Part shown: positions 1 to 64,000 of the stretch, in pieces
Position numbering within the stretch: position 1 is the first letter of the stretch
How the letters are laid out: the number at the start of each line of letters is the position of its first letter
The notes under the pieces: model-generated
Seen by the model: only the letters and a program-made list of their open reading frames with translations
What the model was told of the DNA's origin: nothing
The model's database searches: none
Translations under genes and position numbers: made by a program
Assembly (NCBI GenBank): GCA_949297765.1
Contig: CASFTV010000005.1
Coordinates: 66,144 to 130,143, forward strand
Origin: an uncultured bacterium
Lineage (GTDB): Bacteria > Verrucomicrobiota > Lentisphaeria > Victivallales > UBA1829
Reading direction: 5' to 3'
DNA length: 64,000 bases

Positions 1-1210
1 CATAGTTCTGTTCCGCCATTTCGAACTCTTCCGCCTCGACCATCACGCTCAGGGTCGGAACCAGAAGATTCATCGGACAGGCCTTCACGCACCGGGAACA
101 CCGGATGCACGGATTGCCTTCGAACTGTTCCACCTCGTCCGGCGCCATCAGCAGCACGCCCGAGGAGTTCTTCATAATCGGGATGTCGGTGTTCGACTGG
201 GCGAATCCCATCATCGGGCCGCCCATAATCACCTTTGCCGGATTCTCCTTCACGCCGGAACTCAGCTCCAGCAGCCGGGCGATCGGTGTCCCGATCCGGG
301 CCAGATAGTTGGCCGGATCCACCACCGGAGTTCCTGTAACCGTGGTGATGCGTTCAATCAGCGGATGGCCCAGGACCACGGCGTCATGCACGGCGGCCGC
401 GGTTCCGGTGTTCATCACCACGCAGCCGACGTCCATCGGCAGTCCGCCTTCCAGCACCTGGCGGCGGGTCAGCGCGTAGATCAGCTGCTTTTCCGCGCCC
501 TGCGGATATTTCACATGCAGGGGAACCACGCGGATCCTGTATTTTCCGGCGGCCGCGGAGAGTTTTTCAACCGCATCCATTTTGTTGTCCTCCACGCCGA
601 TGAACACGCGGTCGGCCTTGAGGATCTTGGCGGCGATCGCCACACCGGTCAGCACCTCTTCCGTGCGGTCCAGCATCAGACGGTGATCCGCGGTCAGGAA
701 CGGTTCGCACTCCGCGCCGTTGATGATGAGCGTATCAATATTCTTTTCCGGCGGGGGGGAGAGTTTGACATGCGTCGGGAACGCCGCGCCGCCCATGCCG
801 ACAATGCCGGCGTCGAGAATCCGTTTTTTCAGGATCTCCTTCTCGGTATCCGCCCAGTTGGGGATGGGTGCAAGGGAGGTATCCCACTCGTCGGTGCCGT
901 CGGAGAGGATCTCCACCGCCTGTTCGGGCGCACCGGTGACGCCGATGATCTCCACGACATCCCCGACCGTTCCGCAGGCCGGCGAATGGAGCGGGACGGA
1001 CACAAATCCGCCCGGTTCGGCGATTCTCTGTCCTTTTTTAACGACATCGCCTTTCTTGACCGTAAGAGTCGGCGGCGCGCCGATGCTCTGCCGGATCGGC
1101 ACCACATACTTATCGAAAAGCGGAGCAATCCGCAATTCTTTTCCGGAGGTCAGCTCCTTTCCTTCCAGCGGATGGACTCCGCCCTTGAAATTCGCCGTCT
1201 GAGAACTCAT
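1..1210 (-). CDS. rnfC: Rnf electron-transport complex subunit C (RnfC); 3' end cut by window edge
   Basis: Not in the ORF track because the frame runs off position 1. Minus-strand ATG at 1208-1210 forms an ATGA overlap with the rnfB stop. Translation starts MSSQTANFKGGVHPLEGKELTSGKE. In frame further on: DAGIVGMGGAAFPTHVKL (761-814) and the ferredoxin motif GNPCIRCSRCVKACPM (71-118). Confidence 0.9.
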   Translation of the reverse strand, partial: MSSQTANFKGGVHPLEGKELTSGKELRIAPLFDKYVVPIRQSIGAPPTLTVKKGDVVKKGQRIAEPGGFVSVPLHSPACGTVGDVVEIIGVTGAPEQAVEILSDGTDEWDTSLAPIPNWADTEKEILKKRILDAGIVGMGGAAFPTHVKLSPPPEKNIDTLIINGAECEPFLTADHRLMLDRTEEVLTGVAIAAKILKADRVFIGVEDNKMDAVEKLSAAAGKYRIRVVPLHVKYPQGAEKQLIYALTRRQVLEGGLPMDVGCVVMNTGTAAAVHDAVVLGHPLIERITTVTGTPVVDPANYLARIGTPIARLLELSSGVKENPAKVIMGGPMMGFAQSNTDIPIMKNSSGVLLMAPDEVEQFEGNPCIRCSRCVKACPMNLLVPTLSVMVEAEEFEMAEQNY

Positions 1211-2049
1211 GCCGCACCTTCTTTCTTCTTGACGCCGTCCCGCACCGCCTGGAGATGCTGTTCGGGAGTCAGCAGACATTTTCTGGGACACTGCGCCTTC
1301 TCGATCACCGATTCATCCGGCGGATTGGTGTAGACCACCCGGACCATGAATCCCTGGACATTGAATTTATCCGGTTCCGCCTTCACGCATTTGCGGCAGG
1401 CGATGCAGGATCCCGTGCACTTTTTCATGCGCAGCGCGGGTTTTTCCAGCGAGTTGCAGTAGATATGCACCGGTGCCGACGCGGGAACCAGCTTGATCAG
1501 TTTTCTCGGACAGACCTCCGCGCACTGGCCGCATCCGACGCAGATTTCCGGATGCACCACCGCGAGTCCGTCGATGACTTCGATCGCCCCGAACTTGCAG
1601 GCTCTGGCGCAGCTTCCGAAACCGATGCACCCGAAGCGGCAGTCTTTGGCTCCGCCGTTCAGCTGCACAGCGGACCGGCAGTCCAGCACGCCGTTGTACT
1701 TTGCGCCCATCTTGGAGTGGGAGAGTGTTCCGCTGCAAAGCACAACCGCCACCTTCTTCTCGCTCTCCTCGACCTTCTGGCCGAGATATTTCGCGATGCG
1801 GGCCACAGCCTCCGGCGTACAGACCGGACATTTGTTGGCGGGCGCATTGCCTTCGACAATATTTTTTGCCAGATCGGAGCATCCGGCGAATCCGCAACCG
1901 CCGCAGTTTGCCCCGGGGAGCATCCCGGCGACGTCGTCAATCCGCGGATCAAGCTCCACCGCGAACTTCTTCGCGGCAACCGCGATGCAGATTCCGAGCA
2001 CCATGCCCGTGACGGCGACAACAACAATGGAAAGAATGATCGTATCCAT
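1207..2049 (-). CDS. rnfB: Rnf complex subunit B (RnfB), Fe-S protein
   Basis: 280 aa. N-terminal TM helix and the LPGANCGGCGFAGC motif, followed by several 4Fe-4S motifs (CVGCGQCAEVCP, CIACRKCV). Confidence 0.9.
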   Translation of the reverse strand: MDTIILSIVVVAVTGMVLGICIAVAAKKFAVELDPRIDDVAGMLPGANCGGCGFAGCSDLAKNIVEGNAPANKCPVCTPEAVARIAKYLGQKVEESEKKVAVVLCSGTLSHSKMGAKYNGVLDCRSAVQLNGGAKDCRFGCIGFGSCARACKFGAIEVIDGLAVVHPEICVGCGQCAEVCPRKLIKLVPASAPVHIYCNSLEKPALRMKKCTGSCIACRKCVKAEPDKFNVQGFMVRVVYTNPPDESVIEKAQCPRKCLLTPEQHLQAVRDGVKKKEGAA

Positions 2050-2059
2050 GACGCTATCC

Positions 2060-2677
2060 TTATTTTACAAGTCCGGAAAAACCCATGAACGCCATGGCGA
2101 GGATTCCGGCGGTGATCAGCGCGATCGCCGCTCCCTGGAACGGACGGGGAATCTTGGAAATTGCAAGCCGTTCCCGCAGGCTGGCAAACAGAATCACCGC
2201 GATGGCGAATCCGACTCCGGAACAGAAACCGAACACGGTCGACGCCAGAATTCCGCGGTCGCCCTTTGCGTTGAGTTCGGCAGCGCCGAGAACGCAGCAG
2301 TTCGTCGTGATCAGCGGAAGATAGATCCCGAGCGCGGCGTAGAGCGGCGGACTGAACTTCTGCATCACGATCTCCACAATCTGCACCAGCGCCGCGATCA
2401 CCACGATGAACAGAAGCAGCTTTGTGAATCCGATGTCCACATGTTCCAGTCCGAGTGCGGGAATCGAGATCTTCACCTTCAGCAGGCAGTTGTAGAGAAC
2501 CGCCGCGACGAACGATGCAATCGTCATCACGAAGATCAGCGCACCCGACATTCCCAGCGCCGTGGACAGTTTTTTGGACACGCCCAGAAACGGGCAGATC
2601 CCCAGAATTCTCGCTAACACCATGTTGTTCACAAGGATAGCGCCGACCGTGATTACCAACCACTCATTCAAGGACAT
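2060..2677 (-). CDS. rnfA: Rnf complex subunit A (RnfA), polytopic membrane protein
   Basis: MSLNEWLVITVGAILVNNMVLARILGICPFLGVSKK... is typical of the RnfA/NqrE family. Start moved from 2734 (track) to ATG 2677, which is preceded by AAGGAGGAG. Confidence 0.88.
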   Translation of the reverse strand: MSLNEWLVITVGAILVNNMVLARILGICPFLGVSKKLSTALGMSGALIFVMTIASFVAAVLYNCLLKVKISIPALGLEHVDIGFTKLLLFIVVIAALVQIVEIVMQKFSPPLYAALGIYLPLITTNCCVLGAAELNAKGDRGILASTVFGFCSGVGFAIAVILFASLRERLAISKIPRPFQGAAIALITAGILAMAFMGFSGLVK

Positions 2678-2775
2678 TGAAAAACTTCTCCTCCTTACAA
2701 ATTGGAATTGAATGACTCCGGCAAGCCGGAACACCGCCGCGGCAGTCTTCGGGCGTGACGGTGAATCCAGCCTTT

Positions 2776-2804
2776 AATGTAGTCTGTTTTCCTGTGAAAA
2801 TCAA
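2776..2804 (-). promoter_or_regulatory. Candidate sigma70-type promoter of rnfABC
   Basis: Minus strand reads TTGATT (2799-2804), a 17-nt spacer, then TACATT (2776-2781). About 95-nt leader before rnfA. Confidence 0.4.
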
Positions 2805-3003
2805 GCAGTTTCCGGAATTTATTTCCCCTTCCGCCGGCTGTGAAAAATCCCGTTTTCCCCACCTCCGGCGTGTTCCGCCGTCTCCCCGAATTCAAACCGG
2901 AGATCCGCTCCTCCGCAGGAAAACGCGCCGGGATTTTCTTTTCGCAAAAGAGAAAATCTCCGACGCCCTGCCGTTAGAGATTTCACAGCCGGAAAGACCG
3001 GAT

Positions 3004-3026
3004 GAAAAACCGGCCGTTTTCCGGTC
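3004..3026 (-). terminator. Weak candidate intrinsic terminator after the SGNH hydrolase gene
   Basis: Minus strand reads ACCGG-aaaacgg-CCGGT followed by TTTT. The stem is only 5 bp. Confidence 0.25.
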
Positions 3027-3033
3027 TGCCGCA

Positions 3034-3669
3034 TCAGCGGGGAAGAATGAAATCCGCGATCTCTTCCGCGAGTTTCCGGGAACCTTCCTCGTTGAAATGG
3101 ACCCAGTCGCGATGGAGGTGTCCGAGTTCGGCCTCGGCAAACGAATAGAGATCGTTGAAACGGACTCCTTCGGGCTCCAGCACTTTCCGGGCGATGTCGT
3201 TGTACGCGCGGACCTCCGCATTGCTCCGGAAGAGGAAGGAGGGGCACTGATCCTCCAGCACCGGCGTCGAACAGGCGAAAATGATCTCCGCCCGGGGAAA
3301 CAGCGTCCGGATCCGCCGGTAGACGCGGCCGATCAGGTATTCATAAAATGCCGGCGGGGTCAGAGACTCCTTTTCATAGTCGCAGTATCCGGAATGGAGA
3401 ACGTTTTCCGCGGTGGCGGCTTCCGCCTCGCCGGTCGCCCCGATCCCGAGATGGCCGACATCCCAGAGTCCGTTGTTCCAGTGAACCACATCAATTTCAT
3501 CGCCCTTCAGATGGAGCGAGGCTTTCCAGTCCTGAAGCTGGCGGAGGGTGTACTGCAGGAAGCGTCCGTTGTCGTTCGGATAAAAGACCTCCGCCCGTCC
3601 CTCCAGACACTGGCGGACATATTCACCGTATCCCATGCGGATGGAATCACCAAGAAGCAGAATTTTCAT
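3034..3669 (-). CDS. SGNH/GDSL-family hydrolase
   Basis: 211 aa. N-terminal block I MKILLLGDSI (GDS), and a C-terminal DWVHFN block (catalytic D-x-x-H). ATGA overlap with the upstream MBL gene. Confidence 0.8.
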   Translation of the reverse strand: MKILLLGDSIRMGYGEYVRQCLEGRAEVFYPNDNGRFLQYTLRQLQDWKASLHLKGDEIDVVHWNNGLWDVGHLGIGATGEAEAATAENVLHSGYCDYEKESLTPPAFYEYLIGRVYRRIRTLFPRAEIIFACSTPVLEDQCPSFLFRSNAEVRAYNDIARKVLEPEGVRFNDLYSFAEAELGHLHRDWVHFNEEGSRKLAEEIADFILPR

Positions 3670-4520
3670 TTTTCCGTCCCCGTTTCATAAGGAAGGGTCA
3701 TGCCGTCGTAACCGACTTCGATTCCGTCCGGACCGAATTCCCGTTCCAGATCGGCGTGCAGGGCTTTTCCGTTGTGAGAGAAGTGATTGATGACATAGCG
3801 GGTGTTTGAATCGATTGCGCCGATGGAGCGCAGGCGGTCGTGGAACGCTCTCTGCCAGGAGCCGCCCATATGGTGATCGCGCCAGTCGAGAAGAGCGCCG
3901 GTGCAGTCGGCAATGACGATGTCGAACCGGATGTTCGCCTTCTCCAGCCAGGCCCAGGACTCCTCCGGCAGATAGCCGGTGTCGTTGGCGAGGAGGATCC
4001 GGGCCTTCCCGTGGCGGACCGCGAAAACCACCGCCTCGCCGGGAATATGGTAGTGATTGGCCGGGAGCGGACAGAAGGTCATATCCTCCTCCGGCAGCTC
4101 CACCGCCTGGAAGGGAAGGAGCAGATGGAATTTCAGCGTCTCAAGAACAGGGCTGTTCTTTCCGAACGTTGTCCGGATCCGGTTCCACACGGTCGGCCGG
4201 GCGTAGATGTGCAGAGGCACAGCAAAGCCGTGCGAAAAACCGGAATCCCGCATCGACATCGAAAACGTATCCAGATGATCTTCGTGCTCATGCGTGAAAA
4301 AGAGGTGCTTCATCCGAGCGGACCGGAATCCGAAACGCAGTTCCTGCGAATAGGAATCGGGTCCGTAATCGACTCTCACCCGCTCGCTGAACGCATACGC
4401 GGACGTTGTCCGGAAGTCTTTTCCCTTGTTTTCCCATGCGCTCCGGCAGACGGGGCAGTCGCAGAAACGGGCGGGAATTCCCTCTGCGGCGCCGCTTCCC
4501 AGAATGGTCAGAGTTTCCAT
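3666..4520 (-). CDS. MBL-fold metallo-hydrolase (PhnP-like, with N-terminal Cys cluster)
   Basis: METLTILGSGAAEGIPARFCDCPVCRSAWENKG..., THEHEDHLD (HxHxDH). The track ORF extends to 4916, but that part overlaps the divergent gene. ATG 4520 is preceded by GGAAGGAGAAGG. Confidence 0.8.
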   Translation of the reverse strand: METLTILGSGAAEGIPARFCDCPVCRSAWENKGKDFRTTSAYAFSERVRVDYGPDSYSQELRFGFRSARMKHLFFTHEHEDHLDTFSMSMRDSGFSHGFAVPLHIYARPTVWNRIRTTFGKNSPVLETLKFHLLLPFQAVELPEEDMTFCPLPANHYHIPGEAVVFAVRHGKARILLANDTGYLPEESWAWLEKANIRFDIVIADCTGALLDWRDHHMGGSWQRAFHDRLRSIGAIDSNTRYVINHFSHNGKALHADLEREFGPDGIEVGYDGMTLPYETGTEK

Positions 4521-4578
4521 ACCGATCTCACCTTCTCCTTCCTGTTGATGGATTGTATTCGGATGCGATGTTCCGGAT

Positions 4579-4607
4579 ACTATATTCTCCTCCGGCGGAA
4601 AATGCAA
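4579..4607 (-). promoter_or_regulatory. Candidate promoter of the MBL-SGNH operon
   Basis: Minus strand reads TTGCAT (4602-4607), a 17-nt spacer, then TATAGT (4579-4584). Confidence 0.4.
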
Positions 4608-4651
4608 GAAACGGGAAACCGGGAGAAGCGGAAAAAGTTTTCCGGTTTCAT

Positions 4652-4680
4652 TTGCGCAGACCCCTGATCTCCTGTATATT
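4652..4680 (+). promoter_or_regulatory. Candidate promoter of the phosphohexomutase-EamA operon
   Basis: TTGCGC (4652-4657), a 17-nt spacer, then TATATT (4675-4680). AGGAG lies 11 nt before ATG 4717. Confidence 0.35.
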
Positions 4681-4716
4681 ACCTCCGATGCAATCGAAAC
4701 AGGAGACGGCGGAAAA

Positions 4717-6081
4717 ATGAGATTCCTGAGACTGGGGCCTTCCGGGATGCGCGGAGCGGTCGGCTCGGCCCTGACCGGACAGCTTGCGATCAAATACGCC
4801 TCCGCGTTCGGGACCTGGCTCGACGGAGGAACGGTCGGCGTGGCGATTGATACGCGCACCTCGTCGCCGATGTTCAAATCCGCCTGTTTCGCCGGACTGC
4901 TTGCGACGGGATGCAATGTGATTGATTTCGGGATCTGCCCGGCACCCGTACTCCACTTTGCCGTGAAAAAACTGGGACTGGACGGGGGAATGCTGATCGG
5001 AGCGGGACATCATCAGGGAGGCTGGAATGCGATTGTCCCGTTCTCCCGCCGCGGAGCCTGCCTTTCTCCGCTTCAGACGCAGGAGATGCTGGACATTTAT
5101 CACGGAGGAGTCTTCCGTTCCGCCCGCTGGAACCGGACGGGGTCCATCCTGCCCGCGCCGGAAACGATTCCCGGAGATTATGTGGAAGATCTTGCCAGGC
5201 TGGTGAATGTCCGGGAACTTGCGGTGCACCGGTTCCGGGTGGTCACGGATTTCTGCAACGGATCCGGATCGCTTCTCAAACAGCGGATCGCCGACCGCTT
5301 CGGCCTTGACATGGTGCCGATCAACGATCTTCTTTCCGGATCTCTTCCGCATGATCCGGAGCCGCGGCCGCGGAGTTCGGCGCAGGTGAAATCCATCATG
5401 AAACCGCTGCGGGCGGATGCCGGATTCGTCTTCAGCAGCGACGTGGGCCGCGCGGCGATCGTCACCGATACGGGCGAGACGCTGTCGGAGGAATACACGG
5501 TCTCCATTGCGGCGGACAACGTGCTTTCCAAACTGCCGCGCGGCGCGAAAGTCGCCACAAACTGGTGTTCGACCAAAACGCTGGACCTGATCGTGGCGAA
5601 GCACGGCGGGACCATCTGCAAGGGGCCGACCGGAGAAGCCTATACGCTGGAACTGATGCGGGAACAGAACGCCGCACTCGGCGGCGACGGATCGGGAGGG
5701 GTGGCGGTTGCCGCCTCCGGAACCGCCGGATTCGACGGATTTGCGGCGATGCTGCTGATGCTCGAAACGATGGCGCTCCGGAACAGGCGTTCGTCGGAGA
5801 TTGCGGGAGAGCTGCCGCGCTGGCACATCACCAAGATGTCGCTGCCGTGCCGTTCGTTCAAGGCATATTCGGTTCTGCGCGCGCTGCGCGCGCTGTTCCC
5901 CGAAGCGGCGGTCACCGAGGAGGACGGTCTGCGCTTCGACTGGCCGGACGGCTGGATCCATGTGCGCATGTCGATGACCGAGCCGATTCTCCGGATGATC
6001 TCGGAATGGAAAAATCCCGGCGACGGAGTCGGAAAGATCATGCACATCCGGGCGGCGGTGGAGAGGATGATCGCAGAATGA
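4717..6081 (+). CDS. Alpha-D-phosphohexomutase-family paralog with degenerate catalytic motifs (probable pseudoenzyme)
   Basis: 454 aa with full-length similarity to the next gene. The phosphoserine loop reads GAGHHQGGWNA (versus TASHNPAEWNA in the neighbour). The metal loop reads SSDVGR (versus DPDGDR). The phosphate loop RMSMTEP is retained. Confidence 0.8.
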   Translation: MRFLRLGPSGMRGAVGSALTGQLAIKYASAFGTWLDGGTVGVAIDTRTSSPMFKSACFAGLLATGCNVIDFGICPAPVLHFAVKKLGLDGGMLIGAGHHQGGWNAIVPFSRRGACLSPLQTQEMLDIYHGGVFRSARWNRTGSILPAPETIPGDYVEDLARLVNVRELAVHRFRVVTDFCNGSGSLLKQRIADRFGLDMVPINDLLSGSLPHDPEPRPRSSAQVKSIMKPLRADAGFVFSSDVGRAAIVTDTGETLSEEYTVSIAADNVLSKLPRGAKVATNWCSTKTLDLIVAKHGGTICKGPTGEAYTLELMREQNAALGGDGSGGVAVAASGTAGFDGFAAMLLMLETMALRNRRSSEIAGELPRWHITKMSLPCRSFKAYSVLRALRALFPEAAVTEEDGLRFDWPDGWIHVRMSMTEPILRMISEWKNPGDGVGKIMHIRAAVERMIAE

Positions 6082-7466
6082 AGAAAATGCGCAGGAATCT
6101 GAAAATCGGTGTCAGCGGCGTGAGGGGCGTGGTGGGGGAGACTCTCTCGCCCGCGCTGGCGGCGGATTTCGCGGCCTCGTTCGGAGGATTCACGGGACGG
6201 GGAGTGGTCATTGTCGGACGGGACACGCGGCCGAGCGGCGTCATGATGGAAAACGCGGTCGCGGCGGGACTTCTCGCCTCCGGCGCGCATGTGCTTCTGG
6301 CGGGCATTGTTCCGACGCCCACGCTTCAGATTCTGGTCCGGCATTATGACGCGGCAGGCGCGGTCGCCATCACGGCGAGCCACAATCCCGCGGAGTGGAA
6401 TGCGCTCAAATTCATCGACTCCTCCGCATTTTTCCTGACGGAGAGCGGAATGAACGCACTGCTCGACACCTACAATCAGCCGCAGGACGACTTTGTGAAA
6501 GAGTCCGCCTATCGCGGAATCGGCGAAATCCGCGACGCATTCCGCATTCATGCGGAACGGATCCGGCAGGCGGTGGACCGGGAGGCGATCCGGGAAGCTC
6601 ATCTCAAGGTGGCGGTGGACTGCTGCAACGGGGTCGGCGCGCTGTATTCGAGAGAATTTCTGGAATCGCTCGGCTGCGAAGTGGTTACGATTTTCGACGA
6701 GACGGACGGCATTTTCCGCCGAAGTCCGGAACCTGTTGCGGCCAATCTGACCGGACTTGCGGGAACCGTGACGGAACACGCCTGCGACATCGGATTCGCA
6801 CAGGACCCCGACGGCGACCGGATCTCGCTGGTGGACGAACGGGGAAACGCTCTCGGCGAACAGTACTCCATTCTGATCCCGGCGCTCCGGGTTCTGGAAC
6901 GCACACCGGGGCCGGTGGTGGCAAATGTGCAGACGACCAAATCGCTGGGCGATCTCGCCGCCCGTTTTTCCGTTCCAGTGTTTTACTCGAAGGTCGGTGA
7001 AGTGAATGTTGCCGAAGAGATGCGCGTCCGCGGTGCGGTGTTCGGCGCGGAGGGGGGAAGCGGAGGCGTTCTCTGGAGCGGAATCCATCCCTGCCGGGAC
7101 AGTTTTTCCGCAATGGCGCTGACGCTCGAAGCGCTCGCCCTTCACCGGAAACGGGTTTCAGAACTGATGGCGGAGATGCCGCGTTATTCCTCGGCGGTCC
7201 GGAAACTGCCGTGCGGAGCGGAGGAGGCATCCGCGGCTCTGCACGCGCTCGCCCTCCGGTACGAGGAGCGGAAACCGTCGCGGATCGACGGAGTCCGCAT
7301 TGAGTTTGAGGATTCCTGGGTGCTGGTCCGTCCGTCGAACACGGAACCGATGATCCGCATCTACGCGGAATCGGCCCGGGGAATGGAAAACGCCGACGCA
7401 CTGGCGGAAACGTTTCTCCGGGAACTGGAAACGCTCATCGGAGAATCAGCGGGGAATCTGTCATGA
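6078..7466 (+). CDS. Phosphohexomutase (PGM/PMM/GlmM superfamily), motifs intact
   Basis: Start ATG 6078 forms an ATGA overlap with the upstream stop. The track ORF from 5565 is an out-of-context extension. All four family loops are present: ITASHNPAEWNALKF, QDPDGDR, GAEGGSGG, VRPSNTEP. Confidence 0.88.
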   Translation: MKKMRRNLKIGVSGVRGVVGETLSPALAADFAASFGGFTGRGVVIVGRDTRPSGVMMENAVAAGLLASGAHVLLAGIVPTPTLQILVRHYDAAGAVAITASHNPAEWNALKFIDSSAFFLTESGMNALLDTYNQPQDDFVKESAYRGIGEIRDAFRIHAERIRQAVDREAIREAHLKVAVDCCNGVGALYSREFLESLGCEVVTIFDETDGIFRRSPEPVAANLTGLAGTVTEHACDIGFAQDPDGDRISLVDERGNALGEQYSILIPALRVLERTPGPVVANVQTTKSLGDLAARFSVPVFYSKVGEVNVAEEMRVRGAVFGAEGGSGGVLWSGIHPCRDSFSAMALTLEALALHRKRVSELMAEMPRYSSAVRKLPCGAEEASAALHALALRYEERKPSRIDGVRIEFEDSWVLVRPSNTEPMIRIYAESARGMENADALAETFLRELETLIGESAGNLS

Positions 7467-8353
7467 AACTGAAACTTCCGCCTGCCATTCAGGCCGATCT
7501 GATGCTGCTGACCGCAACGATATTGTGGGGCAGTTCGTATCTGTTCATGATTGCCGGACTGCACGATCTGGATGCGTTCAATCTGATTGCGCTGCGGTTC
7601 GGGATCGCATTTCTGCTGGCGGGGGGAGTGTTTGTAAAATCGCTGGCGGCGGGAGGGATGATGCCGTTTCTGACGAGCTGTCTGCCGGGGTTTCTGCTCT
7701 GCGCCGCGTTTGCGGCGGTCTCCTTCGGACTGAAGACGACCTCCGCCTCGAAAGCGGGATTTCTGGTTGGTCTGACCGTGATTTTTGTTCCGGTTCTCTC
7801 CGCGCTGTTCCACCGGAAACTGCCGGGCGTGAAGAGCGCTCTGGCGACGCTGATCGCGTTCGGCGGGATCACTCTTCTGACCTGGAGGGAGGGAATCCGG
7901 ATCGACCGCGGAGCGCTCCTCTGCATGCTTGCCGCACTGCTCTATGCGCTTTACCTGATTCTGAACGGGAGGATCGTGAAAAAAGAGACCGCGCTTCCGT
8001 TCGGGATCTGGCAGTTCGGCTGGTGTTTCGGAGCGGCGCTTCTGTTTTCGATTCTTCTGGAGAAGCCGGAGCTTCCGGCGACGGCGGAAAGCTGGGGAGC
8101 GGTTCTCGCGCTCGGGATTTTCTGCAGTGCGGCGGGATTTCTCCTCCAGACAAAGGCGCAGGTGACCGCATCGCCGACCCATGTGACGATTCTGTTTTCT
8201 CTGGAACCGGTCTTCACTGCGCTGTTCGCCTATCTGTTCAAAGGGGAGATGCTCTCCCGGCGCGGACTGATCGGCGCAGGACTGATCCTTCTGGCGGTTC
8301 TGATCTCCGAATTCACTCCGGAGAAAAAGGCGGAAAAGACGGATCTGAAATAG
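7463..8353 (+). CDS. EamA/DMT-family transporter (10 TM)
   Basis: 296 aa, hydrophobic, with a two-fold EamA-like repeat. ATGA overlap with the mutase stop. Confidence 0.8.
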   Translation: MKLKLPPAIQADLMLLTATILWGSSYLFMIAGLHDLDAFNLIALRFGIAFLLAGGVFVKSLAAGGMMPFLTSCLPGFLLCAAFAAVSFGLKTTSASKAGFLVGLTVIFVPVLSALFHRKLPGVKSALATLIAFGGITLLTWREGIRIDRGALLCMLAALLYALYLILNGRIVKKETALPFGIWQFGWCFGAALLFSILLEKPELPATAESWGAVLALGIFCSAAGFLLQTKAQVTASPTHVTILFSLEPVFTALFAYLFKGEMLSRRGLIGAGLILLAVLISEFTPEKKAEKTDLK

Positions 8354-8382
8354 AATCCGAACCGCACTGCCGGACCGCATTG

Positions 8383-8401
8383 CCGCCGGGCACCCCGGCG
8401 G
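8383..8401 (+). terminator. GC hairpin after the EamA gene (possible terminator, no U-tract)
   Basis: CCGCCGGG-cac-CCCGGCGG, a perfect 8-bp stem, followed by aaaag rather than a T run. Confidence 0.25.
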
Positions 8402-8529
8402 AAAAGAGACTGTGATTACTTTCACAAACTTTCGAAAAAAAAGAAAAATCGTTGCACGGCAGCTTGCAAGATTCCACTTTCGGAAGTAACTTATAGGATG
8501 ATGCAACAAAACAGAAAGGAAGTGCGGTC

Positions 8530-10086
8530 ATGAAAAAAGTTCTTATTCCGACAAAACTCGACAAGGTCGTTTCCGAAATTCTTTCCGCGAAAGGATTCAC
8601 AGTCGTCCAGGACATGGAAACGCCGTTTGCGGATCTTGCGAAGGCCAATGCCGACGCGGAAGCCGTGATCGTCCGGAGCGAAAAGGTCACGCCGGAAATC
8701 ATGGATCTTCTTCCTTCTCTGAAGCTGGTGGTGCGCGCGGGCGCCGGATATGACAATATCGACATCAAATACGCCCGCCGCAAAAACATCGACGTGATGA
8801 ACACCCCGGGCGCCAACTCCAACGCGGTGGCGGAGGAAGTGATCGCGATGATTCTGGCGGCCTACCGGAAACTCATCCCGGCCGACATCTCCACCCGCGC
8901 GGGAAAATGGGAAAAGAAGGCGTTCATGGGCCGCGAACTCACCGGGAAGACGCTCGGAATCATCGGACTGGGGCACATCGGCCGTCTCCTTGCAAAGCGC
9001 GCATCCGGATTTGAGGTGGAAATTCTCGGATTCGATCCGATGATCACCAAGGCGATGGCGGATGAGATCGGCATCACGCTGACCTCCGTGGAAGAGATCT
9101 TCTCGAAGGCCGATGTCATCTCCCTGCACGTTCCTGAAAACGACGCAACCCGCGGAATGGTGAATGAAAAACTCCTTTCCCTCGTGAAAAAAGGCGTCAT
9201 GATCGTGAACTGCGCACGCGCCGGAATCATCAATGAGGACGATCTCCGGAAATTCAAGGCGGAAAAAGGGATTCTCTACTGCAACGATGTCTACAAGAAG
9301 GATGCGGAAGGGGAAAAATCCATTGCGGATGTCGCGGATGTGATGGCTCCGCACCTCGGCGCCAGCACGAAGGAAGCCAACTTTGTCGCGGCAAGACGGG
9401 CTGCGGAACAGACGGTCGCCTATTTTGAAAGCGGCGTCACAACCTGCGTGGTCAACAAGGGAGTGCCGGACGGACTCAACGCCGAATACCAGCATCTTGC
9501 ATCGGCCATCGCCAAACTGGCCAGAGCCGCGCTCGGCAACGAAAAAATCAACCGGATCGAAACGAGCTTCTACGGGAATCTGAGCAAATATGCGAAATGG
9601 ATGACCGCGCCGATCTGCGCCGGCCTGACGAAGGAGTTCGATCCCTACCTCGATTCGAAGGACGCACAGGAGTTTCTGACCTCCCGCGGAGTGGAACTGG
9701 TCAACCGCCAGGTCGACGACGCGAAAAACTACGGAGAGTCGATCACCATTGATCTGGTCTCCGCCACCGGAAGAGTCTCGGTCCGCGGAACCATCGCCGA
9801 AGGACGGATGATGATTTCCAGAGTCAACGATTTCGATCGTCTTTATCTGGATCCGACCGGCATCACGCTCTTCTTCGAATACTCCGATGCGCCCGGAATC
9901 ATTGCGAAACTTTCCGGAAAACTCGGAGAGAAGGGCATCAACATCATTGACATCCGCGCTCCGCAGAACCTCAAGAGCGGAAATTCTCTTGCGGTCATCA
10001 AGATCTGCTCCGACATTTCCGACACCGATCTCAAGGCGATGGCGGAATCGGTCGGCGCGGTGAAGGCGTTCAAATTCAGCGCCTGA
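8530..10086 (+). CDS. serA: D-3-phosphoglycerate dehydrogenase, long form with ASB and ACT domains
   Basis: 518 aa. NAD fold GIIGLGHIGRLLA, 2-hydroxyacid dehydrogenase core, and a C-terminal ACT-like region (LFFEYSDAPGIIAKLSGKLGEKGINI). Confidence 0.9.
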   Translation: MKKVLIPTKLDKVVSEILSAKGFTVVQDMETPFADLAKANADAEAVIVRSEKVTPEIMDLLPSLKLVVRAGAGYDNIDIKYARRKNIDVMNTPGANSNAVAEEVIAMILAAYRKLIPADISTRAGKWEKKAFMGRELTGKTLGIIGLGHIGRLLAKRASGFEVEILGFDPMITKAMADEIGITLTSVEEIFSKADVISLHVPENDATRGMVNEKLLSLVKKGVMIVNCARAGIINEDDLRKFKAEKGILYCNDVYKKDAEGEKSIADVADVMAPHLGASTKEANFVAARRAAEQTVAYFESGVTTCVVNKGVPDGLNAEYQHLASAIAKLARAALGNEKINRIETSFYGNLSKYAKWMTAPICAGLTKEFDPYLDSKDAQEFLTSRGVELVNRQVDDAKNYGESITIDLVSATGRVSVRGTIAEGRMMISRVNDFDRLYLDPTGITLFFEYSDAPGIIAKLSGKLGEKGINIIDIRAPQNLKSGNSLAVIKICSDISDTDLKAMAESVGAVKAFKFSA

Positions 10087-10106
10087 CAGAGCTCCGGTCT
10101 TTGAAA

Positions 10107-10132
10107 GGCTCCGCTTCGACGGAGCCTTTTTT
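10107..10132 (+). terminator. Rho-independent terminator of serA
   Basis: GGCTCCG-cttcga-CGGAGCC followed by TTTTTT. Confidence 0.75.
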
Positions 10133-10156
10133 CTATCTGCGGAAAGGAACGGCGGC

Positions 10157-10669
10157 ATGAAGGATTCTCAAAATCCGGTTCTTCTATCGCTCGGCGGCAA
10201 TCTGGGCGATGTTGCATCGGAGTTTGAACGGGCCACCGCCGAACTGGAACGAAACGGATTCCGGATTCTGAAGCGCTCCCGTCTGTTCCGGAGCAGAGCA
10301 ATGGGATGCGAGGACGGTGCGCCCGATTTTCTGAACTGTTCCATTCTCGGCATCTGGGAAAAGTCTCTCCTCCGGCTGCTGGAGGTGATCCACCGGATCG
10401 AGGTGGAGTGCGGACGGCCCGCCGATCATCCGCACTGGGTTTCCCGGACTCTGGACATCGACATCATCACGGCAGGCACTCTGGAACAGAAAACACCGGA
10501 ACTCACCATTCCGCATCCGGAACTGGCAAACCGCGATTTTGTTCTGATCCCGAGCGCGGAGATCGCACCGGATATGAATATTCCCGGCGTTTCCATGTCG
10601 TTTTCCGAACTCCTGTTGAAAAGGAAGAAGAAAAACGATACCTTAAATAAAAAGGAGACTTCGAAATGA
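10157..10669 (+). CDS. folK: 2-amino-4-hydroxy-6-hydroxymethyldihydropteridine pyrophosphokinase (HPPK)
   Basis: LSLGGNLGD, HWVSRTLDIDII, TIPHPELANRDFVLIP are typical HPPK blocks. Carries a K-rich C-terminal tail. Confidence 0.85.
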   Translation: MKDSQNPVLLSLGGNLGDVASEFERATAELERNGFRILKRSRLFRSRAMGCEDGAPDFLNCSILGIWEKSLLRLLEVIHRIEVECGRPADHPHWVSRTLDIDIITAGTLEQKTPELTIPHPELANRDFVLIPSAEIAPDMNIPGVSMSFSELLLKRKKKNDTLNKKETSK

Positions 10670-11709
10670 ACGATCTGCAGGAAAAGATTCAGGCACTTCT
10701 TGATTCGTTTGTCGAACAGGGGACGGAGTGCGGATGCCAGGCGGCGCTCTACATCAACGGGGAGCTGGCGGTCAGCGCGTATGCTGGATGGACTGACTGG
10801 ACAAAAACAAAAAAAGTCGATGAAAACACGGTCTTTCCGATCTATTCGACCGGGAAGGCAATCGCATCGACCGTGATCCACCGGCTCGTGGAAAAAGGAA
10901 TCCTCGACTACGACATGTACGTCGGCGACGTATGGCCCGAGTACGCCTGCAAAGGCAAGGAAAAGACAAAACTCTGGCACATGCTCGCCTACCGGATGGG
11001 AATGATGAAGGAACCGGACTATGCGACCGACGAGGAAAACGCGGACTGGAAGCTCATGTGTTCCCGTCTTGCGGCGATGACGCCGGCCTATCCGCCGGGC
11101 ACGAAGCAGCAGTATCATCCTCTCACCTACGGATGGCTGATCGGCGAGGTTGCCTGCCGTGCGACGGGCAGGGATTTTGCCACGCTCTGCCGGGAGGAGG
11201 TCTGCCGGCCGGCCGGCATGGACCGCTTCTTCTACGGGATCGCGGAAAACGAGGAGAACGCCGCAACGCTGGTCAAGGCGCCGGACGGACGCTGTTATTC
11301 GGAAGAGGTCATCAACCGGATGAACAAGCCGGTTTTCCGCCGCTGCTGCAATCCGTCGACCTGCACGATGTCGAACGCACGCTCAATCGCGCAGCACTAT
11401 GCGGCACTCGACACCTGCACGCTGCTGAAAAAGGAGACGATCGACAACGCAACGATCCTCCGGCGGGCGGAAAACGACATGATCCCCATCGAACCGGGAC
11501 GCTGGGAACTGTTCGGGCTCGGCTACGTTCTTTCCGGACCGAAAGACGATCTCGGCCGCATCTTCGGCCACGGCGGCGTCGGCGGCTCGGAAGGGCTTCT
11601 CGACCGGAAGCAGCACTTTGCGATCGGCTACACCCGCAATCTGTTCGCCGATCCGAACGGGCGGAACGAGTTCCTGAAGATCATCGGGCTGAAAAACCGT
11701 GACTGGTGA
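10666..11709 (+). CDS. Serine hydrolase, beta-lactamase/transpeptidase-like family
   Basis: 347 aa. S-x-x-K motif (YSTGKAIAST) at the expected N-terminal position. ATGA overlap with folK. Confidence 0.75.
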   Translation: MNDLQEKIQALLDSFVEQGTECGCQAALYINGELAVSAYAGWTDWTKTKKVDENTVFPIYSTGKAIASTVIHRLVEKGILDYDMYVGDVWPEYACKGKEKTKLWHMLAYRMGMMKEPDYATDEENADWKLMCSRLAAMTPAYPPGTKQQYHPLTYGWLIGEVACRATGRDFATLCREEVCRPAGMDRFFYGIAENEENAATLVKAPDGRCYSEEVINRMNKPVFRRCCNPSTCTMSNARSIAQHYAALDTCTLLKKETIDNATILRRAENDMIPIEPGRWELFGLGYVLSGPKDDLGRIFGHGGVGGSEGLLDRKQHFAIGYTRNLFADPNGRNEFLKIIGLKNRDW

Positions 11710-11722
11710 GAACAGTCCGGCC

Positions 11723-12571
11723 TTACCGCCGGATGATAAAGTAGTCCATCAGGGAAAGCATCAGCAGAAAAATCGGGGCGTTGAGGATCAGGCTGTCGAC
11801 GAGGTCCATCACGCCGCCGATTCCCGGAATCAGTTTTCCGGAATCCTTGACTCCGCAGATCCGTTTCAGCGACGACTCCGCCAGATCTCCCGCTGCGCCG
11901 AACAGGAAGAGCAGGACACCGGGAATCAGGGCAAAAACAAGCGGAAAACCGGTCACACGGGGAAACAGCGCAACGGAGAACGCAATGGAGAGAAGCAGTC
12001 CCCCGATGAATCCCTCCCAGGACTTTCCCGGACTGATCGACGGAATCAGCTTATGATTTCCGCCCTTTGTTATCTTATTGGAAAGCGAACCGACCACGTA
12101 AGCGCCGATATCGCCGATTTTCGTTCCGACCACAAAGAATCCGAACAGCAGCCGGTCCTCGCGGTACAGCGCCGCCAGGAACAGGAACGGCAGCACAAAC
12201 AGAAAGAAAACCGCCGCGGAATTCATCACCTTCTGCAGCACCTCAAGCCGGTTCCCGGAGCAGAGCAGCTGAATCCATAGACAGATGCAGAAAAACGCCA
12301 CAATCCCGACCACGAACAGGGGCATCATCAGGAGATTGATCTCCGCATACAGCACTCCCAGCACCGGCAGAAGAACCGCCAGAGCGGTCCAGAGCGGATA
12401 GGCCGGCAGATTGACCTTTGCACTCATCCGGCAGAATTCCTGCACGGCGATTCCTGTTCCGGCAACGGCGAGGAAGGTGAAGCAGAGCAATCCGCCGAGA
12501 CCATTCAGAAAAATGGATGCGGCGAACAATCCGAGCAGAACGATGGAACTGCAGAGTCGTTGTAAAAACAT
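11723..12571 (-). CDS. cdsA: Phosphatidate cytidylyltransferase (CDP-diglyceride synthase)
   Basis: 282 aa polytopic protein. C-terminal signature SSLKRICGVKDSGKLIPGIGGVMDLVDS; it deviates from the usual PGHGGxxDRxD at the His and Arg positions. Classic uppS-cdsA pairing. Confidence 0.8.
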   Translation of the reverse strand: MFLQRLCSSIVLLGLFAASIFLNGLGGLLCFTFLAVAGTGIAVQEFCRMSAKVNLPAYPLWTALAVLLPVLGVLYAEINLLMMPLFVVGIVAFFCICLWIQLLCSGNRLEVLQKVMNSAAVFFLFVLPFLFLAALYREDRLLFGFFVVGTKIGDIGAYVVGSLSNKITKGGNHKLIPSISPGKSWEGFIGGLLLSIAFSVALFPRVTGFPLVFALIPGVLLFLFGAAGDLAESSLKRICGVKDSGKLIPGIGGVMDLVDSLILNAPIFLLMLSLMDYFIIRR

Positions 12572-13288
12572 TTATTTTCTCCCTCCGAAACGTCGGTTTC
12601 TTTTGGTATAGGCTTCGATGGCTTTCTGGAATTCCTCCCGGCTGAAATCGGGCCAGAAGGTCTCGGTTACATAGAATTCGGCGTAGGAAAGCTCCCAGAG
12701 CAGGAAGTTGCTCAGGCGCAGTTCGCCGCTGGTCCGGATCATCAGATCGGGATCGGGAATTTCCGGCAGATAAAGATGACGGGCGAAGAGAGGTTCATCA
12801 ATCCGAGCGGGATCCAGGGTTCCGGCGCGCGCCTCCTCCGCGATTTTCCGGGCGGCATCGACAATCTCCGCGCGTCCGCCGTAATTCAGCGCCACGATCA
12901 GCGTATGTCCGCGGAACTCCGCTGTTTCGGCGATGGCACGTTTCAGGTCCTGCACGGCTCTCTCGGGCAGAGCGTCCATCCGTCCCGTCACGAGGAAGCG
13001 GACCTCCTCTTTCTTCATCTCCTCCAGATATTCGCCGATGAACCGGGAGAGCAGCTCCATCAGCGCATCGACCTCCTCTTTCGGCCGTTTCCAGTTTTCC
13101 GTGCTGAACGCATAGAGCGTCAGGTATTCCACTCCGAACTCTTTCGCATAGCGGAGCAGATCCTTGACCTTTTCGGCGCCGGCGATGTGTCCTTCCACCC
13201 TCGGGAGCCCCCGCCGGGCGGCCCACCGGCCGTTCCCATCCATGATGATGGCGACATGACGGGGAACACTTCTCTCACTTTCCCCCAT
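12572..13288 (-). CDS. uppS: Isoprenyl transferase (undecaprenyl-diphosphate synthase)
   Basis: HVAIIMDGNGRWA, LTLYAFSTENWKRP, IRTSGELRLSNFLLWELSYAEF. Confidence 0.92.
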   Translation of the reverse strand: MGESERSVPRHVAIIMDGNGRWAARRGLPRVEGHIAGAEKVKDLLRYAKEFGVEYLTLYAFSTENWKRPKEEVDALMELLSRFIGEYLEEMKKEEVRFLVTGRMDALPERAVQDLKRAIAETAEFRGHTLIVALNYGGRAEIVDAARKIAEEARAGTLDPARIDEPLFARHLYLPEIPDPDLMIRTSGELRLSNFLLWELSYAEFYVTETFWPDFSREEFQKAIEAYTKRNRRFGGRK

Positions 13289-13931
13289 AGAAATACTCCT
13301 CCAGCATCATGCAGACCGCATGGTAGACCGGCAGATGAAGTTCCTGAATCTTATACGTTTCCGACTCCGGCACATCAATCACGCAGTCGGCATAGCGTTC
13401 GCACGTTCCGTGCCGGTTTCCGGTGAACAGGATCCGTCTGACGCCGAGTCCGCCCGCCACCTTGAACACATTCCGGATGTTCTCCGCATTCCCCGACGTG
13501 CTCAGCCCGATCACGACATCGCCGTTCCGTCCGGCGACAAACAGCTGCTGTGCATAACACATCAGCGGATCGACATCATTGGCATACGCGGACGAAAGTG
13601 CCGGATGCGCGGAAAGCAGCATCGCCCGGATTCCCATCTGAAGACCGGAACAGAGACCGGAAGCATCCTCTCCGAGATTCTCCGTAAACTGCCGGACGAT
13701 CTCCTCCGGGACCACCCGTCTGGAAAGAAATCCTTTGGAAAGTTCCCCGATGATGTGATCGGCATCCGCATGGCTTCCGCCGTTTCCGCAGACAAACACG
13801 GTTCCGCCCTGCCGGATGGAATCGCGCAGCATCGCATACGCCTCAACGATCTTCCCGGAGCATGCCGCGAGCACGGGATAGCGCTCCAGCAAGGTCTTCA
13901 GGACGGAAGCGGAAATGGAATCCCCTGTCAT
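13275..13931 (-). CDS. SIS-domain protein (GmhA/DiaA-like phosphoheptose isomerase family)
   Basis: VFVCGNGGSHADADHIIGEL and GLSTSGNAENI. The track start 13940 is GTG. ATG 13931 sits 6 nt after GAGGTG and is preferred; either start is possible. Confidence 0.75.
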   Translation of the reverse strand: MTGDSISASVLKTLLERYPVLAACSGKIVEAYAMLRDSIRQGGTVFVCGNGGSHADADHIIGELSKGFLSRRVVPEEIVRQFTENLGEDASGLCSGLQMGIRAMLLSAHPALSSAYANDVDPLMCYAQQLFVAGRNGDVVIGLSTSGNAENIRNVFKVAGGLGVRRILFTGNRHGTCERYADCVIDVPESETYKIQELHLPVYHAVCMMLEEYFYGGK

Positions 13932-14011
13932 TTTCTGCACCTCTGCTTGTTCTGGATGTTCCGTTGTTTCTGTATTCGGAGTAATAGACCATACATTATC
14001 GGAAAGTCAAG

Positions 14012-14055
14012 AAAAAAACCGGGATTTCCCGCTTTGCGCAAGCGGGAAATCCCGG
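14012..14055 (-). terminator. Strong rho-independent terminator after the FAD-oxidoreductase gene
   Basis: Minus strand reads CCGGGATTTCCCGCTT-gcgca-AAGCGGGAAATCCCGG, a perfect 16-bp stem, followed by TTTTTTT. Confidence 0.85.
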
Positions 14056-14087
14056 AAACATGTTCCACAAACGGCGAGGGAAAAAGC

Positions 14088-15818
14088 TCACTCCACTTCG
14101 AACGAGAAGATGTGGACGGAATCGGCGTCGGGATCCCAGGAGCGTTCCGGGATCAGACGCACGGCCTCGGCGGAAATCGGATCGAAATTCAGCCGCAGAT
14201 AACGCTTGCGGTTCTCCCGGATGGTCAGAACCGGAGTCCAGACGCCGGAACGGAGGACCTCCACGCGGAAATCGCGCGCGATCGTTCCGGGAACCCGGCG
14301 GTAAGAATCATCCTCGGGAATGCCTTCGATGCTGCGCATGCGCTTGGTATCCGAAAAATCGCTGTCGAAAATGATGCGGACCGAACGGACCGTCTCCGGT
14401 TTTTCAAATTCATAGCGGCAGTCGGCGCCGAGCTTGAGCCAGAGGCCGTTGTCGGTTTCGCCGAAGGAGCGGTCGTGGCCGTTGCGGAGGACTTCGTCGG
14501 AAACTTTCGCGGAGAGGCTCAGAGCGGAGACTTTGCGTGTCACAAACGGGATGAAATGATCCTGTTCGAGCAGCGTGTCGCGCAGTTCCTCGATGTGATT
14601 CTTCCAGACGCCGCGCGGATCGGTGTTGTGGCGGACCGCAAGGGCGGCGGCGGTTCCAACCGCCTGTCCCATGGTCGCGCAGGTTGCCATCACGCGGGTC
14701 GAGCTCATCGCCATGTGCGAGCAGGAGATGTTGCGCCCCGCAAAGAACAGATTTCCGATGTTCTTCGAATAGAGCGAGCGGTAGGGAATGCCGAACGGAG
14801 ACGGCGCGGGATGATAAATGGTCGGCGGACCGGGATAGTAGAACGCCTCCGGATGATGGTTGTCCATGCTCCAGCCGCCATAGCAGACGGTGTCGGGGAA
14901 GTGACCGCCCGCCTCGACCTCCGGCTGAATGAGGATATGATCGCCCACATAGCGGACGCTCTCGCGTTTTCCGGGCAGTTTTCCGATCCAGTCAAGCTCC
15001 CACTCCGCGGCGTGGCCGGATGGATGATTCTTGATGAACTCCCAGCAGCCGTAGGCGATTTTCAGGAGTTCGTCGCGGATCTCGTCCGCATCGGTGATGG
15101 TGTCCTTCACGCCGCCGAACTCCATCCACCAGAAGTTTTCGGTGCGGAGATTCCGGAGCATGCACTCTCTGCGCGGAATATTCTCCTCGGTGTAGTGATA
15201 GGCCCATTCCGGAGCAGCAAACGGACGGTGCGGCCCCGTCGATCTGCGCAGCTGGATGAGAATGGAATTGCCCATGGTTTTCTTGTCGGCCTGTTCCGGA
15301 GCATGGGTTTCGCCGAACTCGGAGGAGGCCTCGCGGCCCATGCGGTATTCGGCTCCGGAAAGACGCAGGATGCTGTCGCCCGAGCAGTCCGCAAAGAAGC
15401 GGCCGGAAATGATGTAGCGGGTATAGCTGTGCAGATTCCATGCGGAAACGGAAACAATGGAACCGTTTTCCACGGAAACGCCTTCCACGGTCGTGTTCAG
15501 CAGAAGCGTGATCTTCGGCTCGCGGCGGATGAACGTGTAGAGCACGTCATCCCAGATGGTGAAGCGGAGCGACGGATTCAGATAATAGTTCTCCAGCAGG
15601 ATCTCTTCAAGGATTCCCGCCTCCTTCTGATCCTTTCCGTGCGCGCCGCAGACCCACATGCGCATCTCGCTGGAGGAGTTTCCGCCGAGCATCGGACGGT
15701 CCTGAACAAGCACCGTCTCCAAACCGTTTCTCGCCGCGGCGACCGCCGCGCAGACACCCGCAAGGCCTCCGCCGACAACAACGAAGTCCGCCGAAAGTTT
15801 TTTCTCCGGAATCACCAT
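14088..15818 (-). CDS. FAD-dependent oxidoreductase with C-terminal beta-sandwich (CBM/discoidin-like) region
   Basis: Start ATG 15818 (MVIPEKKLSADFVVVGGGLAGVCAAVAAARNG, a GxGxxG fold). The track ORF to 16907 overlaps iclR and nagA on the other strand. The last ~150 aa (…WLKLGADCRYEFEKPETVRSVRIIFDSDF…) look like a carbohydrate-binding module. Confidence 0.8.
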   Translation of the reverse strand: MVIPEKKLSADFVVVGGGLAGVCAAVAAARNGLETVLVQDRPMLGGNSSSEMRMWVCGAHGKDQKEAGILEEILLENYYLNPSLRFTIWDDVLYTFIRREPKITLLLNTTVEGVSVENGSIVSVSAWNLHSYTRYIISGRFFADCSGDSILRLSGAEYRMGREASSEFGETHAPEQADKKTMGNSILIQLRRSTGPHRPFAAPEWAYHYTEENIPRRECMLRNLRTENFWWMEFGGVKDTITDADEIRDELLKIAYGCWEFIKNHPSGHAAEWELDWIGKLPGKRESVRYVGDHILIQPEVEAGGHFPDTVCYGGWSMDNHHPEAFYYPGPPTIYHPAPSPFGIPYRSLYSKNIGNLFFAGRNISCSHMAMSSTRVMATCATMGQAVGTAAALAVRHNTDPRGVWKNHIEELRDTLLEQDHFIPFVTRKVSALSLSAKVSDEVLRNGHDRSFGETDNGLWLKLGADCRYEFEKPETVRSVRIIFDSDFSDTKRMRSIEGIPEDDSYRRVPGTIARDFRVEVLRSGVWTPVLTIRENRKRYLRLNFDPISAEAVRLIPERSWDPDADSVHIFSFEVE

Positions 15819-15930
15819 TTCTGTCACCCTTTCTTTTTTTGTTGAGTTTTCGAGATCTCTTTCTTCTGTTTTAAAGTATCTCCTTTCTTTTCCGGCGCAA
15901 CCTTTTTCCGGAGAAAAAGAGATTCTTCTC

Positions 15931-15959
15931 TTGAAAATTCCGCATAGTGGAATTATACT
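15931..15959 (+). promoter_or_regulatory. Promoter of iclR-family gene, predicting a leaderless mRNA
   Basis: TTGAAA (15931-15936), a 17-nt spacer, then TATACT (15954-15959). The spacer contains the inverted repeat ATTCC-gcatagt-GGAAT. ATG 15966 is 7 nt after the -10, with no SD. Confidence 0.5.
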
Positions 15960-15965
15960 TTCTCC

Positions 15966-16703
15966 ATGAAAACGCTTGTTCTGAATAAAACGCTGCGGAT
16001 TTTCGAAGCGCTTGCGCGGGCGGAAAATCCTTTGACACTGAAAGAGCTGTGCCGTCAGACAGGGATCACGCCGCCGGCGGCGAGCCGGCTGCTGTCGGAT
16101 CTGACGGAAAGCGGCTATGTGCGGAAAGCCTCCTACCGGGAGTTCGAACCGGGACTCGGGATGATCGACCTCGGCCAGAGCGCGCTGCGCCACAATTTTT
16201 TCTCGCAGAACGCGATCCGTTTTCTGCATTCGGAGCTTCAGCGCATCGGGATCGGGGGAGCGCTGGCGGGAATGTTCAACGACCGTCTGGTCTATCTGTA
16301 CCATTCGCTTTACGAGAACGGGCGTCATTTCTCCATGCTTCCGATTCCGGAGCAGCCGCTTTTCCGGTCCAATATCGCGCTGGTGATTCTCTGTTCCAAA
16401 TACGGTCCGGAAAAAGCGAAAGAGATGCTGTGCACGGAACTCCATGCGCAGACACCGGAGGAAGAAACCGCTCAGCGGGAAAACTCCATTCTGCAGCGCA
16501 TTGAAGCGTTCCGGAAAGATCATTTCGCGGTATGGGACAACGGCGGATACGGCTGGAACATCTGTTTTCCGCTGATCGACGGGGCGCAGGTGTACGGGCT
16601 TTCGTTTCTCGGCGATCCGTCGATGCGGACGATTCCCCCGCGCCTGTTTCTGGAATGTTCCGCGGCAGCAGCGGATCTGCGTAAAATTCTTACGCGGGCT
16701 TGA
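15966..16703 (+). CDS. IclR-family transcriptional regulator
   Basis: 245 aa. wHTH (LTLKELCRQTGITPPAASRLLSDLTESGYV) plus an IclR-type C-terminal effector domain. Confidence 0.85.
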   Translation: MKTLVLNKTLRIFEALARAENPLTLKELCRQTGITPPAASRLLSDLTESGYVRKASYREFEPGLGMIDLGQSALRHNFFSQNAIRFLHSELQRIGIGGALAGMFNDRLVYLYHSLYENGRHFSMLPIPEQPLFRSNIALVILCSKYGPEKAKEMLCTELHAQTPEEETAQRENSILQRIEAFRKDHFAVWDNGGYGWNICFPLIDGAQVYGLSFLGDPSMRTIPPRLFLECSAAAADLRKILTRA

Positions 16704-16707
16704 ATTC

Positions 16708-16764
16708 GAACCGGAGCGGCGGTACAGTAAAAAGAGGGTTCCGGAAAAGGAACCGGAGCGGCGG
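16708..16764. repeat. Two perfect 15-nt direct repeats upstream of nagA
   Basis: GAACCGGAGCGGCGG at 16708-16722 and at 16750-16764 (offset 42 nt), flanking a GGTTCC/GGAACC hairpin. Confidence 0.6.
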
Positions 16765-16821
16765 AAACGCACCGGAATCGGACCGGCCGGCGGAAATCCG
16801 TCCGCGGAAAAGGAGTCTGCC

Positions 16822-17982
16822 ATGAAAATTTTGTTTCGCGACGCACTGCTGATCTCGCCCGATGTGGAACTGGAAGGCGCATCGGTTCTGACGGAGGACG
16901 GTGTCATCCGCAGGATCTACCCGTGCGGAGATCCGCTTCCCGAAGCCGACCGCACCATCGACCTTCAGGGCGATATGCTCGTTCCCGGATTCATCGACAT
17001 TCACACCCACGGATGCTCCGGACAGGATTTTTCCTACGGGACGCCCGAGGCGATCCGCGCCCTTGCGGCGGGCAAACTCCGGGAAGGGGTCACCACTGTG
17101 CTTCCGACCACCTCCACGCAGAGCGAAGAGGTTCTTGCCCGCGCGCTTCAAAGCGCCGCGGACTTTGTGAAAAGCGAAAACGGCGGCTGCCGGATTCCGG
17201 GCGTGCATCTGGAAGGGGTGTTCATCAATCCGAACTGTCTCGGTGCGCAGAATCCGGCGTTTCTGCGGGATCCGGATATCGGGGAAGTTCTTCGTCTGAA
17301 CCGGATCTTCCCGGTGCGGAAGGTTTCGTATGCGGTGGAGATGCCGGGAGCGGTCCCGTTCACATCGGAGCTGCAGGAACACGGAATTACGCCGTCGTGC
17401 GTGCACAGCGCGGCGACCTATGCGGAGTTCTCGGCGGCCTACGAACACGGGCTTCGCAATCTGACGCATTTCTGCAACCAGATGACGCCGCTGAAACACC
17501 GGGAGATCGGTCTGGTCGGAGCGGGGCTTCTGCACGAAGATGTATATCTGGAGCTGATCTGCGACACCCTCCATGTGTGTCCCGACATGATCCGCCTGAT
17601 TTTCCAGACGCGGGACTGCGACCATCTGATGCTGATTACCGACTCGGTCGAAGCCTCCGGAATGCCGGACGGGGAATACACGCTTGCCGGACTGACCATC
17701 GTGCTGAGCAACGGCGCCGTGCGGGTCAAAGGACATCCGGAAACGCTGGGCGGAAGCGTGCTGAAGATGAATACGGCGCTGCGCAACGTGTTTGAGATCA
17801 CGGGATATCCGCTGAAGGACCTGATCAAAACGACCTCCTGGAATCAGGCACGGTCGCTCGGACTGGAGAAGGTGGGGCGGATCCATCCCGGCTATGCGGC
17901 GGATCTCACGATCCTTTCCGGCGACTTTGAAGTGGAACGGGTGTTTGTCGGCGGCGAGGAACGCTACTGCGCGGAAGAATAG
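16822..17982 (+). CDS. nagA: N-acetylglucosamine-6-phosphate deacetylase
   Basis: 386 aa amidohydrolase. LVPGFIDIHTHG, GVHLEGVFIN, HFCNQM, LITDS. AGGAG lies 6 nt upstream of the ATG. Confidence 0.88.
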   Translation: MKILFRDALLISPDVELEGASVLTEDGVIRRIYPCGDPLPEADRTIDLQGDMLVPGFIDIHTHGCSGQDFSYGTPEAIRALAAGKLREGVTTVLPTTSTQSEEVLARALQSAADFVKSENGGCRIPGVHLEGVFINPNCLGAQNPAFLRDPDIGEVLRLNRIFPVRKVSYAVEMPGAVPFTSELQEHGITPSCVHSAATYAEFSAAYEHGLRNLTHFCNQMTPLKHREIGLVGAGLLHEDVYLELICDTLHVCPDMIRLIFQTRDCDHLMLITDSVEASGMPDGEYTLAGLTIVLSNGAVRVKGHPETLGGSVLKMNTALRNVFEITGYPLKDLIKTTSWNQARSLGLEKVGRIHPGYAADLTILSGDFEVERVFVGGEERYCAEE

Positions 17983-18063
17983 CCCGCGGCAGAGCGGGGT
18001 GCCTCTCCGCCCGGATCTCGGTTGACAGAAGCTCGACCTCCGGAACAGGGAGGAACCGAAACC

Positions 18064-18390
18064 ATGAAGCGACTGACTCTGGCAGATCTGGAAACCGCCT
18101 CGGAAGGCACCTACGGCAACATCAGCGCCATTGCGCGGAAACTGCACGTTCCGCGCTCCACGCTTTACGATTTCATCAACAGCAATCCGGAAGCGAAACG
18201 GCGGATTGAATCTCTGCGGGAGGAGTTTGACGATCTTGCGGAGGAGACCATCCAGCGCAGCATTCTTGCCGGCGACCGTTCGCTTCTGCGGTTTTACGCC
18301 TCCACCCGGCTCCGGAACCGCGGGTACCGGAAGGAGAACAGGAGAGAGAGTCCCCCTCCCCCGGAATTCCGGGTACACCTCACAAAATAG
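18064..18390 (+). CDS. Small HTH protein resembling phage small-terminase-type HTH proteins (orphan)
   Basis: Start ATG 18064 after GGGAGG; the track start 18022 is a TTG. HTH segment GNISAIARKLHVPRSTLYDFINSNPE, then an acidic helix and a basic tail RLRNRGYRKENRRE. The functional call rests on remembered family resemblance only. Confidence 0.55.
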   Translation: MKRLTLADLETASEGTYGNISAIARKLHVPRSTLYDFINSNPEAKRRIESLREEFDDLAEETIQRSILAGDRSLLRFYASTRLRNRGYRKENRRESPPPPEFRVHLTK

Positions 18391-18484
18391 CGATCCCCCC
18401 TTCCCGGACTCCGCAGGATTCCCGATCTCCGGAACAGGAGGCGCGGAAGATGCGGAATTTATCACAGATTTCATAGCCGCACGG

Positions 18485-18512
18485 TTGAAAAAACGGAATT
18501 TTGATGTACTAT
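18485..18512 (+). promoter_or_regulatory. Candidate promoter of ftsA-ftsZ string
   Basis: TTGAAA (18485-18490), a 16-nt spacer, then TACTAT (18507-18512). Confidence 0.35.
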
Positions 18513-18556
18513 TCCTCATTGGATTAGAATGACAGGAAAGCGGAACCGGCGGAAAT

Positions 18557-19822
18557 ATGGCATTGAAAAACAGAGATTTGTTTACGATTGCGGAATTCGG
18601 GACCTCGAAGATCTGCGTTCTCCACGGAGGACGGGACAAAGGGGGGAATCCGACCGTATTCGGATGGGGATCCCGGGATGCGGCCGGATCCGTCGTCAAA
18701 GGGGAAATCGTCAATCTGCAAACCGCGATGAAGGCATTCGCCGGAGCGCTGGAGGATGCGGACAATTCCGCCGGAAACATCTACGACCGCGACCGGATCT
18801 ATTTTCTTGTCTCGGGCCGCGGCATCACCTCCCGCCAGGGAGAGGGAAACGTGATGATCTACGACACCGACCACCGCATCACCGCCGCACATGTTTCCGA
18901 GGCGGAGGAGAAGGCGTCGAGCATTTCGCTTGCACCCGATCAGTGCCATCTGGTCTCGTTCACCTCCTATTTCATGCTCGACATGAACACGCGGGTCAAG
19001 GATCCGTGCGGGCACTGCGCAAACCGTCTGGACGCATTCATCCACATCATTCTGGCCGACCGGGCGAAAGTGGAGACCATGCGCAACGCGATCCGTGAAT
19101 TCGGTTTTGAACAGGAGATCCAGCCGGTGTTCTCGGGAATTGCCTCCGCATACGGGACGCTGACCCACGACGAAAAGGAACAGGGAACGCTGCTGATCGA
19201 CATCGGTGCGGGTGTCTGTGACTACATCCTCGTGCATGACGACGGCGTGCTGATGAGCGGCGTGCTGCCGATCGGAATGGACAATCTTGTCAACGATCTT
19301 GCAGTCGGACTGGAACTGACCCAGGAACAGGCACGCAAATTCCTGCTGGAGGGACGTTTTGAACAGCTCAAACGGTCCGGCGAAGCGTTTCTTTCTCTTC
19401 CGGTCTCTTCGGAACTGCATCGCAATATTCCGGTGGGATCGTATGAGAAGATCGTGGAACTCCGGCTCAATGAACTGTTTTCCATTCTGAAGGAGGAGGT
19501 GGATTCGCGCAAGCTGTCATCCTTCCTGAAGAGCGGGATCGTGATTACAGGAGGCGGCTCGCTGTTCCCGATGGTGCTGGAGTGCGCGCGGAACACATTC
19601 CGCACCCACATCCGCCAGGGAGAACCGCTGGAGATCAGCGGAGCGGTTACCGGACTCGACAATCCCCGCTGTTCCGCTCTGCTCGGCGCACTCAGCTACT
19701 CGCTCCAGACCGACGAAGCGCAGAACGGGCTCAAGGGCATTGAAAAAGTCGCCGATGCGCTGGAGGGAATCGGCGGCATCTTCAACAAACTCAAAGATGT
19801 GACAAAGGCGTTCAAATTATGA
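18557..19822 (+). CDS. ftsA: Cell division protein FtsA
   Basis: 421 aa actin-like fold (LLIDIGAGVCDY, ITGGGSLFP). C-terminal amphipathic helix GIGGIFNKLKDVTKAFKL. Confidence 0.88.
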   Translation: MALKNRDLFTIAEFGTSKICVLHGGRDKGGNPTVFGWGSRDAAGSVVKGEIVNLQTAMKAFAGALEDADNSAGNIYDRDRIYFLVSGRGITSRQGEGNVMIYDTDHRITAAHVSEAEEKASSISLAPDQCHLVSFTSYFMLDMNTRVKDPCGHCANRLDAFIHIILADRAKVETMRNAIREFGFEQEIQPVFSGIASAYGTLTHDEKEQGTLLIDIGAGVCDYILVHDDGVLMSGVLPIGMDNLVNDLAVGLELTQEQARKFLLEGRFEQLKRSGEAFLSLPVSSELHRNIPVGSYEKIVELRLNELFSILKEEVDSRKLSSFLKSGIVITGGGSLFPMVLECARNTFRTHIRQGEPLEISGAVTGLDNPRCSALLGALSYSLQTDEAQNGLKGIEKVADALEGIGGIFNKLKDVTKAFKL

Positions 19823-21018
19823 CGGCGGACAGGGCGGACAAGGTTTTGATACTGGGAATCGGCGGAGCCGGATGCCGGGTGATTTCCGCGCTCGCGACGG
19901 AGGGATGCGAATACGCGCTCGGCGCGGTCGATACGGATCAGGAGTCTCTGGACCCGCTGTTTGCACGGAACGTCCCCTGCGTTTCGGCGGGGTCCGGCTG
20001 GAGCTGGCGTGAAGGAAGCGGCTGCGGCGGCGATGTGATCCGCGGGGAACAGGCGGTGGCAAAGGAACGTCACGCCATTGCAAAACTGATGGAGGGGAAA
20101 TCGCTTCTGGTGATTGTGGGCGGACTCGGCGGAGGCGTGGCAACCGGCGGGGTCCGGACGCTCGCCAGCGTTGCGCGGACCTTGAAAATTCCGGCGGTTT
20201 TCATGCTGACGACTCCGTTTTCGTTTGAATCGTTTGCAAAGCGCAAAACGGCAGAGGAGTGCATTGAAGATCTTCTGCCGCTGGCGGATATTGTGATGCG
20301 GATGCCGAATGATCTTCTGTTTTCCATGCTGCCGTCGGAGACTCCGTTTGAAGACGCATTCACAAAATCCGGAATGGAACTGGCGCATACGGCGGTCGGG
20401 ATTGCGGGAATGCTCAGCAGCGAAAATGCGCTCGGATCGGATTATGCCGGATTCATGGCGGCGCTGAAGGGGAAGAAATGTTCCTGCGGAATCGGCGTCG
20501 GTTCCGCGGACAGTTCCGAAGGACTTGACCGCTGCGGAATTGCGGTTGAACGGATGCTGCTCTCGCCGTTTCTCGGAGGGGCGTTCAAGCCGGAGAATAC
20601 GGATGCGGCCGTCATCACGGTCTCCGGCGGACCGGATCTTGAACTCGGAGAAGCGAAGCGGACACTCGAACTGGTCGCCGGGATGTTCCCGGAGGGAACG
20701 GAGATTCTGACCGGCGTAACCGGCAGCGATCCGTTCCGCGACCGTGTTCAGGTGACGGTGGTCCGGATCAAATACGATCAGCCCGTCCAGCCGAAAACGC
20801 GCGAAGAGAGGGATCGGCATGTGCCGGCGGCCGCCCCCGCGGAAAATGCGCCGGACAGCTCTTCGACCCGGCTGGAACAGGGAGTCTTCGAACTCCAGTC
20901 CTTTGACAAAGGATCGTTTTCCGCCGTCACCCCCACGCTGCACAAAGGGGAGGACCTCGACATTCCGACCTATCAGCGGCGGGAAATTTCGATCAACAAG
21001 GGAGCGGTCACACGGTGA
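19819..21018 (+). CDS. ftsZ: FtsZ homolog, divergent in GTP-binding and T7 motifs
   Basis: 399 aa. LILGIGGAGCRVI; GGLGGGVATGG in place of the GGGTG[ST]G tubulin signature. C-terminal peptide DLDIPTYQRR (FtsA/ZipA-binding type). ATGA overlap with ftsA. Confidence 0.8.
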   Translation: MTADRADKVLILGIGGAGCRVISALATEGCEYALGAVDTDQESLDPLFARNVPCVSAGSGWSWREGSGCGGDVIRGEQAVAKERHAIAKLMEGKSLLVIVGGLGGGVATGGVRTLASVARTLKIPAVFMLTTPFSFESFAKRKTAEECIEDLLPLADIVMRMPNDLLFSMLPSETPFEDAFTKSGMELAHTAVGIAGMLSSENALGSDYAGFMAALKGKKCSCGIGVGSADSSEGLDRCGIAVERMLLSPFLGGAFKPENTDAAVITVSGGPDLELGEAKRTLELVAGMFPEGTEILTGVTGSDPFRDRVQVTVVRIKYDQPVQPKTREERDRHVPAAAPAENAPDSSSTRLEQGVFELQSFDKGSFSAVTPTLHKGEDLDIPTYQRREISINKGAVTR

Positions 21019-21926
21019 AGGCTCTCCGGACCATCGCGCCGCTGCTGCTTCTTTCTCTCTGCGGCTGTCCGGCAAAGACACCGTTTCCCCATCCGGACGG
21101 GACCTATGCGTATGAACAGGCGCAGAAGCTGGCGCGAATCGTTCCCCGCCACTCCGGGACGGAAGGGGCGGCAAAAGCGGCGGAACTGCTGGCAGACACG
21201 GTTTCGGAGTCATTCCCGGCTTTCCGAGTCACGACAGACTCATTCCGGGAACGGACGCCGGAGGGGGAGATGGTTTTCCGGAATGTCTGTGCTGTCCTGC
21301 CGGGGAAATCGCGGGAATTTCTCGTGATCGGAGCGCATTATGATGCCAAAAAGCTGGAGAGCGTGCCGGAATTTCCGGGGGCAAACGACGGCGGATCGGG
21401 AGTCGGCGCACTGCTTGCAATGATGAAGGCGCTTTCGGATGCGAAGGTCCGGCCGGGACTGGAGCTTCGGTTTGTCTTCTTCGACGGCGAGGAGGCGCGG
21501 ATCGCCTACTCCGACGGCGACGGACTCCACGGAAGCCGCCGGTACGTCTCGGAACTGAACCGGACCGGCGAACGGAAACAGTGCCGCGCCATGCTTCTTC
21601 TGGATATGGTGGGAGACCGGGATCTCAAGCTCAAACTTCCGCCGGACACCCATCCCGATCTCCGGGAAACGATCCGGAAAGCCGCGGAGGAGCTCGGATA
21701 CGGGAGCCATCTTTTTCCGGAAGGTCCCGCGATTCTTGACGACCACACTCCGTTTGCGGAAGCCGGAATTCCCGCGGCAAACCTGATTGATTTTGAATAC
21801 GGGCCGGACAATCTCTACTGGCATACCGCAGCGGATACAATGGAACAGCTTTCCGCGGAGAGTCTCGGGATCTCCGCGGCGATCGCGTTGAAAACCATCT
21901 GGAAACTGACAGGAATGGAACCATGA
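21015..21926 (+). CDS. M28-family metallopeptidase / glutaminyl-cyclase-like, secreted or lipoprotein
   Basis: GTG start in a GTGA overlap with the ftsZ stop. Signal peptide LLLLSLCGC. Motifs GAHYDA, NDGGSGVGA, FFDGEE, DDHTPF. Confidence 0.8.
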   Translation: MKALRTIAPLLLLSLCGCPAKTPFPHPDGTYAYEQAQKLARIVPRHSGTEGAAKAAELLADTVSESFPAFRVTTDSFRERTPEGEMVFRNVCAVLPGKSREFLVIGAHYDAKKLESVPEFPGANDGGSGVGALLAMMKALSDAKVRPGLELRFVFFDGEEARIAYSDGDGLHGSRRYVSELNRTGERKQCRAMLLLDMVGDRDLKLKLPPDTHPDLRETIRKAAEELGYGSHLFPEGPAILDDHTPFAEAGIPAANLIDFEYGPDNLYWHTAADTMEQLSAESLGISAAIALKTIWKLTGMEP

Positions 21927-22573
21927 ATGTTTTTACCGACGACATGACCGCGTATGAAGTGCAGCGCATCTTCTGCATCGGACTCAACTATTTTGATCAC
22001 GTTCAGGAATTTCCGGGAGACAAGCCGGAACCGGTCATCTTCATGAAACCGGCAACGTCGATTGTCCCGGAGGACCGTCCGGTTGCGGCGGTGTTTCACG
22101 GAGAGACCGTTCACTATGAGACCGAACTGACCGTGCTGATCGGAAAGGACGGAGTCCCCCGGGATGCGGCGGATGCAGAAAACTGGATTGCCGGACTTGG
22201 AATCGGTCTGGATCTGACGTTGCGTGAGACGCAGTCGCGCATCCGGCCGATGCGGTCGCCGTGGGAGATTTCGAAGGCGTTCGACGGTGCGGCACCGTGT
22301 TCGGTTTTTCATCGCTACGATCCCGCGGTCGACCGGCTTGATGCGCTGGAGTTCACGGGGACGGTCGGCGGCATTCCGCGCCAGCACGGGGAAACGGCGA
22401 AAATGATCTCTCCGATTCCCGAACTTCTGCTCTATATTTCCGGCTACTGGAAGCTGCGGAAAGGCGACATTGTCTTCACGGGGACCCCGTCCGGAGTCGG
22501 CCCGTTGAAGAAAGGCGATCTCATCGAACTTTGCGACCACCGGGGACAACTCCACCGCTGGTTCGCTGAATAA
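21923..22573 (+). CDS. Fumarylacetoacetate hydrolase (FAH)-family protein
   Basis: 216 aa. IFCIGLNY, YETELTVLIGK, GDIVFTGTPSGVG. Confidence 0.8.
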   Translation: MNVFTDDMTAYEVQRIFCIGLNYFDHVQEFPGDKPEPVIFMKPATSIVPEDRPVAAVFHGETVHYETELTVLIGKDGVPRDAADAENWIAGLGIGLDLTLRETQSRIRPMRSPWEISKAFDGAAPCSVFHRYDPAVDRLDALEFTGTVGGIPRQHGETAKMISPIPELLLYISGYWKLRKGDIVFTGTPSGVGPLKKGDLIELCDHRGQLHRWFAE

Positions 22574-22590
22574 GGGAAGGAAACGATCAA

Positions 22591-23298
22591 ATGATGAAAG
22601 TCGTGCAATGCTGGGACGACGGCGTCAACAACGACGTCCGCCTGACGGAACTTCTGCGCAAGTACAACGCGAAAGCCACCTTCAATTTGAATCCGGGTCT
22701 GATGGAACAGGCGACAAAGCCGGTGTGGATCCGGCCCGGCGACAAAGGCTGGAGCTTCCACGGCTTCCGCTGCGGAAAGGTCGCCCGGAAGGACATCGCC
22801 GAGATCTACGACGGCTTCCAGCTGGCCTCCCACTGCTGGAAACACGAAAACGCCGGAACGACTCCCGACAGCGAATGGATCCAGTCCGCGCTCCAGGCCC
22901 GCCGTTTTCTGGAAGACATCGTCCAGCGCGAGTGCCGCGGATTCGCATGGCCCTGCGGACGCTGGACGGAGGAAACGGTCCGTCTGCTCCGGGAAAACGG
23001 CTTCGCCTACGGGAGAACCACGGAAAATGTCGATGATGTCTGCTGCTGCCGGGAGCCGATGGCCCTCCCCTCCAACTGCCACTATCAGGCAGGGGATTTC
23101 TGGGAGCGCTATGAACGCGCGAAACGCAACGGAAACAAGGTCTTCTACTTCTGGGGACACAGCTACGAAATGTTCGACTACGAACCCCTCTGGCAGCAGC
23201 TGGAGGATAAAATCCGTTTCATCACCGAGGATCCCGACACGGAGTGGGCCGACGTGATCGACATCGTTCCGCTGCTCGGACAAAAAACAGGAGAATGA
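22591..23298 (+). CDS. Polysaccharide deacetylase (CE4/NodB-like)
   Basis: 235 aa. CWDDGVNND (DD motif) and SHCWKH (H-x4-H). Confidence 0.7.
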   Translation: MMKVVQCWDDGVNNDVRLTELLRKYNAKATFNLNPGLMEQATKPVWIRPGDKGWSFHGFRCGKVARKDIAEIYDGFQLASHCWKHENAGTTPDSEWIQSALQARRFLEDIVQRECRGFAWPCGRWTEETVRLLRENGFAYGRTTENVDDVCCCREPMALPSNCHYQAGDFWERYERAKRNGNKVFYFWGHSYEMFDYEPLWQQLEDKIRFITEDPDTEWADVIDIVPLLGQKTGE

Positions 23299-23302
23299 GA
23301 GA

Positions 23303-23788
23303 ATGAGAAACTGCATTTTCTGTAAAATCATCGCGGGAGAAATTCCGTCGGTCAAGGTGTACGAGGACGATCTTGTTTTCGCGTTCCTGGACATTTCCCC
23401 GATCAATTTCGGCCACACGCTGGTGATTCCGAAAGAACACCACACGAGCGTCGCCACGATTCCGGAACCGACCGGAGGACGGATGTTCCGGGTGGGGTCG
23501 CGCCTCGGCGTGGCCATGCGCCGCGCGCTCGACTGCGATGGATTCAATCTGCATCTTTCCGACGGGACGGTTGCCGGACAGGTCGTCATGCACGCCCACC
23601 TGCACATCGTGCCGCGCTGGACCGACGACGGCTTCCACTGGAACTGGCGCCAGCTCAAATACGCCTCCGACAGCGAGCGCGCGGAAATTGCGGAAAAACT
23701 GATCCGGCATTTCAAGCTGGAAACCCAGGCCGGCGATGCTCCCGACGCCGAACCTGCCGATGCGGATACGGAAAATCACGGAGCGTGA
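23303..23788 (+). CDS. HIT-family nucleotide hydrolase/transferase
   Basis: CIFCKII…, histidine triad HAHLHIVPR. Confidence 0.88.
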   Translation: MRNCIFCKIIAGEIPSVKVYEDDLVFAFLDISPINFGHTLVIPKEHHTSVATIPEPTGGRMFRVGSRLGVAMRRALDCDGFNLHLSDGTVAGQVVMHAHLHIVPRWTDDGFHWNWRQLKYASDSERAEIAEKLIRHFKLETQAGDAPDAEPADADTENHGA

Positions 23789-23791
23789 ATC

Positions 23792-24571
23792 ATGGCGTTT
23801 CTGCAATGCAATTTCCATTCGGATGCGCTCGGCATGGCGGTGTCCATCAACGTCATTCTCCCGCAGAAAAGCCGGACACAGATCGGAATGGAGGGAGCGG
23901 ATGCCGCTCCGGAAGGCGCGCCCGTCCTGTATCTCCTCCACGGACTTTCCGACGATCACACCATCTGGATGCGCCGCACGTCGATCGAACGGTATGCGGC
24001 GGAGACCGGACTTGCGGTCGTCATGCCCTGCGTGAACCGGAGCTTCTACAACAACACGCCCGACGGCATGCGTTTCTGGGATTACATTTCCGAAGAACTG
24101 CCTGCGCTGCTTCCGACCTTTTTCCACGTTTCCACGAAACGGGAAGACACCTTTGTCGCGGGATTGTCGATGGGCGGTTTCGGGGCATTCAAACTCGCGC
24201 TGAACCACCCGGACCGCTACGCCGCCGCGGCCAGTCTCTCCGGAGCGCTCCGGAACGACTGGCTCCGTTCCGCGAACCGGGCGCTGTATGAATTCGATTT
24301 CGGGCCGCTGGATCAGCTTCCGGGTTCTCCGAACGATCTTTACACGCTGGCGGCAAAGGTGGTCGAATCCGACGGGCCGCGTCCGGCGCTGTTCCAGGCA
24401 TGCGGAACCGAGGACATGCTCTATCCGGTCAACACGGAGTTCCGCGACCATCTGCGCAGAATCGGCTATGAGAGCACCTATCAGGAAGGCCCCGGAACCC
24501 ACTGCTGGGAATACTGGGACGCCCGGATTCAGGACGTCCTGAAATGGCTTCCCCTGAAAGACCGCTCATGA
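23792..24571 (+). CDS. Esterase-family alpha/beta hydrolase (esterase D / CE1-like)
   Basis: 259 aa. [13 protein letters not shown] and nucleophile elbow GLSMGG. Confidence 0.8.
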
Positions 24572-25260
24572 GCATCCGGAAATTCCGCTGCGACGATCTT
24601 GCCCGGCATTCCCCCGGAGACGGCATCCGTCTCGACAGAAGCGAGGAGACGCATCTGTTCAAGATACTCCGGGCAACTCCGGGCGAATCCGTGGAACTGC
24701 TGGACGGACACGGCAGAATCGCATCCGCCGAAGTGGGAGAAGAACGGATTCTGACCATCCGCGAAATCCGCATGACACCGCTTCCGGAACGCAGGATTCA
24801 TCTGTACATTGCGCCGCCGCGGCGGCAGAAAATGGATTCCGTGCTGAGAGAGGCGACGGAACTGGGGGTCTGGCGGATCGTTCCGGTGATCTGCGAATTC
24901 AGCGTTGCGGAACCGGACGCCTCCTCGGTGGCGGGACGATGGAGCGACACAATGTTTGAAGCATGCAAGCAGTCCGGCAACCCGTTCCTCCCGGAGACGA
25001 CTCCGCCGCTTCCGTTTGCGAAGGCGCTCTCCGACGCGCTTGCGTCCTGCGGAGAGCTCTATTTCGGTTCACCGGACCAGACGGAACATTCCGCCCCGGG
25101 GGCCATGGACATCGCCTGGTTTATCGGGCCGGAGGGCGGGTTTTCAAAGACGGAGGAAACCCGGCTCCGGGAGGCCGGGGCAAAGCCGCTCCGGATCGGG
25201 CGGTGGATCCTCCGGGTGGAAACGGCGGCGGTCGCGGGAATTGTCCGTCTGCTCAATTAA
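24568..25260 (+). CDS. rsmE: 16S rRNA (uracil1498-N3)-methyltransferase
   Basis: RsmE blocks [25 protein letters not shown]. Start ATG 24568 (ATGA overlap) is preferred over 24544. Confidence 0.8.
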
Positions 25261-25367
25261 ACGGAAATCTAACATTTCCCTGACAAGGGACTGATCCGGG
25301 AAGGGTATAGTATCGTTCAAAAGACGCGGAAGCGTCCGTCAAAACAACCATCCGGGGAGGCGGATTC

Positions 25368-26057
25368 ATGAGCAAAGGAAGAATTCTCGTTGTCGACGAT
25401 GAAGAGGACATTCTCGAACTGGTGAAATACAATCTGGAACGGGAAGGCTATCTGGTGGATTGTGTGGAAACCGGGGAGGAGGCGATCGAACGGGCCGTTG
25501 CAATCCGTCCGGACGGCATTCTGCTGGATCTGATGCTGCCGGGCGTCGACGGAATCGAAGTCTGCCGGGAGCTGCGGAGAAAACCCGACACCCGGACCAT
25601 CCCGATCATCATGATGACCGCCAAAGGAGAAGAGGCGGACGTGGTTTCCGGCCTTGAAGTCGGCGCGGACGACTATGTTCCGAAACCGTTCAGCACCAAG
25701 GTTCTGGTGGCGCGGCTCCGCGCGCTTCTGCGCCGCACCTCGGGACAGGCGGACACCGAAGCGGGCGAAGTGATCCGGCGCGGTCCGCTTGTTCTGGATC
25801 TCGGCCGGCGGGAAGCCTCGCTCGACGGGAATCTTCTGGAGCTCACCTTCACGGAATTTGAGATTCTGCATCTTCTTGCGCGGCGTCCCGGCTGGGTGTA
25901 CAGCCGCAGCCGGATCGTGAACGAGATCAAAGGTTCGGACTATCCCGTGACGGAACGGGCGGTGGATGTCCAGATCGTCGGACTCCGCAAAAAACTCGGC
26001 GATGCCGACCTGATTGAAACGGTCCGCGGCGTCGGCTACAAATTCAAAAATCTTTGA
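25368..26057 (+). CDS. OmpR/PhoB-family response regulator
   Basis: Receiver domain (ILVVDDEEDI, LLDLMLPGVDG, KPF) plus winged helix (VRGVGYKF). GGGGAGG precedes the ATG. Confidence 0.9.
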   Translation: MSKGRILVVDDEEDILELVKYNLEREGYLVDCVETGEEAIERAVAIRPDGILLDLMLPGVDGIEVCRELRRKPDTRTIPIIMMTAKGEEADVVSGLEVGADDYVPKPFSTKVLVARLRALLRRTSGQADTEAGEVIRRGPLVLDLGRREASLDGNLLELTFTEFEILHLLARRPGWVYSRSRIVNEIKGSDYPVTERAVDVQIVGLRKKLGDADLIETVRGVGYKFKNL

Positions 26058-26072
26058 GGGAGAGCTGTCACC

Positions 26073-27863
26073 ATGGGACGACGTCTCTTTTTCCAGATCT
26101 ATCCGGCGTTTCTGCTTCTGATCGCCCTGACCATCCTTCCGACCGCCTGGTTCGCGACCCGGATTTTCCGGGAGTTCTACATTTCCAGCATCCGGATGGA
26201 GGTCATGCAGCGGGCCATCATGCTCAAGCCGCTGATCCTCGAACGGATCTCCGCTCCGGACTTCATCCGCTTCTGCAATGCGACGGCAACCGACTCCGGC
26301 GCACGCCTGACCGTGATCGCTCCCGACGGCAAAGTCCTCTACGACTCCGACGGCGACTCCTCCACCATGCCCTCTCATGAAGAACGCCCCGAACTCAAAC
26401 AGGCAATGGCGGAACGCAAACCGGTCTCCACGCGCCGCTACAGCTCCACGCTGATGAAGGAGATGATCTACGTTGCCGAACCGCTGGTGAATCCGGAAGG
26501 GAAAATCCTCGGAGCATTCCGTCTCTCTCTTCCGCTCGCGGTGGTGGACACAAACATCGGCGCGTTGAAGATCAAACTGTTCTTTTTCGCCGTATTTCTT
26601 GCGCTTCTCTCCATGGGATTCGGCCTTCTGATTTCGCGGCGGCTGAGCCGTCCTCTGGAAGAGGTCCGCCGATCGGTCGTGCAGATGGCGGAAGGAAATC
26701 TGAACAAACGGATCTCCGCCGCGGGCAGTGTGGAGGAGATCAACGCGCTGGCCGACGCGGTGAACTCGCTCGCCGTCCAGCTCAAACTGCGGATCAGCGA
26801 CATCACCAGCCGGAAAAACGAACTCTCCACCATTCTCTCCTCCATGTCGGAAGGGGTGATCGCGGTGGATCCGGACCTGCGGATGATCATCGTCAACCGG
26901 GCCGCGCTGGAGATTCTCAAGCTGAAAACGGACGCCGTCGAAGGACATACGGTCTACGAAGTTCTCCGCAATCCCCGCATGCAGACCTTTGTCGAACGGC
27001 TTCTGGCCTCCCGGACGCCCGCTGAAGACGAACTCGAATGGGATGCCGGCGAAAAACGGATTCTCGTCCTGCGCGGCTCCATCATGATGGACACCGATTC
27101 CGATCAGCCCTCCGGTGCGGTCGTTGTGATCCGCGACATCACGCGCATGAGAAAACTGGAGGATATGCGGCGCGACTTTGTCGCCAATGTTTCCCACGAG
27201 ATCAAAACCCCGGTCACGGCAATCAAAACGGCGGTGGAAACCCTTGCCGCGCAGGAGGATTCATTTCCGCCGCCCCTCCGCCGGTTTCTGGAAATCATCG
27301 GACGGCATGCGGACCGTCTTTCCGACCTTGTCGGCGACGTTCTGAGTCTTTCCGCCCTGGAATCCGGCGAATCCTCCATGGGGATGCTCTTCTCCTTCCG
27401 CCGGGAGCCGCTCGCCGGGATTCTGAAAACGGCGCTCGAACTCTGCCGCAGCCGCGCGGAAAACGCCCATGTCGCACTGGAACTGGACTGTCCGGAAGGA
27501 ATCGCCGTTGCGGCCGACGCCTCTCTGCTGGAACAGGCGGTCGTCAATCTGGTGGACAACGCGATCAAATACAGTCCCGCGGGGGAGACGGTCCGGATCG
27601 ACGGATCTGAAACCGGCGATCATGTCATCATCCGTGTCCGCGACAACGGCTGCGGCATCCCGCCGGGGGAACACGAACGCATCTTCGAACGGTTCTACCG
27701 CGTGGACAAAGCCCGCAGCCGCAAACTCGGCGGAACCGGACTCGGACTCTCCATTGTCAAACACATCGTAATGGCTCACCACGGAACCGTGCATGTGGAG
27801 TCCTCTCCCGGACACGGCTCCGCGTTCCTCATCGAACTTCCGAAGGAGCGGGGAGAGGAGTGA
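26073..27863 (+). CDS. Sensor histidine kinase (two TM, HAMP, PAS, HisKA, HATPase; PhoR-like architecture)
   Basis: H-box FVANVSHEIKTPVTAI. N/G boxes DNAIKYS, RDNGCGIP, GGTGLGLSIVKH. Confidence 0.88.
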   Translation: MGRRLFFQIYPAFLLLIALTILPTAWFATRIFREFYISSIRMEVMQRAIMLKPLILERISAPDFIRFCNATATDSGARLTVIAPDGKVLYDSDGDSSTMPSHEERPELKQAMAERKPVSTRRYSSTLMKEMIYVAEPLVNPEGKILGAFRLSLPLAVVDTNIGALKIKLFFFAVFLALLSMGFGLLISRRLSRPLEEVRRSVVQMAEGNLNKRISAAGSVEEINALADAVNSLAVQLKLRISDITSRKNELSTILSSMSEGVIAVDPDLRMIIVNRAALEILKLKTDAVEGHTVYEVLRNPRMQTFVERLLASRTPAEDELEWDAGEKRILVLRGSIMMDTDSDQPSGAVVVIRDITRMRKLEDMRRDFVANVSHEIKTPVTAIKTAVETLAAQEDSFPPPLRRFLEIIGRHADRLSDLVGDVLSLSALESGESSMGMLFSFRREPLAGILKTALELCRSRAENAHVALELDCPEGIAVAADASLLEQAVVNLVDNAIKYSPAGETVRIDGSETGDHVIIRVRDNGCGIPPGEHERIFERFYRVDKARSRKLGGTGLGLSIVKHIVMAHHGTVHVESSPGHGSAFLIELPKERGEE

Positions 27864-27893
27864 ACGCCTCTCTCCGCCGCCTCCGCGGCTGGC

Positions 27894-30716
27894 TCAGCGC
27901 ACCAGCGTAATCATTCCGAATTCCCGGGGAGGCGCCTGCTTGAGCTGGAAGATGCCCAGAGCGGAAACATCCGACTGTTTCGCCTCGTCCCGGTCATTGA
28001 CCATTCCGGCCCAGTAGACAATGTGGCCTTCGCGCACCGTCTCCAGATTCAGGAACCGCCACGGAACGGCGATCTGATAACGGATCACGGATTTCCCGTC
28101 CGGACGGCGTTCCACGGAAATCTTCCGCGGCAGCTCCGACGCGGGGACATCCTCCACGGGGAAGCGGTCGGCATCGAAGGAAAAGGTCCGGTTCGCCTCA
28201 GGGCCCTTCGATGTCAGGGCAAAGTTGATTTCACTGAAGGCGAGTTCACAGCGGTCTCCGAATTCATTGGCGGTCGGCGGAGTCGTGCGTTTTCTGGCGA
28301 ATCCGAACTGAAGAGAGTCTCCCGCCCAGATTTTCCATCCGCGGAACGGCTGGAGGACGACATCGTCGATCACCTCCACATCGAAGAGGAGAAACCGCTC
28401 GTTCCATCCGAAGGCGATTGCCGCACGCAGATCCTCCGGACCCGAGTGGAAATGCGGCGAACGGACCGGAACCGGATCAACCGCATAACGAACCGGATTC
28501 CGCCATTTGCTGAAATCTCCGCCTTCTCCGACGCCCGGAAGATACACCGCGGGGAGGAAATTCATCGACGCCCGCGTTTCAAAGGAATATCCGGTGTCGA
28601 GAAGTACTTTGAGTTCCGGATTCACAACCCGGAACGGATTCACATCGAGTCCCTCGAAGCGTGCGCGCAGTCTCTGAGTCTCTCCGGCTGGGAGAGTGAA
28701 GGGAATGCGTTTCCGCGCCTCGGGCGCACCTTCGATCCGCGTTTCCAGCCATCCGCCGATACCTCCGCCGGTCCGGTTCGAAAGTACAACGCTCAGCCCC
28801 GGAACGCCGTTTTCAAACATCGGGCAGACCTCCTGAACGCGGACCGGCGCCATTGCCTCCAGCAGAACTCCTGCGGCTGCGACAAGCCGTCCGCGGTCAA
28901 GAAGTTTCAACGTCATGGGATAGCTGCCGTTTTTCAGGTCCCGCGGAACCGGAACCGCAAACGAAAACCTGCCGTTTTTCCGGACGGGGAGACGCATCGG
29001 ATTCCGTTTCATCGAACGGCTGAACACCAGCTGGAGTTCACCGTCGGCGAGGACCGTTCCGGAAACCGTCACGGTATTCCCGACAACGCCGTCCAGGGAG
29101 GCCCGGTCGGGACGGATCTTCTTCACCGCGTGTTTTCCCCAGAGTTCCGGTGCGGCGCCGATCACATAGACCGGCGATTCGGAAAGTTTCAGCCGGAGCA
29201 GGCCGTCAACGGTTCTGACCCGCCTCCGGTTGCCCATCATGTCGGCGGTCTCGATTTCCGCGCGGCCGACCGGGAGTTCAACTTCGGGGTTGTTTCCGCC
29301 GAAATCCCAGAGAGCGATCACACAATGATCCTCCCGATCGGCATAGCTGTATCCGAGCACGGTATCTCCGAGATACTCAATCGCTCCGGTCGGGCGGTGT
29401 CCCTCCAGAAGGAAGCTCGCGGCGGCAAGGGCGGCAAACGCGGGCCGAGGCGCGACCCGCTGCGGAGCCCAGACCCGGTCCGGCAGTGTCAGATTGTAGC
29501 AGAGTCCGTAATCGCCGGTCCCGGCGCCGTCATGATCGTATCCGTAAAACGGCTCGTTGGAGGCGAACCCTTCTCCGAGCATGATCAGAGATGCGCGGAC
29601 CTGCCCGTGCATCTGGATCAGCTCCTGCTCAACCGTGGAGACCGCCTTGTATCCGGACTCGTTCGCCCGGATCGGAATCTCTCTTCCCTTCGCATAACGG
29701 CGGACCAGTTCCCGGAGCCGGCGGACATTCTCCACCAGCCCGTTCTGCTCCACCGGATACTGAATGTACGGATGAATGCTCAGTTCATCGAGAAAATTGA
29801 GCAGTCCCTTTTCAAACAGGCGCTCCTGCCGCGCCAGACTCTCTCTTGAAATCGTGCTGAAACACGGGCCGAGCACCCGGGCGGAGGGATCGCCCGCGTG
29901 AAATCCTTCGAATGCGACCTTGTGGAGCTTCAGGATCTCTTCATCGGTATGCGTCAGATCCGGTTCCCACATCGGCTGATAGCGCAGGACGTCGTTGTCG
30001 CGTTTCTGTCCTTTTCCGTGGACGGCGAGCTTCCGGTAGAATTCGCGGAACATCGCTTCTCCGTCGGAGTCCGTGAAGACCTTCCCGTTTGTATGGCGTT
30101 TCAGGAACTCCCTGTCCGGGAAATTGTACTGGAACGGCGTGGCGAGGGTCGCGCACTGATACAGAGTCCAGCTGCGTTTCCTGTATTCGCTGTTGATCCG
30201 TGCGGCGTCCTTGTCGTCCATGACGACCCGTCCGCCCGTCCAGCGTGCGCCGAACCAGGGGATCATCCCGGCCGACTGTCCGTGAAGGCCGAAAAACGTC
30301 TCGGAAGGCGGATACACCTTCCGCTTCTGCGGATCGGGAAGAACCGCATAGGGGATGCTCCCCGCCGGACGGCTTCCGGTTTTCGGCGTCGTCACTCCGT
30401 TCGAAAGCCGGACCCGCGCACGATAAAAACCGAGCGTTTCATTCGGTGCGGGAACGCTGCCTTTCCATGTTCCGCGGCGATCGCCTTTCACGGGAACGGA
30501 AACACGGCGGATCGTCCGATCGTTCTGATCGACGACGTTCACATCCAGCGTGAGCGCCTCCTCCGCCTTGAGTCCCGAGACCTCGAACTCCAGCGAGACC
30601 GGATCGCCCGCCTTGAACATGCTGTTCTGCGGACGGTTCGTTTCCCCCGTCATCCGGACTTCGGCAGCACAGGAGAGCGCAGAACAGAGAAAGATCAGCA
30701 ATACGTTCCTCCGCAT
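27894..30716 (-). CDS. Secreted 940-aa glycoside-hydrolase-like protein (clan GH-A-type TIM barrel, Ig-like domains, CBM9-like C-terminus)
   Basis: Signal peptide MRRNVLLIFLCSALSCAAE. Candidate acid/base IRANESGY. The C-terminal AFGWNERFLLFDVEVIDD…WAGDSLQFGF resembles family-9 CBM/DOMON-like modules. Confidence 0.7.
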   Translation of the reverse strand: MRRNVLLIFLCSALSCAAEVRMTGETNRPQNSMFKAGDPVSLEFEVSGLKAEEALTLDVNVVDQNDRTIRRVSVPVKGDRRGTWKGSVPAPNETLGFYRARVRLSNGVTTPKTGSRPAGSIPYAVLPDPQKRKVYPPSETFFGLHGQSAGMIPWFGARWTGGRVVMDDKDAARINSEYRKRSWTLYQCATLATPFQYNFPDREFLKRHTNGKVFTDSDGEAMFREFYRKLAVHGKGQKRDNDVLRYQPMWEPDLTHTDEEILKLHKVAFEGFHAGDPSARVLGPCFSTISRESLARQERLFEKGLLNFLDELSIHPYIQYPVEQNGLVENVRRLRELVRRYAKGREIPIRANESGYKAVSTVEQELIQMHGQVRASLIMLGEGFASNEPFYGYDHDGAGTGDYGLCYNLTLPDRVWAPQRVAPRPAFAALAAASFLLEGHRPTGAIEYLGDTVLGYSYADREDHCVIALWDFGGNNPEVELPVGRAEIETADMMGNRRRVRTVDGLLRLKLSESPVYVIGAAPELWGKHAVKKIRPDRASLDGVVGNTVTVSGTVLADGELQLVFSRSMKRNPMRLPVRKNGRFSFAVPVPRDLKNGSYPMTLKLLDRGRLVAAAGVLLEAMAPVRVQEVCPMFENGVPGLSVVLSNRTGGGIGGWLETRIEGAPEARKRIPFTLPAGETQRLRARFEGLDVNPFRVVNPELKVLLDTGYSFETRASMNFLPAVYLPGVGEGGDFSKWRNPVRYAVDPVPVRSPHFHSGPEDLRAAIAFGWNERFLLFDVEVIDDVVLQPFRGWKIWAGDSLQFGFARKRTTPPTANEFGDRCELAFSEINFALTSKGPEANRTFSFDADRFPVEDVPASELPRKISVERRPDGKSVIRYQIAVPWRFLNLETVREGHIVYWAGMVNDRDEAKQSDVSALGIFQLKQAPPREFGMITLVR

Positions 30717-30719
30717 GGG

Positions 30720-32294
30720 TCATTTCTCCCCGACCAGCTTGAATTTCCGCAGAGCCGCCTTTGCATGATCCGCACCGAGAAGCCATTTCCCATCGACCGC
30801 AAGAGTCTGTAGACGGTACGGAGCACGGGAGACGATCCCGCCTTTTTTCGTCAGGAGAAGGAGTTCCGGCCCCGCCACGGCGATGAACTCTCCGATCACG
30901 GCGACATCCCGGACCGGCATCTCCTTTTTCCAGACGGTTTTTCCGTTGTTCAGGAGCGCGATCCACCCTTCTCCCGCGGCAACAATCTCTTCCGGCGAGA
31001 AGGCATCGACTCTGCGAACCGGGAGCGTCAGATCATTTGCAACATTCAGCGTTCCGTTGTCGACAATCAGAAGAGTTCCTCCGACGCAGGCCAGATCGGA
31101 CGGCTTTTTGAAGGAGCGTTTCAGATCGACCATGCGGCTCCTGTCGCCCCACCGGGTCTTCGAAGGATCGAACCGCCAGAGTTTTCCGAGTTTTGCATCG
31201 AGGATCAGGAATGCCGTCCCGTCCGAAACCGCCGCGACGCCGTCGGACACCCAGTTCCCGCCCACATGCCACGGCTCGTTCCCCGTGCTGCCGAACGGAG
31301 AATCCGGGAAATCATCCAGATTCAGACCCAGAATCTTCCAGCCGGACACCGCAATGATTTTTCCGTTGAGGACGGCGAGTGCGGCCGGAGTCCCGATTCC
31401 ACCGATCCGGAAATCACATTTCTTCAGATTGCCCGGCGCATAATGCTTCAGCCCCTGCGACGTTGCAAGATAATATCCGCTGCCGCCGTCGCCGGCGAGA
31501 GCGCGGGCGTAGTTGTCCATCCCGTCTCCGAGCGAAACGACCTTCCCTTCGGAGAGCGAGTCCTCATACCGGACCGCGCGGTCGCCGCATCCCCAGACCT
31601 GCCCGTTCACAAACGAAAAATGATTCATCCAGCCGCCCGCCGGCCAGATTCCGCCGCCGACCGTCCGCCCGTCTGTGTCAAAGCGGTAAACCCGGCTGTC
31701 CGGATACATCGTGGAAACCAGCAGATATCCGCTTCCCGGCATGAAACCGGCGGAGACCACCTTCCCGGTTGTCCGGAAACCGCTCAGATCCAGCACAACC
31801 CCGAGCGCCTCCCCTTTCGCATTCCATCCGTAGACCTTCTTTTCCGTCCCGTCGAGAGCGAAGTATTTGAGTTTCTCGCCGAACCCCTTTTTTGTCGCGG
31901 CATGAGCCACTCCGGTGCAGGTGAATCCTTTCCGGAAATCAAGAGCCTGTCTGGTATTCACACGGCCGTCCGGACCGGTCAGAAGACGCAGGAGCACCGT
32001 ATTGCGCTGAAGGAAGATCTCCTCTCCATCCGTCATCAGACGTCCGGCACTCTGCAGGACCCGCTTCGCCGTCCGCTCGCCTCCGGCGATCCGGTAGACG
32101 CCGTTTCCGTTGACAAACCAGACATTTCCCTGCGGATCATTCACCGCGCTTCCGCAGAACGGTTCCCGCAAAACCTCCGCGCCCTCCGGCTGACTCTGTC
32201 CGAGAATCCCGAACTCTTTCAGTTCCGCGGCAGACAGCAGCGCCGTCGCCGCAAGACACAATGCAATACTGCTCATTGCAGATTTCAATTTCAT
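30720..32294 (-). CDS. Secreted beta-propeller-like protein, function unknown
   Basis: 524 aa. Signal peptide SIALCLAATALLSAAE. Repetitive G/W/D-rich blades and no catalytic motif recognised. AGGAG precedes the ATG. Ends 3 nt before the GH-like gene. Confidence 0.7.
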   Translation of the reverse strand: MKLKSAMSSIALCLAATALLSAAELKEFGILGQSQPEGAEVLREPFCGSAVNDPQGNVWFVNGNGVYRIAGGERTAKRVLQSAGRLMTDGEEIFLQRNTVLLRLLTGPDGRVNTRQALDFRKGFTCTGVAHAATKKGFGEKLKYFALDGTEKKVYGWNAKGEALGVVLDLSGFRTTGKVVSAGFMPGSGYLLVSTMYPDSRVYRFDTDGRTVGGGIWPAGGWMNHFSFVNGQVWGCGDRAVRYEDSLSEGKVVSLGDGMDNYARALAGDGGSGYYLATSQGLKHYAPGNLKKCDFRIGGIGTPAALAVLNGKIIAVSGWKILGLNLDDFPDSPFGSTGNEPWHVGGNWVSDGVAAVSDGTAFLILDAKLGKLWRFDPSKTRWGDRSRMVDLKRSFKKPSDLACVGGTLLIVDNGTLNVANDLTLPVRRVDAFSPEEIVAAGEGWIALLNNGKTVWKKEMPVRDVAVIGEFIAVAGPELLLLTKKGGIVSRAPYRLQTLAVDGKWLLGADHAKAALRKFKLVGEK

Positions 32295-32351
32295 TTTCTT
32301 CTCCTGAATATAAAAGGGTTGTTCTGTCCATATGTTTCATCGGTCGTTCCG

Positions 32352-33095
32352 TCAGGGTGCCCGGTATCCTCTCCGGAGCAGTCCGAATGTGGCTTCCGCC
32401 GGCGCCGTGAAATGAGCGTTCCGCAGCAGCGTTGCAACATGTCCGTCAAAATAGGCCTGATTGATTTTCCCCGAGACATATCTCCCGACGGTGTCCTTCT
32501 GACCATTTCCATGACGGCTTCCCAGGTGGAACCAGTCGTACACAAGATACGGATAGCCGTATCCATATCCGTACTCCAGCAGCGTGATTGCCTGCGATGG
32601 AGAGAGAATGGAGGAAATCGGACGAACGCCCCGTAAAGCATAAAGCCAGTATCCCGCACTGACCGCGTTCAAACCGTAGCTTTTCTCGCCGTAGCCTGCG
32701 GCAACGGGGCATTTCAGAGCCTGCGTCGGAGATTTTCCTTTTCCGCCGAGGAGCTCCATGATCTCGTATTCCCATGTGTTGTAATTTCCGTCGACTTCAT
32801 GGCGGATTGTCGGCCGTTCCGGCATGCAGAAACCGGTCCGGTCCGCATAGAAGGTGTACGCCACGCTCATCTGTTTGAGATTGCCCATGCAGAGAATCGT
32901 CCGCGCGGTTTCCCGCGCGCCCTTCAGGGCGGGCAGAAGAAGAGCGATCAGAATCACAAGGATTGAGATTACGATTAGCAATTCTAATAGAGTAAATGAG
33001 TTTCTTCTGTTTCCGGAATGACCGGCCCGGAGAAGCCCCTCCGCGGCACGGCGTACGGATACACTCGGACGGCCTGGATGACGAACAGCATTCAT
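32352..33095 (-). CDS. Prepilin-type N-terminal methylation-domain protein (pseudopilin-like, H-X9-DG family, atypical)
   Basis: Start ATG 33095 in an ATGA overlap with the lacI-family stop. There is no in-frame ATG/GTG/TTG closer to the pilin segment. …GNRRNS|[30 protein letters not shown]-terminal AYFDGHV. Confidence 0.8.
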   Translation of the reverse strand: MNAVRHPGRPSVSVRRAAEGLLRAGHSGNRRNSFTLLELLIVISILVILIALLLPALKGARETARTILCMGNLKQMSVAYTFYADRTGFCMPERPTIRHEVDGNYNTWEYEIMELLGGKGKSPTQALKCPVAAGYGEKSYGLNAVSAGYWLYALRGVRPISSILSPSQAITLLEYGYGYGYPYLVYDWFHLGSRHGNGQKDTVGRYVSGKINQAYFDGHVATLLRNAHFTAPAEATFGLLRRGYRAP

Positions 33096-34123
33096 TCTGT
33101 TTTTCCCTTCTGTTTGACAGTGGACCCCTTGACAAGGATTTCCGGCTTGATCCGGATTTCTGCGGAGGGGATTTCCTCCTTTTTTCCGCGTTCCAGACGG
33201 AGGAAGAGACGCTCGACGACCTTTGCGGCAATCTCTGCGGTCTTCTGATTGACGGAAGTCACAGGAAAGACATTCGCATAATCCGGTTCCATGCATCCGA
33301 ATCCCATGACGGCGATCTCTTCGGGAATGCGGATCTTCTCTTCGAAAAGGATCCGGCAGATCCGGATTGCCTGCCAGTCGTAGAACGTTGCGATGGCGTC
33401 TGTTTCCGGATGTTCGCGGAGAAAATCGAGAATCAGTTCCCGTCTGAAATCGAAAAAACCGGTTTCCGCGATGATCTTCACGGAGAATTCGGGGTGTTCC
33501 CGGCAGAACGCCTCGATCCCTTCCCGGCGGAGACGGGCAGGACTGGCGAAGCCGGGTCCCGCGAGATATCCCAGATGCCGCCGTCCGGTTTCATAGAGAT
33601 GGGCGGCGGAAAGATAGCCTCCGTAAAAATCGTCCGTCCCGACAAAATCAATATCGGCTCTGGTTTTCCGGTCGACGGAGATCACCGGAATGCAGCGCGA
33701 AACCAGACCGCTGAAATACGCATTGTCCGCGAAATCGTCGCGCGGGACAATGATGATCCCGTCCACGCGCTGCTCCACAAGACGGCGGATCAGAGCGGAA
33801 TCCTGATTGGTCTCGTTGAAGGCCGCGCAGGAAATCAGCATGCAGTCCCGGTCGTAGAGAAGACGCTGTATTTCGGATTCAATTTCCTGAAAAAACGGAT
33901 TTCCGTGATCGTAGATGATTCCGATCAGCCCCGAGCGGCCGGTCTGAAATCCGCTGATCAGACGGTTTTCGTGATAACCGAGTTTCTCCGCCGCTTCATG
34001 AATCCGCTTCCGCGTCCCCTCGGCAATCTCTCCCTTGTTCCTCATGACCCGGGATACTGTGCTCAGCGAATATCCCGTCGCCTTCGCGATATCCTTCAGG
34101 CTCGCCAGCTCTTCCGCACTCAT
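33092..34123 (-). CDS. LacI-family transcriptional regulator
   Basis: HTH LKDIAKATGYSLSTVSRVMRN plus a periplasmic-binding-protein-like sugar domain. 343 aa. Confidence 0.9.
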   Translation of the reverse strand: MSAEELASLKDIAKATGYSLSTVSRVMRNKGEIAEGTRKRIHEAAEKLGYHENRLISGFQTGRSGLIGIIYDHGNPFFQEIESEIQRLLYDRDCMLISCAAFNETNQDSALIRRLVEQRVDGIIIVPRDDFADNAYFSGLVSRCIPVISVDRKTRADIDFVGTDDFYGGYLSAAHLYETGRRHLGYLAGPGFASPARLRREGIEAFCREHPEFSVKIIAETGFFDFRRELILDFLREHPETDAIATFYDWQAIRICRILFEEKIRIPEEIAVMGFGCMEPDYANVFPVTSVNQKTAEIAAKVVERLFLRLERGKKEEIPSAEIRIKPEILVKGSTVKQKGKTE

Positions 34124-34147
34124 TTTTCCCTTATCCTTTCCATTTGT

Positions 34148-34216
34148 GTTCCGCAGGTCCGCCGCAAGTATTCCCGCAAGCGCTACCGCAACTACTACCG
34201 CAACTACTTGCGGAAC
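34148..34216 (-). promoter_or_regulatory. Periodic TTGCGG array in the leader/operator region of the LacI operon
   Basis: Minus strand reads GTTCCGCAAGTAG-TTGCGGTAGTAG-TTGCGGTAGCGC-TTGCGGGAATAC-TTGCGGCGGACC-TGCGGAAC. There are four TTGCGG at exact 12-nt spacing (plus-strand CCGCAA at 34162, 34174, 34186, 34198). One inverted copy forms the CCGCAA-gtag-TTGCGG hairpin. The outer 8-nt inverted repeat is GTTCCGCA/TGCGGAAC. Confidence 0.6.
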
Positions 34217-34224
34217 GTGTTTTA

Positions 34225-34253
34225 ATTATATCACAAAAGCGGGAAAATGTCAA
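34225..34253 (-). promoter_or_regulatory. Consensus sigma70-type promoter of the LacI/pilin-like/GH operon
   Basis: Minus strand reads TTGACA (34248-34253), a 17-nt spacer, then TGA-TATAAT (34225-34230). Both hexamers are perfect and there is an extended -10 TG. Confidence 0.7.
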
Positions 34254-34388
34254 TAGGGGAAATGAAATTTTTTCTGTTTTTCTCTGTTTTTGTCTGGAGC
34301 AGTCACCCGTTCCGGGAGATCCGGAAGGAGGGAGAGGATTCCGGAACGGAGAGGAAAACGAAGCGGCGGAGCGGTCGGGAACGATGGA

Positions 34389-35276
34389 TCAGTCGGAAAG
34401 GCCACAGTCCCGGTATTCGCCCGGGGTTTTTCCGGTGAATTTTTTGAACATCCGGAAAAAGAGCGTCGCATTCTCGTAGCCGCACTGTTCCGCGATCTCC
34501 TTGACGGAGAGGCTGGTACGCCAGAGCAGCTGCTTTGCACGGGAGATCCGGCGAAGCGAAAGATACTGTTTCGGAGGCAGACCGAATGTCTGGCGGAAAA
34601 GAGCGGAAAACGCGGAACGGGAAAGAGGGGTCATGGACCGGAGCGTTTCCGCGTCGATCCGTCCGGAGAGATGACGGTCGATATACTCCAGGACTTCGCT
34701 GAAACATCCCTTTGCGGCGACCTCGGGCGGCGTGTTCTGCAACACATGTTCGAGGAAGGGGGCAAGCAGCAGGAAGACCCGGTTGCGGATTTCCAGATCG
34801 TCCGAAAGAGTCCGGATTCCGGAAATCCCCCGGACAACGGAACGGAACGATGACAGAAGAGCGGCATTCTCAACGGGCAGACGGATCGGCTGTTTCATTG
34901 CCGGGAGCGTGCGGAGCTGACGGGAAATGAAATGGATCCACCAGTGGTTCGACGGCGTCACAGACTCATAGGAAAAAGGCGTTCCGGCGGGCAGGAGAAA
35001 GATGAATCCCGGCTCCACCGTGCAGTGCGTCTCCGCAAACAGCAGACGGAATTTTCCCTTCACCGGAAAATAAAGACGGAAAAAGTTGTCCCCTCCGAAC
35101 GACGGATGATACCGCCAGACACGGATTCCCTCACCGAATCCGGCACCGACGATCTCCAGATCCATCCCTCCGAGAAAGGTATGCCACGGGAGACGATTCT
35201 TCACTCTCCGCTCCTCCGATTCCGTTTTCTTCTGCAGAAAAGACAAAAAGTGTACCACTTTCTGCAAGAACTTCAT
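34389..35276 (-). CDS. AraC-family transcriptional regulator (cupin-like sensor + HTH)
   Basis: C-terminal SVKEIAEQCGYENATLFFRMFKKFTGKTPGEYR. Divergent from the GH29 operon. Confidence 0.88.
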   Translation of the reverse strand: MKFLQKVVHFLSFLQKKTESEERRVKNRLPWHTFLGGMDLEIVGAGFGEGIRVWRYHPSFGGDNFFRLYFPVKGKFRLLFAETHCTVEPGFIFLLPAGTPFSYESVTPSNHWWIHFISRQLRTLPAMKQPIRLPVENAALLSSFRSVVRGISGIRTLSDDLEIRNRVFLLLAPFLEHVLQNTPPEVAAKGCFSEVLEYIDRHLSGRIDAETLRSMTPLSRSAFSALFRQTFGLPPKQYLSLRRISRAKQLLWRTSLSVKEIAEQCGYENATLFFRMFKKFTGKTPGEYRDCGLSD

Positions 35277-35304
35277 TTACTTTTTCCGCAAGGCATGATA
35301 TAAT
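35276..35304 (+). promoter_or_regulatory. Promoter of GH29 / mutarotase-like / GH36 operon
   Basis: TTTACT (35276-35281), a 17-nt spacer, then TGA-TATAAT (35299-35304). It shares TTTTCC(C)GC…TGATATAATTA with the LacI-operon promoter. Confidence 0.55.
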
Positions 35305-35342
35305 TATAGCAGAAAACCAAACTTTTACAAGGAAAAAATCCC

Positions 35343-37085
35343 ATGACGACAACCGCAATCCGCTCTTTCTGCGACCGCAAATTCGGCATGTTCATTCACT
35401 GGGGCCTCTACGCCCTCCCCGGAGGACGGCACAACGGCCGGATCATGGAACCCATCGGCGAATGGTTCCAGTCCTATTTCCGGATGCCGAACGAAGAATA
35501 CGCGAAATTCGCGGCGAAATTCAATCCGGTCAAGTTCAACGCGGATGAATGGATCCGGAAAGCCGCCGAGGCGGGCATCCGCTACATCATCTTCACGACC
35601 AAGCACCACGACGGATTCTGCATGTACGACACAAAGGTGTCCGACTACAACATCGTAAAGATGACGCCGTTCGGACGCGATCCGCTCCGGGAACTCCAGC
35701 ATGCGTGCGCCCGGTACGGGGTCAAACTGGGCGTCTACTACTCCCACCATCTCGACTGGCATGAGAAGGACGGGGGCGATCCCGATCCCTCGCGCGGACT
35801 CAACTGCAACTCGATGCACTGGGGCAACGACTGGGATTTCCCGAACCGCGCGGAAAAAAACTTTGCCAATTACTTCCACGGCAAAGTCATCCCGCAGGTC
35901 ACCGAACTGCTTACAAACTACGGCGAAATCTGCGAACTCTGGTGCGACTGCCCGATGGACATCAAGCCCGAATTCAGCCGGGAACTCCGTGCGCTTGTCA
36001 AAAAACTCCAGCCGGACTGCATGATCAACAGCCGGATCGGAAACGACTGTCACGACTTTGTCGGACTTGGCGACAACCAGCTTCTCTGCAACCGTCTCCA
36101 ATATCCGGTGGAGTCCCCCGGCACCCTCAACAACACCTGGGGATTCAAATATGACGATCACAACTGGAAATCCACCGAACAGATCATCACACAGCTGATC
36201 TCCCTGACCGAAAAGAACGCCAACTACCTCATGAACGTCGGCCCCACACCGGAAGGCGACTTCACCCCGGAAACCGACCGGATTCTCGCCGGCATCGCCG
36301 ACTGGATCCGCGACAAGAAACAGGCGATCCACGCCTCCGATCCGAATCCGTTCCCCCTTGAACTCGATTTTGCCTACTGCACCCGGAAAGGAAACACCCT
36401 GAACCTTTTCCTGAAAAAGACTCCTGAAACACTTACGCTGAACGGCATCCGGACCCGTCTTCTTTCCGCGGGAGGAGCGACGTTCTCCCAGAAAGGCGAA
36501 ACGATCACGATCCGCCTTCCGGATTTCCATGGAGCATTCCTGCCGCTTCTCACGCTGGAATTCGATCAGGAACCGCAGATCCGTCAGGACTTCATTCCGC
36601 AGAACGGCGCAATGGTTCTGGGGATGAGCGCCGGAACCATCCGCGAGGGGAATACCGACGGAGCGGAAGGAGAAGAGGTCATCGACGAAGCCGCGGTCGC
36701 GCACAAACTCTCCAGCCATGTCCATCTCGACCGGGACGGAACTGTCTGCGACTGGAACAACACCGTCGACGCCATCGTCTGGAACGTCGAATTCCCGGAA
36801 AAAGGTTCCTATGACGTCTTCCTCGCGACCCAGACCCGATGGGCGCAGCAGCCCTGGGACGGAAAACGCGAAATGGAAGTCGAATGGAATGGACAGCGCA
36901 TCGTCTCCACATTGAACAGGGATCAGGATTTCTCCACTTCGCACCGCAGGAAATACGAATCCCGCCTCGGCGTTCTGAATGTGGAAGCGGGAGAACGCGG
37001 AATGCTGATCCTGAGGACGCTCCGGATCGGCTCGAAGGAAGCGGGAGCTCTGAATCTGGCCTCCCTCCGTCTGGTGCGGAAATAG
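35343..37085 (+). CDS. Alpha-L-fucosidase (GH29) with C-terminal beta-sandwich
   Basis: FGMFIHWGLYALPG, TTKHHDGFCMYDT, YYSHHLDW. No signal peptide is evident. Confidence 0.88.
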   Translation: MTTTAIRSFCDRKFGMFIHWGLYALPGGRHNGRIMEPIGEWFQSYFRMPNEEYAKFAAKFNPVKFNADEWIRKAAEAGIRYIIFTTKHHDGFCMYDTKVSDYNIVKMTPFGRDPLRELQHACARYGVKLGVYYSHHLDWHEKDGGDPDPSRGLNCNSMHWGNDWDFPNRAEKNFANYFHGKVIPQVTELLTNYGEICELWCDCPMDIKPEFSRELRALVKKLQPDCMINSRIGNDCHDFVGLGDNQLLCNRLQYPVESPGTLNNTWGFKYDDHNWKSTEQIITQLISLTEKNANYLMNVGPTPEGDFTPETDRILAGIADWIRDKKQAIHASDPNPFPLELDFAYCTRKGNTLNLFLKKTPETLTLNGIRTRLLSAGGATFSQKGETITIRLPDFHGAFLPLLTLEFDQEPQIRQDFIPQNGAMVLGMSAGTIREGNTDGAEGEEVIDEAAVAHKLSSHVHLDRDGTVCDWNNTVDAIVWNVEFPEKGSYDVFLATQTRWAQQPWDGKREMEVEWNGQRIVSTLNRDQDFSTSHRRKYESRLGVLNVEAGERGMLILRTLRIGSKEAGALNLASLRLVRK

Positions 37086-37183
37086 AACGTGCATGGAGCG
37101 GAACGCGGAGGGGAAAACGCCCTCTCCGGAACCGGAACAGCGGCGGATATCCGCGAAAAAAAGGAATAAATCGAATTTCCGAT

Positions 37184-37212
37184 TTGACTATTTCTCCCGT
37201 CCGGGTTAAACT
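37184..37212 (+). promoter_or_regulatory. Candidate internal promoter before 37248
   Basis: TTGACT (37184-37189), a 17-nt spacer, then TAAACT (37207-37212). Confidence 0.35.
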
Positions 37213-37247
37213 ACCGGAAAGAGCAACACCAAACGGGAGAATCGGAT

Positions 37248-38405
37248 ATGTCGGAATTTGTTCAGAAAACGTCGTCGCACAATGCCGGCGGCTGGCTTGT
37301 CAACGCACCCGGAATCGAGTATTTTGTCACGGAGGAGGGCGGGCAGATTGCGCCGGTCGTCTTCCGCCTCCCCGACGGGAGAACGGCGGAACCCTATCAT
37401 CTCACGCCGTGGCAGGACGAGGAAAAAAGCAGTCTCTCCGGCGCTCTGAAAAATCTGCGCGGGGAGATTTTCTGCATGCCGTTCGGAGGAAACGCCGATC
37501 CGGTTGACGGAGAAAAGCATCCCGCCCACGGCGAGTGTTCCGGCGGAAAATGGGAACTGCTCTCCGCGGAGGAGAACGGGATGTCCGCAACGGTACGCTT
37601 CCGTTTTCATTCGCATGTCCGGGAATCCGAGCTGGTCAAGGAGGTCGTGGTGAACCGGGGGGAAAGCGTCCTCTATTTCAAGCATACGATTTCCGGTTCG
37701 CATGGGACCATGCCGCTCGGGCACCATCCGATCATCAAAATGCCGGAGAAGGGAGAAACGATGTTTCTGTCCGTCGGGGAGTTTGAATACGGCTCCACCT
37801 GTCCGGGGGTGTTTTCCGATCCGGAAAAGGAGGCGTATCAGATTCTTGCGCGCGGAGCGGAATTCAAGACCATCGAAAAGGTCCCGGCGCTGCCGCGGGA
37901 TATTGAGAGCATTGACTATTCGGTGTTTCCCTCGCCGTATGGATTCTGCGATCTGTTTTCCGTGTTCAAGAAACCGTCGGAGAAACCGGCGTGGGTTGCG
38001 GCGGTGTATCCCGGAAGGGGGTATCTCTGGTTTGCGCTGAAGGATGCGGCCGTTCTGCCGTCCACGACGCTCTGGATCTCCAATTCCGGCCGTTTTTTTG
38101 CGCCCTGGAGCGGACGGACGCGCTGCATCGGCGTGGAGGATACCTGCTCCTATTTCGCGGACGGGCTCAAACACTCCGTGGAGCACAACAAGCTCAACGA
38201 TCTCGGGTTCCCGACCGCAATTGGGCTGAATCCGGAAAAGCCGACGGAAATCCGTCACATTCAAGGAGTTGCAGCGGTCCCGGGAGATTTCGGGAAGATT
38301 GCCGGAGCGGAATTCGGCGAACGGTCGGTCACATTCCGCGACGTTCACGGGAAAACCGTCACAGCCGCCGTTGACCACGCATTTGTCATGAAAGGATCCA
38401 AATGA
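37248..38405 (+). CDS. Hypothetical protein, possibly galactose-mutarotase-like (aldose-1-epimerase superfamily)
   Basis: 385 aa. HPAHGECSGGKWELL and PLGHHPIIKMP are reminiscent of epimerase His blocks; the function call is weak. ATGA overlap with the next gene. Confidence 0.6.
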   Translation: MSEFVQKTSSHNAGGWLVNAPGIEYFVTEEGGQIAPVVFRLPDGRTAEPYHLTPWQDEEKSSLSGALKNLRGEIFCMPFGGNADPVDGEKHPAHGECSGGKWELLSAEENGMSATVRFRFHSHVRESELVKEVVVNRGESVLYFKHTISGSHGTMPLGHHPIIKMPEKGETMFLSVGEFEYGSTCPGVFSDPEKEAYQILARGAEFKTIEKVPALPRDIESIDYSVFPSPYGFCDLFSVFKKPSEKPAWVAAVYPGRGYLWFALKDAAVLPSTTLWISNSGRFFAPWSGRTRCIGVEDTCSYFADGLKHSVEHNKLNDLGFPTAIGLNPEKPTEIRHIQGVAAVPGDFGKIAGAEFGERSVTFRDVHGKTVTAAVDHAFVMKGSK

Positions 38406-40348
38406 AACAGGTTTCTTTTCAGGATTGCTTTGCTGAAGTGCAGGAAGGGCGCCTGATTCTTGGAAACGCCGCCATCCGGCGGACTCTGGATCTCACATCC
38501 GGAATGCCGAGGACCGTATCGCTCCGGGACGGGGCGGGATTCGAATACGCCGCGGACGACAAGGCGGAAGAGGATCTCTCGTTCATGGGACTGAACGGCT
38601 GCGGACAGGAAGGAATCGCATGGGAGATTGCGGAGGTATCCGCGGAAGCACAGGAGCATCCGGATTTCGAGGCGCCGCATCTTCTTGTCTCGCTCCGGAT
38701 GTATGAACGGGTGCAGGAGATTGAACTGAAACGGTTTTTCGCCGTCTATCCGGGAATTCCGGCGATGGCGGTATGGAATACGATCCGCTCCGCGGTGATG
38801 CCGCGGGTGTTCTGGAACGGACGGTCGCAGATTTCCGACTGGAACCGGGCGGACGAACGGAGGGAGAGCCGGGTGGACAGCATCCGTCTCGCCCCCGGTT
38901 TCGAAACATTCGAATCGGTGGAGTTCCGCGGACGGACCGATGAACACGACGATCTGGTCTTCCGCCACACTGCGGAAAATGGATTTGCCGACGGGAATCT
39001 TCTGTTTGCCTCTTCGGCGGACGGGCGGACCGTGTTCTATCTTCAGGAGGCTCCGCCCACGCAGGAGCGGCGCGACATGGAGAAACACGACTTCCGCATC
39101 GACGGTCGGACGGTCCACTCTCTCTGCTGGGGGATCCATCCTTCGGAGATCCGGCCGGACAAAACCTTCCGTTCGAACCGGAATGTGATAGCGCTCTGCC
39201 GGACCGCGGAACGCAATGCTCTTCTGCGGAACTATCTTCGCCGCCGTTTTCCGTCGGATTCCGCCCGGCACACCGTCACGGTGAATCCGTGGGGATGCGG
39301 ACAGTTTCCGAAACTGGTTTCTGAAACGTTTCTGAAGGAGGAGTTCCGGGCCGCCGCCGAATGCGGCGCCACGCACTATCAGATCGACGACTCCTGGCAG
39401 GAGGGCGGAAGCCTGCTGGAAATGATCGTGAAAAACCGTCATATCACCCCTTCGTTCTGGGAGGTGTCGCGCGAGCGGCTGAACGGGACCTTTGCTCCGC
39501 TGACCGAAGCGGCGAAGGAGGCGGGAATCGAACCCTCTCTCTGGATCGCGCCGAGTTCCAACGCGGAATACCGCGACTGGCGGGAATTCGTCGACATTCT
39601 TCTCCGCCTGCACCGCGAATCCGGATTCAACATGTTCAAGATCGACGGTGTTCTGATCCGCACCACCGAAGCGGAAGAGAATCTGGAACGGCTTCTGCGG
39701 GAGGCCTGTCTCCAGTCCGGCGGGAAGATCTCCTTCAATCTGGATACCACCGCGGGACAGCGTCCCGGCTACTTCCGGATGCTGGAATACGGAACGATCT
39801 TCCTCCAGAACCGGTATGTCTGCCACCTATGGGGCCTCGGATACCATCCGGAAAAAACCCTCCGCTCCCTCTGGCAGCTTGCACACTACATGCGGACAGA
39901 GATGCTGCAGATCGAAATTCCCTATCCCGGCGACATCAATCCGGAATTTTACAAGGATAAATCCTTCGGCTCTCCGGATGCGTATCCGTGGCGTTACTGG
40001 ATGGCGGTTGCGCTGTTTGCCAATCCGCTTCTGTGGTTTGCGCCGTCGCGGACCGCCCCCGCGGACCGCCCCGGACTTCGGTCGATGATGGAACTGCACC
40101 GCCGCCTGCGGGACCGGATTTTCTCCGGCGATGTGATTCCCGTCGGAACAAAGCCGGATGGCGCCGCCATCACCGGATTCCATGCCGATGCGGGATATCT
40201 GCTCCTCTTCCGCGAACGCCGCGGCCCGGAATCCGCAACGCTGAATCTGCCGGGGTGCTGGAAACTTCTGGAGGGAAAAGGAACCTTCGACGGGAAAACG
40301 GCCGTGCTTCCGGATCCGGCTTCTTTCGCGCTGTTTCAGGCGGAATGA
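38402..40348 (+). CDS. Alpha-galactosidase-like glycoside hydrolase (GH36/clan GH-D)
   Basis: 648 aa. YQIDDSWQEGG and FNMFKIDGV match the DDGW and KxD blocks of clan GH-D. Confidence 0.7.
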   Translation: MKQVSFQDCFAEVQEGRLILGNAAIRRTLDLTSGMPRTVSLRDGAGFEYAADDKAEEDLSFMGLNGCGQEGIAWEIAEVSAEAQEHPDFEAPHLLVSLRMYERVQEIELKRFFAVYPGIPAMAVWNTIRSAVMPRVFWNGRSQISDWNRADERRESRVDSIRLAPGFETFESVEFRGRTDEHDDLVFRHTAENGFADGNLLFASSADGRTVFYLQEAPPTQERRDMEKHDFRIDGRTVHSLCWGIHPSEIRPDKTFRSNRNVIALCRTAERNALLRNYLRRRFPSDSARHTVTVNPWGCGQFPKLVSETFLKEEFRAAAECGATHYQIDDSWQEGGSLLEMIVKNRHITPSFWEVSRERLNGTFAPLTEAAKEAGIEPSLWIAPSSNAEYRDWREFVDILLRLHRESGFNMFKIDGVLIRTTEAEENLERLLREACLQSGGKISFNLDTTAGQRPGYFRMLEYGTIFLQNRYVCHLWGLGYHPEKTLRSLWQLAHYMRTEMLQIEIPYPGDINPEFYKDKSFGSPDAYPWRYWMAVALFANPLLWFAPSRTAPADRPGLRSMMELHRRLRDRIFSGDVIPVGTKPDGAAITGFHADAGYLLLFRERRGPESATLNLPGCWKLLEGKGTFDGKTAVLPDPASFALFQAE

Positions 40349-40372
40349 CCGCACGGCCGCGCAGAGCCGGTC

Positions 40373-40834
40373 TCAGCGGGAGGAACGCTCCCCGGAAGGA
40401 ACGACCTGAAGGTCCAGATTGTCCGATCCGATCAGGTAGAGCGGACGGCGGGTGAGTTCTGCCGCGGTAAGGCCGGTCCGGTCCGCCTCCAGACGGATCA
40501 TCGCCCCCTCCGCGGAACGGATGGCAAAAACGGAACCCGACGGACGGAAACGGATCGTCTCGCGTCCCGCCGCACTCCAGAGCATCCAGACACGCTCCGG
40601 TCTTCCGGCCCGCGTCCAGCGGCAGAGGCGGAGATTTCCCTCGCTCCGGAGAAGAATCTCTCCATCCGGAGAAGGTGCAATCCGTTTAAAGAAACGGTTT
40701 TCCCGTTCCGTCTCCAGAGGAAGCGCGGAACGATGGACCGCCGTGGAAGAAACGGAACAGCAGCCGGAAATCAGCAGCAGTGCGAGAAGTGGAAAAACTG
40801 TTCTCCATCCGGATTTCCATTTGCGGAGTCTCAT
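40373..40834 (-). CDS. Small lipoprotein, function unknown
   Basis: Lipobox LLLISGC. ATG 40834 sits 8 nt after AGAGAGG and is preferred over the GTG at 40843. Confidence 0.65.
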   Translation of the reverse strand: MRLRKWKSGWRTVFPLLALLLISGCCSVSSTAVHRSALPLETERENRFFKRIAPSPDGEILLRSEGNLRLCRWTRAGRPERVWMLWSAAGRETIRFRPSGSVFAIRSAEGAMIRLEADRTGLTAAELTRRPLYLIGSDNLDLQVVPSGERSSR

Positions 40835-40876
40835 TGCCGTCACCTCTCTTTCCTTTTCCCGGATACTGTACGCGCG

Positions 40877-40908
40877 GACCGGAAAAAATCAAGTGTTTTT
40901 TTCCGGTC
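40877..40908. repeat. Perfect 12-bp inverted repeat spanning the stop codon of the GH42-like gene
   Basis: GACCGGAAAAAA-tcaagtgt-TTTTTTCCGGTC, located between the GH gene and the lipoprotein gene. Confidence 0.6.
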
Positions 40909-42763
40909 CGGTTTCCGTCAGATGAAGAAGAATGGTCTCGGGCCCGGAAAACACATATTCGAGCCGGTCGGGCGCCGTTCTCTCCGGGACGGCGGAACCC
41001 AGCAGCATCCGCACGTCCGCGGGACGGCGCAGACGGATGGTATGCCGTCCGCTCTCCGCGGTATGGATCATCAGCAGGTCGCGCGACGCCCAGACGGGGC
41101 AGAGAAGATCGGTGTAAAAATGAACCCCCGCCTTTTCCGCCAGAGTCCGGAGAAGAGACTCCGGCAGGCTCCGGGAATCCGGGACAAAGACGCTGTTCCA
41201 GCCCTCCATCTTCCGTTCCGTGAAAGAGGCGCATGTTTCGGGGAATCCGGTAAGTGTCCGCATCCGGGAGGGTGTCCTGCGCCGTCCGTCGGAAACCGCC
41301 GCGCCGTAGAGCCAGACCACCGTGCGGCCCGCAGTCAGAATCCGCTCCCGGAGAATGCGTTCCTTTTCCTCCGTGACTTCGAACAGCCCCGGAAAAAGAA
41401 TCAGACGGAACGGCGAAAGATCGGGAATCCGCGGAAGATCGCGGAAGGAATAGACCCGGTACGGTGCGCCGCAGCGGTTGCAGGAGCGGAGCAGAGAAGG
41501 AATCATCCCGTCCGCAATGCTGTCCGGCGCTTCATCGTCGATGAGCAGGGCGCTGTCCGGATCGACGATCACCGCGATTTCCGCATCCGGTTCACGGCGG
41601 GTGTCTGCGAAGCGGTCGCTGATCCGTTGGAATCTGCCGATCTCCCCTGTCAGGGTTTCCGAGTCGTAATATCCGCCCCACATGTCGAACCACCAGAGCG
41701 ACGCTCCGTGGAACAGCGAACGGCAGAATTCCCGGCGGAGTCCCGCGACATCCGCCGTTTCGTCGGGCCATTGCTTCATCCACTTGAGCCGGACATGGCT
41801 GCTGAGCTGATAATTTGCCGTGCTGGTTCCATGGTCGATCTCATGAAAAGCGTTTTTCCCGTGGAGATGCAGAGTCCCGTTCGGAGCCATGAATCCGGCG
41901 CCGCCCCCCATTTCACGGTCGTAATAGCAGCCGGGACTGATGAGAAAATCGACTCCGGACAGCGCGCAGACCTTCTCATACGCGAGATGCCCGCACTGCA
42001 CCAGCCGTTCCCGTCCCAGCTGGAGGATGTATCCGTAGAAGACCCCGAGCGCCGTCTGTTCCGGAATCATCTCCCTTGCCGCCTCCGTAAAGGAAGCGAT
42101 TCCCTCCGCAACGCATTCACTGATGAATTTCCAGTAGCGCAGGGCCGCGGCGTCCTTTTCCGGATCGCGCAGGAACAGCGGAGGATCGGAACGGAAACGG
42201 CGGGCAAGGTCGGGAATGGAAACGGGATCGTCCCATCCGTGTTCCACGCTCCACTGCCGGTAGGCGGACCGTTTTCCGGCAAGTTCGCAGCCTTTGGAAT
42301 AATCCATCCACTCATCGGTCATTCCGCAGGCGAGAATGTAAGCGCGGATCCGGTTCGGCCAGGCGGATTCCAGATGCGAAAGCAGCGCGCGGAGATATTT
42401 TTCCGTCTCCTCCCTCCAGCGGGCGGTGGTAAGGGCGTTGGTGAGTCCGAGAGTGCTGTCGGCGGAGGTCCGCATCAGCTGACGCACCAGCCAGTTCGGA
42501 GAATTGAGATCTATCATGCACAGGAGCTCCGCTTCCGGCGCAACGGAGAGCAGATCGGCGATCTGCCGGTCCGCATGTTCAAATTCATACGCATCAAAGA
42601 ACACCCAGTTCGGAGGATACTCCACATAGGGCTGGCCGAGGGAGTTGGTTGTATTCGCAGGAAATACGCAGAACTGCCGGATTCCGGCTTCATAAAAGCG
42701 CCGGACGGTTTGCAGTTCCCGGCGGAATGAACGGTACGCGAAAAAAGGCTTCGACGGCATCAT
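40889..42763 (-). CDS. Putative cytoplasmic glycoside hydrolase with GH42-like architecture (TIM barrel + GATase-like trimerisation-type domain)
   Basis: 624 aa with no signal peptide. The C-terminal part (IAVIVDPDS…YRVYSFRDL…FRLILFPGLFEVTEEK…GRTVVWLYG) resembles the beta-galactosidase trimerisation domain. Family assignment is uncertain. Confidence 0.6.
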   Translation of the reverse strand: MMPSKPFFAYRSFRRELQTVRRFYEAGIRQFCVFPANTTNSLGQPYVEYPPNWVFFDAYEFEHADRQIADLLSVAPEAELLCMIDLNSPNWLVRQLMRTSADSTLGLTNALTTARWREETEKYLRALLSHLESAWPNRIRAYILACGMTDEWMDYSKGCELAGKRSAYRQWSVEHGWDDPVSIPDLARRFRSDPPLFLRDPEKDAAALRYWKFISECVAEGIASFTEAAREMIPEQTALGVFYGYILQLGRERLVQCGHLAYEKVCALSGVDFLISPGCYYDREMGGGAGFMAPNGTLHLHGKNAFHEIDHGTSTANYQLSSHVRLKWMKQWPDETADVAGLRREFCRSLFHGASLWWFDMWGGYYDSETLTGEIGRFQRISDRFADTRREPDAEIAVIVDPDSALLIDDEAPDSIADGMIPSLLRSCNRCGAPYRVYSFRDLPRIPDLSPFRLILFPGLFEVTEEKERILRERILTAGRTVVWLYGAAVSDGRRRTPSRMRTLTGFPETCASFTERKMEGWNSVFVPDSRSLPESLLRTLAEKAGVHFYTDLLCPVWASRDLLMIHTAESGRHTIRLRRPADVRMLLGSAVPERTAPDRLEYVFSGPETILLHLTETGPEKNT

Positions 42764-42808
42764 GGGAAAATTCTCCTTCGATTTCTGCGGAAACGGAATC
42801 CGCGAGAT

Positions 42809-43564
42809 CTATTCCAGATCAAGTTTTCGGTTGATTTCACGGGCGCGGCCGGTCAGGAATGCGATTTCGAACCGGCGCTTTTCCTCCGTCACCAGAGCGG
42901 CGGGACGGGCGGAGGCGAACGCGGCAACGCATTTTCCGTTGCGGAACACGGGAACCGCCGCGATTCCCCACCACCGGCTCACGAGCGAGGCATATCCGTT
43001 GCGGCGGACCCCGTCCAGATAGCGGGTCCGGCTTTCAGGATCGCTGAAGACAGGCCGCATGAACGACATTTCCTCCAGAATCCGGGAACACTGTTCCAGC
43101 AGCGTCTCCCGTTCCCCGGGCTCCATCCAGGCGAGGAACACATGTCCCGAAGCCGTAAACGCAAGATCGTTGTTCCCCAGCGGACGCAGATCCATCGGCA
43201 GCGACGGGCATCCGTTGCATTCCAGCAGATTGTAGCGCAGCCCGTGATCCATTCTGGAAAGCGTGACAAAGGATTCGAGCTGCTTCGCCGCCTCCCGGAC
43301 ATACGGCTCCGCGATCCGCCGCAGAGCCGATTCGTACCGGACCCTCTTTCCGAACAGGAACGCCCGCACACCGGCACGATATCCCTTCCGCGGACCGGCG
43401 TGCTCCAGGTAGCCCAGTTCCGTCAGATCGGCAATCAGACGGGCGCACGTCTGCCGGTTCAGGTCGGCGAGTTCCGCCATTTCCGAAAGCGACAGGGGAT
43501 CCGGAGAACGCATCACCGCACACTCCAGAATCCGGAACGCCTTGTCAAGCACCCTGGTTTTCAT
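42809..43564 (-). CDS. IclR-family transcriptional regulator
   Basis: 251 aa. wHTH LSLSEMAELADLNRQTCARLIADLTELGYL plus an effector domain. Confidence 0.88.
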   Translation of the reverse strand: MKTRVLDKAFRILECAVMRSPDPLSLSEMAELADLNRQTCARLIADLTELGYLEHAGPRKGYRAGVRAFLFGKRVRYESALRRIAEPYVREAAKQLESFVTLSRMDHGLRYNLLECNGCPSLPMDLRPLGNNDLAFTASGHVFLAWMEPGERETLLEQCSRILEEMSFMRPVFSDPESRTRYLDGVRRNGYASLVSRWWGIAAVPVFRNGKCVAAFASARPAALVTEEKRRFEIAFLTGRAREINRKLDLE

Positions 43565-43602
43565 CGTCTCAGAAGATCCGCCGTTTTTTCTTTTCTCCGG
43601 AA

Positions 43603-43631
43603 AGTATACTGTAAAACCGGGGAAAAATCAA
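43603..43631 (-). promoter_or_regulatory. Candidate promoter of IclR/GH42-like/lipoprotein operon
   Basis: Minus strand reads TTGATT (43626-43631), a 17-nt spacer, then TATACT (43603-43608). Confidence 0.45.
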
Positions 43632-43719
43632 GGGAAGACCTCCGCGGAAATTCCATATCGTTCCTCATTGTGACAAGATAGGCTGTTTTTCTTCGGCAAA
43701 AAGAGGCCGGGAACGATGT

Positions 43720-44628
43720 TCAGAGTTCCTTCCGGACCATATATTCCCGGGGGGAGATGCCGAACATCTTTTTGAACGTCGTGGAGAAATTGAGCGCATT
43801 GGGATAACCGACCTCGGCGGCAATCTGCTTGATCGACCGCTGCTCCGGCAGAAGAAGAAGCGAAACGGCGGCCCGCATCCGGAGACGGAGCAGATACTGA
43901 TAGGGAGTCTCTCCGAAATACTGACGGCAGAGACGGATGAAATGACTCTCGGAAAGAGAGCAGGCATCCGCCATCTCCTTCACGGTCAGGGGTTCGGCAA
44001 GCCGGGTCCGGCAGAACTCGTCGAAATGGATCAGCTGCCGGGGGATGTCCGGTTTCGGTTCGGGATGGCGCAGAAAATTCAGGAAACGCCAGGTCAGGAA
44101 ACTGTTGTTCCGTTCCGTCTCCTGTCCGCCGGATGCGGCCAGAGCTTCGAAATCGCGGATAAGCGAAAGGAAACGTCCCGAGTCGATTCCGGAGAGGACG
44201 TCGATCCGGGAGAGAGCGCTCTCCTTCAGATACGCGCCGAGCAGAGGACCGTTGATGACAAGTGAAAGTTTTTCGCAAGGCTGGTCCACCGCATAGAAAT
44301 CCCCGGTCAGACCGGGCTGAAAAAGAAAAAGCTCGCCCTTCTCCAGTTCGTATCCCCGGTCCTCCTGCCGGAACTGAAGGACGCCGGAACAGATGTACTC
44401 CACCGAGAGATATCCCGCATGACAGCGCCGGAAATGGGCCCCCGGAAGAAGAGCCACTCTCTGAATCGCCGCCGTATGAAGAAGCTCCCGGTCCGGAGCG
44501 CCCATGTTGAGTCCGGAAAGATGAAACGATCGCCGCACGCGCCGATAATAGAGAACCTCTTCTCCGGAAGAGAAGATTTTCGGAATCCGATCGGCATCGA
44601 AATGGGCGCAGCTCTCCAGTCGTCTCAT
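43720..44628 (-). CDS. AraC-family transcriptional regulator
   Basis: 302 aa. C-terminal [32 protein letters not shown]. Confidence 0.88.
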
Positions 44629-44693
44629 TTTTTAAAAAGTCATTTTGCAAATATATTCATTATTTTTCAGATGTTATTTTAGCATTATTTCTA

Positions 44694-44721
44694 TTGATTT
44701 TCAAGATTCCGTTGTTATATT
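44694..44721 (+). promoter_or_regulatory. Candidate promoter of pilin-like/GH5-like operon in an AT-rich divergent region
   Basis: TTGATT (44694-44699), a 16-nt spacer, then TATATT (44716-44721). Confidence 0.4.
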
Positions 44722-44789
44722 TGATCTCAGAAAAAGGTTATTTTCATATATTTCAATCATTGCATCCTTCAAACAGAGAGGGGACTCGA

Positions 44790-45539
44790 ATGGGAGAAAA
44801 AAAGGGATTTACACTTCTGGAGCTTCTCATCGTCATTGCAATCATTGCGGTCCTTGCGGCGATGCTGCTTCCTGCGCTGAACAAGGCGAGAAGCGCGGCG
44901 CAGAAAATTTCCTGCGTCAACAATCTGAAACAGCTGGGAACGGCGAACGCTCTGTATGCGGCGGACAATCAGGACATCTATGTCCTGCGGACCTACAAGA
45001 ACTCCTCTTCACGCCCGCCGTGGAGCCAGCTTCTGATGGAGGGAGAGTACCTTCCGACCACGCGGACGGTCAACGTGTGGTTCAAATTCAATCCTGCGCT
45101 GTTCTGTCCGGCGATCCCGAAAAATCCGCCCTATCCGTTCGGCGGCTCGGTCAATATCTACTACAACACCTATGCGATGATCGACTACCACACGGATGCC
45201 GATTTCAACGAGAAAAAAGAGGAACTGGGCGATTTTACGGAATACAAATGGCTGGAAAACTACTATTACCGGATCGGCAAGGCGAAACAGCCGTCCCGCA
45301 CGCCGCTGACCGCGGATTCAAGCTACACCCGCTCGGAAACAAACTTCGGCCTGAGCTACTGCATGGTGCGTCCCGACTATGTGGACAACCGCGGACTCTA
45401 TCTCCGGCACTCGAACATGCTGAACAGCGGCTATTTTGACGGACACGTCCAAACTTCCCGTCCGGATGCCCTGCGCGCCGGTCCGGCGAAGCTCCGCGCT
45501 TTTATTTCCGAGTTCGGAACCACAATGATCTTCGAATAA
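44790..45539 (+). CDS. Prepilin-type N-terminal methylation-domain protein, H-X9-DG family (pseudopilin-like)
   Basis: Start ATG 44790 after AGAGAGGGG. MGEKKG|[28 protein letters not shown] is a class III signal with G-1, F+1 and E+5. C-terminal [12 protein letters not shown] is an exact H-X9-DG. Confidence 0.85.
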
Positions 45540-45566
45540 AATTTCCGGGAAAGGAGTCTGTTTCAC

Positions 45567-47657
45567 ATGGCATCGGCGGCGCAGATCTGTTTTCTTTTCA
45601 GCGCGCTTCTCTTCGCGGGAGCCGGAGCGGCGGAGAAGGTCCGCTGGAAGGCGGAACAGGGGGACGAATGGATCCCTCTTGAATTCAAACGGGAGACCGT
45701 GAAGGGAAGCATTCTGGATTTTTCCTTCCTGCGGGACGCTCCGGCGGGGAAATACGGATTTGTCCGCGTCTCGCCGCAGGGGACCTTCTCGTTTGAAAAG
45801 GCGCCGGAAAAGCGCATCCGGTTTTTCGGAGTCAATCTCTGTTTCACCGCGAATTTTCTGGAAAAGGAGGAGGTGGACAAACTGGCGGAAACTCTCCTGC
45901 GCGGCGGATACAACGCCGTCCGGATTCACCATCACGACACGGAAATGCTGAAAAACGATGCGCCCGACTCCCTCACGCTGGACCCGGAAAAACTCGACCG
46001 GCTGGATTATCTGGTCTTCCGCATGAAGGAGGCGGGAATCTACATCACAACGGATTTCTACACAAACCGGATGTTCCGACCCGGCGACAGGATCGAAGAG
46101 GCGCCCGGAGGCGGAGGACTCATGAAATTTCTGCTTCCCGTCAGCGAATCCGCTTTCCGGAACTGGAAGGAATTTGTCCGCCGCTGGATGACGCACCGGA
46201 ATCCGTACACCGGCAGGACATGGGCGGAGGAGGAAGCGCTTTTCTGCGTGAATCTGGTAAACGAGGACCCGGTCATCAACCGTCTTCCCGCTCAGGGGCC
46301 GGTCGCGGAACTCTACCGGAAACGGTTTGCCGCGTGGAAGGAAAAAAATGGCTGCCCGGATGCCGAACCGGTCCGGACCGACCGGAATTTCCGCCGCTTC
46401 CTTCAGGATCTCCAGGAGAAACGCTATCTTCAGATGAGGACCTTTCTCCGGGAGGAACTCGGAATGAAGACTCTGATTACAAGTCTGAATCTCTCCGCGG
46501 ACATTCCGCTGGCGCTGACCCGATCGAGAGTGTTTGATCTGGTCGACATCCACGGCTATCACGATCATCCGTATTCCGTGGAGAGGAAATGGCATCTTCC
46601 CTACCGCTTCACCCAGAAATCCGCGATTTCAGGATTTGCGTCGGTTCCTCGCTGGATGCTCGGCGCGCGAATCTTCGGAATGCCGATGATCGTCACGGAA
46701 TTCAACTACTGCAGTCCGAACCGTTACCGGGCGGAATCCGGACCGCTGATCGGAGGATACGCGGCGCTGCAGGACTGGGACGGACTCTTCCGATTCGCCT
46801 GGGCTCACGGCAGCCGGACGATCCGGACAATCTCCGGAGGCGTCTACGGATTCGACGCGGTCAACGACCCCCTTGCACAGCTCTCCGACAAAATCGCGAT
46901 TCTGCTGTTCCGGCGCGGCGACGTCTCCCCGGCGAAACGCCGCATCGCCTGGAATGTCTCCTCCGATTTCTTCCGCGGTCACGGAATGATCTTCTTCCCG
47001 AAAACCTTCGGGCAGCTCGGACTGTTTGCGCAGGTCGGAAGTATTCTCAACGGAGCGCTTCCGGAAGCGGCGGAACTCATCACCGGCGCCTCCGCCAGCA
47101 AACCGCAGAACATGAAGGATCCCGCAACCCGCCGCTTCTGGAAAATGCTCAGCGAAACCGGAATCGCGGAAAGCGACGGCGGGGAACTCCGGCTGAATGC
47201 GCGGAACCGGCAGCTTGCGGTCTGCACGCCGCGGGCCGAATCCCTGACACTGGACGGCGGCTCGCTTTCCGGGAAACGTCTCCGCGTCCGCCGCGCGGAG
47301 GGAATTCAAACTCTGGCGCTGTTCTCCATGGACGGGAACCCTCTTGAGAAGAGCACCCGTCTTCTGCTGATCCACCTGACAGATGTTCTCGGCTCCGGAG
47401 CCCTTTTCGATTCACCGAAGCGGGAGATTCTCTACTGGGGCGGCGGACTGCCTCTGCTCGTAAGACGCCGCAAAGCCGAACTCGAACTGCAAACCTCCCA
47501 TCCGTTCCGGATCTCCGCGCTGAGTGCGGACGGCGAATTCCGAGGCGTTGTCCCGACAGTTTTCAACGGCGGCATTCTGCGCTTCACCGCCGATCCGGGC
47601 CGGTTTCCCGGCGGCGTAACGGCTTATGAACTGCGACGGGAATCCGAGCCGCGCTGA
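45567..47657 (+). CDS. Secreted glycoside hydrolase, GH5-like (clan GH-A)
   Basis: Signal peptide ICFLFSALLFAGAGAAE. NAVRIHHHD, NLVNEDP (acid/base) and MIVTEFNY (nucleophile). AAGGAG precedes the ATG. Confidence 0.75.
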   Translation: MASAAQICFLFSALLFAGAGAAEKVRWKAEQGDEWIPLEFKRETVKGSILDFSFLRDAPAGKYGFVRVSPQGTFSFEKAPEKRIRFFGVNLCFTANFLEKEEVDKLAETLLRGGYNAVRIHHHDTEMLKNDAPDSLTLDPEKLDRLDYLVFRMKEAGIYITTDFYTNRMFRPGDRIEEAPGGGGLMKFLLPVSESAFRNWKEFVRRWMTHRNPYTGRTWAEEEALFCVNLVNEDPVINRLPAQGPVAELYRKRFAAWKEKNGCPDAEPVRTDRNFRRFLQDLQEKRYLQMRTFLREELGMKTLITSLNLSADIPLALTRSRVFDLVDIHGYHDHPYSVERKWHLPYRFTQKSAISGFASVPRWMLGARIFGMPMIVTEFNYCSPNRYRAESGPLIGGYAALQDWDGLFRFAWAHGSRTIRTISGGVYGFDAVNDPLAQLSDKIAILLFRRGDVSPAKRRIAWNVSSDFFRGHGMIFFPKTFGQLGLFAQVGSILNGALPEAAELITGASASKPQNMKDPATRRFWKMLSETGIAESDGGELRLNARNRQLAVCTPRAESLTLDGGSLSGKRLRVRRAEGIQTLALFSMDGNPLEKSTRLLLIHLTDVLGSGALFDSPKREILYWGGGLPLLVRRRKAELELQTSHPFRISALSADGEFRGVVPTVFNGGILRFTADPGRFPGGVTAYELRRESEPR

Positions 47658-48907
47658 AGGATTTCCAGCGCTTCGCCGCACATGTGAAGCGAACCGGTCA
47701 GCACCGTGAGATTCTCCTTCGGCAGTTCCGCGAGCGCCTGTTCCAGCGGAGAACGTTCCGCCGGACACCCCGGCGCCGCCTCTCTCAACAGAGCGGAAAG
47801 ACGTTCCGGCGAACAGACCGCCCGTCCGGCTCCGTCGAATTCGATGAAGCGGAAATCCCGTGCGAGCGGCGCAAGGAAGCGCAGGACCTCCGCGGCGTTC
47901 TTGTCGGCGAAACACCCGGCGATGAAATGGAACTTCTCCCCCGGGTACAGTTCCCGCAGCGAGCGGGCGAGCGCTTCGGCGCCTTCGGGATTGTGCGCTC
48001 CGTCGATCAGCAGTTTTTTTTCCCGCACGAACTGCATCCGCGCCGGCCATTCCGCCCGTTCCAGAGCGTCGAGCGCGGTCTTCAGCGGGAATCCGAAGTC
48101 CCTGCTGAGACGGGCGAGCGCGGCCGCCGCCAGACGGGCGTTGTTCCGCTGATAGGCGCCCGGAAGCGAAATCCGGACAAGTTCCCCCTCCAGAAGAAGC
48201 TCCTGATACACTTTTCCGTCCGGACAGCGGACCAGGCGGAAATCTGCATCGCAGGCCGGCACCTCCGTCAAAGGGGATCCGCGTTCCGCCGCAGTTTTCC
48301 GGATCACGTCGAGAGCTTCCGGCTTCAGAGGACCGCAGAAAACGGGAACTCCCGGTTTGATGATTCCGGCCTTCTCCGCGGCGACCGCCGCAAGAGTTGA
48401 GCCGAGATACTCCGTATGTTCCAGGGAGATCCCCGTAATCACCGAAAGGACCGGCAGGACAACGTTGGTCGCGTCCAGACGGCCTCCGAGTCCGGTCTCC
48501 CAGACGACGAAATCCACCTTCTTCCGGCTGAACAGGACCAGCGCCAGAGCGGTTGTGATCTCAAAATAGGTGGGTCCGCGACCCTCGCCGCGCATGGCTT
48601 CGACCACCGGGCGGACCTCGTCCGCGGCGGATTCCAGCGAGGGATCGTCCACGATCGTTCCGTTGATCCGGTACCGTTCCGCAAGGCGGATCAGATGCGG
48701 CGAGGAATAGAAACCGGTCGAGAACCCGCAGGCACGCAGCCCGTTTTCAAGGAATGTGCAGACCGATCCTTTTCCGTTGCTTCCCGCCACATGGATGAAG
48801 CGGAGATTCCGCTCCGGGCTGCCGAGACGGTCCAACATCTCGCGGACGCGGTCCAGTCCGAGGTCAATCGTGAAGAATCCGACGGAGTCCAGCCAGTCGA
48901 ACGCCAT
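47624..48907 (-). CDS. folC: Folylpolyglutamate synthase / dihydrofolate synthase
   Basis: Mur-ligase P-loop HVAGSNGKGS, FYSSPHL, DGAHNPEGA. Its 3' end overlaps the convergent GH5-like gene by 34 nt. Confidence 0.9.
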   Translation of the reverse strand: MAFDWLDSVGFFTIDLGLDRVREMLDRLGSPERNLRFIHVAGSNGKGSVCTFLENGLRACGFSTGFYSSPHLIRLAERYRINGTIVDDPSLESAADEVRPVVEAMRGEGRGPTYFEITTALALVLFSRKKVDFVVWETGLGGRLDATNVVLPVLSVITGISLEHTEYLGSTLAAVAAEKAGIIKPGVPVFCGPLKPEALDVIRKTAAERGSPLTEVPACDADFRLVRCPDGKVYQELLLEGELVRISLPGAYQRNNARLAAAALARLSRDFGFPLKTALDALERAEWPARMQFVREKKLLIDGAHNPEGAEALARSLRELYPGEKFHFIAGCFADKNAAEVLRFLAPLARDFRFIEFDGAGRAVCSPERLSALLREAAPGCPAERSPLEQALAELPKENLTVLTGSLHMCGEALEILQRGSDSRRSS

Positions 48908-48925
48908 TTTCCTCCGGCCCTTTCA

Positions 48926-50155
48926 TCAGAAGAAGAGGATGTCCGACCAGTCGGGCAGACTCAGCTTGGACTTTCCGCCGAGGATCTGGCGGGCGGTCCC
49001 TTTCCATGTATCCACGACGTAGATTCCAAAATTGCGGGAACAGACAAGATGGCGGCTGTCGGGCGCCCACGAGGGGCTTTCCCAGTCGCCCGAACCGAGC
49101 TTCAGCACGCCGTACTGCTGTTTTGAATTGGCCGCAGGGGTCTTTCCGGAAGGATCAAGAATCGCCACGGAATAGTTTCCGAGCCGGGCGGAATATGCGA
49201 TTTTTCCGTCTTTGCTCCAGGAGGGCGAAACGCTCTCGCTGCCGAGCGCGCCGGGAAGCCGTTTGGCAAATCCTCCGGTTGCGGAGATCATGTGCAGACG
49301 GGGCCGGCCGCTTCCCGCATCGGAAACATAGCAGAGGAACTTCCCGTCCGGCGACCAGACCGGAGAGGCTTCCACCGCCTTGTCTCTCGTCAGACGGCGC
49401 AGTTCGGTTCCGTTGACACTGCGGACATAAAGATCCACCTGATTGTCCTTGCTGAGAATCAGCGCCACCTTTTCGCCATCGGGCGAGATGCGTCCGCCGG
49501 CGTTCAGTCCGGTGAAACGCGCAAGGCGGCGGTTCCGTTTGGAATTGAGGGTCTGTTCGATCAGGGTGGAGTAGGTCCGCCCGACAAAGCTGTAGACGAT
49601 GGACCGGCCGCCGGGAACCCAGAGAGGATCCAGGGAAAGTCCGCCGTTCCGGGTGATCTGCGTCAGATTGGTTCCGTCGTAATCGCACATGTAGATCTCC
49701 TTCTGGAACGGGGCGGTCTGTGCAACGAACAGGATCTTTGAACAGCAGATCCCGGGAATCTTGTACAAATACTGCAGCAGCGCATCGACCGCCCGCTTGG
49801 AGACCGATTCCGGATTGTCACCGGTCACCGTGACCGAGGTGATGCGGGCACCCGCTCCGCTCAGAAGATCAAGACGAAGAGAATTTCCGCTCGCATTTCC
49901 GGAAACGATGTAGTTGGCAACCCCGGAGCGGACCATGTCGAACCATCCGCAGTTGGCGAGATCCTTCGGCAGCAGACGATTCAGTTCCGTATTTCCCTGA
50001 ACGCCCCGGAACAGCAGGGTGTCGTTGACGGAGGTCCGTCCGCCGACGGTGTGCTCGACGACGTCCGCGGACAGGGTCAGGCCAAAAACGAGGAGAAGCG
50101 AAAGAACGAAAGTCCGTATCATAGCTGTGTTTTTCCTTTTGTTTGTTGTTTTCAT
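48926..50155 (-). CDS. tolB: TolB-like periplasmic beta-propeller protein
   Basis: Signal peptide MIRTFVLSLLLVFGLTLSA. TolB N-domain and PD40-type repeats (ISPDGEK, WSPDGKF, SWSKDGK, SWAPDSR). Alternative start at ATG 50122. The track start 50428 is an extension. Confidence 0.85.
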   Translation of the reverse strand: MKTTNKRKNTAMIRTFVLSLLLVFGLTLSADVVEHTVGGRTSVNDTLLFRGVQGNTELNRLLPKDLANCGWFDMVRSGVANYIVSGNASGNSLRLDLLSGAGARITSVTVTGDNPESVSKRAVDALLQYLYKIPGICCSKILFVAQTAPFQKEIYMCDYDGTNLTQITRNGGLSLDPLWVPGGRSIVYSFVGRTYSTLIEQTLNSKRNRRLARFTGLNAGGRISPDGEKVALILSKDNQVDLYVRSVNGTELRRLTRDKAVEASPVWSPDGKFLCYVSDAGSGRPRLHMISATGGFAKRLPGALGSESVSPSWSKDGKIAYSARLGNYSVAILDPSGKTPAANSKQQYGVLKLGSGDWESPSWAPDSRHLVCSRNFGIYVVDTWKGTARQILGGKSKLSLPDWSDILFF

Positions 50156-50165
50156 CACGCTGTAA

Positions 50166-50193
50166 AGTATAGCGCAAAGCGCGGGAATTTCAA
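50166..50193 (-). promoter_or_regulatory. Candidate promoter of tolB-folC
   Basis: Minus strand reads TTGAAA (50188-50193), a 16-nt spacer, then TATACT (50166-50171). Its position favours ATG 50122 as the true tolB start. Confidence 0.4.
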
Positions 50194-50422
50194 GCCGCAA
50201 TCCGGATAAAAACGCCCAGGATGCAGAGGAAAAACCGCAAGAGCCGGCTCCTCTGTTCCGGGAGGGCTTCGGAGATTCCCCTGTTTTCCGCGTCCGGAGA
50301 TTTTCCTGTTCCGGATTTCCCGGCTCCGCGGGGAGGCGCACGGTCCAGAAACAATGCCGGACGGGAAGTCGTGACCGGACACGGTGCAGACGGCAAATCT
50401 CGTCAAACAGCCGGGAAAAGAT

Positions 50423-50450
50423 TTGCATTCCCGCCCTCCAATATTATATT
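50423..50450 (+). promoter_or_regulatory. Candidate promoter of wbaP-GT4
   Basis: TTGCAT (50423-50428), a 16-nt spacer, then TATATT (50445-50450). This makes the track start at 50451 implausible. Confidence 0.4.
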
Positions 50451-50543
50451 ATGGAGTTTTGGATGGCGGACTGTTTTCAGCCGCCGGGAAGCGTGGAAGC
50501 CGGTGTTCCGTTCCGGCAATGTTTTGGTGAGGGAGGTCCAGCG

Positions 50544-51956
50544 ATGAATCAGGGACGGTTGAGAGTATTTCTTCTGATGCTCTGTGATTCCGTTTGTTTT
50601 CTCTCGGTGCTTCTCGGAATGGCGCTGTTTTTCCGCGATGTCATCCGGATTGATCTTGAGAACTTCTCTCTGTATACGCATCTCTGGCCGAGCATTTTTG
50701 TTCTGATCTCCTTCAACACGCTGCTTCGTCTTTATCACGGGAACATTCTTTATCCCGGAGCGGCGATTGATCCGGTGGAGGAACTGCGGAACTCATTTTA
50801 CGGAGTTTCGCTGACGTTTGCGGTGATTTTCTTCTATCTGTTTCTCCGCCGTCAGGCGGTGGAATATTCGCGCTGGGTTCTGATGTCGAGCTGGATTCTG
50901 ACCGTATTCTTTCTTCCGCTCTGCCGGATCGTTCTGCGCAAGGTGATGAAGCTGCTGGACATCGGGCAGATCCCGGTTGTGATCGCGGGGGCGAGTCCGA
51001 CCGCGCTGCGCCTTGCGCGCGAACTGAAAAAGGATTCCCATTTCGGATTCAAAGTCCTCGGTTTTCTGGACGACCGTCCGAAAACGCTCCCGGCGGATTT
51101 GAATCTTTCCGTTCTCGGTCCGCTGAAGAAGGGTAACGAGATTTCCGGGAAGCTCAATGTCAAATATGTGATCTGCTCCCTTCCGCTGGACATCATCCGG
51201 GAGGTCATCAACGATCTCGGGCGTTCGTTCCGCCACATCACCATCATTCCCGATTATCACGTTCTGCCGATTTCGTGGGCGTATCCGGTCAATCTTCTGA
51301 ACAGTTATGCGAGCGTGGAGATCTGCAACCAGCTGCTGCTGAAACTTCCCCGGTTCTGGAAAATTTTCTCGGAAGCGGTGATCTCGTTTTTTGTGATTGT
51401 GTTTTCCAGTCCGGTGCTGCTGGTTCTCGGAATTCTTGTGAAACTGACCAGCCGCGGACCGGTCTTCTATTATGCGAAGCGCATGGGAGTCGGCGGAAAA
51501 CAGTTCCGGGTGGTGAAATTCCGCACGATGTATGTCAATGCGGACAAGCGGCTTCATGATCTTCTGGAATCCAATCCGGCATTGAAAAAGGAGTGGGAAG
51601 AGAAATTCAAACTGGAAAATGATCCGCGCGTGACACCGTTCGGGAGATTTCTGCGCAAGAGCAGTCTTGACGAGCTGCCGCAGCTGATCAATGTTCTCCG
51701 CGGAGAGATGTCACTGATCGGTCCCCGTCCGATCGTCCCGAAGGAGATGCACTATTACGCGGAAAACCTGGATCTTCTGCGCCGGGTCAAACCGGGCGTG
51801 ACCGGACTCTGGCAGGTCTCCGGACGCAGCAATCTTGACTATGAAACGAGAGTCCGTCTGGATGTCAACTACATCGTCAACTGGTCCATCTGGCTGGATT
51901 ACTATATTCTCCTGCGGACCGTGATTGAAGTTCTCACCGGACGCGGCGCCAAATAA
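50544..51956 (+). CDS. Polyprenyl-phosphate hexose-1-phosphate transferase (WbaP/bacterial sugar transferase family)
   Basis: Start ATG 50544 after GAGGGAGG. N-terminal TM bundle, central Rossmann-like region, C-terminal LIGPRP and KPGVTGLWQVSGRS. Confidence 0.85.
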   Translation: MNQGRLRVFLLMLCDSVCFLSVLLGMALFFRDVIRIDLENFSLYTHLWPSIFVLISFNTLLRLYHGNILYPGAAIDPVEELRNSFYGVSLTFAVIFFYLFLRRQAVEYSRWVLMSSWILTVFFLPLCRIVLRKVMKLLDIGQIPVVIAGASPTALRLARELKKDSHFGFKVLGFLDDRPKTLPADLNLSVLGPLKKGNEISGKLNVKYVICSLPLDIIREVINDLGRSFRHITIIPDYHVLPISWAYPVNLLNSYASVEICNQLLLKLPRFWKIFSEAVISFFVIVFSSPVLLVLGILVKLTSRGPVFYYAKRMGVGGKQFRVVKFRTMYVNADKRLHDLLESNPALKKEWEEKFKLENDPRVTPFGRFLRKSSLDELPQLINVLRGEMSLIGPRPIVPKEMHYYAENLDLLRRVKPGVTGLWQVSGRSNLDYETRVRLDVNYIVNWSIWLDYYILLRTVIEVLTGRGAK

Positions 51957-51971
51957 GGATGCCCGAACAGG

Positions 51972-53063
51972 ATGAAAACCGCTCTTCTGCACTACTGGCT
52001 GACCAATCTCCGGGGAGGAGAGAAAGTCCTGGCGGAATTCTGCCGCATGTTCCCCGATGCGGATATCTTCACCCATGCCTACAACCGGGAACGGACCGGG
52101 GAGCCGTTTGCCTCGCACCGGGTGTTCGAAACAGCGATTGCCCATCTTCCGGGCGCCCGGAAGAGCTGTCAGAAATATCTCCCGCTGATGCCGGGCGCGC
52201 TGAGGAAACTCGACCTCTCGGGATATGATCTGCTCCTGTCCAGCGAATCCGGACCGGTGAAAGGGATCCGGAAACCCGCCGGGGCGGTCCACATCTGCTA
52301 CTGCCACACCCCCATGCGCTACCTCTGGGACATGTACGAGGACTACTACCGGACCGCCGGACCCGCCGGAAAGCTGGCCATGCGGTTGTTCCGGGAACCG
52401 CTCCGGCGCTATGACCGGGCATCGGCGGACGCGGTCGATCATTTCATCGCAAACAGCCATTTCGTGGCGGAACGGATTCAAAGGATCTATGGCAGGGAAT
52501 CCACGGTCATCCATCCTCCCGCGGACGTTGCCTTTTTCCGGGAAGGGAACTATGAAAAAAAAGGATATTTTCTGTTTGTCGGACAGCTGATCGACTACAA
52601 GAGACCGGATCTTGCCGTGGAAGCCTGCCGGAAGGGGAACCGGCGTCTGATTGTTGCGGGAGACGGTCCTCTGAAGGAGCGTCTGGCGGCCGGCGCGGAC
52701 GGGCGGATCTCTTTTGTCGGGCGTGCAGAAGGAGAAAATCTGCGCAGGCTGTACGCGGAAGCGGAGGCTCTGCTTTTCCCCGGAGTTGAGGATTTCGGGA
52801 TCGTTCCGGTGGAAGCCCAGGCGGCGGGAACACCGGTCATTGCGCTCGGCCGGGGCGGTGCGCTCGAAACCGTGACAGAGAAAACCGGCCTCTTCTTTCC
52901 GGAGCCGACGGCGGAATCGCTCTGCGGAGCGCTGGAGGAGTTCGATACCCGGGACTTCGCTCCGGAGACCTTGAAACAGCATGCAGAGGCCTTCAGCACG
53001 GAAAAATTCCGCAGCCGCATGAAAGAGTTTCTCCTCCGGACGGTTCCGGGCGCCGTTCTCTGA
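51972..53063 (+). CDS. Glycosyltransferase family 4 (GT-B)
   Basis: 363 aa. EDFGIVPVEAQAAGTPVIA (E-x7-E region). Confidence 0.85.
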   Translation: MKTALLHYWLTNLRGGEKVLAEFCRMFPDADIFTHAYNRERTGEPFASHRVFETAIAHLPGARKSCQKYLPLMPGALRKLDLSGYDLLLSSESGPVKGIRKPAGAVHICYCHTPMRYLWDMYEDYYRTAGPAGKLAMRLFREPLRRYDRASADAVDHFIANSHFVAERIQRIYGRESTVIHPPADVAFFREGNYEKKGYFLFVGQLIDYKRPDLAVEACRKGNRRLIVAGDGPLKERLAAGADGRISFVGRAEGENLRRLYAEAEALLFPGVEDFGIVPVEAQAAGTPVIALGRGGALETVTEKTGLFFPEPTAESLCGALEEFDTRDFAPETLKQHAEAFSTEKFRSRMKEFLLRTVPGAVL

Positions 53064-53151
53064 TCCGCGGCAGGGACGGAGAGATCAGGGAAAATCCCCA
53101 TTTCCTCGCAGCATGGAACGAGGAAAATTCTCTCGGAACGGGATTTTATGC

Positions 53152-53179
53152 TTGCATTTTTTAAAAGAACATCTATACT
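53152..53179 (+). promoter_or_regulatory. Candidate promoter of the Fur/PerR-dfx-FDP-rubredoxin operon
   Basis: TTGCAT (53152-53157), a 16-nt spacer, then TATACT (53174-53179). Confidence 0.45.
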
Positions 53180-53251
53180 TGTGTAGTCAGGAAAGAAAAC
53201 CGGCGGAGAAGATGCGCCGGGACGACGGAAATCATCTGGAGATTTGGAACG

Positions 53252-53644
53252 ATGAAGTTGAGCAATACCTGTCAGCGCAGGGTCATCATGGAAGAGCTTC
53301 GGAAATTGAAATGCCACCCGACCGCGGATGAGCTGTACAGCATCGTCAAGCAGAGGCTGCCGAAGATCAGTCTGGCCACGGTCTACCGCAATCTCGGGCT
53401 TCTGGCGGATGCCGGAGAGATCAAACGCATCGAACTGGCGGGGAGACAGAGCCGTTACGACGGAGACACCTCCGTCCACTACCATCTCCGCTGCCGGAAA
53501 TGCGGCGCGGTCGAGGATCTGCACATGGACCGCTCCAAAAGTTTGAACCGGGATCTGAAAAACATGCTTTCCGGCAGGATTTCCGATGTCAAGGTTGAAT
53601 TTGACGGGTACTGCATTCCATGCTACACGGAAATGCTGAAATGA
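53252..53644 (+). CDS. Fur-family regulator (PerR-like by context)
   Basis: 130 aa. SLATVYRNL recognition helix and two CxxC pairs (CRKC, CIPC). Confidence 0.85.
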   Translation: MKLSNTCQRRVIMEELRKLKCHPTADELYSIVKQRLPKISLATVYRNLGLLADAGEIKRIELAGRQSRYDGDTSVHYHLRCRKCGAVEDLHMDRSKSLNRDLKNMLSGRISDVKVEFDGYCIPCYTEMLK

Positions 53645-53706
53645 AATTTTCTACGGATTCCCCCGCTCCGCAGAAGAGAACCCCTTAACACAACAGGAGA
53701 AAAAAG

Positions 53707-54102
53707 ATGGGAAAAAGAAGTTCTGTTTTCAAATGCGCCGCCTGCAACGCGGTGATCGAAGTTCTGAACGGAGACGGATCCGCAGATGCCGCATTCACAT
53801 GCTGCGGAGCGCCGATGACCCTGATGAAGGAAAAGACCGCGGATTCCGCCACGGAGAAACATGTTCCCCTGCCGACGGCGCTTCCCTCGGGCGACACGAA
53901 GGTGGTTGTCGGCTCCACACCGCACCCGATGACGCCGGAACACCATATTGCGTGGATTGAAATCATCGACGGCGACTGTGTGGAACGGCGGTATCTCCAT
54001 CCGGGAGAAGCGCCGGAAGCTCTGTTCCAGCAGAAGCTCCGTCCGGGAGCGGTGATCCGCGAATACTGCAATCTTCACGGGCTCTGGGCAAACAATCTCT
54101 GA
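53707..54102 (+). CDS. dfx: Desulfoferrodoxin (2Fe superoxide reductase)
   Basis: Desulforedoxin-like N-domain FKCAACNAVIEV…TCCGAPM. SOR centre ligands: EKHVP, HPMTPEHHIAWIE, CNLHG. Confidence 0.9.
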   Translation: MGKRSSVFKCAACNAVIEVLNGDGSADAAFTCCGAPMTLMKEKTADSATEKHVPLPTALPSGDTKVVVGSTPHPMTPEHHIAWIEIIDGDCVERRYLHPGEAPEALFQQKLRPGAVIREYCNLHGLWANNL

Positions 54103-54122
54103 TACAAACAAGGACGGGAATC

Positions 54123-55325
54123 ATGTCATTCAAAGCAGTAAAAATCACCGACAAAGTCTGGTGGGTCGGCGCGATCGACTGGAATCTGAAGGAGTTTCAC
54201 GGGTACCATACCCACCGCGGAACAACCTATAACGCATATCTTGTGCTTGGAGAGAAGCCGACCCTGATCGACACGGTCAAGGCGCCGTTCAAGGAGGAGA
54301 TGTATGCGCGGATTGCCTCGGTGATGGATCCTTCGGAGATCAAGATCATTGTATCGAATCATGCGGAGCCAGATCATTCGGGAGCACTTCCGGAGGCGAT
54401 TGCGGATCTCCGTCCGGAGACCGTGTACGCCTCCGTCGCGGGGGTCCGGATTCTGGATGCCCAGTTCCATATCGGAGACAAGCTCACGGCGGTGAAGACC
54501 GGCGACAGCGTCGATCTCGGAGGGCTCACCCTCTCCTTTGTGGAAACGAAGATGCTGCACTGGCCGGACAGCATGTTCTCGTACCTGAAGGAAGAGAAGA
54601 TTCTGTTCTCCCAGGACGGATTCGGAATGCATCTGGCGACCGACCGTCTGTTCATCGACGAGAATCCGTGGGATGTCGTCGAAGAGGAGATGGAGAAGTA
54701 TTATGCGAACATTCTTCTGCTCTACTCTCCGCAGGTTCTGAAACTTCTGGAGGTGTTTCCGAGTCTGAATCTTGATGTTCAGTACATTGCCACGGACCAC
54801 GGGCCGGTCTGGCGCGGCGCGGATGTGGCAAAACCGCTTGCGCTGTACCGGAAGTTTGCGGAGCAGAAACCCGCGCCCCGCGCCGTGGTGGTCTACGACA
54901 CAATGTGGGGAGCTACCGATAAAATGGGACGTGCCATTGCAGACGGAATCCGTTCCACCGGAGCCGGAGTGACGGTCTGCTGCATGCACTCCCGCTTCCG
55001 CAGCGACGTCGCAACCGCCGTGATGGGGGCGGGCGCACTGGTTGTCGGCTCCCCGACGATCAACAACATGCTCTTCCCGTCCGTCGCCGACGTGCTGTAC
55101 TATCTCAAGGGACTGCGTCCGAAGAACCTGATCGGAGCGGCATTCGGATCCTTCGGCTGGAGCGGCGAGGCGGCGGTCCAGGCCGCGGAAATCCTCAAAT
55201 CCATGAACGCGGAACTGCCGGAGGAGCCGCTCAAACTGAAATTCGCTTCGTCGGAGGAAGATTTCCGGAAATGTTTTGACTACGGAGTCAGAATCGGCAA
55301 TCTTCTTCTCGAACGGACAAAATAA
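54123..55325 (+). CDS. Flavodiiron protein (rubredoxin:oxygen/NO oxidoreductase type)
   Basis: 400 aa. MBL-like diiron domain (SNHAEPDHSGA) plus a flavodoxin-like domain (AVVVYDTMWGATDKM). Confidence 0.9.
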   Translation: MSFKAVKITDKVWWVGAIDWNLKEFHGYHTHRGTTYNAYLVLGEKPTLIDTVKAPFKEEMYARIASVMDPSEIKIIVSNHAEPDHSGALPEAIADLRPETVYASVAGVRILDAQFHIGDKLTAVKTGDSVDLGGLTLSFVETKMLHWPDSMFSYLKEEKILFSQDGFGMHLATDRLFIDENPWDVVEEEMEKYYANILLLYSPQVLKLLEVFPSLNLDVQYIATDHGPVWRGADVAKPLALYRKFAEQKPAPRAVVVYDTMWGATDKMGRAIADGIRSTGAGVTVCCMHSRFRSDVATAVMGAGALVVGSPTINNMLFPSVADVLYYLKGLRPKNLIGAAFGSFGWSGEAAVQAAEILKSMNAELPEEPLKLKFASSEEDFRKCFDYGVRIGNLLLERTK

Positions 55326-55349
55326 CAACGAAACAAGGAGGAATGAATC

Positions 55350-55508
55350 ATGGACAAGTATGTCTGCAATGTCTGCGGTTATGTGTATGATCCGGCAAAG
55401 GGCGATCCGGACAACGGCGTGGCGCCCGGAACCCCGTTCGACCAGCTTCCGGAAGACTGGGTCTGCCCGGAATGCGGAGCGGGCAAGGATGAGTTCGCCA
55501 AGCAGTAA
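55350..55508 (+). CDS. rd: Rubredoxin (52 aa; below the ORF-track length cut-off)
   Basis: AAGGAGG lies 8 nt before the [55 protein letters not shown] carries both CxxCG knuckles. Confidence 0.92.
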
Positions 55509-56310
55509 TCCGCGGAAAAACAGGACCCATGAGCCGCTCGGTCTCCGACTGGAGCGGCTTTATGCTGTCTACTCGGACGCACGCTATATTTCCCCGGATC
55601 CTCTGGAGACCGTTCTGCCGTTCCGGGAGATTGCGGACCGGGAAATTGCCGCGCTGGCGGCCTCGTCCCTGGCCTACGGACGGGTTGCGCAGATTCTGAA
55701 CAGTCTCCGGATCGTGTTCGGCGTGATGGGGGGCCGTCCGGCGGATTACATCCGTTCGGGCGGACTGGAAGAGTTCCGCCGTGATTTCCGCGGATTCAAA
55801 CACCGTTTCCATACCGGAGAAGATCTTGCTCTGCTGTTCGAGGGAGTCCGGTCCGCACTGAAGCGTTACGGGTCGCTGGAAGCGTGTTTTGCCGCCGGAT
55901 TCGAACGGGAGCATGAGACGGTTCTGCAGGCGCAGGAACATTTCTGTGCGGAGCTGTGCCGGAGTTTTCCGGAAGGGGAATCGACGCTGTTGCCGTCCCC
56001 TCGGAAGGGGAGTGCGTGCAAGCGTCTGAATCTGATGCTGCGGTGGCTGGTCCGGAAGGACGCGGTGGATCCCGGCGGATGGGAGAGCATTCCGCCGTCG
56101 CATCTGATTGTCCCGCTGGATACGCATCTTCACAGGATCTCGCGGGAACTGGGACTGACGCACCGGAATGCGGCCGACCGCGAAACCGCTCTGGAAATCA
56201 CACGGAATTTCCGGAATTTCTTTCCCGACGATCCCGTCAAAGCGGATTTTGTTCTCACCCGGTTCGGAATTCACCCCGATTTCGGACGGAATCCGCTCGA
56301 AAAATGCTGA
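55489..56310 (+). CDS. TIGR02757/DUF2400-like conserved protein
   Basis: The track ORF from 55276 reads through the rubredoxin gene in another frame. ATG 55489 is the only in-frame start near the conserved N-terminus ([20 protein letters not shown]). [18 protein letters not shown]. Family recalled from memory. Confidence 0.65.
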
Positions 56311-56368
56311 AAAAACAGAAAAAAATAAAAAAAATCCGTTTTTTCTCCTTCTTTTTTAATTTTTCCAT

Positions 56369-56397
56369 TTGAAAATGAATTGACTCAATGATACTGT
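56369..56397 (+). promoter_or_regulatory. Promoter of the 66-aa basic protein gene, with upstream A/T tracts
   Basis: TTGAAA (56369-56374), a 17-nt spacer, then TGA-TACTGT (56392-56397). Preceded by about 60 nt of A- and T-runs (UP-element-like). Confidence 0.5.
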
Positions 56398-56407
56398 TAC
56401 AGCGTAA

Positions 56408-56421
56408 GCACAAAATTGTGC
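56408..56421 (+). promoter_or_regulatory. Perfect 14-bp palindrome in the leader of the small basic protein gene
   Basis: GCACAAAATTGTGC, just downstream of the predicted transcription start. Possible operator. Confidence 0.4.
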
Positions 56422-56456
56422 TTGAATACTAACCCCAATAACAAGGGAGACAAGCC

Positions 56457-56657
56457 ATGGAGTTTTTCAACGTCAAGAAGAGAAAGAAAGTCGTAATCGC
56501 TGAAAAGAATTGCAAGAAGGTCGTCTACAAGAGAGAAACTGCCAAGGGCGTCCAGGAACGCTATGCCGTCAAAGCTCAGGATGATGATGGAACCAACCTG
56601 ACGAAGTTTGTCAGCAAGGCCGACTATGCCAAGCTGAAATGCCCTGTCGCGAAGTAA
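56457..56657 (+). CDS. Small lysine-rich protein (66 aa), possible nucleic-acid-binding/nucleoid protein
   Basis: MEFFNVKKRKKVVIAEKNCKKVVYKRETAKGVQERYAVKAQDDDGTNLTKFVSKADYAKLKCPVAK. 18 of 66 residues are K/R. RBS AAGGGAGA, with its own promoter and terminator. Confidence 0.75.
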   Translation: MEFFNVKKRKKVVIAEKNCKKVVYKRETAKGVQERYAVKAQDDDGTNLTKFVSKADYAKLKCPVAK

Positions 56658-56672
56658 GGTTTTGCGAGTTCG

Positions 56673-56704
56673 GCCCCGTTCTTTCCGGAACGGGGCTTTT
56701 TTTT
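56673..56704 (+). terminator. Rho-independent terminator of the small basic protein gene
   Basis: GCCCCGTTC-tttccg-GAACGGGGC followed by TTTTTTTT. Confidence 0.85.
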
Positions 56705-56909
56705 GCCTCTTCAACGGACCTTGAGCACCTTCTTTACGCATGAAATTTCTGGCAGCTGACATTGCGTCCTCCTATCGTTTCTTGTGGTAAATTAACAACA
56801 GGTGCAATTCCGGTCTTTTTCTATTTCATCGCTGAGTTTTTCTCAGAATACGCTCATTCCTGTCAAATATCGCCGAAGGCCCTTTTTTGGAGAGAGGTGG
56901 GAAAGAAAA

Positions 56910-57677
56910 TCAGCAGCGCACTCGACGGCCGAGGAACCGGATCAGTGCGTCAAGAAGGGTTGCGGGATGCGGCGGACAGCCGGGAACGTAAAGATCAGGT
57001 TTCAGGATCTCTTCAAGACCGCCGCGGCATTCGGGACTTTCCCGGTAGAGTCCGCCGGAAATCGCGCAGCATCCGCAGGCAATGACAAAAACCGGCTTCG
57101 GAACGGCATCGCAGGTTTTCCGGAGAGCGGAGAGCATATTTCCGGACACCGGGCCGGTGACAAGGATGCAGTCCGCATGACGCGGGGAGGCAACCACCTG
57201 AATGCCGAAGCGGCCCATGTCCCATGCGAGCGTGTTCAGGACGTTGAAATCGAGTTCGCAGGCAGCGCAGCCCCCGGCGGAAACCTGACGGATCTTCAGG
57301 GATCGTCCGCAGAGATCGGCGATCCCGCTGTCGGGCTGGAGATCCCGGGAAAAGGGGCTTCCGGCGGTACGGATCAGCGACTCGCGGCGGAAAGCGGCAA
57401 GATCGTGCTGTTTTGTAAAGGAGATTGTTCCGGACGGACAGGCGGCGGAACATCTGGAGCAGAAGAGACAGCGGCCCATGTCCAGGGCGACGGACGTTCC
57501 GGAACGGGAAAGCGCATCGGTCGGACACGCCTCCATACAGAGGCGGCACTCCGGCGGACAGGCGGCGGAAGCGATTTCCGGGAGACCGGCGAAGCGGTCG
57601 GGCATGCGCGGTTCGGCATCCGGGAACCTCCCGGTCCGGTATCCCTGCATCCATCTGGCTTTCAAGGTTTTCAGCAT
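56910..57677 (-). CDS. Fused 2x[4Fe-4S] ferredoxin + NuoB/HycG-like small subunit of a group-4-hydrogenase-like complex
   Basis: Start ATG 57677 after GAGG. N-terminal CPPECRLCMEACP and CLFCSRCSAACP. The NuoB-like part retains the cluster ligands GGCAACELD, ACGCCAISGG, VPGCPPHP, and carries ASPRHADCILVTGPV. Confidence 0.85.
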   Translation of the reverse strand: MLKTLKARWMQGYRTGRFPDAEPRMPDRFAGLPEIASAACPPECRLCMEACPTDALSRSGTSVALDMGRCLFCSRCSAACPSGTISFTKQHDLAAFRRESLIRTAGSPFSRDLQPDSGIADLCGRSLKIRQVSAGGCAACELDFNVLNTLAWDMGRFGIQVVASPRHADCILVTGPVSGNMLSALRKTCDAVPKPVFVIACGCCAISGGLYRESPECRGGLEEILKPDLYVPGCPPHPATLLDALIRFLGRRVRC

Positions 57678-57688
57678 GGGGGACCTCG

Positions 57689-59179
57689 TTATAAATCGTG
57701 TCCGCAGTAGGACAGGTTGAAACTCTTGTTGCAAAGCGGAAAATTGGAGATCTGTTCTCCGCGCAGAGCCATTGCCAGACCGGACCAGTTGTGAAATGAG
57801 GGATCCACGATCTTATAGGCGGAGAATGTTCCGTCGGGTCCGGTCAGCGCGGTGTGACACAGTTCACCGCGCCAGCTCTCCGTCAGAGAAACCGCGATGG
57901 AATCCGGCGGCAGATGTCCGGGCGCATGCGAGGGTTCCTCTTCGGGAAGATTTCCGATCATCTCCCGGATCAGACGAAAGGATTCCTCCAGCTCCAGACG
58001 CCGGATCTCCGCCCGGGCAAAAACATCCCCCGTCTTCGCGCAGCAGAGAGCGGGAGGAAGGAACCGGTAGCCGCCATACGGATGCGTGACGCGAATGTCG
58101 CGGCGCAGTCCGCTTGCCCGGGCGGCAACGCCGACAAGGCCGATCTCCCGGGCCGTCTCCATCGAAACGAAACCGGTATTTTCAAGGCGGTCCAGGACGG
58201 AAGGGGAATCGAACATCAAATCCAGTGCGTTCCGAAGTTCGCGGGCGGCGCGGTCCATCCGGTCAAGGATTCCGCCGAGAAGGGCTGAATCCGCCGGATA
58301 TCCGAATCCGCCGGGAACGATGAGTCCGCGTCCGAACCGGTTTCCGCAGAGTTCGGCGGTCATGTTGAGAAACTCTCCGCGAATACGTCCGCAGTAGGAG
58401 GACGCGGGCAGATAGGCGGTATCGCCGGCAAGTGCGCCGAGATCGCCCGTATGGTTTGCGATCCGTTCCAGCTCCCAGGCAATCGTCCGCAGCGCCTCTG
58501 CCCGCCGGGAGACCCGGCTGTCGGGATCCAGCGCTTCCAGAATCTGGCAGAAGGCTCCTGCGGAAGCGGTCGAGGAATCGCCGGAAACGGTCTCCATGAT
58601 CGGAAGGGTTCGTTTGTCCGGTCCGCCGCGGAGCATGGCTTCGATCCCCCGGTGCTGATAGCCGAGGGTGATCTCCAGCGAGTAGACCTCCTCTCCGACG
58701 CATTGAAAGCGGAAATGACCGGGTTCGATCACGCCGGCGTGGACCGGCCCCACCGCGACCTCGTGCGCCGCATATCCCCGCAGAGGACAATCGACCGTCA
58801 CTCCGGAAATTCCGCTGCCGGACCGGCCGGGAAAGCGGACCGGTTTCAGGCCGGGATGTCCTTCCGGGACCACACCGGTCTGCTCATGCACCTCCTGTTC
58901 AAACCGGTGGAAGCGGACACATTCCGCAGTCAGGGAATCGTAGCGGGCGCCGACTTCGGAGGAGGAGAGAAGAACCGTTCCTTCCGCATCGTCCGTCAGC
59001 ACGGCGATCAGGCGGACCGGTCCGGAAGGATCCGGAACGCCGAAAAACGAGGAAAGATTTCTCCCGGGACAGCGCAGCGCGTCGATCAGCGCCCGCCGGA
59101 ACTCCGCAACGGGAAGCAGCGGCAGGGCCGACAGCGGCGCCGCACCCGGATTGTTCAGTTTCAGAAAAAGCTCATCCAT
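57689..59179 (-). CDS. HycE/NuoCD-like large subunit lacking NiFe-binding cysteines (Ehr-type)
   Basis: 496 aa. NuoC-like N-domain, then VGPVHAGVIEPGHFRF and YQHRGIE. Where HycE has RVCGICGFAH this protein reads TVSGDSSTAS. The C-terminus reads NLSYCGHDL where HycE has DPCYSCTDR. Confidence 0.85.
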   Translation of the reverse strand: MDELFLKLNNPGAAPLSALPLLPVAEFRRALIDALRCPGRNLSSFFGVPDPSGPVRLIAVLTDDAEGTVLLSSSEVGARYDSLTAECVRFHRFEQEVHEQTGVVPEGHPGLKPVRFPGRSGSGISGVTVDCPLRGYAAHEVAVGPVHAGVIEPGHFRFQCVGEEVYSLEITLGYQHRGIEAMLRGGPDKRTLPIMETVSGDSSTASAGAFCQILEALDPDSRVSRRAEALRTIAWELERIANHTGDLGALAGDTAYLPASSYCGRIRGEFLNMTAELCGNRFGRGLIVPGGFGYPADSALLGGILDRMDRAARELRNALDLMFDSPSVLDRLENTGFVSMETAREIGLVGVAARASGLRRDIRVTHPYGGYRFLPPALCCAKTGDVFARAEIRRLELEESFRLIREMIGNLPEEEPSHAPGHLPPDSIAVSLTESWRGELCHTALTGPDGTFSAYKIVDPSFHNWSGLAMALRGEQISNFPLCNKSFNLSYCGHDL

Positions 59180-59182
59180 TCC

Positions 59183-60595
59183 TCACAACACCCCCTGATT
59201 GAACAGAACGGCCAGAGCCGCGCCGGCCGCAAGAGCAATGACCAGAGCCGCCGCCGGAATCCGGCAGAGCCGTTCCGCCGCCGGAATCCGCTCCGGAGGG
59301 ACATCGTGCGTCCCGGGTGTTCCCATGCACATGTTCAGTCCCGCCATTGTCATTCCGGCAAAAACCGCGAACAGCAGAAGAAGCACAAGAGACCCGAAGA
59401 GGAAACCGGATTCCTGCACCAGCAGATATTCCGTGACAAACAGCGGGGACGGCGGCGTTCCGCAGATCAGCAGAATGGCACAGATCCAGAGAACGGCATT
59501 GCGCGGAATTCTTCCGAACAGCCCTCCGATCTCCGCAACCGAACGGGTCCCGCAGGCCGTCAGGATGTTCCCCGCAAGCAGGAAGAGCGCCATCTTGAGA
59601 ATGGAATGTCCGCAGAGATGAAGGAATGCGACGCTCTCCAGCCCGCATCCCCAGAGAAGCGCGGCCAGCCCCATATGCTCGACGCTGGAGTAGGCGAGCA
59701 TCCGCTTGAAATCGCTCTGACGGATGATGAAGAATGCCGCCGCGGCAAGGGAGATCACTCCAAGAGCGGTCAGCAGGGAATTGCAGAACGGCCGTACACT
59801 CTCCGGCGCAATCTGACAGAACCGGACCACGGCAAGAAACGAACAGTTCAGCAGCGATCCGGAAAGCAGAGCGGAAACCGTCGCCGGCGCCTCGCTGTGC
59901 GCATCGGGCAGCCAGGTATGGAACGGGGCAAGTCCTGTCTTGGTCCCGTAGCCGGCGAGAATCAGGATGAAGGCGCCTTTGAACCAGTCGGTCTGGAAAG
60001 AGGCGGAAGCATTTGCAAGTTCAGCCATTCCCAGTCCCCCGGCACCGGCCGCCCGGGCGGAAACCGCCATCAGCATCGTCCCGAGGAGCGCGAATCCGAT
60101 TCCGACCGAACAGATCAGAAGGTATTTCCACATGGCCTCCAGCGAGCGCCCGGACCGGTGGAAGCAGATCAGCGGAGCGCTGACCAGAGTCGTCGCTTCG
60201 ACCGCCACCCAGAGCAGTCCGAAATTGCGCGCGGCGATCACAAGGGTCATCGCCGCCAGGAATCCCAGCAGGCACGGAAGGAAAAACCTCTCCCGCAGCA
60301 GCCCGCAGTTTCCTCCCTCTGCGGAAAACGCGGACACCGCATGCAGCGAAACAAACAGGAACAGCAGAGACGTTACCAGAAGAAATATGATTCCTGCATC
60401 GTCGAAACCGATCCATTCCTGTCCGGCCCCGTATAAGGAGATCCGCGAAGGGGGCAGCACGGCGCAGCAGAGCGTCAGCGCCGTATGAACGCATGCGGTC
60501 AGAATCAGGAGGACCCGGGCGGAACGCTCCGACCGGATCCGCCATGCGGCAAACGCCGCCGCAAGCGGGAAAAGAATCAGAAGCAGAGCAATCAC
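59183..60595 (-). CDS. NuoN/HyfF-like proton-conducting antiporter-type membrane subunit
   Basis: 470 aa. GTKTGLAPFHTWLPDAHSEAP and KRMLAYSSVEHMG. GTG start in a GTGA overlap with the upstream stop. Confidence 0.85.
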   Translation of the reverse strand: MIALLLILFPLAAAFAAWRIRSERSARVLLILTACVHTALTLCCAVLPPSRISLYGAGQEWIGFDDAGIIFLLVTSLLFLFVSLHAVSAFSAEGGNCGLLRERFFLPCLLGFLAAMTLVIAARNFGLLWVAVEATTLVSAPLICFHRSGRSLEAMWKYLLICSVGIGFALLGTMLMAVSARAAGAGGLGMAELANASASFQTDWFKGAFILILAGYGTKTGLAPFHTWLPDAHSEAPATVSALLSGSLLNCSFLAVVRFCQIAPESVRPFCNSLLTALGVISLAAAAFFIIRQSDFKRMLAYSSVEHMGLAALLWGCGLESVAFLHLCGHSILKMALFLLAGNILTACGTRSVAEIGGLFGRIPRNAVLWICAILLICGTPPSPLFVTEYLLVQESGFLFGSLVLLLLFAVFAGMTMAGLNMCMGTPGTHDVPPERIPAAERLCRIPAAALVIALAAGAALAVLFNQGVL

Positions 60596-61287
60596 CGGTC
60601 CGCCTCCTTTCCGGGGGGAGACTTCGCGGCAGAACCCCAGTCTCCGAGTTTGTTGAGCCGGTCGGAATCAATGTGTTCGAACTCCCGGCTGATCTGAAAC
60701 ACGGCGATTCCCATAATGAAGACCAGCACCAGAACGTCCAGCAGGATTCCGAGTTCCACGACCAGTCCGTATTCGAGGGTCATTCCGCTTCCGAAGACCG
60801 TGATTCCGTTTTCAAAGACCAGGAACCCGATGGTCTGCGTGATCGCCTTTCTCCGGGCGACGATGAGGAACAGTCCGATCAGAACCGTTGCAAACGCCAC
60901 CGGAACCGACAGCAGAGAAACGGAATGCGCCGTCAGTTCCAGTCCGCGGCAGAAGAAGAACGTCCCTCCCATAATCAGCAGTGCAATCAGGACGGAAAGC
61001 GGATATCCGACCAGCGGCTCCAACTCCCGGCAGACATGCGCCGAACGCATCGTCCGCGCCAGCAGACCGGGCAGGACAAACGCCTTGATTCCGACATTCA
61101 CAATCGCCGCGGCCGCCAGTTCACCGTGCGGCAGGGAACTCCACTCCCAGACAGCCAGCGGAAGAATCCCCACCAGAAATCCCTGAAGCGCCACCAGACG
61201 GATGCAGTGCAGAAGACGGCTCGCCGCCGCGAGGAACAGATCCAGCGCAAGAATTGCAATAAACAGTATTTCCGTCAGTCCGGTCAT
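60592..61287 (-). CDS. HyfE/HycP-like (NuoK-related) membrane subunit
   Basis: Start ATG 61287 (ATGA overlap). 231 aa, about 7 TM, with FLVFENGITVFG typical of HyfE-like proteins. Confidence 0.75.
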   Translation of the reverse strand: MTGLTEILFIAILALDLFLAAASRLLHCIRLVALQGFLVGILPLAVWEWSSLPHGELAAAAIVNVGIKAFVLPGLLARTMRSAHVCRELEPLVGYPLSVLIALLIMGGTFFFCRGLELTAHSVSLLSVPVAFATVLIGLFLIVARRKAITQTIGFLVFENGITVFGSGMTLEYGLVVELGILLDVLVLVFIMGIAVFQISREFEHIDSDRLNKLGDWGSAAKSPPGKEADR

Positions 61288-62237
61288 TGCCCGCTCCCTT
61301 CGAACACCAGCAGCAGAACCACTGCGATCAGAACCAGACAGAGCGCCGCCAGCAGCATCTGCGGAACCTTCAGAAAACGGAAACGCGCCATCACCGACTC
61401 CACGCATCCGACCGCTCCGGCGGTCAGGAAAACCCCGCAGAAATAGACCGGCACTCCATTCAGTCCCGCAAAACAGCCCGCCGGAAGAAGCGCCGTGACA
61501 AGAAACGATGCAAAAATCCAGAGCTTGAGCGCCGCCGAATACTGGATCAGCGCAAGATCCGGCCCGCCGACATCCAGAATCATTGCTTCGTGAATCATCG
61601 TCAGTTCCAGATGGGTTTCCGGATCATCGAACGGAACGCGGCAGCATTCGGCGAGCATCACGATGAAAAGCGCTCCTCCCACCAGCAGCAGCGAAGTTCC
61701 GCTGACCGTCCATGCGGCCGGCCCCATGCTGTTCAGCATCCCGCTGAGCGAAAACGACCCCGAAAGCATCACGAAAAATACCGCCGCGCCGAACAGGACC
61801 ATTTCAGAAAACACTGAAAACTGAATCTCGCGGGATGCCCCCATCCCTTCGAAACTCGAACCTGTGTCAAGCGCGCCGAGCACCGTTGCGACCCGGGCAA
61901 ATCCCAGCAGATAAAAAAACAGCAGCACATCCCCGCTGAACGCCAGCGGCGAATTGCAGAGCGCACTGGGCAGGAACAGCATCGCGCACAGCAGGGCCGC
62001 CGGAACACAGAGCGGCATCAGACGAATCACTCCCGCGGACGTGGAGGAGAACACCCCCTCCTTGCGGACCAGTTTTGACAGATCGTAATAAAGCTGGAAA
62101 AGACGCGGCCCCTTCCGTCCGGCGAAAAACGCCTTGACCTTGTTGATCACGCCGGGCAGCAGCGGACACAGCAGCAGCGAGAGAACCACTCCTCCGCCCC
62201 AGATAAAATCGTTGAGATACGCGTATTCCGGACTCAT
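61284..62237 (-). CDS. HycD/NuoH-like membrane subunit
   Basis: Start ATG 62237 (ATGA overlap). 317 aa. RVPFDDPETHLELTMIHEAMILD matches the NuoH/HycD block. Confidence 0.85.
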   Translation of the reverse strand: MSPEYAYLNDFIWGGGVVLSLLLCPLLPGVINKVKAFFAGRKGPRLFQLYYDLSKLVRKEGVFSSTSAGVIRLMPLCVPAALLCAMLFLPSALCNSPLAFSGDVLLFFYLLGFARVATVLGALDTGSSFEGMGASREIQFSVFSEMVLFGAAVFFVMLSGSFSLSGMLNSMGPAAWTVSGTSLLLVGGALFIVMLAECCRVPFDDPETHLELTMIHEAMILDVGGPDLALIQYSAALKLWIFASFLVTALLPAGCFAGLNGVPVYFCGVFLTAGAVGCVESVMARFRFLKVPQMLLAALCLVLIAVVLLLVFEGSGQ

Positions 62238-64000
62238 TCCGTCACCTCGATTCTCCCGGGTTCCCCGGACGGGAGATCCCGCTTCTCCTCCCGGAACAGG
62301 AATCCCCATGCGAGCATTGCGAGAACCGCCAGCACCATCACCAGAAGATAGACATGCAGAAATCCGGACTGAAACCGATGAATGCGGTCCGCCATCCGCC
62401 CGGCAAAGGAAAAGAGCGGACGCCAGATTCCCCGTTCCGCAAGATCCTCCGTCACCTCTTCGAATCCGGCATCGACCGGGAAAAATCCCTCCGGACGGCG
62501 GACGGTTCTCTTCGGGCGCAGAATCCCGGAAAAAAATCCGGTCAAGGGCTGAACCAGTGCGCTGCCCGTGTATTCCATGCGGGCCGTCGGTTCAGAGAAT
62601 CCGCAATCCCAGGTGGGGCGGACGGACGACCGCCGTCCGTTCGGAAGCGTCAGGCGATAGATTAGAAGCCCGGCGGCCACCAGCACCGTCACGCCGGAAA
62701 AGAGCGCGATCCGCGCGGTCAGTCCCGCAAGACGGAACATCTCCGTTTCCACGGCCTCGGGCGGAAATCCGGTAAAATGCTGAATCAGCGGCGTAAACGT
62801 CCGGCAGACCAGCGGCGCCCCCGCGACCATCCCGAATGCAAGGATCAGCAGCACCATCTGGGAAATGCGCATCCCGAGGGGGCGTTCCACCGCCTCCGCC
62901 GCCTCTTTCGAACGCGGCTCTCCGAGAAATACGGCTCCCGCCGCCTTGACAAACACCGCCGCGGCAAGACCGCCGGTCAGCGCAAGTGCGACAACCGTCA
63001 GCACCGATCCGGCAAACAGGGCGCCGCTCCCCGCCGCGACCCCGGCCAATGCGGCCATATAGATCAGGAACTCCGCAAAAAATCCGTTGAAGGGTGGAAG
63101 TCCGCTGATGGAAAGCGAGGAAAACAGAAACACGGATCCCGTCCACGGCATTCGCTTCAGCAGGCCGCCGAGCCGATCCATATCGAGCAGTCCGGTCGCC
63201 CGGAATACCGATCCCGCGCAGAGAAAAAGCGCCCCCTTGAGAAGCGCATGATTGAGAATGTGCAGGAACGCTCCAGCGCATCCGAACGCCGCCATCACCA
63301 GATTCCCATGTTCGACGCCGAGAAACCCGAGTCCGAATCCGATTCCGGCGATTCCCATGTTTTCAACGCTGGAACAGGCGAGCAGACGCTTCACATTCCT
63401 CTGAGCAAGCGCAGAGAGGACACCGCCGAGCGCTCCGGCCAGTCCGAGACAGAGAAAACTCCACCCGAACACTCCGACCGGCCCGTCGGAACTGACCAGC
63501 ATCCGCAGAATCCCGTAGAACCCGAGATTGATCATGGATCCCGACATCAGCGCGGAGACCGGCGCCGGGGCCGCCGGATGCGCCTCCGGAAGCCAGACAT
63601 GCAGAACTGGGAATCCGGCTTTCAGTCCAAATCCCGCCAGGCCGAGCGCGATCACGGCGCCCATGAACGCGGGCGGAACATTCTCCGAAGCGCCGTAAAC
63701 AAACATCAGGATCAGCAATGCGGCCCCCGCCTGACAGGAGAGCAGATAAATCCATGCGGCGCGCACAGTCTCTTTTTCCTTCCAGTCGAACGCCACCAGC
63801 GCGAAGCTCATCACCCCCATCAGCTCCCATGCGGTGAGAAATTCGACCGGCGTCACTGCGAGCGCGACCCATGTCATTGCGGCAAGCGTGAAGTTGAAGA
63901 ACCCCCAGAACCGTCCGGCAGCGGATGATTCGCCGAAATAGCCGATTGCATGAAGCGCGGCCGCTCCCCCGATGAGGAACACCGGCAGCAGGAACAGCGC
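62234..64000 (-). CDS. HyfB/HycC/NuoL-like antiporter-type membrane subunit; 5' end outside the window
   Basis: The frame stays open to position 64000 (…ALFLLPVFLIGGAA…). GLKAGFPVLHVWLPEAHPAAP, KRLLACSSVENMG, and a C-terminal extension as in HyfB. Confidence 0.85.
   Translation of the reverse strand, partial: ALFLLPVFLIGGAAALHAIGYFGESSAAGRFWGFFNFTLAAMTWVALAVTPVEFLTAWELMGVMSFALVAFDWKEKETVRAAWIYLLSCQAGAALLILMFVYGASENVPPAFMGAVIALGLAGFGLKAGFPVLHVWLPEAHPAAPAPVSALMSGSMINLGFYGILRMLVSSDGPVGVFGWSFLCLGLAGALGGVLSALAQRNVKRLLACSSVENMGIAGIGFGLGFLGVEHGNLVMAAFGCAGAFLHILNHALLKGALFLCAGSVFRATGLLDMDRLGGLLKRMPWTGSVFLFSSLSISGLPPFNGFFAEFLIYMAALAGVAAGSGALFAGSVLTVVALALTGGLAAAVFVKAAGAVFLGEPRSKEAAEAVERPLGMRISQMVLLILAFGMVAGAPLVCRTFTPLIQHFTGFPPEAVETEMFRLAGLTARIALFSGVTVLVAAGLLIYRLTLPNGRRSSVRPTWDCGFSEPTARMEYTGSALVQPLTGFFSGILRPKRTVRRPEGFFPVDAGFEEVTEDLAERGIWRPLFSFAGRMADRIHRFQSGFLHVYLLVMVLAVLAMLAWGFLFREEKRDLPSGEPGRIEVTE

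Follow-up and report, generated by a model that had tools for sequence, protein, structure and literature searches.

A 64,000-nucleotide stretch of bacterial DNA (the window) encodes an intact archaeal-type alpha-D-phosphohexomutase, G2, directly downstream of a paralogue, G1, which has kept the fold of the family and lost its catalytic residues. The loss is conserved among G1 orthologues, the gene is under purifying selection, and it is obligatorily paired with G2. Fixed catalytic losses, strong selection, and an intact neighbour together point to a non-catalytic partner rather than a dying gene. The explanation we favour, to which we give about an even chance, is that G1 is a ligand-binding subunit, unable to transfer phosphate, which would act in a complex with the catalytic G2.

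Gene arrangement and fold

The preliminary description of this DNA had reported two full-length mutase genes in tandem and an EamA gene, joined by two ATGA overlaps, with a good Shine-Dalgarno sequence before the first, and the open reading frames and junctions bear this out (Table 1). The junctions read ...CAGAATGAAG... (G1/G2) and ...GTCATGAAAC... (G2/EamA), an ATGA overlap in each case. The G1 ATG is preceded, at a distance of 10 nt, by an AGGAGA Shine-Dalgarno box (4701-4706). The genes 5' of G1 are encoded on the minus strand, which makes G1 the first gene of its operon; the divergent intergenic region contains no match to the sigma-70 consensus.

Table 1. Coordinates of genes, loops, and the intergenic region in the window
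Feature	Position	Strand	Details
MBL-fold gene	3666-4520	-	Lactamase_B_2 match; ATG at 4520 preceded by AAGGAG
Divergent intergenic region, MBL-fold gene / G1	4521..4716	.	Presumed to hold the promoter of the G1-G2-EamA operon
G1, serine-less, metal-site-degenerate paralogue of archaeal-type alpha-D-phosphohexomutase	4717..6081	+	454 aa
G1 phosphoserine loop GAGHHQ	4999..5016	+	Replaces TASHNP; Gly97 for Ser, His99 for Asn
G1 WNAIV	5023..5037	+	Replaces WNALK; Val107 for catalytic Lys
G1 metal loop SSDVGR	5434..5451	+	Replaces DxDxDR; Asp242 and Arg245 alone kept
G1 sugar-binding loop GGDGSGG	5680..5700	+	Acidic residue and Ser kept
G1 phosphate-binding loop RMSMTEP	5965..5985	+	Arg, Ser, Thr kept; Asn lost
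G2, intact archaeal-type phosphohexomutase	6078..7466	+	462 aa; ATG overlaps G1 stop (ATGA)
G2 loop TASHNP	6372-6389	+	
G2 loop DPDGDR	6804-6821	+	
G3, EamA/DMT transporter gene	7463..8353	+	296 aa; ATGA overlap with G2

Both mutases share the four-domain alpha-D-phosphohexomutase fold, and they are 31% identical to each other (E 3e-54). G2 matches all four PGM_PMM domains in Pfam; G1 matches PGM_PMM_I, II, and III (E 9e-25, 1e-12, and 5e-17), and its domain IV (PGM_PMM_IV) aligns at 17.3 bits, below the Pfam cutoff of 23.1. The NCBIfam equivalog TIGR03990 (Arch_GlmM) has a curated whole-protein cutoff of 439 bits, which G2 passes (449.8 bits) and G1 does not (332.3 bits). G2 orthologues are named 'phosphoglucosamine mutase' in NCBI records. 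The best sequence matches of G1 among PDB chains (phmmer) are archaeal-type phosphohexomutases, with E-values from 1e-55 to 2e-38. Its AF2 model (pLDDT 91.9, pTM 0.92) aligns over its full length in Foldseek with the archaeal PGM/PMM/PPM structures 9du5, 1wqa, 2f7l, and 9ix8 (TM 0.86-0.90). G3 matches EamA in two Pfam stretches (E 3.6e-35), confirming the EamA fold.

Active-site residues

Loops were assigned using BLASTP, MAFFT, and phmmer against PDB chains 1wqa, 9du5, 2f7l, 9ix8, and 4il8, the last of which is P. aeruginosa PMM/PGM and supplies the reference numbering. The alignments are gap-free near the motifs and no register shift restores the lost G1 residues, in agreement with the earlier statement that the upstream copy lacks the catalytic serine and two of three aspartate ligands. 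PMM/PGM residues R20, H109, D244, R247, S327, R421, S423, and T425 are kept in G1 (as R12, H98, D242, R245, S326, R417, S419, and T421), and S108, K118 (the catalytic lysine), D242, D246, H329, and N424 are lost (G97, V107, S240, G244, G328, and M420). N110 is changed to H99, and E325 is conservatively replaced by D324. The loss of the lysine is an addition to the preliminary description, which had also called the sugar and phosphate loops of G1 kept. That holds in part: the sugar loop has its acidic residue and Ser, but with Asp for Glu and without the His, and the phosphate loop has Arg, Ser, and Thr but not Asn. The downstream mutase does contain all four family loops ascribed to it (TASHNP, DPDGDR, GAEGGSGG, and RPSNTEP), along with WNALK.

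The losses are fixed among the G1 orthologues, a set of 79-80 from distinct species (Lentisphaerota and related). The serine position is occupied by G in 75 of 79 orthologues, A in 2, Q in 1, T in 1, and S in none, and the lysine is present in 0/79 versus 72/73 G2 orthologues, all 73 of which keep the Ser nucleophile. At the metal site of G1, the first Asp is found in 1/80 orthologues and the third in 0/80. The central Asp (Asp244 equivalent) and the Arg247 equivalent are each kept in 80/80, as is an Asp or Glu at the Glu325 position of the sugar loop, where Ser is present in 71/80. The equivalents of R20 (R12 in G1), His109, Arg421, and Thr425 are kept in 74/78, 79/79, 79/79, and 78/79 orthologues, respectively. 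R20 and R247 are, like the lost K118, catalytic residues of the phosphohexomutases, and G1 keeps both arginines.

These counts bear on whether G1 is a weak mutase that uses an alternative phospho-acceptor, which we consider very unlikely. The Ser108Ala mutant of P. aeruginosa PMM/PGM reportedly retains a few percent of its activity, and the one orthologue lineage with Thr at the serine position (L079/P0243) would suit such a mechanism. However, the usual residue is Gly, not Ala or Thr, the lysine and two Mg2+ ligands are gone as well, and the neighbouring gene encodes an intact enzyme.

Alternatively, G1 could be a neofunctionalised enzyme that performs other chemistry in the phosphohexomutase cleft (e.g., as a sugar-bisphosphate hydrolase/phosphatase, or by a reaction via His98/His99). 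The cleft residues are strongly constrained, there are new family-specific invariant residues (an LPHDPEPRP motif with His212, Cys180, Cys284, and Lys302), and less derived relatives keep the whole metal site and the lysine, with Ser alone missing (TAGHN/WNALK/DADGER). G1 itself, however, has lost two of its three metal ligands along with the lysine, the second His of its GAGHH loop varies (H 56, Q 20, and N 3 in 79 orthologues), such a site matches no known chemistry, and nothing in this alternative accounts for the obligate association with an intact mutase. We judge it to be distinctly improbable.

Selection on G1

G1 evolves as slowly as G2. Over 45 pairs, NG86 dN/dS falls in the range 0.03-0.17 in G1 and 0.05-0.18 in G2, with the G1 value at or below that of G2 in most comparisons, and mean p-distances are 0.483 and 0.480 (r = 0.89 over 2016 species pairs). 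Domain IV is more conserved in G1 (0.64) than in G2 (0.54). The G1 frame is open in 79/80 species; frameshifts in orthologues were looked for, and the only split gene, L068, comes from a MAG. It had been proposed that the upstream copy is not a decaying pseudogene, and a dN/dS check across relatives had been suggested; the result is purifying selection on a gene whose losses are fixed. The lost catalytic residues are what a pseudogene with a frame open by chance would predict, but the intact frames, the dN/dS values, the G2-like rate, and the confident AF2 model refute that explanation and leave it virtually no probability.

Pairing of G1 with G2

At all 74 assessable loci, each from a different species, a G2 orthologue lies directly 3' of G1 on the same strand (the other 6 G1 loci end at a contig edge and are outside the 74). 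The two genes overlap by 4 nt at 45 of these loci and are at most 9 nt apart at 60, and searches begun from G2-side matches likewise give pairs. The compared loci share no conserved synteny beyond G1-G2. This adjacency is consistent with the non-catalytic partner role first suggested for the upstream copy; a point against a complex is that no natural G1-G2 fusion occurs among the matches listed.

It also bears on a looser arrangement, in which G1 binds sugar phosphates on its own, as a sensor, buffer, or carrier, and is co-expressed with G2 without forming a stable complex. G1 has kept ligand-contact residues and lost transfer residues, as such a protein might, and at one Acidobacteria locus the two genes are 4.2 kb apart. 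Moreover, G1 positions equivalent to the polar interface contacts of T. kodakarensis PGM are not specially conserved (0.53-0.54 versus 0.66 overall), so the archaeal interfaces may not be reused. Against this, near-universal adjacency and coupling suggest the matched stoichiometry that is typical of subunits, and Pfam finds no DNA-binding or signalling domain in G1. We regard a free-standing binder as unlikely.

One lineage is hard to reconcile with a simple picture of a catalytic and a regulatory subunit: in L014-L016/L085, the G2 orthologue has degenerate motifs of its own (TASQHP, DPDGDS, and RKSYS[GE]S).

The EamA gene

The coupling to a transporter had been taken as a hint of a dedicated route for sugar phosphates or nucleotide sugars made up of G1, G2, and EamA. 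The ATGA overlap between G2 and EamA in the window is in keeping with such a route, and an EamA gene also follows the pair in L004-L006, the three closest relatives (at least 87% identical in G1). However, these are the only such cases among the 74 loci: EamA is next to the pair at none of the others, including relatives at 76-82% G1 identity. In L006 the gene does not overlap G2, and the EamA protein is below the cutoff of every specific NCBIfam transporter family. The transporter link is therefore not supported, and a dedicated route seems highly improbable. The EamA gene is a recent, lineage-specific neighbour outside the conserved module.

Serine-less paralogues beyond Lentisphaerota

Serine-less mutases form a large, old family that reaches beyond Lentisphaerota, a point absent from the preliminary description. 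Milder Ser-to-Gly paralogues (TAGHN/DADGER) are found in MAGs carrying the labels Acidobacteriota, Aminicenantes, and Armatimonadota, where they sit beside or near an intact copy. Six distant ones are directly 5' of the intact copy (P0252, P0287, P0261, P0433, P0475, and P0428); in the Acidobacteria MAG mentioned above, the intact paralogue is not adjacent. G1 shares 35-42% identity with these upstream paralogues, more than with G2. The deep branches of the neighbour-joining tree have little support (bootstrap 34, 18, and 7 of 100).

Comparison with known systems

In textbook accounts, alpha-D-phosphohexomutases are monomeric or homo-oligomeric enzymes whose phosphoserine is invariant. The G1 fold resembles those of the archaeal-type enzymes P. 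horikoshii PH0923 PMM/PGM (1wqa), T. kodakarensis PGM (9du5), and S. tokodaii ST0242 (2f7l), and G2 resembles them down to its TIGR03990 assignment, whereas G1 differs from them in lacking the phosphoserine, the lysine, and two Asp ligands. The solved archaeal enzymes are homo-oligomers made from single genes, unlike G1, which is encoded beside its paralogue. T. kodakarensis PGM (9du5) and PPM (9ix8) are D2 homotetramers (PMC11940775, PMC11641776). With such assemblies among the closest solved relatives, a paralogue could plausibly replace like subunits.

Non-catalytic paralogous subunits are established in other enzymes: GlgD with GlgC in Firmicutes, the large subunit of plant ADP-glucose pyrophosphorylase, and the alpha subunit of PPi-phosphofructokinase. 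In these systems, as with G1, a degenerate paralogue is encoded beside or together with the catalytic one and is kept by selection, and it has a regulatory or stabilising function within a hetero-oligomer, which for G1 and G2 we infer; the folds and reactions are unrelated. Trypanosomatid prozymes are dead paralogues that activate AdoMetDC (PMC5201418). They are like G1 in being catalytically dead, and they partner an active enzyme, as G1 is proposed to do; they are eukaryotic, of another fold, and not operon-coupled.

Within the superfamily itself, PGM5 (aciculin) is the only reported inactive member that we found in the literature, and we found no published description of a serine-less partner mutase. 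PGM5 is a vertebrate protein with a cytoskeletal role, not co-encoded with an active partner. It retains the serine: TASH is strictly kept and the conserved active-site residues of the superfamily are shared (PMC5570346), whereas G1 has lost its catalytic residues.

Proposed role of G1

Of these explanations, we prefer that of G1 as a non-catalytic partner. In this reading, G1 is a pseudo-mutase and an old paralogue of G2, the archaeal-type phosphohexomutase, and all that is required to carry and transfer a phosphoryl group is gone from it (Ser nucleophile, Lys, two of three Mg2+ ligands). It retains the fold and the cleft residues that would accommodate a sugar phosphate, namely Arg12, His98, Asp242, and Arg245, the acidic position and Ser in the sugar loop, and Arg417 and Thr421 in the phosphate loop. 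The retention of these residues argues against a pure scaffold, which would not need them. Production from one translationally coupled operon would give G1 and G2 at a fixed ratio, and the two would most likely assemble into a hetero-oligomer. In it, G2 would carry out the mutase reaction, with GlcN-6-P to GlcN-1-P and/or Glc/Man phosphates as the predicted substrates, and the G1 cleft would bind a ligand without turnover and affect G2.

The cleft of G1 may be regulatory, or it may hold a sugar-1,6-bisphosphate activator. The latter idea is based on engineered mutants of PMM/PGM in the PDB, S108A (1k2y) and S108D with glucose 1,6-bisphosphate (2fkm): going by the title of 2fkm, a serine-less cleft still holds the bisphosphate intermediate. 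However, these are laboratory mutants with the metal site and lysine intact, whereas G1 belongs to a natural, old lineage which has lost both. That serine-less paralogues in general (with GAGHH, as in Lentisphaerota, or TAGHN, as elsewhere) serve as receptor subunits for such an activator is a tentative idea, and we think it rather unlikely.

Significance

What is new here is a widespread bacterial lineage that is without the nucleophile, keeps the ligand cleft, and invariably has an intact paralogue encoded alongside. If the partner role is correct, it would add a regulatory or cofactor layer to the supply of hexose- and hexosamine-1-phosphates for envelope polysaccharides. There is also a consequence for annotation. 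TAGHN forms carry the name "phosphoglucosamine mutase" at NCBI although they have no catalytic Ser, and metabolic reconstructions may therefore count a non-enzyme, possibly affecting those of Acidobacteriota, Aminicenantes, Armatimonadota, and Lentisphaerota.

Gene organisation around the mutase pair

The serine-less phosphohexomutase paralogue (G1), the intact copy downstream of it (G2) and an EamA/DMT gene assigned with Pfam (G3) follow one another through two ATGA overlaps of stop and start codons, as the preliminary description had it, and an AGGAGA box precedes G1. The real genes 5' of G1 (two Rnf-type subunits, a GDSL hydrolase and an MBL-fold protein) lie on the minus strand beyond a divergent intergenic region of 196 nt, and G1 therefore opens its transcription unit. 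Four long plus-strand ORFs at 365-4667 were rejected as operon members, having no Pfam match and looking spurious.

A promoter/terminator scan 5' of G1 gave nothing informative, terminator-like matches within genes were consensus noise, and a check of the entire window for riboswitches and other RNA elements gave no Rfam match at the gathering threshold. On the 3' side, a 176-nt gap holding a promoter-like site separates G3 from a serA-like gene. The block at 8530-12280 (serA-like, HPPK and beta-lactamase-family genes) is syntenic with one locus only, L004. There is no third phosphohexomutase gene within the window.

Features in the window and at comparison loci (L-numbers, loci carrying G1-G2-type genes in other genomes); positions without a locus prefix are those of the window
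Feature	Position	Strand	Remark
RnfB-like Fe-S protein	1207-2049	-	Rnf-type subunit
Rnf-Nqr membrane subunit	2060-2734	-	Rnf-type
GDSL hydrolase	3034-3669	-	
MBL-fold protein	3666-4520	-	
AGGAGA box	4701-4706		
G1	4717-6081	+	454 aa
G2	6078-7466	+	462 aa
G3 (EamA/DMT)	7463-8353	+	296 aa
Promoter-like site	8421-8449		precedes serA-like gene
serA-like D-3-phosphoglycerate dehydrogenase	8530-10086		with ACT domain
HPPK	10157-10669		
Serine beta-lactamase-family gene	10666-11709		
Degenerate G2 orthologues	L014:7064-8434, L015:6177-7544, L016:3658-5025, L085:6001-7371		
HAD-IB hydrolase (examples)	L045:8740-9396, L066:8766-9431, L054:5569-6228, L040:8969-9652		TIGR01490, related to SerB/histidinol-phosphatase
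G1 orthologue with Thr	L079:6001-7374		GATHH
Frame-split G2 orthologue	L004:7362-8649		tblastn match
Frame-split G1 orthologue	L068:6001-7321		tblastn match

Active-site residues

Both proteins match the Pfam models PGM_PMM_I to III, while domain IV passes its cutoff in G2 only. TIGR03990 (Arch_GlmM) is the top NCBIfam model for each, and with a cutoff of 439 bits G2 passes (449.8) and G1 fails (332). G2 contains all canonical motifs, with Ser101 as the phosphoserine position, in keeping with the four family loops first read in it.

Loops were assigned by gap-free alignment to solved structures, and residues are given in P. aeruginosa PMM/PGM numbering followed by that of G1. The nucleophile (S108, Gly97), the catalytic lysine (K118, Val107) and two metal-loop aspartates (D242, Ser240; D246, Gly244) are lost from G1, and N110 is changed to His99, so the reported Ser-to-Gly change and loss of two of three Asp ligands were correct. 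The accompanying claim that the sugar and phosphate loops are kept is true of E325 (as Asp324), S327 (Ser326), R421 (Arg417), S423 (Ser419) and T425 (Thr421) and untrue of H329 (Gly328) and N424 (Met420). R20 (Arg12), H109 (His98), D244 (Asp242) and R247 (Arg245) are also retained. A register shift hiding a displaced Ser/Thr or Asp triad can be dismissed: BLASTP, phmmer against the PDB, hmmscan and MAFFT all set Gly97 and S-S-D-V-G-R against Ser and D-x-D-x-D-R, with no gaps nearby and no Ser/Thr within three residues.

Judged by these alignments, G1 is without the residues that carry or transfer the phosphoryl group and keeps most of those expected to hold the substrate; it should form no phospho-enzyme and bind no Mg2+ in the canonical way. 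Because the phosphoserine, metal site and lysine are absent, it fails the definition of a catalytic phosphohexomutase. Its AlphaFold2 model (pLDDT 91.9, pTM 0.92) matches archaeal PGM/PMM/PPM structures with TM 0.86-0.90. A folded body with a partly retained cleft could also belong to a protein with a new enzyme activity; given the residues lost, we regard that reading as unlikely.

Conservation and selection

A protein search with G1 returned 281 relatives, and in the best 120 of these (44-100% identical) the serine is always absent, replaced by Gly in 115, Gln in three and Ala in two. Scanning one genome per species gave 80 G1 loci. Most carry the label Lentisphaeria, Victivallales or Lentisphaerales; Kiritimatiellae or Verrucomicrobiota MAGs account for a few.

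Residues at active-site positions in G1 and G2 orthologues
Position	G1 orthologues	G2 orthologues
Ser nucleophile	G 75, A 2, Q 1, T 1, S 0	Ser 73/73
Catalytic Lys	0/79	72/73
Metal loop, first Asp	1/80	73/73
Metal loop, central Asp	80/80	73/73
Metal loop, third Asp	0/80	73/73
H109 equivalent	79/79	
R247 equivalent	80/80	
Acidic sugar-loop residue	80/80	
R421 equivalent	79/79	
T425 equivalent	78/79	

Nei-Gojobori dN/dS among ten close relatives was 0.03-0.17 for G1 and 0.05-0.18 for G2, with most pairs lower for G1. Mean p-distances across 64 species show equal divergence (0.483 for G1 vs 0.480 for G2, r = 0.89), and domain IV, the part that binds the substrate phosphate, is better conserved in G1 (0.64) than in G2 (0.54). 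Purifying selection on G1 is thus as strong as on the active enzyme. Intact orthologues, low dN/dS and divergence equal to that of G2 together rule out a decaying pseudogene, as had been argued from the open frame.

One lineage, represented by Lentisphaerae bacterium WC36 (L079, CP085689.1) and the search relative P0243, has Thr at the nucleophile position; its metal loop (SSDMSR or NSDMSR) is degenerate all the same. Some tblastn matches in MAG contigs are split between frames (G2 orthologues at L004, L056, L063 and L073 and the G1 orthologue at L068), and the probable cause is assembly or frameshift errors, not true pseudogenes.

Pairing and neighbouring genes

Wherever the sequence extends far enough past G1 (74 loci), a same-strand G2 orthologue lies directly 3' of it. 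The junction is a 4-nt overlap in 45, another overlap of 1-11 nt in seven and a gap of 2-9 nt in eight. The other six loci stop at a contig edge, with the first G2 residues visible in two, and a reverse search from G2-side matches also finds a G1-type gene upstream. G1 is inherited and translated jointly with G2.

The surroundings are otherwise variable. EamA follows the pair in L004-L006 only (at least 87% G1 identity) and is already missing at 76-82% identity, which excludes it as a module member: conservation covers the G1-G2 pair rather than a trio, and the proposed transporter-coupled route for sugar phosphates or nucleotide sugars is not supported. The sole recurrent neighbour in Lentisphaerota, from a tally of 110 flanking ORFs, is a HAD-IB hydrolase of ~220 aa, directly 3' of the pair in 12 loci; it might conceivably be tied to the turnover of sugar phosphates or phosphoserine.

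Degenerate relatives and ancestry

A wider search (a profile against 1.84 billion cluster representatives plus a word-indexed search) turned up hundreds of Ser-to-Gly phosphohexomutase paralogues (e.g., P0391-P0508, L092, L093, L094 and the contig of P0428), in MAGs labelled Acidobacteria, Blastocatellia, Pyrinomonadaceae, Aminicenantes and Armatimonadota. The commonest form, TAGHN...WNALK...DADGER, has Gly for Ser with the lysine and metal site retained, and NCBI names it "phosphoglucosamine mutase" despite the missing nucleophile. A second form, e.g., from an Aminicenantes MAG, reads [ST]AGHN...WNAL[TA]...NSDVSR.

Contigs could be read for seven of these wider-family proteins. Six adjoin an intact paralogue (TASHNP, D-x-D-A-D-R, GGEGNGGV, R-x-SNTEP) on its upstream side, and the seventh shares its strand with an intact paralogue at a distance of 4.2 kb. 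P0250, an eighth variant, retains Ser, and its contig breaks off shortly after the start of a gene whose N-terminus is mutase-like. Some non-Lentisphaerota loci carry amino-sugar genes (GH20, GH3, YdjC, polysaccharide deacetylase and a NagB-like protein), which fits a hexosamine substrate and is no proof of one. As pathway clues, HAD-IB in Lentisphaerota and amino-sugar genes only outside it are suggestive, not decisive.

G1 is 35-42% identical to foreign upstream proteins, vs 31% to G2 and 28-32% to stand-alone relatives, and by pairwise scores G2 clusters with downstream proteins. These scores support an old split for G1; for the mildly degenerate forms they give no clear answer. A neighbour-joining tree also gives an upstream and a downstream clade, but its bootstraps (34, 18 and 7 of 100) are too weak to establish a single origin of the degenerate clade. 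Tentatively, an old duplication may have been followed by stepwise erosion, with Ser lost first and Lys and two Asp later.

Proposed role of G1

G1 keeps a predicted folded four-domain body and the substrate-contacting residues of the cleft, and is likely a non-catalytic partner of G2, as first suggested. The two proteins would associate physically, with G1 supplying a site that binds sugar phosphate without turnover. A free-standing binding protein would have the same use for such a cleft; set beside the joint inheritance with G2, we consider it unlikely.

The partner model is weakened by three results. Polar interface positions of T. kodakarensis PGM, taken as a proxy for hetero-oligomer contacts, have no special conservation in G1; no G1-G2 fusion protein occurs among the matches listed; and G2 is degenerate in L014-L016 and L085. 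These loci represent a ruminant-gut Lentisphaeria lineage whose G1 is ~60% identical to that of the window. Their G2 (GISSIRG, TASQHP, DPDGDS, GAEG--GSV, RKSYS[GE]S) no longer has His109, Arg247 or the phosphate loop and retains Ser and the Asp triad; its frame is full-length in L014-L016 (by genome scan) and also in L085, and R-x-SRTEP persists in the partner G1.

Non-catalytic paralogous subunits are known elsewhere, as GlgD and the large subunit of plant ADP-glucose pyrophosphorylase, and the logic of G1 resembles both. It also resembles that of trypanosomatid prozymes (PMC5201418). PGM5/aciculin, an inactive superfamily member, is a different case: it strictly retains TASH and shares conserved active-site residues (PMC5570346), whereas G1 has lost the catalytic residues. 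T. kodakarensis PGM and PPM, the nearest relatives with solved structures, each form a D2 homotetramer (PMC11940775, PMC11641776).

Crystals of engineered PMM/PGM Ser108 mutants with glucose 1,6-bisphosphate are on record (PDB 2fkm). Without its serine, the cleft would resemble that of the dephospho-enzyme, the form to which the 1,6-bisphosphate intermediate/activator binds, so by analogy G1 could hold, or act as a sensor of, the bisphosphate by which G2 stays phosphorylated. The full-text literature, searched with a coverage that omits many subscription papers, gave no account of a phosphohexomutase that is serine-less or heteromeric, and we rate G1 as a probable pseudoenzyme partner in a superfamily that, so far as the literature was searched, had no earlier described one.

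Follow-up and report, generated by a model that had tools for sequence, protein, structure and literature searches.

The window is a stretch of 64,000 nucleotides, and the unit analysed here consists of four closely packed genes on its minus strand together with the control region upstream of them. A second cassette lies in the same window. The features are as follows.

34225..34253, minus strand: sigma-70-type promoter TTGACA-17-(TG)TATAAT, 12/12 matches, with TG extension
34199..34212, no strand assigned: operator-like palindrome CGCAA-N4-TTGCG, directly 3' of the -10 box
34162..34209, no strand assigned: tandem half-site repeats with a 12-nt period (CCGCAA on the plus strand, TTGCGG on the minus strand) in the 5' leader
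33092..34123, minus strand: LacI-family sugar repressor, 343 aa (LacI HTH plus Peripla_BP_1/3/4, Pfam)
32352..33095, minus strand: pilin-like gene, copy 1, 247 aa, of the DUF1559 / H-X9-DG family of PVC bacteria (Lentisphaerota, Planctomycetota, Verrucomicrobiota, Kiritimatiellota)
30720..32294, minus strand: exported beta-propeller-like protein, 524 aa, predicted partner of the hydrolase
27894..30716, minus strand: exported multidomain hydrolase, 940 aa, with a predicted GH39-like fold
43720..44628, minus strand: AraC-family regulator (HTH_18 at 1.5e-22, plus AraC_binding), divergent from the second cassette
44790..45539, plus strand: pilin-like gene 2, 249 aa, with canonical KKG/FTLLELL and RH207-X9-DGH
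45567..47657, plus strand: 696-aa protein, hydrophobic at its N-terminus, encoded 27 nt after the end of pilin-like gene 2

The perfect promoter and four-gene unit proposed in an earlier, sequence-only reading of this DNA are borne out. No second perfect TTGACA-17-TATAAT site lies within 27-35.5 kb of the window, and an ortholog locus (L001) has TTGACA-17-TATAAT at the equivalent relative position. The ATG of the pilin-like gene overlaps the TGA of the repressor gene as ATGA at 33095, as had also been claimed; a 57-nt gap with an AGGAG ribosome-binding site separates the pilin-like gene from the 524-aa ORF, and the 524-aa and 940-aa ORFs are 3 nt apart. Both of the latter encode proteins with Sec-type signal peptides, as judged by sequence reading and a crude test. 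From this layout, the four closely packed genes are predicted to be driven by a single strong promoter with an operator-like palindrome. The palindrome CGCAA-N4-TTGCG has one match in 64 kb against 0.07 expected, and in L001 the corresponding position is occupied by a perfect palindrome, CGCAAGTACTTGCG. The half-sites of the palindrome are similar to PurR-type LacI-family boxes, and it is likely the site at which the LacI protein binds and regulates its own operon. The leader half-site repeats (family D1) are spaced 12, 12 in the window and 12, 12 in L001 and gave no match in Rfam; they could be extra half-sites or a leader structure. The repressor itself has both the HTH (PF00356, 1.5e-15) and the periplasmic-binding-protein-like sugar domain (PF00532 and PF13377) of the family to which it had been assigned. 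It is nearest to the RbsR, MalI and PurR models, every score being under the equivalog cut-off.

The 940-aa protein had been called a clan GH-A-like hydrolase with a CBM9-like tail. Pfam, NCBIfam and PDB sequence searches gave no match, even at E 5. Its AF2 model (pLDDT 91.5) has an Ig-like domain at the N-terminus, followed by a GH39-like (beta/alpha)8 barrel and beta-sandwich domains, and ends in a CBM9-like tail. Foldseek ranks a GH39 enzyme first among the matches to this model (5jvk; E 5e-17, TMt 0.69, 14% identity), with GH2 enzymes next. Two glutamates located at strand ends in the model, E251 (WEPD) and E353 (NESGY), do not vary among 34 sequences. Judged by the predicted fold, with the Glu residues of strands 4 and 7 in place, the protein is a GH39-like hydrolase of clan GH-A, in agreement with the earlier call. 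The tail is less clear-cut. It gave no CBM9_1 match when searched alone. In a homolog, P0186, residues 780-958 match CBM9_1 (2.5e-12), and this region aligns to residues ~752-939 of the 940-aa protein, which supports the CBM9-like label by way of the homolog.

Searches of Pfam and PDB sequences found nothing for the 524-aa protein either. A resemblance to the beta-propeller that had been claimed for it is seen at the profile level: distant hits of the family profile are propeller proteins of the WD40/PQQ kind, matched in 4-9 repeated stretches (E 1e-14 to 1e-6). The family is small, one member is named a YvrE-type lactonase, and its genes adjoin those of the 940-aa family (WC708_17770/17775). 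In P0186, P0198, P0204 and P0225 the 524-aa family is fused C-terminally to full-length 940-aa homologs; P0186, for instance, aligns to the 940-aa protein over residues 1-959 (E 2e-133) and to the 524-aa family over residues 971-1514. Because the two are a single polypeptide in other genomes, the 524-aa and 940-aa proteins are predicted to work as one enzyme unit.

Copy 1 of the pilin-like gene encodes a 33-aa basic leader followed by S/FTLLELL (RRNS/FTLLELL, the slash separating residues -1 and +1), with Glu at +5; an alternative in-frame start ahead of the FTLLELL motif was looked for and none was found. The type IV pilin or pseudopilin N-terminus seen in the sequence-only reading is confirmed by N_methyl (PF07963, 26.1 bits, above the cut-off of 21.2), by the Glu at +5 and by a long helix that AF2 places over residues 36-86. 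As a correction to that reading, residue -1 is Ser and not Gly. F34 and E38 are invariant in an alignment of 51 sequences. A profile of the family matches alpha1 of PilA4 (6e-14) and of GspG 5wda (2.5e-9) over ~60 residues, and the GspG equivalog model TIGR01710 matches the pilin-like copies over the N-terminal 50 residues only, with scores (26.5 bits for copy 1, 31.9 bits for copy 2) far below the cut-off of 88.85. Structure prediction bore out alpha1; the globular domain (pLDDT 70, moderate) has no structural match, and neither Pfam nor structure comparison gave a recognisable CBM or lectin fold in copy 1.

Copy 1 scores 18.5 bits against DUF1559 (PF07596), below the cut-off of 23.3. Its orthologs P0004 and P0005 carry precomputed PF07596, and a HMMER search with copy 1 gives 271 hits, many of them named 'prepilin-type processing-associated H-X9-DG protein' or having PF07596. 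Cys69 and Cys129 are conserved; the N-terminal motif, this Cys pair and a C-terminal DGH are common to the DUF1559 / H-X9-DG family. The H-X9-DG ending itself, which had been ascribed to the pilin-like family, is present in copy 2 (H207-X9-DG) and absent from copy 1, whose C-terminus reads Y206-X10-D217G218 (a degenerate Y-X10-DGH) or, alternatively, H195-X21-DG, and which has no match to TIGR04294. The second cassette, claimed to be independently regulated and to span 44790-47657, was found to consist of the divergent AraC gene, pilin-like gene 2 and the 696-aa gene. Pilin-like copy 2 had no PF07596 match and the 696-aa protein none in Pfam, NCBIfam or PDB searches; the arrangement of these two genes is kept in other assemblies.

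Is the pilin-like gene a fixed part of such units? The order regulator (LacI or GntR), pilin-like gene, ~520-aa gene, ~950-aa gene is also found in L001/L002 and L095. In pairwise comparison, the window's pilin-like gene and those of L001 and L095 are mutual best hits (60% and 35% identity), and this orthology is retained though the regulator has switched from LacI-HTH to GntR-HTH. Furthermore, a pilin-like gene adjoins a member of the 940-aa family in 7 of the 8 contexts examined. These comparisons indicate that the pilin-like gene is cassette-specific and inherited along with the enzymes, and such co-inheritance yields concrete gene pairs.

Across Lentisphaerota loci that were chosen through similarity to the window's pilin-like protein, with gene calls from a crude in-house caller and genes of the same loci as controls, 17/38 pilin-like genes and 10/177 control genes have a LacI, GntR or AraC regulator immediately upstream (OR 13.5, p 1.3e-8). 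The gene after the pilin-like gene is also distinctive: the median length is 660 aa against 311 aa for controls (p 4e-7), and the product is signal-peptide positive by a crude test in 18/34 cases against 21/173 (p 6e-7). GH, CBM, CE and PL domains dominate this downstream set, whereas regulators and oxidoreductases dominate the controls. The enrichment of pilin-like genes beside CAZyme and regulator genes is therefore positive within the Lentisphaerota loci sampled; the broader claim that the whole family is wired in this way does not extend to the other phyla, the link to regulators and CAZymes being present in 1/54 Planctomycetota and 0/26 Verrucomicrobiota copies in sampled loci. Typical cases (P standing for a pilin-like gene) are L091, with GntR-P-GH10-CBM4_9-P-CE4 as well as P-GH39, and L089, with P-GH5 and P followed by a CBM9 protein. 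What is new is an operon rule in one phylum, by which a pilin-like gene comes after a sugar regulator and before an exported CAZyme, with exceptions such as LacI-P-DUF2157 in L091 and a pilin-like gene in mid-operon in L093.

Residue -1 also sets the Lentisphaerota copies apart. As far as is known, canonical prepilin peptidases need Gly at this position. Gly is present in 1/28 Lentisphaerota copies, the others having S, I, T, R, N, K, C, D or L, whereas Gly or Ala is found in 78/79 copies from Planctomycetota and Verrucomicrobiota taken together. Separately annotated loci repeat the Gly-poor pattern of the Lentisphaerota copies. Prepilin signal peptides are expected to follow a Gly(-1) rule, and this lineage as a whole departs from it. 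If the pilin-like protein is not cleaved, its incorporation into a filament is unlikely; no T2SS, T4P or prepilin peptidase genes were found among the window genes scanned.

To our knowledge the DUF1559 / H-X9-DG family is the largest paralog family of PVC bacteria, and in twenty years its function has not been established experimentally. R. baltica has 74 copies and P. limnophila 68 (PMC2754498, PMC10632474). The Lentisphaerota copies are shorter (median 245 aa versus 327 aa), lack Gly or Ala at -1 and are tied to sugar regulators and exported CAZymes; after the Planctomycetota copies, in contrast, comes a small lipoprotein gene.

The four-gene unit is best explained as an operon for glycan degradation, autorepressed by LacI, in a Victivallales (Lentisphaerota) bacterium from a gut or the environment. 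Our preferred reading, to which we give a probability of about 0.4, is that its pilin-like protein acts as a pseudopilin adaptor specific to its enzyme, which it would help to secrete or tether. The cognate sugar would free LacI from its operator, so that the enzymes and the pilin-like subunit are made together. The near-invariant N-terminal helix (F+1, E+5, ~50 residues) would dock the subunit into a shared type-IV-filament machine, either a T2SS-like pseudopilus or a short pilus, and the fast-evolving globular domain would pair with the enzyme encoded directly downstream, passing it to a secretin for export or holding it on a surface fibre. The filament machinery would be held in common and each CAZyme operon would supply one private subunit, following the logic of the Klebsiella pul secreton. 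In the pul secreton of Klebsiella oxytoca, pulA and pulC-O, which include the pseudopilins PulG-K, are regulated by MalT and maltose. The window operon is like pul in that a sugar-responsive regulator, a secreted glycoside hydrolase and a pseudopilin gene with the same type of N-terminal helix would be co-expressed. It is unlike pul, a whole T2SS of ~14 genes for one enzyme, in that a lone pilin-like gene stands in each operon, there are many operons per genome, and any machinery for the window's pilin-like protein is encoded elsewhere.

There are parallels in other PVC bacteria. In the Opitutales isolate Verruconatronum alginivorum a pulG-like pseudopilin, one of 67 paralogs, is encoded in an alginate-induced lyase operon, and T2SS export was proposed; one pseudopilin is also among the alginate-over-expressed proteins outside both induced clusters (PMC13274419). 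As in the window, a pseudopilin-like paralog sits inside a polysaccharide-degradation operon, but that report, from another phylum, mentions the pseudopilin in passing, without the regulator-pilin-enzyme rule, the orthology or the shift at -1. Among Lentisphaerae isolates, 'secretion system' genes are switched on by laminarin (PMC11361711).

The main rival, which is the view taken in the sequence-only reading and which we consider rather improbable, is that the pilin-like protein serves glycan capture or import. By analogy with SusC/D, for which it would substitute, a variable lectin-like head on a type IV filament would bind the operon's glycan and show it to the enzymes, or filament retraction would pull the glycan through a secretin into the periplasm. 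The association of pilin-like genes with sugar regulators and CAZymes is real in Lentisphaerota, the paralogs in one xylan-type cluster are more closely related to one another than to other copies (42-56% identity), which fits substrate-type specificity, and the ortholog group retains an aromatic-rich loop (EYGYGYGYPYLVYDW). Like the SusC/D PULs of Bacteroidota, which also occur many times in a genome, the cassettes combine a regulator and secreted CAZymes with a non-catalytic envelope protein dedicated to the substrate; unlike in those PULs, the envelope component comes from a different superfamily, and no TonB-dependent transporter (SusC) or SusD-like gene was found among the genes scanned at 27.9-47.7 kb. 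Ruminococcus albus has a cellulose-binding pilin-family protein. Modular or lectin pilins of S. sanguinis (PilB/PilC) are reported to adhere to glycans through an extra or variable domain (PMC8179133, PMC9934059). Both kinds of pilin are encoded in pilus loci, whereas the pilin-like gene here is in a hydrolase operon. The nearest experimental backing is the type IV-like pilus of Akkermansiaceae MUL2 (Amuc_1099-1102), a pilus-type system of PVC bacteria implicated in mucin and fucoidan acquisition (PMC13174399), but each genome has a single, conserved MUL2 locus, which encodes an archaeal-type pilin and PilM and belongs to an unrelated protein family, in contrast to substrate-specific paralogs set within CAZyme operons. 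Three observations sit badly with capture: the pilin-like protein has no recognisable CBM or lectin fold; one operon has two pilin-like genes, each before a different enzyme, which is unexpected for a per-glycan receptor; and the CBM9-like and CBM4_9 modules of the enzymes would already bind glycan. The missing Gly(-1) counts against it as it does against the adaptor reading. In several operons one pilin-like gene stands ahead of each exported enzyme, an arrangement that enzyme pairing fits at least as well as glycan capture does.

The residue at -1 raises the alternative that the protein is not part of a filament at all but an uncleaved bitopic inner-membrane protein with a periplasmic head, a tethered binding protein or chaperone whose clients would be the exported proteins made with it or the oligosaccharides that these release. 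Besides the contrast between phyla at -1, the long basic leaders agree with the positive-inside rule, and the family is SBP_bac_10 in Pfam and 'solute-binding' in older papers (PMC2754498). Nevertheless we regard this as improbable: the cassette has no transporter genes, and the buried Glu at +5 and a 25-residue helix are near-identical among paralogs that are ~25-30% identical elsewhere. Conservation of this kind is unexpected of a mere membrane anchor and suggests packing against a common partner or a filament core. Very unlikely, finally, is chance placement of abundant paralogs scattered over CAZyme-dense genomes, because although the family is dense (~15 of ~99 genes in annotated loci) and the loci are CAZyme-rich throughout, the stereotyped position between a regulator and the gene of a large exported protein, where gaps are short and an ATGA overlap occurs, the orthology across cassettes down to 35% identity and the odds ratio of 13.5 against same-locus genes all speak against it.

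PVC bacteria rank among the main degraders of complex and sulfated glycans in gut, sediment and ocean habitats, and they are not known to have SusC/D systems. The recurring layout may point to enzyme export or glycan capture without Sus machinery in Lentisphaerota. In a more general proposal, which we hold to be doubtful, the type IV filament of Lentisphaerota would be a modular platform for glycan utilisation, with a per-operon subunit, Gly-less processing, a one-to-one relation of subunit to enzyme or glycan, and a shared secretin and filament machine. If true, one shared machine would be reprogrammed for each substrate, a functional counterpart of SusC/D PULs, and the modular filament would be the route, long sought, by which PVC bacteria handle polysaccharides in a 'selfish' way.

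As a side product of the analysis, the 940-aa protein, with its GH39-like fold, is a candidate for a new GH family: judged by Pfam, NCBIfam and PDB searches, it may belong to one that is undescribed. It is of note that the 940-aa family co-occurs with GH123 and GH20-fused relatives.

The transcription unit that contains copy 1, the 247-aa pilin-like protein, runs along the minus strand, and its genes, its perfect promoter and its ATGA overlap all lie where the sequence-only reading had placed them. The source is a Victivallales MAG: at 90% identity or higher, the SerA protein of the window shares a cluster with a protein named as that of a Victivallales bacterium.

Features of cassette 1
34253..34225, minus strand: promoter TTGACA-17-TATAAT with TG extension, sigma-70-type (12/12)
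34199-34212: palindrome CGCAA-N4-TTGCG, directly 3' of the -10 box
34123..33092, minus strand: LacI-family gene (LacI HTH and Peripla_BP domains)
33095..32352, minus strand: copy 1, 247-aa ORF, its ATG overlapping the LacI stop as ATGA
32294..30720, minus strand: 524-aa ORF
30716..27894, minus strand: 940-aa ORF, after a 3-nt gap

Within 27-35.5 kb the perfect promoter site is unique to 34253..34225. The 57-nt gap between copy 1 and the 524-aa ORF contains an AGGAG, terminator-like hairpins within the unit do not exceed their frequency in shuffled sequence, and 30 nt past the stop of the 940-aa ORF lies the end of a convergent histidine-kinase gene. The whole 64 kb holds a single copy of the palindrome, where 0.07 would be expected. 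At L001, an orthologous locus from another genome whose proteins are ~60-66% identical, the same TTGACA-17-TATAAT promoter is again followed by a perfect palindrome, CGCAAGTACTTGCG. We take the half-sites to be like PurR-type LacI-family boxes. The palindrome is a putative operator, through which the LacI protein would repress its own operon. Both leaders also carry three to five copies of the half-site TTGCGG with an exact 12-nt period (34162-34212 in the window, 8818-8858 in L001), possibly for cooperative repressor binding or as leader structure. Rfam gave no RNA family anywhere in the window, this leader included.

The 524-aa and 940-aa exported proteins, as well as the 696-aa protein encoded after copy 2 and the 624-aa, 648-aa and 385-aa proteins of the window, have no significant sequence match in Pfam, NCBIfam or PDB, even at lenient thresholds. 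The 940-aa family is small, with only 41 clusters, and its members come from Lentisphaeria, Kiritimatiellia and Opitutaceae. An AF2 model built on the family alignment (pLDDT 91.5) has a signal peptide, an Ig-like domain, an alpha/beta barrel (residues ~140-440) and several beta-sandwiches. Its top Foldseek match is the GH39 structure 5jvk (E 5e-17, TM 0.69 on target) and the next are GH2 enzymes, all of clan GH-A. Residues E251 (in WEPD) and E353 (in NESGY) are invariant and lie at strand ends, which fits the requirement of clan GH-A for an acid/base and a nucleophile. The modelled barrel, the match to 5jvk and the two glutamates thus argue for the clan GH-A-like label that this protein had been given, and the hydrolase could belong to a GH family that has yet to be described. 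Its tail had been called CBM9-like. The tail itself has no CBM9 match; it aligns with residues 771-959 of the homologous protein P0186, where Pfam CBM9_1 scores 2.5e-12, and by this route the label appears sound.

The 524-aa family is also small. When 1.8 billion representatives were searched with its profile, 230 relatives came up. The weakest profile matches include WD40/PQQ propeller proteins, with 4-9 repeated stretches each, and at this profile level the earlier designation as beta-propeller-like seems justified. P0186 (1516 aa) is a natural fusion of a full-length 940-aa homolog (32% identity, E 2e-133) followed by a full-length 524-aa homolog, and therefore the two window genes encode one functional unit. 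In three further proteins of ~1500 aa (P0198, P0204, P0225) residues ~970-1500 match the propeller family, and the architecture is probably the same; in the shorter fusions P0189, P0200 and P0216, CBM9_1 is joined to a propeller. It is of note that a different 1516-aa protein, P0148, fuses the 940-aa hydrolase family to a GH20 domain, and that GH123 genes flank members of the family at L096 and L098. The GH20 fusion and the GH123 neighbours are hints that the substrates contain hexosamine; with the GH29 gene near cassette 1 taken into account, the suggested substrates are glycans that carry fucose or hexosamine.

The association of such enzymes with a pilin-like gene recurs in other genomes.

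Gene order at comparison loci (P, pilin-like gene)
L001/L002: LacI -> pilin-like (231 aa) -> 524-aa -> 942-aa gene
L095: GntR-PBP -> pilin-like (222 aa) -> 519-aa -> 955-aa gene
L089 (Lentisphaerota-type): AraC|P->GH5; P->CBM9 protein->CBM4_9 protein
L091 (Lentisphaerota-type): GntR|P->GH39->BNR; GntR->P->GH10->CBM4_9->P->CE4; LacI->P

The globular parts of the pilin-like proteins of the window, L001 and L095 are reciprocal best matches (60% and 35% identity); among these orthologous cassettes the DNA-binding domain of the regulator has changed and the pilin-like ortholog is retained. More distant members of the 940-aa family adjoin a pilin-like gene at L093, L096 (Opitutaceae), L097 (the fusion protein) and L098. 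In all, 7/8 contexts of the family have a neighbouring pilin-like gene; only a Kiritimatiellia locus does not. An operon headed by a sugar regulator, a hydrolase unit of two exported proteins and a co-inherited pilin-like gene are demonstrated. L091, from the Lentisphaeria MAG GCA_003488745.1, has four pilin-like genes in 20.7 kb (3639-11595 and 18469-20257). Three of the four are paralogs, 42-56% identical, in one xylan-type cluster (GH39-like, GH10, CE4), and two of these three belong to a single GntR-headed operon, where they immediately precede two different exported enzymes.

Is this linkage general? Counts were made by our own ORF and motif calling in 23 Lentisphaerota loci, with genes of the same loci as controls. 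In these loci, which were ascertained by similarity to copy 1 and in which gene calling was crude, a LacI/GntR-PBP or AraC gene lies at most 600 nt upstream of 17/38 pilin-like genes versus 10/177 controls (OR 13.5, Fisher p 1.3e-8); regulators were detected with small HMMs, since single-query phmmer under-detected GntR-type regulators. In 30/34 cases the gene after the pilin-like gene shares its strand. The next same-strand gene has a median length of 660 aa, versus 311 aa for controls (p 4e-7), and a crude signal-peptide test of the following gene is positive in 18/34 versus 21/173 (p 6e-7). CBM9_1 occurs in 5 of the 30 pilin-downstream proteins versus 2/109 control genes (p 0.005). In the aggregate Pfam output, which gives top families only, the dominant domains of these 30 proteins are CBM9, GH42, GH10, GH5, GH39 and GH67, together with DUF4838, CBM4_9, CBM32-like, CE4 and heparinase-II; the top families of the 109 controls are regulators, oxidoreductases and housekeeping proteins. 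The regulator-pilin-enzyme operon rule is solid, and it makes a long-standing orphan family, DUF1559 / H-X9-DG, testable.

A Pfam scan of downstream neighbours in all phyla together showed no CAZyme dominance, and the phyla were accordingly analyzed one by one. The link to regulators and CAZymes is lineage-specific: the association that the sequence-only reading had proposed holds in the 23 Lentisphaerota loci, but among the sampled copies an upstream sugar-type regulator was found for 0/26 in Verrucomicrobiota and 1/54 in Planctomycetota. That said, L096 and a published Opitutales case (PMC13274419) indicate that some Verrucomicrobiota embed such genes in CAZyme operons. Planctomycetota copies are longer, and the gene behind them typically encodes a conserved small lipoprotein (~140-190 aa) that combines a lipobox (..GCG) with a CarboxypepD_reg-like beta-sandwich. 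The small lipoproteins are homologous to one another (E 1e-5 to 1e-23 for many pairs), and with the DUF1559 gene they appear to form a two-gene module unlike the Lentisphaerota layout.

Examples of Planctomycetota lipoproteins
L032:11206-11664
L038:11055-11516
L051:10931-11383
L064:11085-11504
L074:7219-7698
L079:10923-11486

As for the pilin-like protein itself, copy 1 has 271 HMMER relatives, many of them annotated as 'prepilin-type processing-associated H-X9-DG protein' or with PF07596/DUF1559. Across 51 aligned members F34 and E38 (F+1, E+5), C69, C129 and a C-terminal DGH show little or no variation. The AF2 model has a 51-residue helix at its N-terminus, plus a small sheet; confidence in the head is only moderate. 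Matches of the family profile to solved type IV pilins and to GspG are confined to ~60 helix residues, Foldseek aligned the helix of the model alone and nothing for the head, and copy 1 is not a GspG equivalog. TIGR04294 gives no score on copy 1 or copy 2. H-X9-DG, previously ascribed to copy 1, holds for copy 2 (44790-45539), which is canonical there and at residue -1; copy 1 has Y-X10-DG instead. The pilin-like N-terminus claimed for copy 1 stands as regards the conserved F+1/E+5 helix, but the residue before the Phe is Ser (codon 32997-32999), not Gly. Judged by homology, copy 1 is a DUF1559 / H-X9-DG member, yet it departs from two formal family signatures; judged by its helix it is of the type IV pilin superfamily, though without Gly at -1.

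The key determinant for prepilin peptidases is Gly at -1 (rarely Ala or Ser). A survey of this residue in the pilin-like genes of L001, L004-L083, L089-L096 and the window found Gly in 1/28 Lentisphaerota copies, the rest being S9, I3, T3, R3, N3, K3, C, D and L; Gly or Ala is present in 25/25 Verrucomicrobiota and 53/54 Planctomycetota copies. Independently annotated loci show the same pattern. Either the specificity of the peptidase is relaxed in these Lentisphaerota, or their pilin-like proteins stay uncleaved. F+1, E+5 and the whole alpha1-N are almost identical among paralogs that are otherwise ~25-30% identical, suggesting continued packing against a common partner, and we lean for this reason towards the view that a divergent peptidase cleaves them.

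The locus is not a SusC/D PUL, and it is not a pul-type secreton either. Beyond co-regulation we infer each step of a mechanism. The reading we tentatively prefer, at a probability of about 0.4, is that the pilin-like protein is an enzyme-specific adaptor: the conserved helix would insert the subunit into a shared type IV filament or T2SS-like machine, and the variable head would pair with the adjacently encoded enzyme for outer-membrane export or tethering. It is favoured because there is one pilin-like gene per enzyme, including two in a single L091 operon, and because cassette 1 has one for its propeller-plus-hydrolase unit. The pul secreton is a classical, maltose-regulated system with which an adaptor would fit. 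So would the T2SS reading of an alginate operon (PMC13274419). Capture or import of glycan by the subunit, akin to the SusC/D-like role first suggested, has plausible parallels in the Akkermansiaceae MUL2 pilus (PMC13174399) and in lectin pilins; we consider it somewhat doubtful. The original observation is upheld with corrections and its interpretation in part. An uncleaved, membrane-tethered protein acting as periplasmic binding protein or chaperone, one of the two outcomes left by the -1 residues and the one away from which the conserved alpha1-N leans, is unlikely. That a gene retained across orthologous cassettes is merely hitch-hiking is very improbable. A role as sensor or anti-repressor was rejected because LacI, GntR-PBP and AraC are one-component cytoplasmic sugar sensors.

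The literature consulted gives DUF1559 either no assigned function or the label of a 'solute-binding' family (PMC2754498, PMC10632474, PMC4807772), and in it a pseudopilin inside a polysaccharide operon has a single passing mention, interpreted as T2SS (PMC13274419). Searches on H-X9-DG, DUF1559 and prepilin with CAZyme found no study of such an arrangement, nor a description of the regulator-pilin-enzyme rule, of pilin-like orthology across cassettes or of the -1 shift. In Lentisphaerae isolates, laminarin or starch led to induction of 'secretion system-related' genes and to abundant filaments of 0.4-8 um, which the authors took for filamentous phages (PMC11361711). It is pure speculation that, given pilin-like genes in polysaccharide operons, some of these filaments are pili.

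The window region 34389-42763 is a glycan island, mostly of orphan proteins.

Features of the island
35276..34389: AraC gene, divergent from a GH29 alpha-L-fucosidase (35343-37085)
within 34389-42763: 385-aa and 648-aa orphan proteins, the latter with faint GH36/melibiase similarity
42763..40889: 624-aa protein, adjoining an IclR regulator

At L093 a 611-aa gene, 35% identical to the 624-aa protein, precedes a pilin-like gene and a 940-aa-family homolog in one operon. A 697-aa AraC-adjacent protein of L001 was considered as a pilin-less ortholog of cassette 2 and rejected, there being no homology. Finally, the 939-aa ORF at 14088-16907 (minus strand) matches the FAD-dependent oxidoreductase family PF12831 at residues 374-779 and overlaps an IclR-type gene (15966-16703, plus strand); its start was probably called too far upstream, and the real gene would encode ~600 aa.

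Follow-up and report, generated by a model that had tools for sequence, protein, structure and literature searches.

A hydrogenase-related Ehr operon without NiFe ligands in a Lentisphaerota-like bacterium, possibly encoding a ferredoxin-linked ion pump

At one end of the analysed stretch of DNA (64,000 nucleotides; hereafter, the window) lie six translationally coupled minus-strand genes, ehrA-B-C-D-L-S, all with intact ORFs and with a GAGG-type ribosome-binding site upstream of every start. The first, ehrA (62234..>64000), encodes a HyfB/NuoL-like antiporter-type membrane subunit that matches Pfam Proton_antipo_M (6e-39) and positions 92-665 of NF005086 (hydrogenase 4 subunit B; 2.7e-124). 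This gene is cut by the window end, with its reading frame still open at position 64000, and because full-length EhrA on contigs L001 and L002 comprises 661-674 aa, its start is expected ~219 nt further on. Next come ehrB (61284-62237; 317 aa), encoding a NuoH/HycD-like membrane subunit (Pfam NADHdh, 2.1e-30), preceded by GAGG and also called as a gene in L002, and ehrC (60592-61287; 231 aa), encoding a HyfE-like membrane subunit (NF008556, hydrogenase 4 membrane subunit, 8.9e-18) with a weak match to Oxidored_q2 (NuoK-like). The HyfF/NuoN-M-like antiporter-type subunit EhrD (59183-60595; 470 aa) matches NF005044 (hydrogenase 4 subunit F; 2.5e-82) and Proton_antipo_M (3.4e-46). The last two genes encode a HycE-like large subunit, EhrL (57689-59179; 496 aa; Complex1_49kDa, 2.6e-32), consisting of a NuoC-like N-domain and a NuoD-like domain, and EhrS (56910-57677; 255 aa), in which Pfam matches identify a HycF/NuoI-like 2x[4Fe-4S] domain fused to a HycG/NuoB-like domain. 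The A/B, B/C and C/D junctions are 4-nt overlaps (ATGA, ATGA and GTGA, respectively), and the D/L and L/S gaps measure 3 and 11 nt.

This layout agrees with the preliminary description of the locus, which had listed six co-directional genes for HyfB-, HycD/NuoH-, HyfE-, HyfF- and HycE-like subunits and a fused small subunit, joined by short overlaps or gaps. Contigs carrying the identical protein, which extend beyond position 64000, show an operon of exactly six genes with neither a neighbouring oxidoreductase nor hyp genes; its edge is marked by a divergent DUF1275 gene, and the flanking genes are unrelated. The gene for an HTH-PTS-EIIA regulator, which is conserved upstream of ehr in most phyla, is absent upstream of the operon here.

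The complex almost certainly belongs to the Ehr family, as had been proposed for it: HycE is the best match of EhrL in sequence and fold, over 99% of its length EhrL shares 57% identity with Trichlorobacter protein P0066 (annotated in UniRef as 'Ech-hydrogenase-related complex'), and it is 54% identical to the protein of a Geobacter MAG locus (L042). Members of the family are encoded in at least 572 species-level genomes that span about ten phyla, and the A-B-C-D-L-S order is kept in ~80 related loci from Lentisphaerota, Verrucomicrobiota, Planctomycetota, Myxococcota, Acidobacteriota, Geobacter, Desulfobacteraceae and others. The operon is a new member of a widespread class that has had a name since 2005. 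Coppi (2005) reportedly introduced the name Ech-hydrogenase-related complex in Geobacter, and the term 'energy-converting hydrogenase related' is said to come from Marreiros (2013). The Ehr complex of Geobacter sulfurreducens (GSU0739-0745) has an orthologous large subunit and the same succession of NuoL-, NuoH-, HyfE- and HyfF-like, L and S subunits and, like the window complex, lacks the NiFe cysteines. Two EhrA-like copies are encoded in two Myxococcota loci (L009 and L058, in tandem) and in L042, compared with one in the window, and the window probably comes from a fermenting gut member of the Lentisphaerota, whereas Geobacter respires metals. Papers on Ehr still describe its function as unknown, as the preliminary description had stated; its further remark that the class is known only from comparative genomics is incomplete, given the genetics of the related Hyq complex (see below) and the Geobacter proteome, in which all Ehr subunits were detected and were more abundant on formate (PMC7894505).

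In phmmer searches against the PDB, EhrL matched HycE (7z0s_E, 1e-33) ahead of Nqo4 (3e-24), MbhL (6e-24) and the MBS large subunit (6u8y_L, 2.8e-16); HycE was also the top Foldseek match (TMq 0.87) of the AF2 model of EhrL (pLDDT 90.3), with E. coli NuoCD second. In the HMMER alignment to HycE and Pyrococcus furiosus MbhL, S199 and S202 occupy the positions of the L1 cysteines and S490 that of the first L2 cysteine, and MAFFT alignment with genomic E. coli HycE/HyfG equates S199, S202, S490 and G493 with HycE C241, C244, C531 and C534. All three methods, HMMER, MAFFT and Foldseek, thus agree that the four cysteines that would bind NiFe are replaced by Ser, Ser, Ser and Gly, with no Cys pair at either L1 or L2, bearing out the proposed loss of both CxxC motifs; the motif strings on which that proposal was based, TVSGDSSTAS (residues 197-206) and NLSYCGHDL (residues 488-496), are exact. 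The former (58562..58591, minus strand) stands in place of RVCGICGFAH of E. coli HycE, within a region with the family consensus E-T-x-[AS]-G-D-[TS], in which G200 and D201 are invariant. The latter is part of a C-terminal family signature, FPLCNKSFNLSYCGHDL (residues 480-496; 57692..57742, minus strand), that spans the former L2 motif. Among 81 relatives, about eight columns of residues 484-495 are identical throughout, among them N484, K485, S486, F487, L489, S490, C492, G493 and D495, with N488 and Y491 kept in 79 and H494, the main exception, in 75; F480, P481, C483 and L496 are at least 97% conserved in the same 81 and invariant in an 89-sequence set. The L2 ligand cysteines are absent at both positions in all 81. 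EhrL has no C-terminal extension, and its L496 aligns with HycE R537, the site of proteolytic maturation, so that EhrL ends where mature HycE ends.

Loss of all four catalytic cysteines could mean that the operon is the relic of a decayed hydrogenase, or that the Mrp-like subunits form a redox-independent cation antiporter with structural or regulatory FeS clusters, and a 2026 paper treats Ehr of Geobacter KN400 as non-functional (PMC13194489). Taken together, these readings are highly improbable, and the relic version is strongly disfavoured. The six ORFs are intact and coupled, gene order and 134 of the 496 EhrL positions (at least 97% conserved) are kept across about ten phyla, and the residues now standing at the ligand positions do not vary either, S490 and G493 being kept in 81/81. 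The conserved EhrL positions, the FeS ligands and antiporter residues described next, and the detection of Ehr protein in Geobacter indicate that the operon is under selection and therefore functional.

EhrS matches Pfam Oxidored_q6 (1.2e-23) and Fer4 families, with residues 20-124 matching NF009053 (formate hydrogenlyase FeS subunit) and residues 155-266 matching NuoB models; the HycF/NuoI-like domain spans residues ~20-124 and the HycG/NuoB-like domain ~135-255, and the fusion is retained in relatives. The two ferredoxin cluster motifs, C40-x3-C44-x2-C47-x3-C51-P and C70-x2-C73-x2-C76-x3-C80-P (57438..57560, minus strand), are intact in most relatives and degenerate in four loci (L018, L054, L065 and L066). 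The ligands of the proximal, N2-like [4Fe-4S] cluster, C137, C140, C204 and C234 (56976..57269, minus strand), are invariant in 41 aligned relatives and correspond to the HycG, HyfI and NuoB motifs GGCxxCE, GxC…GG and GCPP. In the membrane arm, EhrA keeps TM5 Glu132, TM7 Lys200 and TM12 Glu383, with Asn replacing the TM8 Lys, and EhrD keeps Glu133, Lys219 and Glu389, with Asn250 at the TM8 Lys position, as in E. coli HyfF. All 12 FeS ligands and these pump residues are accordingly in place, which upholds the earlier view of a preserved electron wire and antiporter module without a NiFe site.

By both sequence and fold, the best match to the complex is E. coli hydrogenase 3/4 (Hyc/Hyf, group 4a [NiFe]), and each of the six subunits has its equivalent in Hyf (HyfB, C, E, F, G and H+I). 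Compared with Hyc/Hyf, however, Ehr has the HycF and HycG equivalents fused, is devoid of the NiFe cysteines and the C-terminal extension, and lacks the HycI, HycH, Hyp, HyfA/HycB and FdhF partners; no hyp, hycI or hycH homologues are encoded in the 64-kb window, extending the earlier observation that hyp and hycI were missing on the side then visible. With complex I/11-subunit NDH-1, Ehr shares NuoB, C, D, H, I, L, M/N and K/J-like modules and the absence of a NiFe site, whereas it has no NuoA or separate NuoJ/NuoK and fewer antiporter subunits, and scores far under the NCBIfam cut-offs on the NuoD and NuoB models.

At the level of sequence, the NiFe site is not merely empty: a family-specific set of invariant motifs, comprising GD[ST], KS…SYCGHD, Glu152 and Arg437, takes its place. 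E152 corresponds to the β1-β2 loop Glu common to Ehr and Hyc/Hyf, a position at which complex I has Gly. Three further residues, the PRG-type Arg437, His243 and Asp495, are kept as well, and the new invariant residues Asp201, Ser490 and Tyr491 adjoin them. Retention of E152, R437, H243 and D495 beside D201, S490 and Y491 suggests proton-coupled chemistry at the old site. Residues 147-153 and 492-496, the two most conserved segments of EhrL, are its sole well-conserved parts with low AF2 confidence, as fits loops that take up an ordered structure only on contact with a subunit or the substrate.

Conservation among the 81 closest relatives is 97% or more for six EhrL cysteines (160, 263, 278, 441, 483 and 492), five of which (all except C263) are strictly invariant in the 89-sequence set; none of the six is Cys in HycE, HyfG, NuoCD or MbhL. 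C492 falls inside the former L2 motif, between its two lost cysteine positions and one residue ahead of the second (HycE C534). Two groups of these cysteines tend to be found together across 102 cluster representatives, C160, C278, C483 and C492 with odds ratios of 3-21 and C263 and C441 with an odds ratio of 13, although phylogeny confounds both associations. By analogy with Pyrococcus MBS and ferredoxin:thioredoxin reductase, such residues might form a new centre in place of NiFe, either an additional metal or FeS site or a redox-active pair of thiols by the proximal cluster, that would reduce a substrate other than quinone, for instance a disulfide or polysulfide. We consider this improbable: in remoter Ehr clades C492 is replaced by Ser/Ala and C160 by Val/Ala while the rest of the pocket is kept, and no sulfur- or thiol-metabolism genes are conserved near the related loci. 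P. furiosus MBS/Mbx does provide a precedent for a group-4-hydrogenase-derived pump that lost NiFe and gained ferredoxin-driven reduction of another substrate, sulfane sulfur; unlike Ehr, it comprises 13 subunits and includes a complete Mrp module, and it is a much weaker match to EhrL than HycE, with no sulfur link found here.

The Hyq 'endo-hydrogenase' of Azorhizobium/Rhizobium (hyqRBCEFGI) has the same order of six structural genes and a large subunit (33% identity) that likewise lacks both CxxC motifs. HyqG and EhrL share GPVHAG[IV]IEPGHFRF (here GPVHAGIIEPGHFRF), [ST]GD[ST] (SGDS), HCG..R, the C263 and C483 equivalents and the tail FPLCNKSFNxSYxGHDL, in which the Hyq Cys lies at 489 instead of 492. 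The systems differ in that HyqI is a 177-aa NuoB-only protein without the ferredoxin domain of EhrS, and hyq has an Xre-type regulator, HyqR, and is under NifA control. Deletion mutants and reporters tie Hyq to the recycling and evolution of H2: Azorhizobium grows more slowly under diazotrophic conditions when hyq is deleted, and H2 uptake and evolution in vivo are hyq-dependent (PMC2650096, PMC3357923). Ehr could by extension be an unconventional hydrogenase, converting H+/H2 at a non-canonical centre of the retained second-sphere residues and the family Cys/Asp. This is unlikely, given that no hyp or hycI gene occurs in the flanks of the 80 related loci either, and that the Hyq evidence is genetic and physiological, from a nitrogenase-containing background; because H2 is produced in that background anyway, and the nif regulon includes hyq, the phenotypes could reflect electron supply to nitrogenase. 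To our knowledge, moreover, H2-activating chemistry always needs a NiFe, FeFe or Fe-GP cofactor.

We favour instead a ferredoxin-linked ion-translocating oxidoreductase, which is somewhat the likelier case, and infer its donor, ion pumping, site location and, especially, acceptor, with docking and pumping drawn from homology. A low-potential soluble carrier, ferredoxin or flavodoxin, would dock on the HycF-like domain of EhrS; ferredoxin is suggested by the HycF/EchF/NuoI-like input domain together with the lack of a conserved neighbouring partner enzyme, no FDH, NuoEF, CODH or hyp genes being conserved within ±10 kb in ~80 related loci. The increase of Ehr on formate in G. sulfurreducens, an FDH-Ehr complex hypothesised for Margulisbacteria and Saganbacteria (PMC6349859) and the structural match to formate hydrogenlyase HycE would also suit a formate-linked module, with Ehr as the membrane part of a complex whose FDH is encoded elsewhere in the genome. 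That arrangement seems quite improbable, since neither fdhF nor HycB genes are conserved in that range (HycB matches in 6 of the 80 loci are ferredoxin-motif matches) and the operon has unrelated neighbours.

From the ferredoxin-type donor, electrons would cross the two [4Fe-4S] clusters of EhrS to the proximal NuoB-type cluster and arrive, where EhrL, EhrS and EhrB meet, at a proton-coupled acceptor site equivalent to the NiFe pocket of true hydrogenases and predicted to be lined by Glu152, Glu196, Asp201, Ser/Thr202, Arg437, Lys485, Ser490, Tyr491, Cys492, His494 and Asp495. As in Ech, Mbh, FHL and complex I, the free energy would drive H+ or Na+ across the membrane via EhrB-EhrC-EhrD-EhrA, in a probably reversible reaction. 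A membrane quinone (menaquinone) is the likeliest acceptor, a tentative assignment suggested by the complex I Q-module fold, the NuoH-like subunit and retention of Asp253 (equivalent to Nqo4 Asp139), and consistent with the quinone-cavity elements reported as conserved in Hyq (PMC3357923). It is weakened by the absence of the complex I quinone ligands Nqo4 His38 and Tyr87 (Ile151 and Gly200 here); the in vivo link of Hyq to H2 weakens quinone-only chemistry, and the presence of Ehr in Margulisbacteria that yielded no pathway for making quinones (PMC6349859) also counts against a quinone. The annotated part of the window showed no quinone-related gene. The full account, a ferredoxin-linked ion pump with quinone as its most likely acceptor, stands in our estimation at an even balance.

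If the acceptor is indeed a quinone, Ehr would be a minimal ferredoxin:quinone pump working beside Rnf. The window had been said to carry Rnf, which holds for rnfA (2060-2734) and rnfB (1207-2049), with rnfC present in part, as its 5' 400 codons (2-1201); all three are on the minus strand, ~54 kb from the ehr operon.

The region 56910-64000 comprises six minus-strand genes that, according to Pfam and NCBIfam matches, encode, in this order, HyfB/NuoL-like (EhrA; from 62234 to beyond 64000), NuoH/HycD-like (EhrB), HyfE-like (EhrC) and HyfF/NuoN-like (EhrD) subunits, a NuoD/HycE-like large subunit (EhrL; 57689-59179, 496 aa), and a small subunit in which a ferredoxin domain is fused to a NuoB-like one (EhrS; 56910-57677, 255 aa). 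Several N-termini in the mechanically derived ORF list were too long, and the true starts were taken from the gene calls on L001 and L002, two other contigs whose EhrL is identical to that of the window, and from the junction sequences. The A/B, B/C, and C/D junctions are 4-nt overlaps (ATGA/GTGA), the D/L and L/S gaps span 3 and 11 nt, and a GAGG-type ribosome-binding site lies ahead of each start, so that the six tightly joined, co-directional genes of the preliminary description are borne out. The ehrA frame is open through 64000, and the gene is thus cut by the end of the window; its full-length product on L001/L002 consists of 661-674 aa. Upstream of ehrA, these contigs carry a divergent DUF1275 gene and a gene for a Mg-chelatase/ComM-like protein, which indicates that the operon starts with ehrA and consists of exactly six genes, without an upstream oxidoreductase partner of the kind that might have been sought beyond 64000. 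A horizontal-transfer island was considered and rejected because the composition is not unusual. The other genes of the window, among them ftsA/ftsZ, uppS, cdsA, and that for phosphoglucomutase, are those of ordinary chromosome.

One genome per GTDB species was scanned for relatives of EhrL, and at least 572 were obtained, the best 80 of which are 50-69% identical to it. The closest of these 80 comes from a human-gut MAG (69%), followed by Lentisphaerae/Victivallales MAGs (58-59%), and further hosts include Verrucomicrobiota, Planctomycetota, Myxococcota, Acidobacteriota, Elusimicrobiota, Geobacter, and Desulfobacteraceae, with the gene order A-B-C-D-L-S retained almost everywhere among the best 80 loci. 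A Trichlorobacter protein (P0066) that is 57% identical to EhrL at 99% coverage bears the UniRef name 'Ech-hydrogenase-related complex', and the homolog in a Geobacter MAG (locus L042) is 54% identical, with the nearest true CxxC/CxxC hydrogenases at about 31%. The name Ehr, traced to work on Geobacter (Coppi 2005) and to Marreiros et al. 2013, denotes group-4-like complexes that lack the NiFe ligands and have no assigned function (PMC6349859, PMC7894505, PMC10284858, PMC3569383, PMC4758237); the subunit names EhrA, EhrC, EhrL, and EhrS follow PMC7894505. A NiFe-less group-4-like large subunit, orthology to the Geobacter-type proteins, the gene set, and an intact proximal [4Fe-4S] site are all found in the window operon, and the sequence comparisons support its identification as an Ehr complex, that is, a member of an already known but uncharacterised class. 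The Ehr-type assignment in the preliminary description is upheld by the identity to P0066, the gene order, and the ligand loss. Variation of the gene complement was observed as well: in two Myxococcales loci (L009:3352-6932 and L058:3416-6969), two tandem EhrA copies upstream of ehrB make up a seven-gene variant, and in the Geobacter MAG (L042:2727-6833) a second EhrA-like copy lies upstream on the opposite strand, which is consistent with the name 'EhrA-1' used in G. sulfurreducens.

Loss of both NiFe-binding CxxC motifs (L1 and L2, at the N and C terminus of group 4 large subunits), originally proposed from an alignment by eye, is confirmed by profile and structure comparisons. In a phmmer search of all PDB chains, EhrL matched E. 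coli HycE best (7z0s_E; 1e-33), followed by Thermus thermophilus Nqo4 and Pyrococcus furiosus MbhL; Ser199 and Ser202 face the CGIC cysteines of HycE and MbhL in these alignments, and Ser490 faces the first Cys of L2. When EhrL and 80 relatives were aligned with the products of genomic E. coli hycE, hyfG, and nuoCD, HycE residues C241, C244, C531, and C534 corresponded to S199, S202, S490, and G493, and the respective columns were occupied by A/S, T/S, S (81/81), and G (81/81). Against the L1 and L2 consensus sequences RxCGxCxxxH and DPCxxCxxH/R, EhrL reads TVSGDSSTAS and NLSYCGHDL, with none of the four ligand cysteines. The AlphaFold2 model of the EhrL monomer (pLDDT 90.3) has HycE of the formate hydrogenlyase as its top structural match (TMq 0.87 over the NuoC-like and NuoD-like domains) and E. 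coli NuoCD as the second. The last residue of EhrL, L496, aligns with HycE R537, which becomes the C-terminus of HycE upon its proteolytic maturation, and EhrL thus lacks a C-terminal extension for an endopeptidase to remove. As noted earlier for hyp and hycI on the visible side of the operon, no homologs of hypA-F, hycI, or hycH were detected in the 64-kb window, and within 10 kb of the operon in the 80 related loci, the only match was a hycI-like one (L006).

The former NiFe pocket is the site of conspicuous conservation. Across phyla, conservation reaches at least 97% at 134 of the 496 residues of EhrL, with the maximum in the C-terminal FPLCNKSFNLSYCGHDL, which spans what was the L2 motif; L1 now takes the form E-T-x-[AS]-G-D-[TS], with Gly200 and Asp201 invariant. 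The beta1-beta2 loop keeps its hydrogenase-type Glu (E152, where complex I has Gly), and Arg437, which is of the PRG type, His243, and Asp495 are retained as well. When 1.8 billion cluster representatives were searched exhaustively, 697 clusters matched at E<1e-30; among the best 150 of these, G-D-[ST] and K-S-…-S-Y-x-G-x-D are still found at about 30% identity, and true CxxC/CxxC hydrogenases come in from about 31%. These patterns indicate that the Ehr pocket is remodelled rather than degraded. A decaying pseudogene cluster was rejected as an explanation, given the conservation of gene order, EhrL positions, FeS ligands, and antiporter residues. Ehr has been assumed to be non-functional (PMC13194489, a 2026 paper), and the complex might be a non-catalytic relic or an antiporter, but this view is contradicted by the conservation data.

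Six cysteines specific to this clade (160, 263, 278, 441, 483, and 492) are each at least 97% conserved among the 81 closest relatives, and none of them is Cys in HycE, HyfG, NuoCD, or MbhL. One rival reading, for which MBS is a precedent, is that cysteines or a metal would form a site at which some other substrate is reduced. Among 102 cluster representatives, C160, C278, C483, and C492 co-occur, as do, separately, C263 and C441, in statistics that are inflated by relatedness; in remoter Ehr clades, C492, C160, C263, and C441 are replaced. The replacements weaken the case for the six cysteines as a new family-wide cluster and, together with the relatedness effect, leave a Cys-based centre as a candidate only.

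The path by which electrons would reach the pocket is preserved. In EhrS, the proximal [4Fe-4S] cysteines C137, C140, C204, and C234 are invariant, and both ferredoxin motifs are intact, the first with the spacing Cx3Cx2Cx3CP, which is unusual but typical of the family; the Cys inventory thus agrees with the preliminary description, in which all ligands of the proximal and both ferredoxin clusters were kept. The antiporter-like subunits EhrA and EhrD retain the TM5 Glu, TM7 Lys, and TM12 Glu of NuoL/M/N, and the TM8 Lys is Asn in both, as in E. coli HyfF. The complex combines an entry domain of the HycF type and three conserved [4Fe-4S] clusters with a pocket that is conserved, polar, and proton-connected, a coupling subunit like NuoH, and two antiporter-like subunits whose key residues are intact. 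From this composition, we propose that electrons would pass from a soluble low-potential carrier to the pocket at the junction of the large, small, and NuoH-like subunits, and that ion translocation would be coupled to this flow in the manner of Ech, Mbh, FHL, and complex I.

To identify a possible partner, we clustered every ORF lying up to 7 kb from the operon in the best 80 of the at least 572 related loci. No conserved genes for formate dehydrogenase, NuoEF, CODH, Hyp, or sulfur-related proteins were found among the flanking clusters of the 80 loci. With no partner gene conserved, ferredoxin or flavodoxin would be the most economical donor. Geobacter proteomics (PMC7894505) is the ground for an unlikely rival arrangement, in which Ehr would be part of a formate-linked supercomplex; the flanking clusters of the 80 loci, as stated, include no conserved formate dehydrogenase. 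The only conserved neighbor, present in 47 of about 80 loci from many phyla, encodes a PtsN-like protein of about 235 aa with HTH_17 and PTS_EIIA_2 domains and a GIAIPH phospho-histidine motif, on the same strand and about 300 bp upstream of ehrA (for instance, L013:4143-4853, plus strand, as well as L006:4247-4921 and L010:3861-4571). In the Planctomycetales loci L050, L060, and L073, this gene directly precedes ehrL-ehrS, and it is absent from the window and the nearest Lentisphaerota loci. As the sole conserved neighbor, the regulator points to nitrogen/carbon or ion-homeostasis control rather than to a dedicated partner dehydrogenase. Flanking clusters found in fewer than 10 loci, including a Rex-like repressor, a zinc-ribbon protein, and histidine kinases, were judged lineage-specific. 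The Rex-type repressor (Put_DNA-bind_N and CoA_binding domains; L028:12917-13744, minus strand, and about seven other Verrucomicrobiota loci) is encoded about 550 bp downstream of, and convergent with, ehrS, and the gene for the C4 zinc-ribbon protein follows ehrS in about seven loci. An Rfam scan of seven loci detected no riboswitch or RNA leader ahead of the ehr operon; a c-di-GMP-I riboswitch in the Geobacter MAG (L042:19576-19650, minus strand; 56.6 bits), about 8 kb downstream of the operon, is probably unrelated.

Among candidate electron acceptors, we rank a membrane quinone first, by analogy of fold, from the retained equivalent of Nqo4 Asp139, and following the argument made for the rhizobial Hyq complex. 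In complex I, the quinone head group is liganded by Tyr87 and His38 (T. thermophilus Nqo4 numbering). In EhrL, HMMER and MAFFT alignments place Gly200 and Ile151, respectively, at these positions, and with NF004739, the NuoD model, the score is 160 bits, where the cut-off is 360. No quinone genes are present among twenty further ORFs of the window, all of which are housekeeping genes (such as ftsA/Z, uppS, cdsA, and PGM), and Ehr has been reported in lineages without quinone biosynthesis (PMC6349859).

A rival acceptor chemistry, an unconventional reaction with H2, has been claimed for Hyq and might by analogy extend to Ehr. The hyqRBCEFGI operon of Azorhizobium caulinodans contains the same six structural genes; according to its authors, its expression is NifA-dependent, its deletion slows diazotrophic growth, and living cells require it both to take up and to evolve H2 (PMC2650096, PMC3357923). 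HyqG has three conserved Cys and neither CxxC motif, and the authors, who propose an H2:ubiquinone oxidoreductase, concede that a NiFe site is 'uncertain, if not unlikely' (PMC2650096, PMC3357923). The statement that the Ehr-type class is known only from comparative genomics therefore does not hold in view of these mutant and physiological data (PMC2650096, PMC3357923), and the accompanying statement that no substrate is assigned stands. The hyq locus on Rhizobium leguminosarum plasmid p2 (NZ_CP071628.1; L087:3340-10896) has the six-gene order of the window, and its HyqG, labeled 'NADH-quinone oxidoreductase subunit C' in RefSeq, is 33% identical to EhrL. The HyqG signature used for comparison consisted of the absence of CxxC, conserved Cys258, Cys491, and Cys497, and the C-terminal FPLCNKSFNCSYSGHDL. 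The two proteins have in common GPVHAGIIEPGHFRF, SGDS, cysteines matching C263 and C483, and the tail FPLCNKSFNCSYSGHDL (FPLCNKSFNxSYxGHDL), in which, however, the Cys is at 489 in HyqG and at 492 in EhrL. Furthermore, HyqI (177 aa) contains Oxidored_q6 only, whereas EhrS of the window adds a 2x[4Fe-4S] domain, and the first gene of the hyq operon encodes HyqR, a short Xre-type HTH protein, with no regulator gene upstream of the window operon. The lack of the two-cluster ferredoxin domain in HyqI and the nature of HyqR argue that Hyq is a sister clade in the same superfamily, not the same complex.

We consider it rather improbable that the old NiFe pocket has acquired, in the Ehr/Hyq superfamily, another centre that is still catalytic. 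Such a centre would be formed by the invariant Asp201, Ser490, Tyr491, and Cys483/Cys492 with the retained Glu152 and Arg437, and in the clade of the window the co-varying Cys160/278/483/492 could bind an additional metal or FeS cluster; independently of the Hyp machinery, the centre would perform H+/H2 or other small-molecule redox chemistry coupled to ions, and a dedicated transcription factor of the PTS-EIIA(Ntr) type would serve as its switch in most phyla.

Ehr-type complexes stand between the hydrogenases of group 4 and complex I. Hundreds of bacterial species have genes for them, organisms of gut, soil, and groundwater and electroactive ones among these. We know of no substrate ever shown for such complexes, and a class of presumed energy-conserving enzymes is consequently absent from metabolic models. 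The pocket signature common to Ehr and the genetically studied Hyq, the co-varying cysteines, and the EIIA-type regulator provide testable leads, and specific Cys, Asp, Glu, and Arg residues can now be named as targets for mutation. Overall, the preliminary observation is confirmed and its interpretation supported, with the corrections made here.

With the window operon, the family gains a member from a Lentisphaerota-like, probably gut-dwelling host that also encodes Rnf. Of the Rnf complex mentioned in the preliminary description, rnfA (2060-2734) and rnfB (1207-2049) are complete, whereas rnfC is represented by its first 400 codons (2-1201); all three lie on the minus strand in the Rhodobacter-type order rnfABC at the far left end, with the remainder of the operon beyond the window. 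Convergent with ehrS is a plus-strand oxidative-stress cluster (53252-56310) that encodes a Fur/PerR-like regulator (53252-53644), desulfoferrodoxin (53707-54102), a flavodiiron protein (54123-55325), rubredoxin (55350-55508), and a DUF2400 protein, the Pfam match of which begins at about 55600 and the gene of which ends at 56310; the mechanical ORF for the latter (55276-56310) has too long an N-terminus, covering the rubredoxin gene. The adjacency of this cluster to Ehr is not conserved elsewhere. The stretch from the DUF2400 gene to the end of ehrS holds a plus-strand ORF (56457-56657) for a lysine-rich 66-aa protein that has no Pfam match and is also a called gene on contig L002, followed on its 3' side by a strong intrinsic-terminator-like hairpin (56672-56697).
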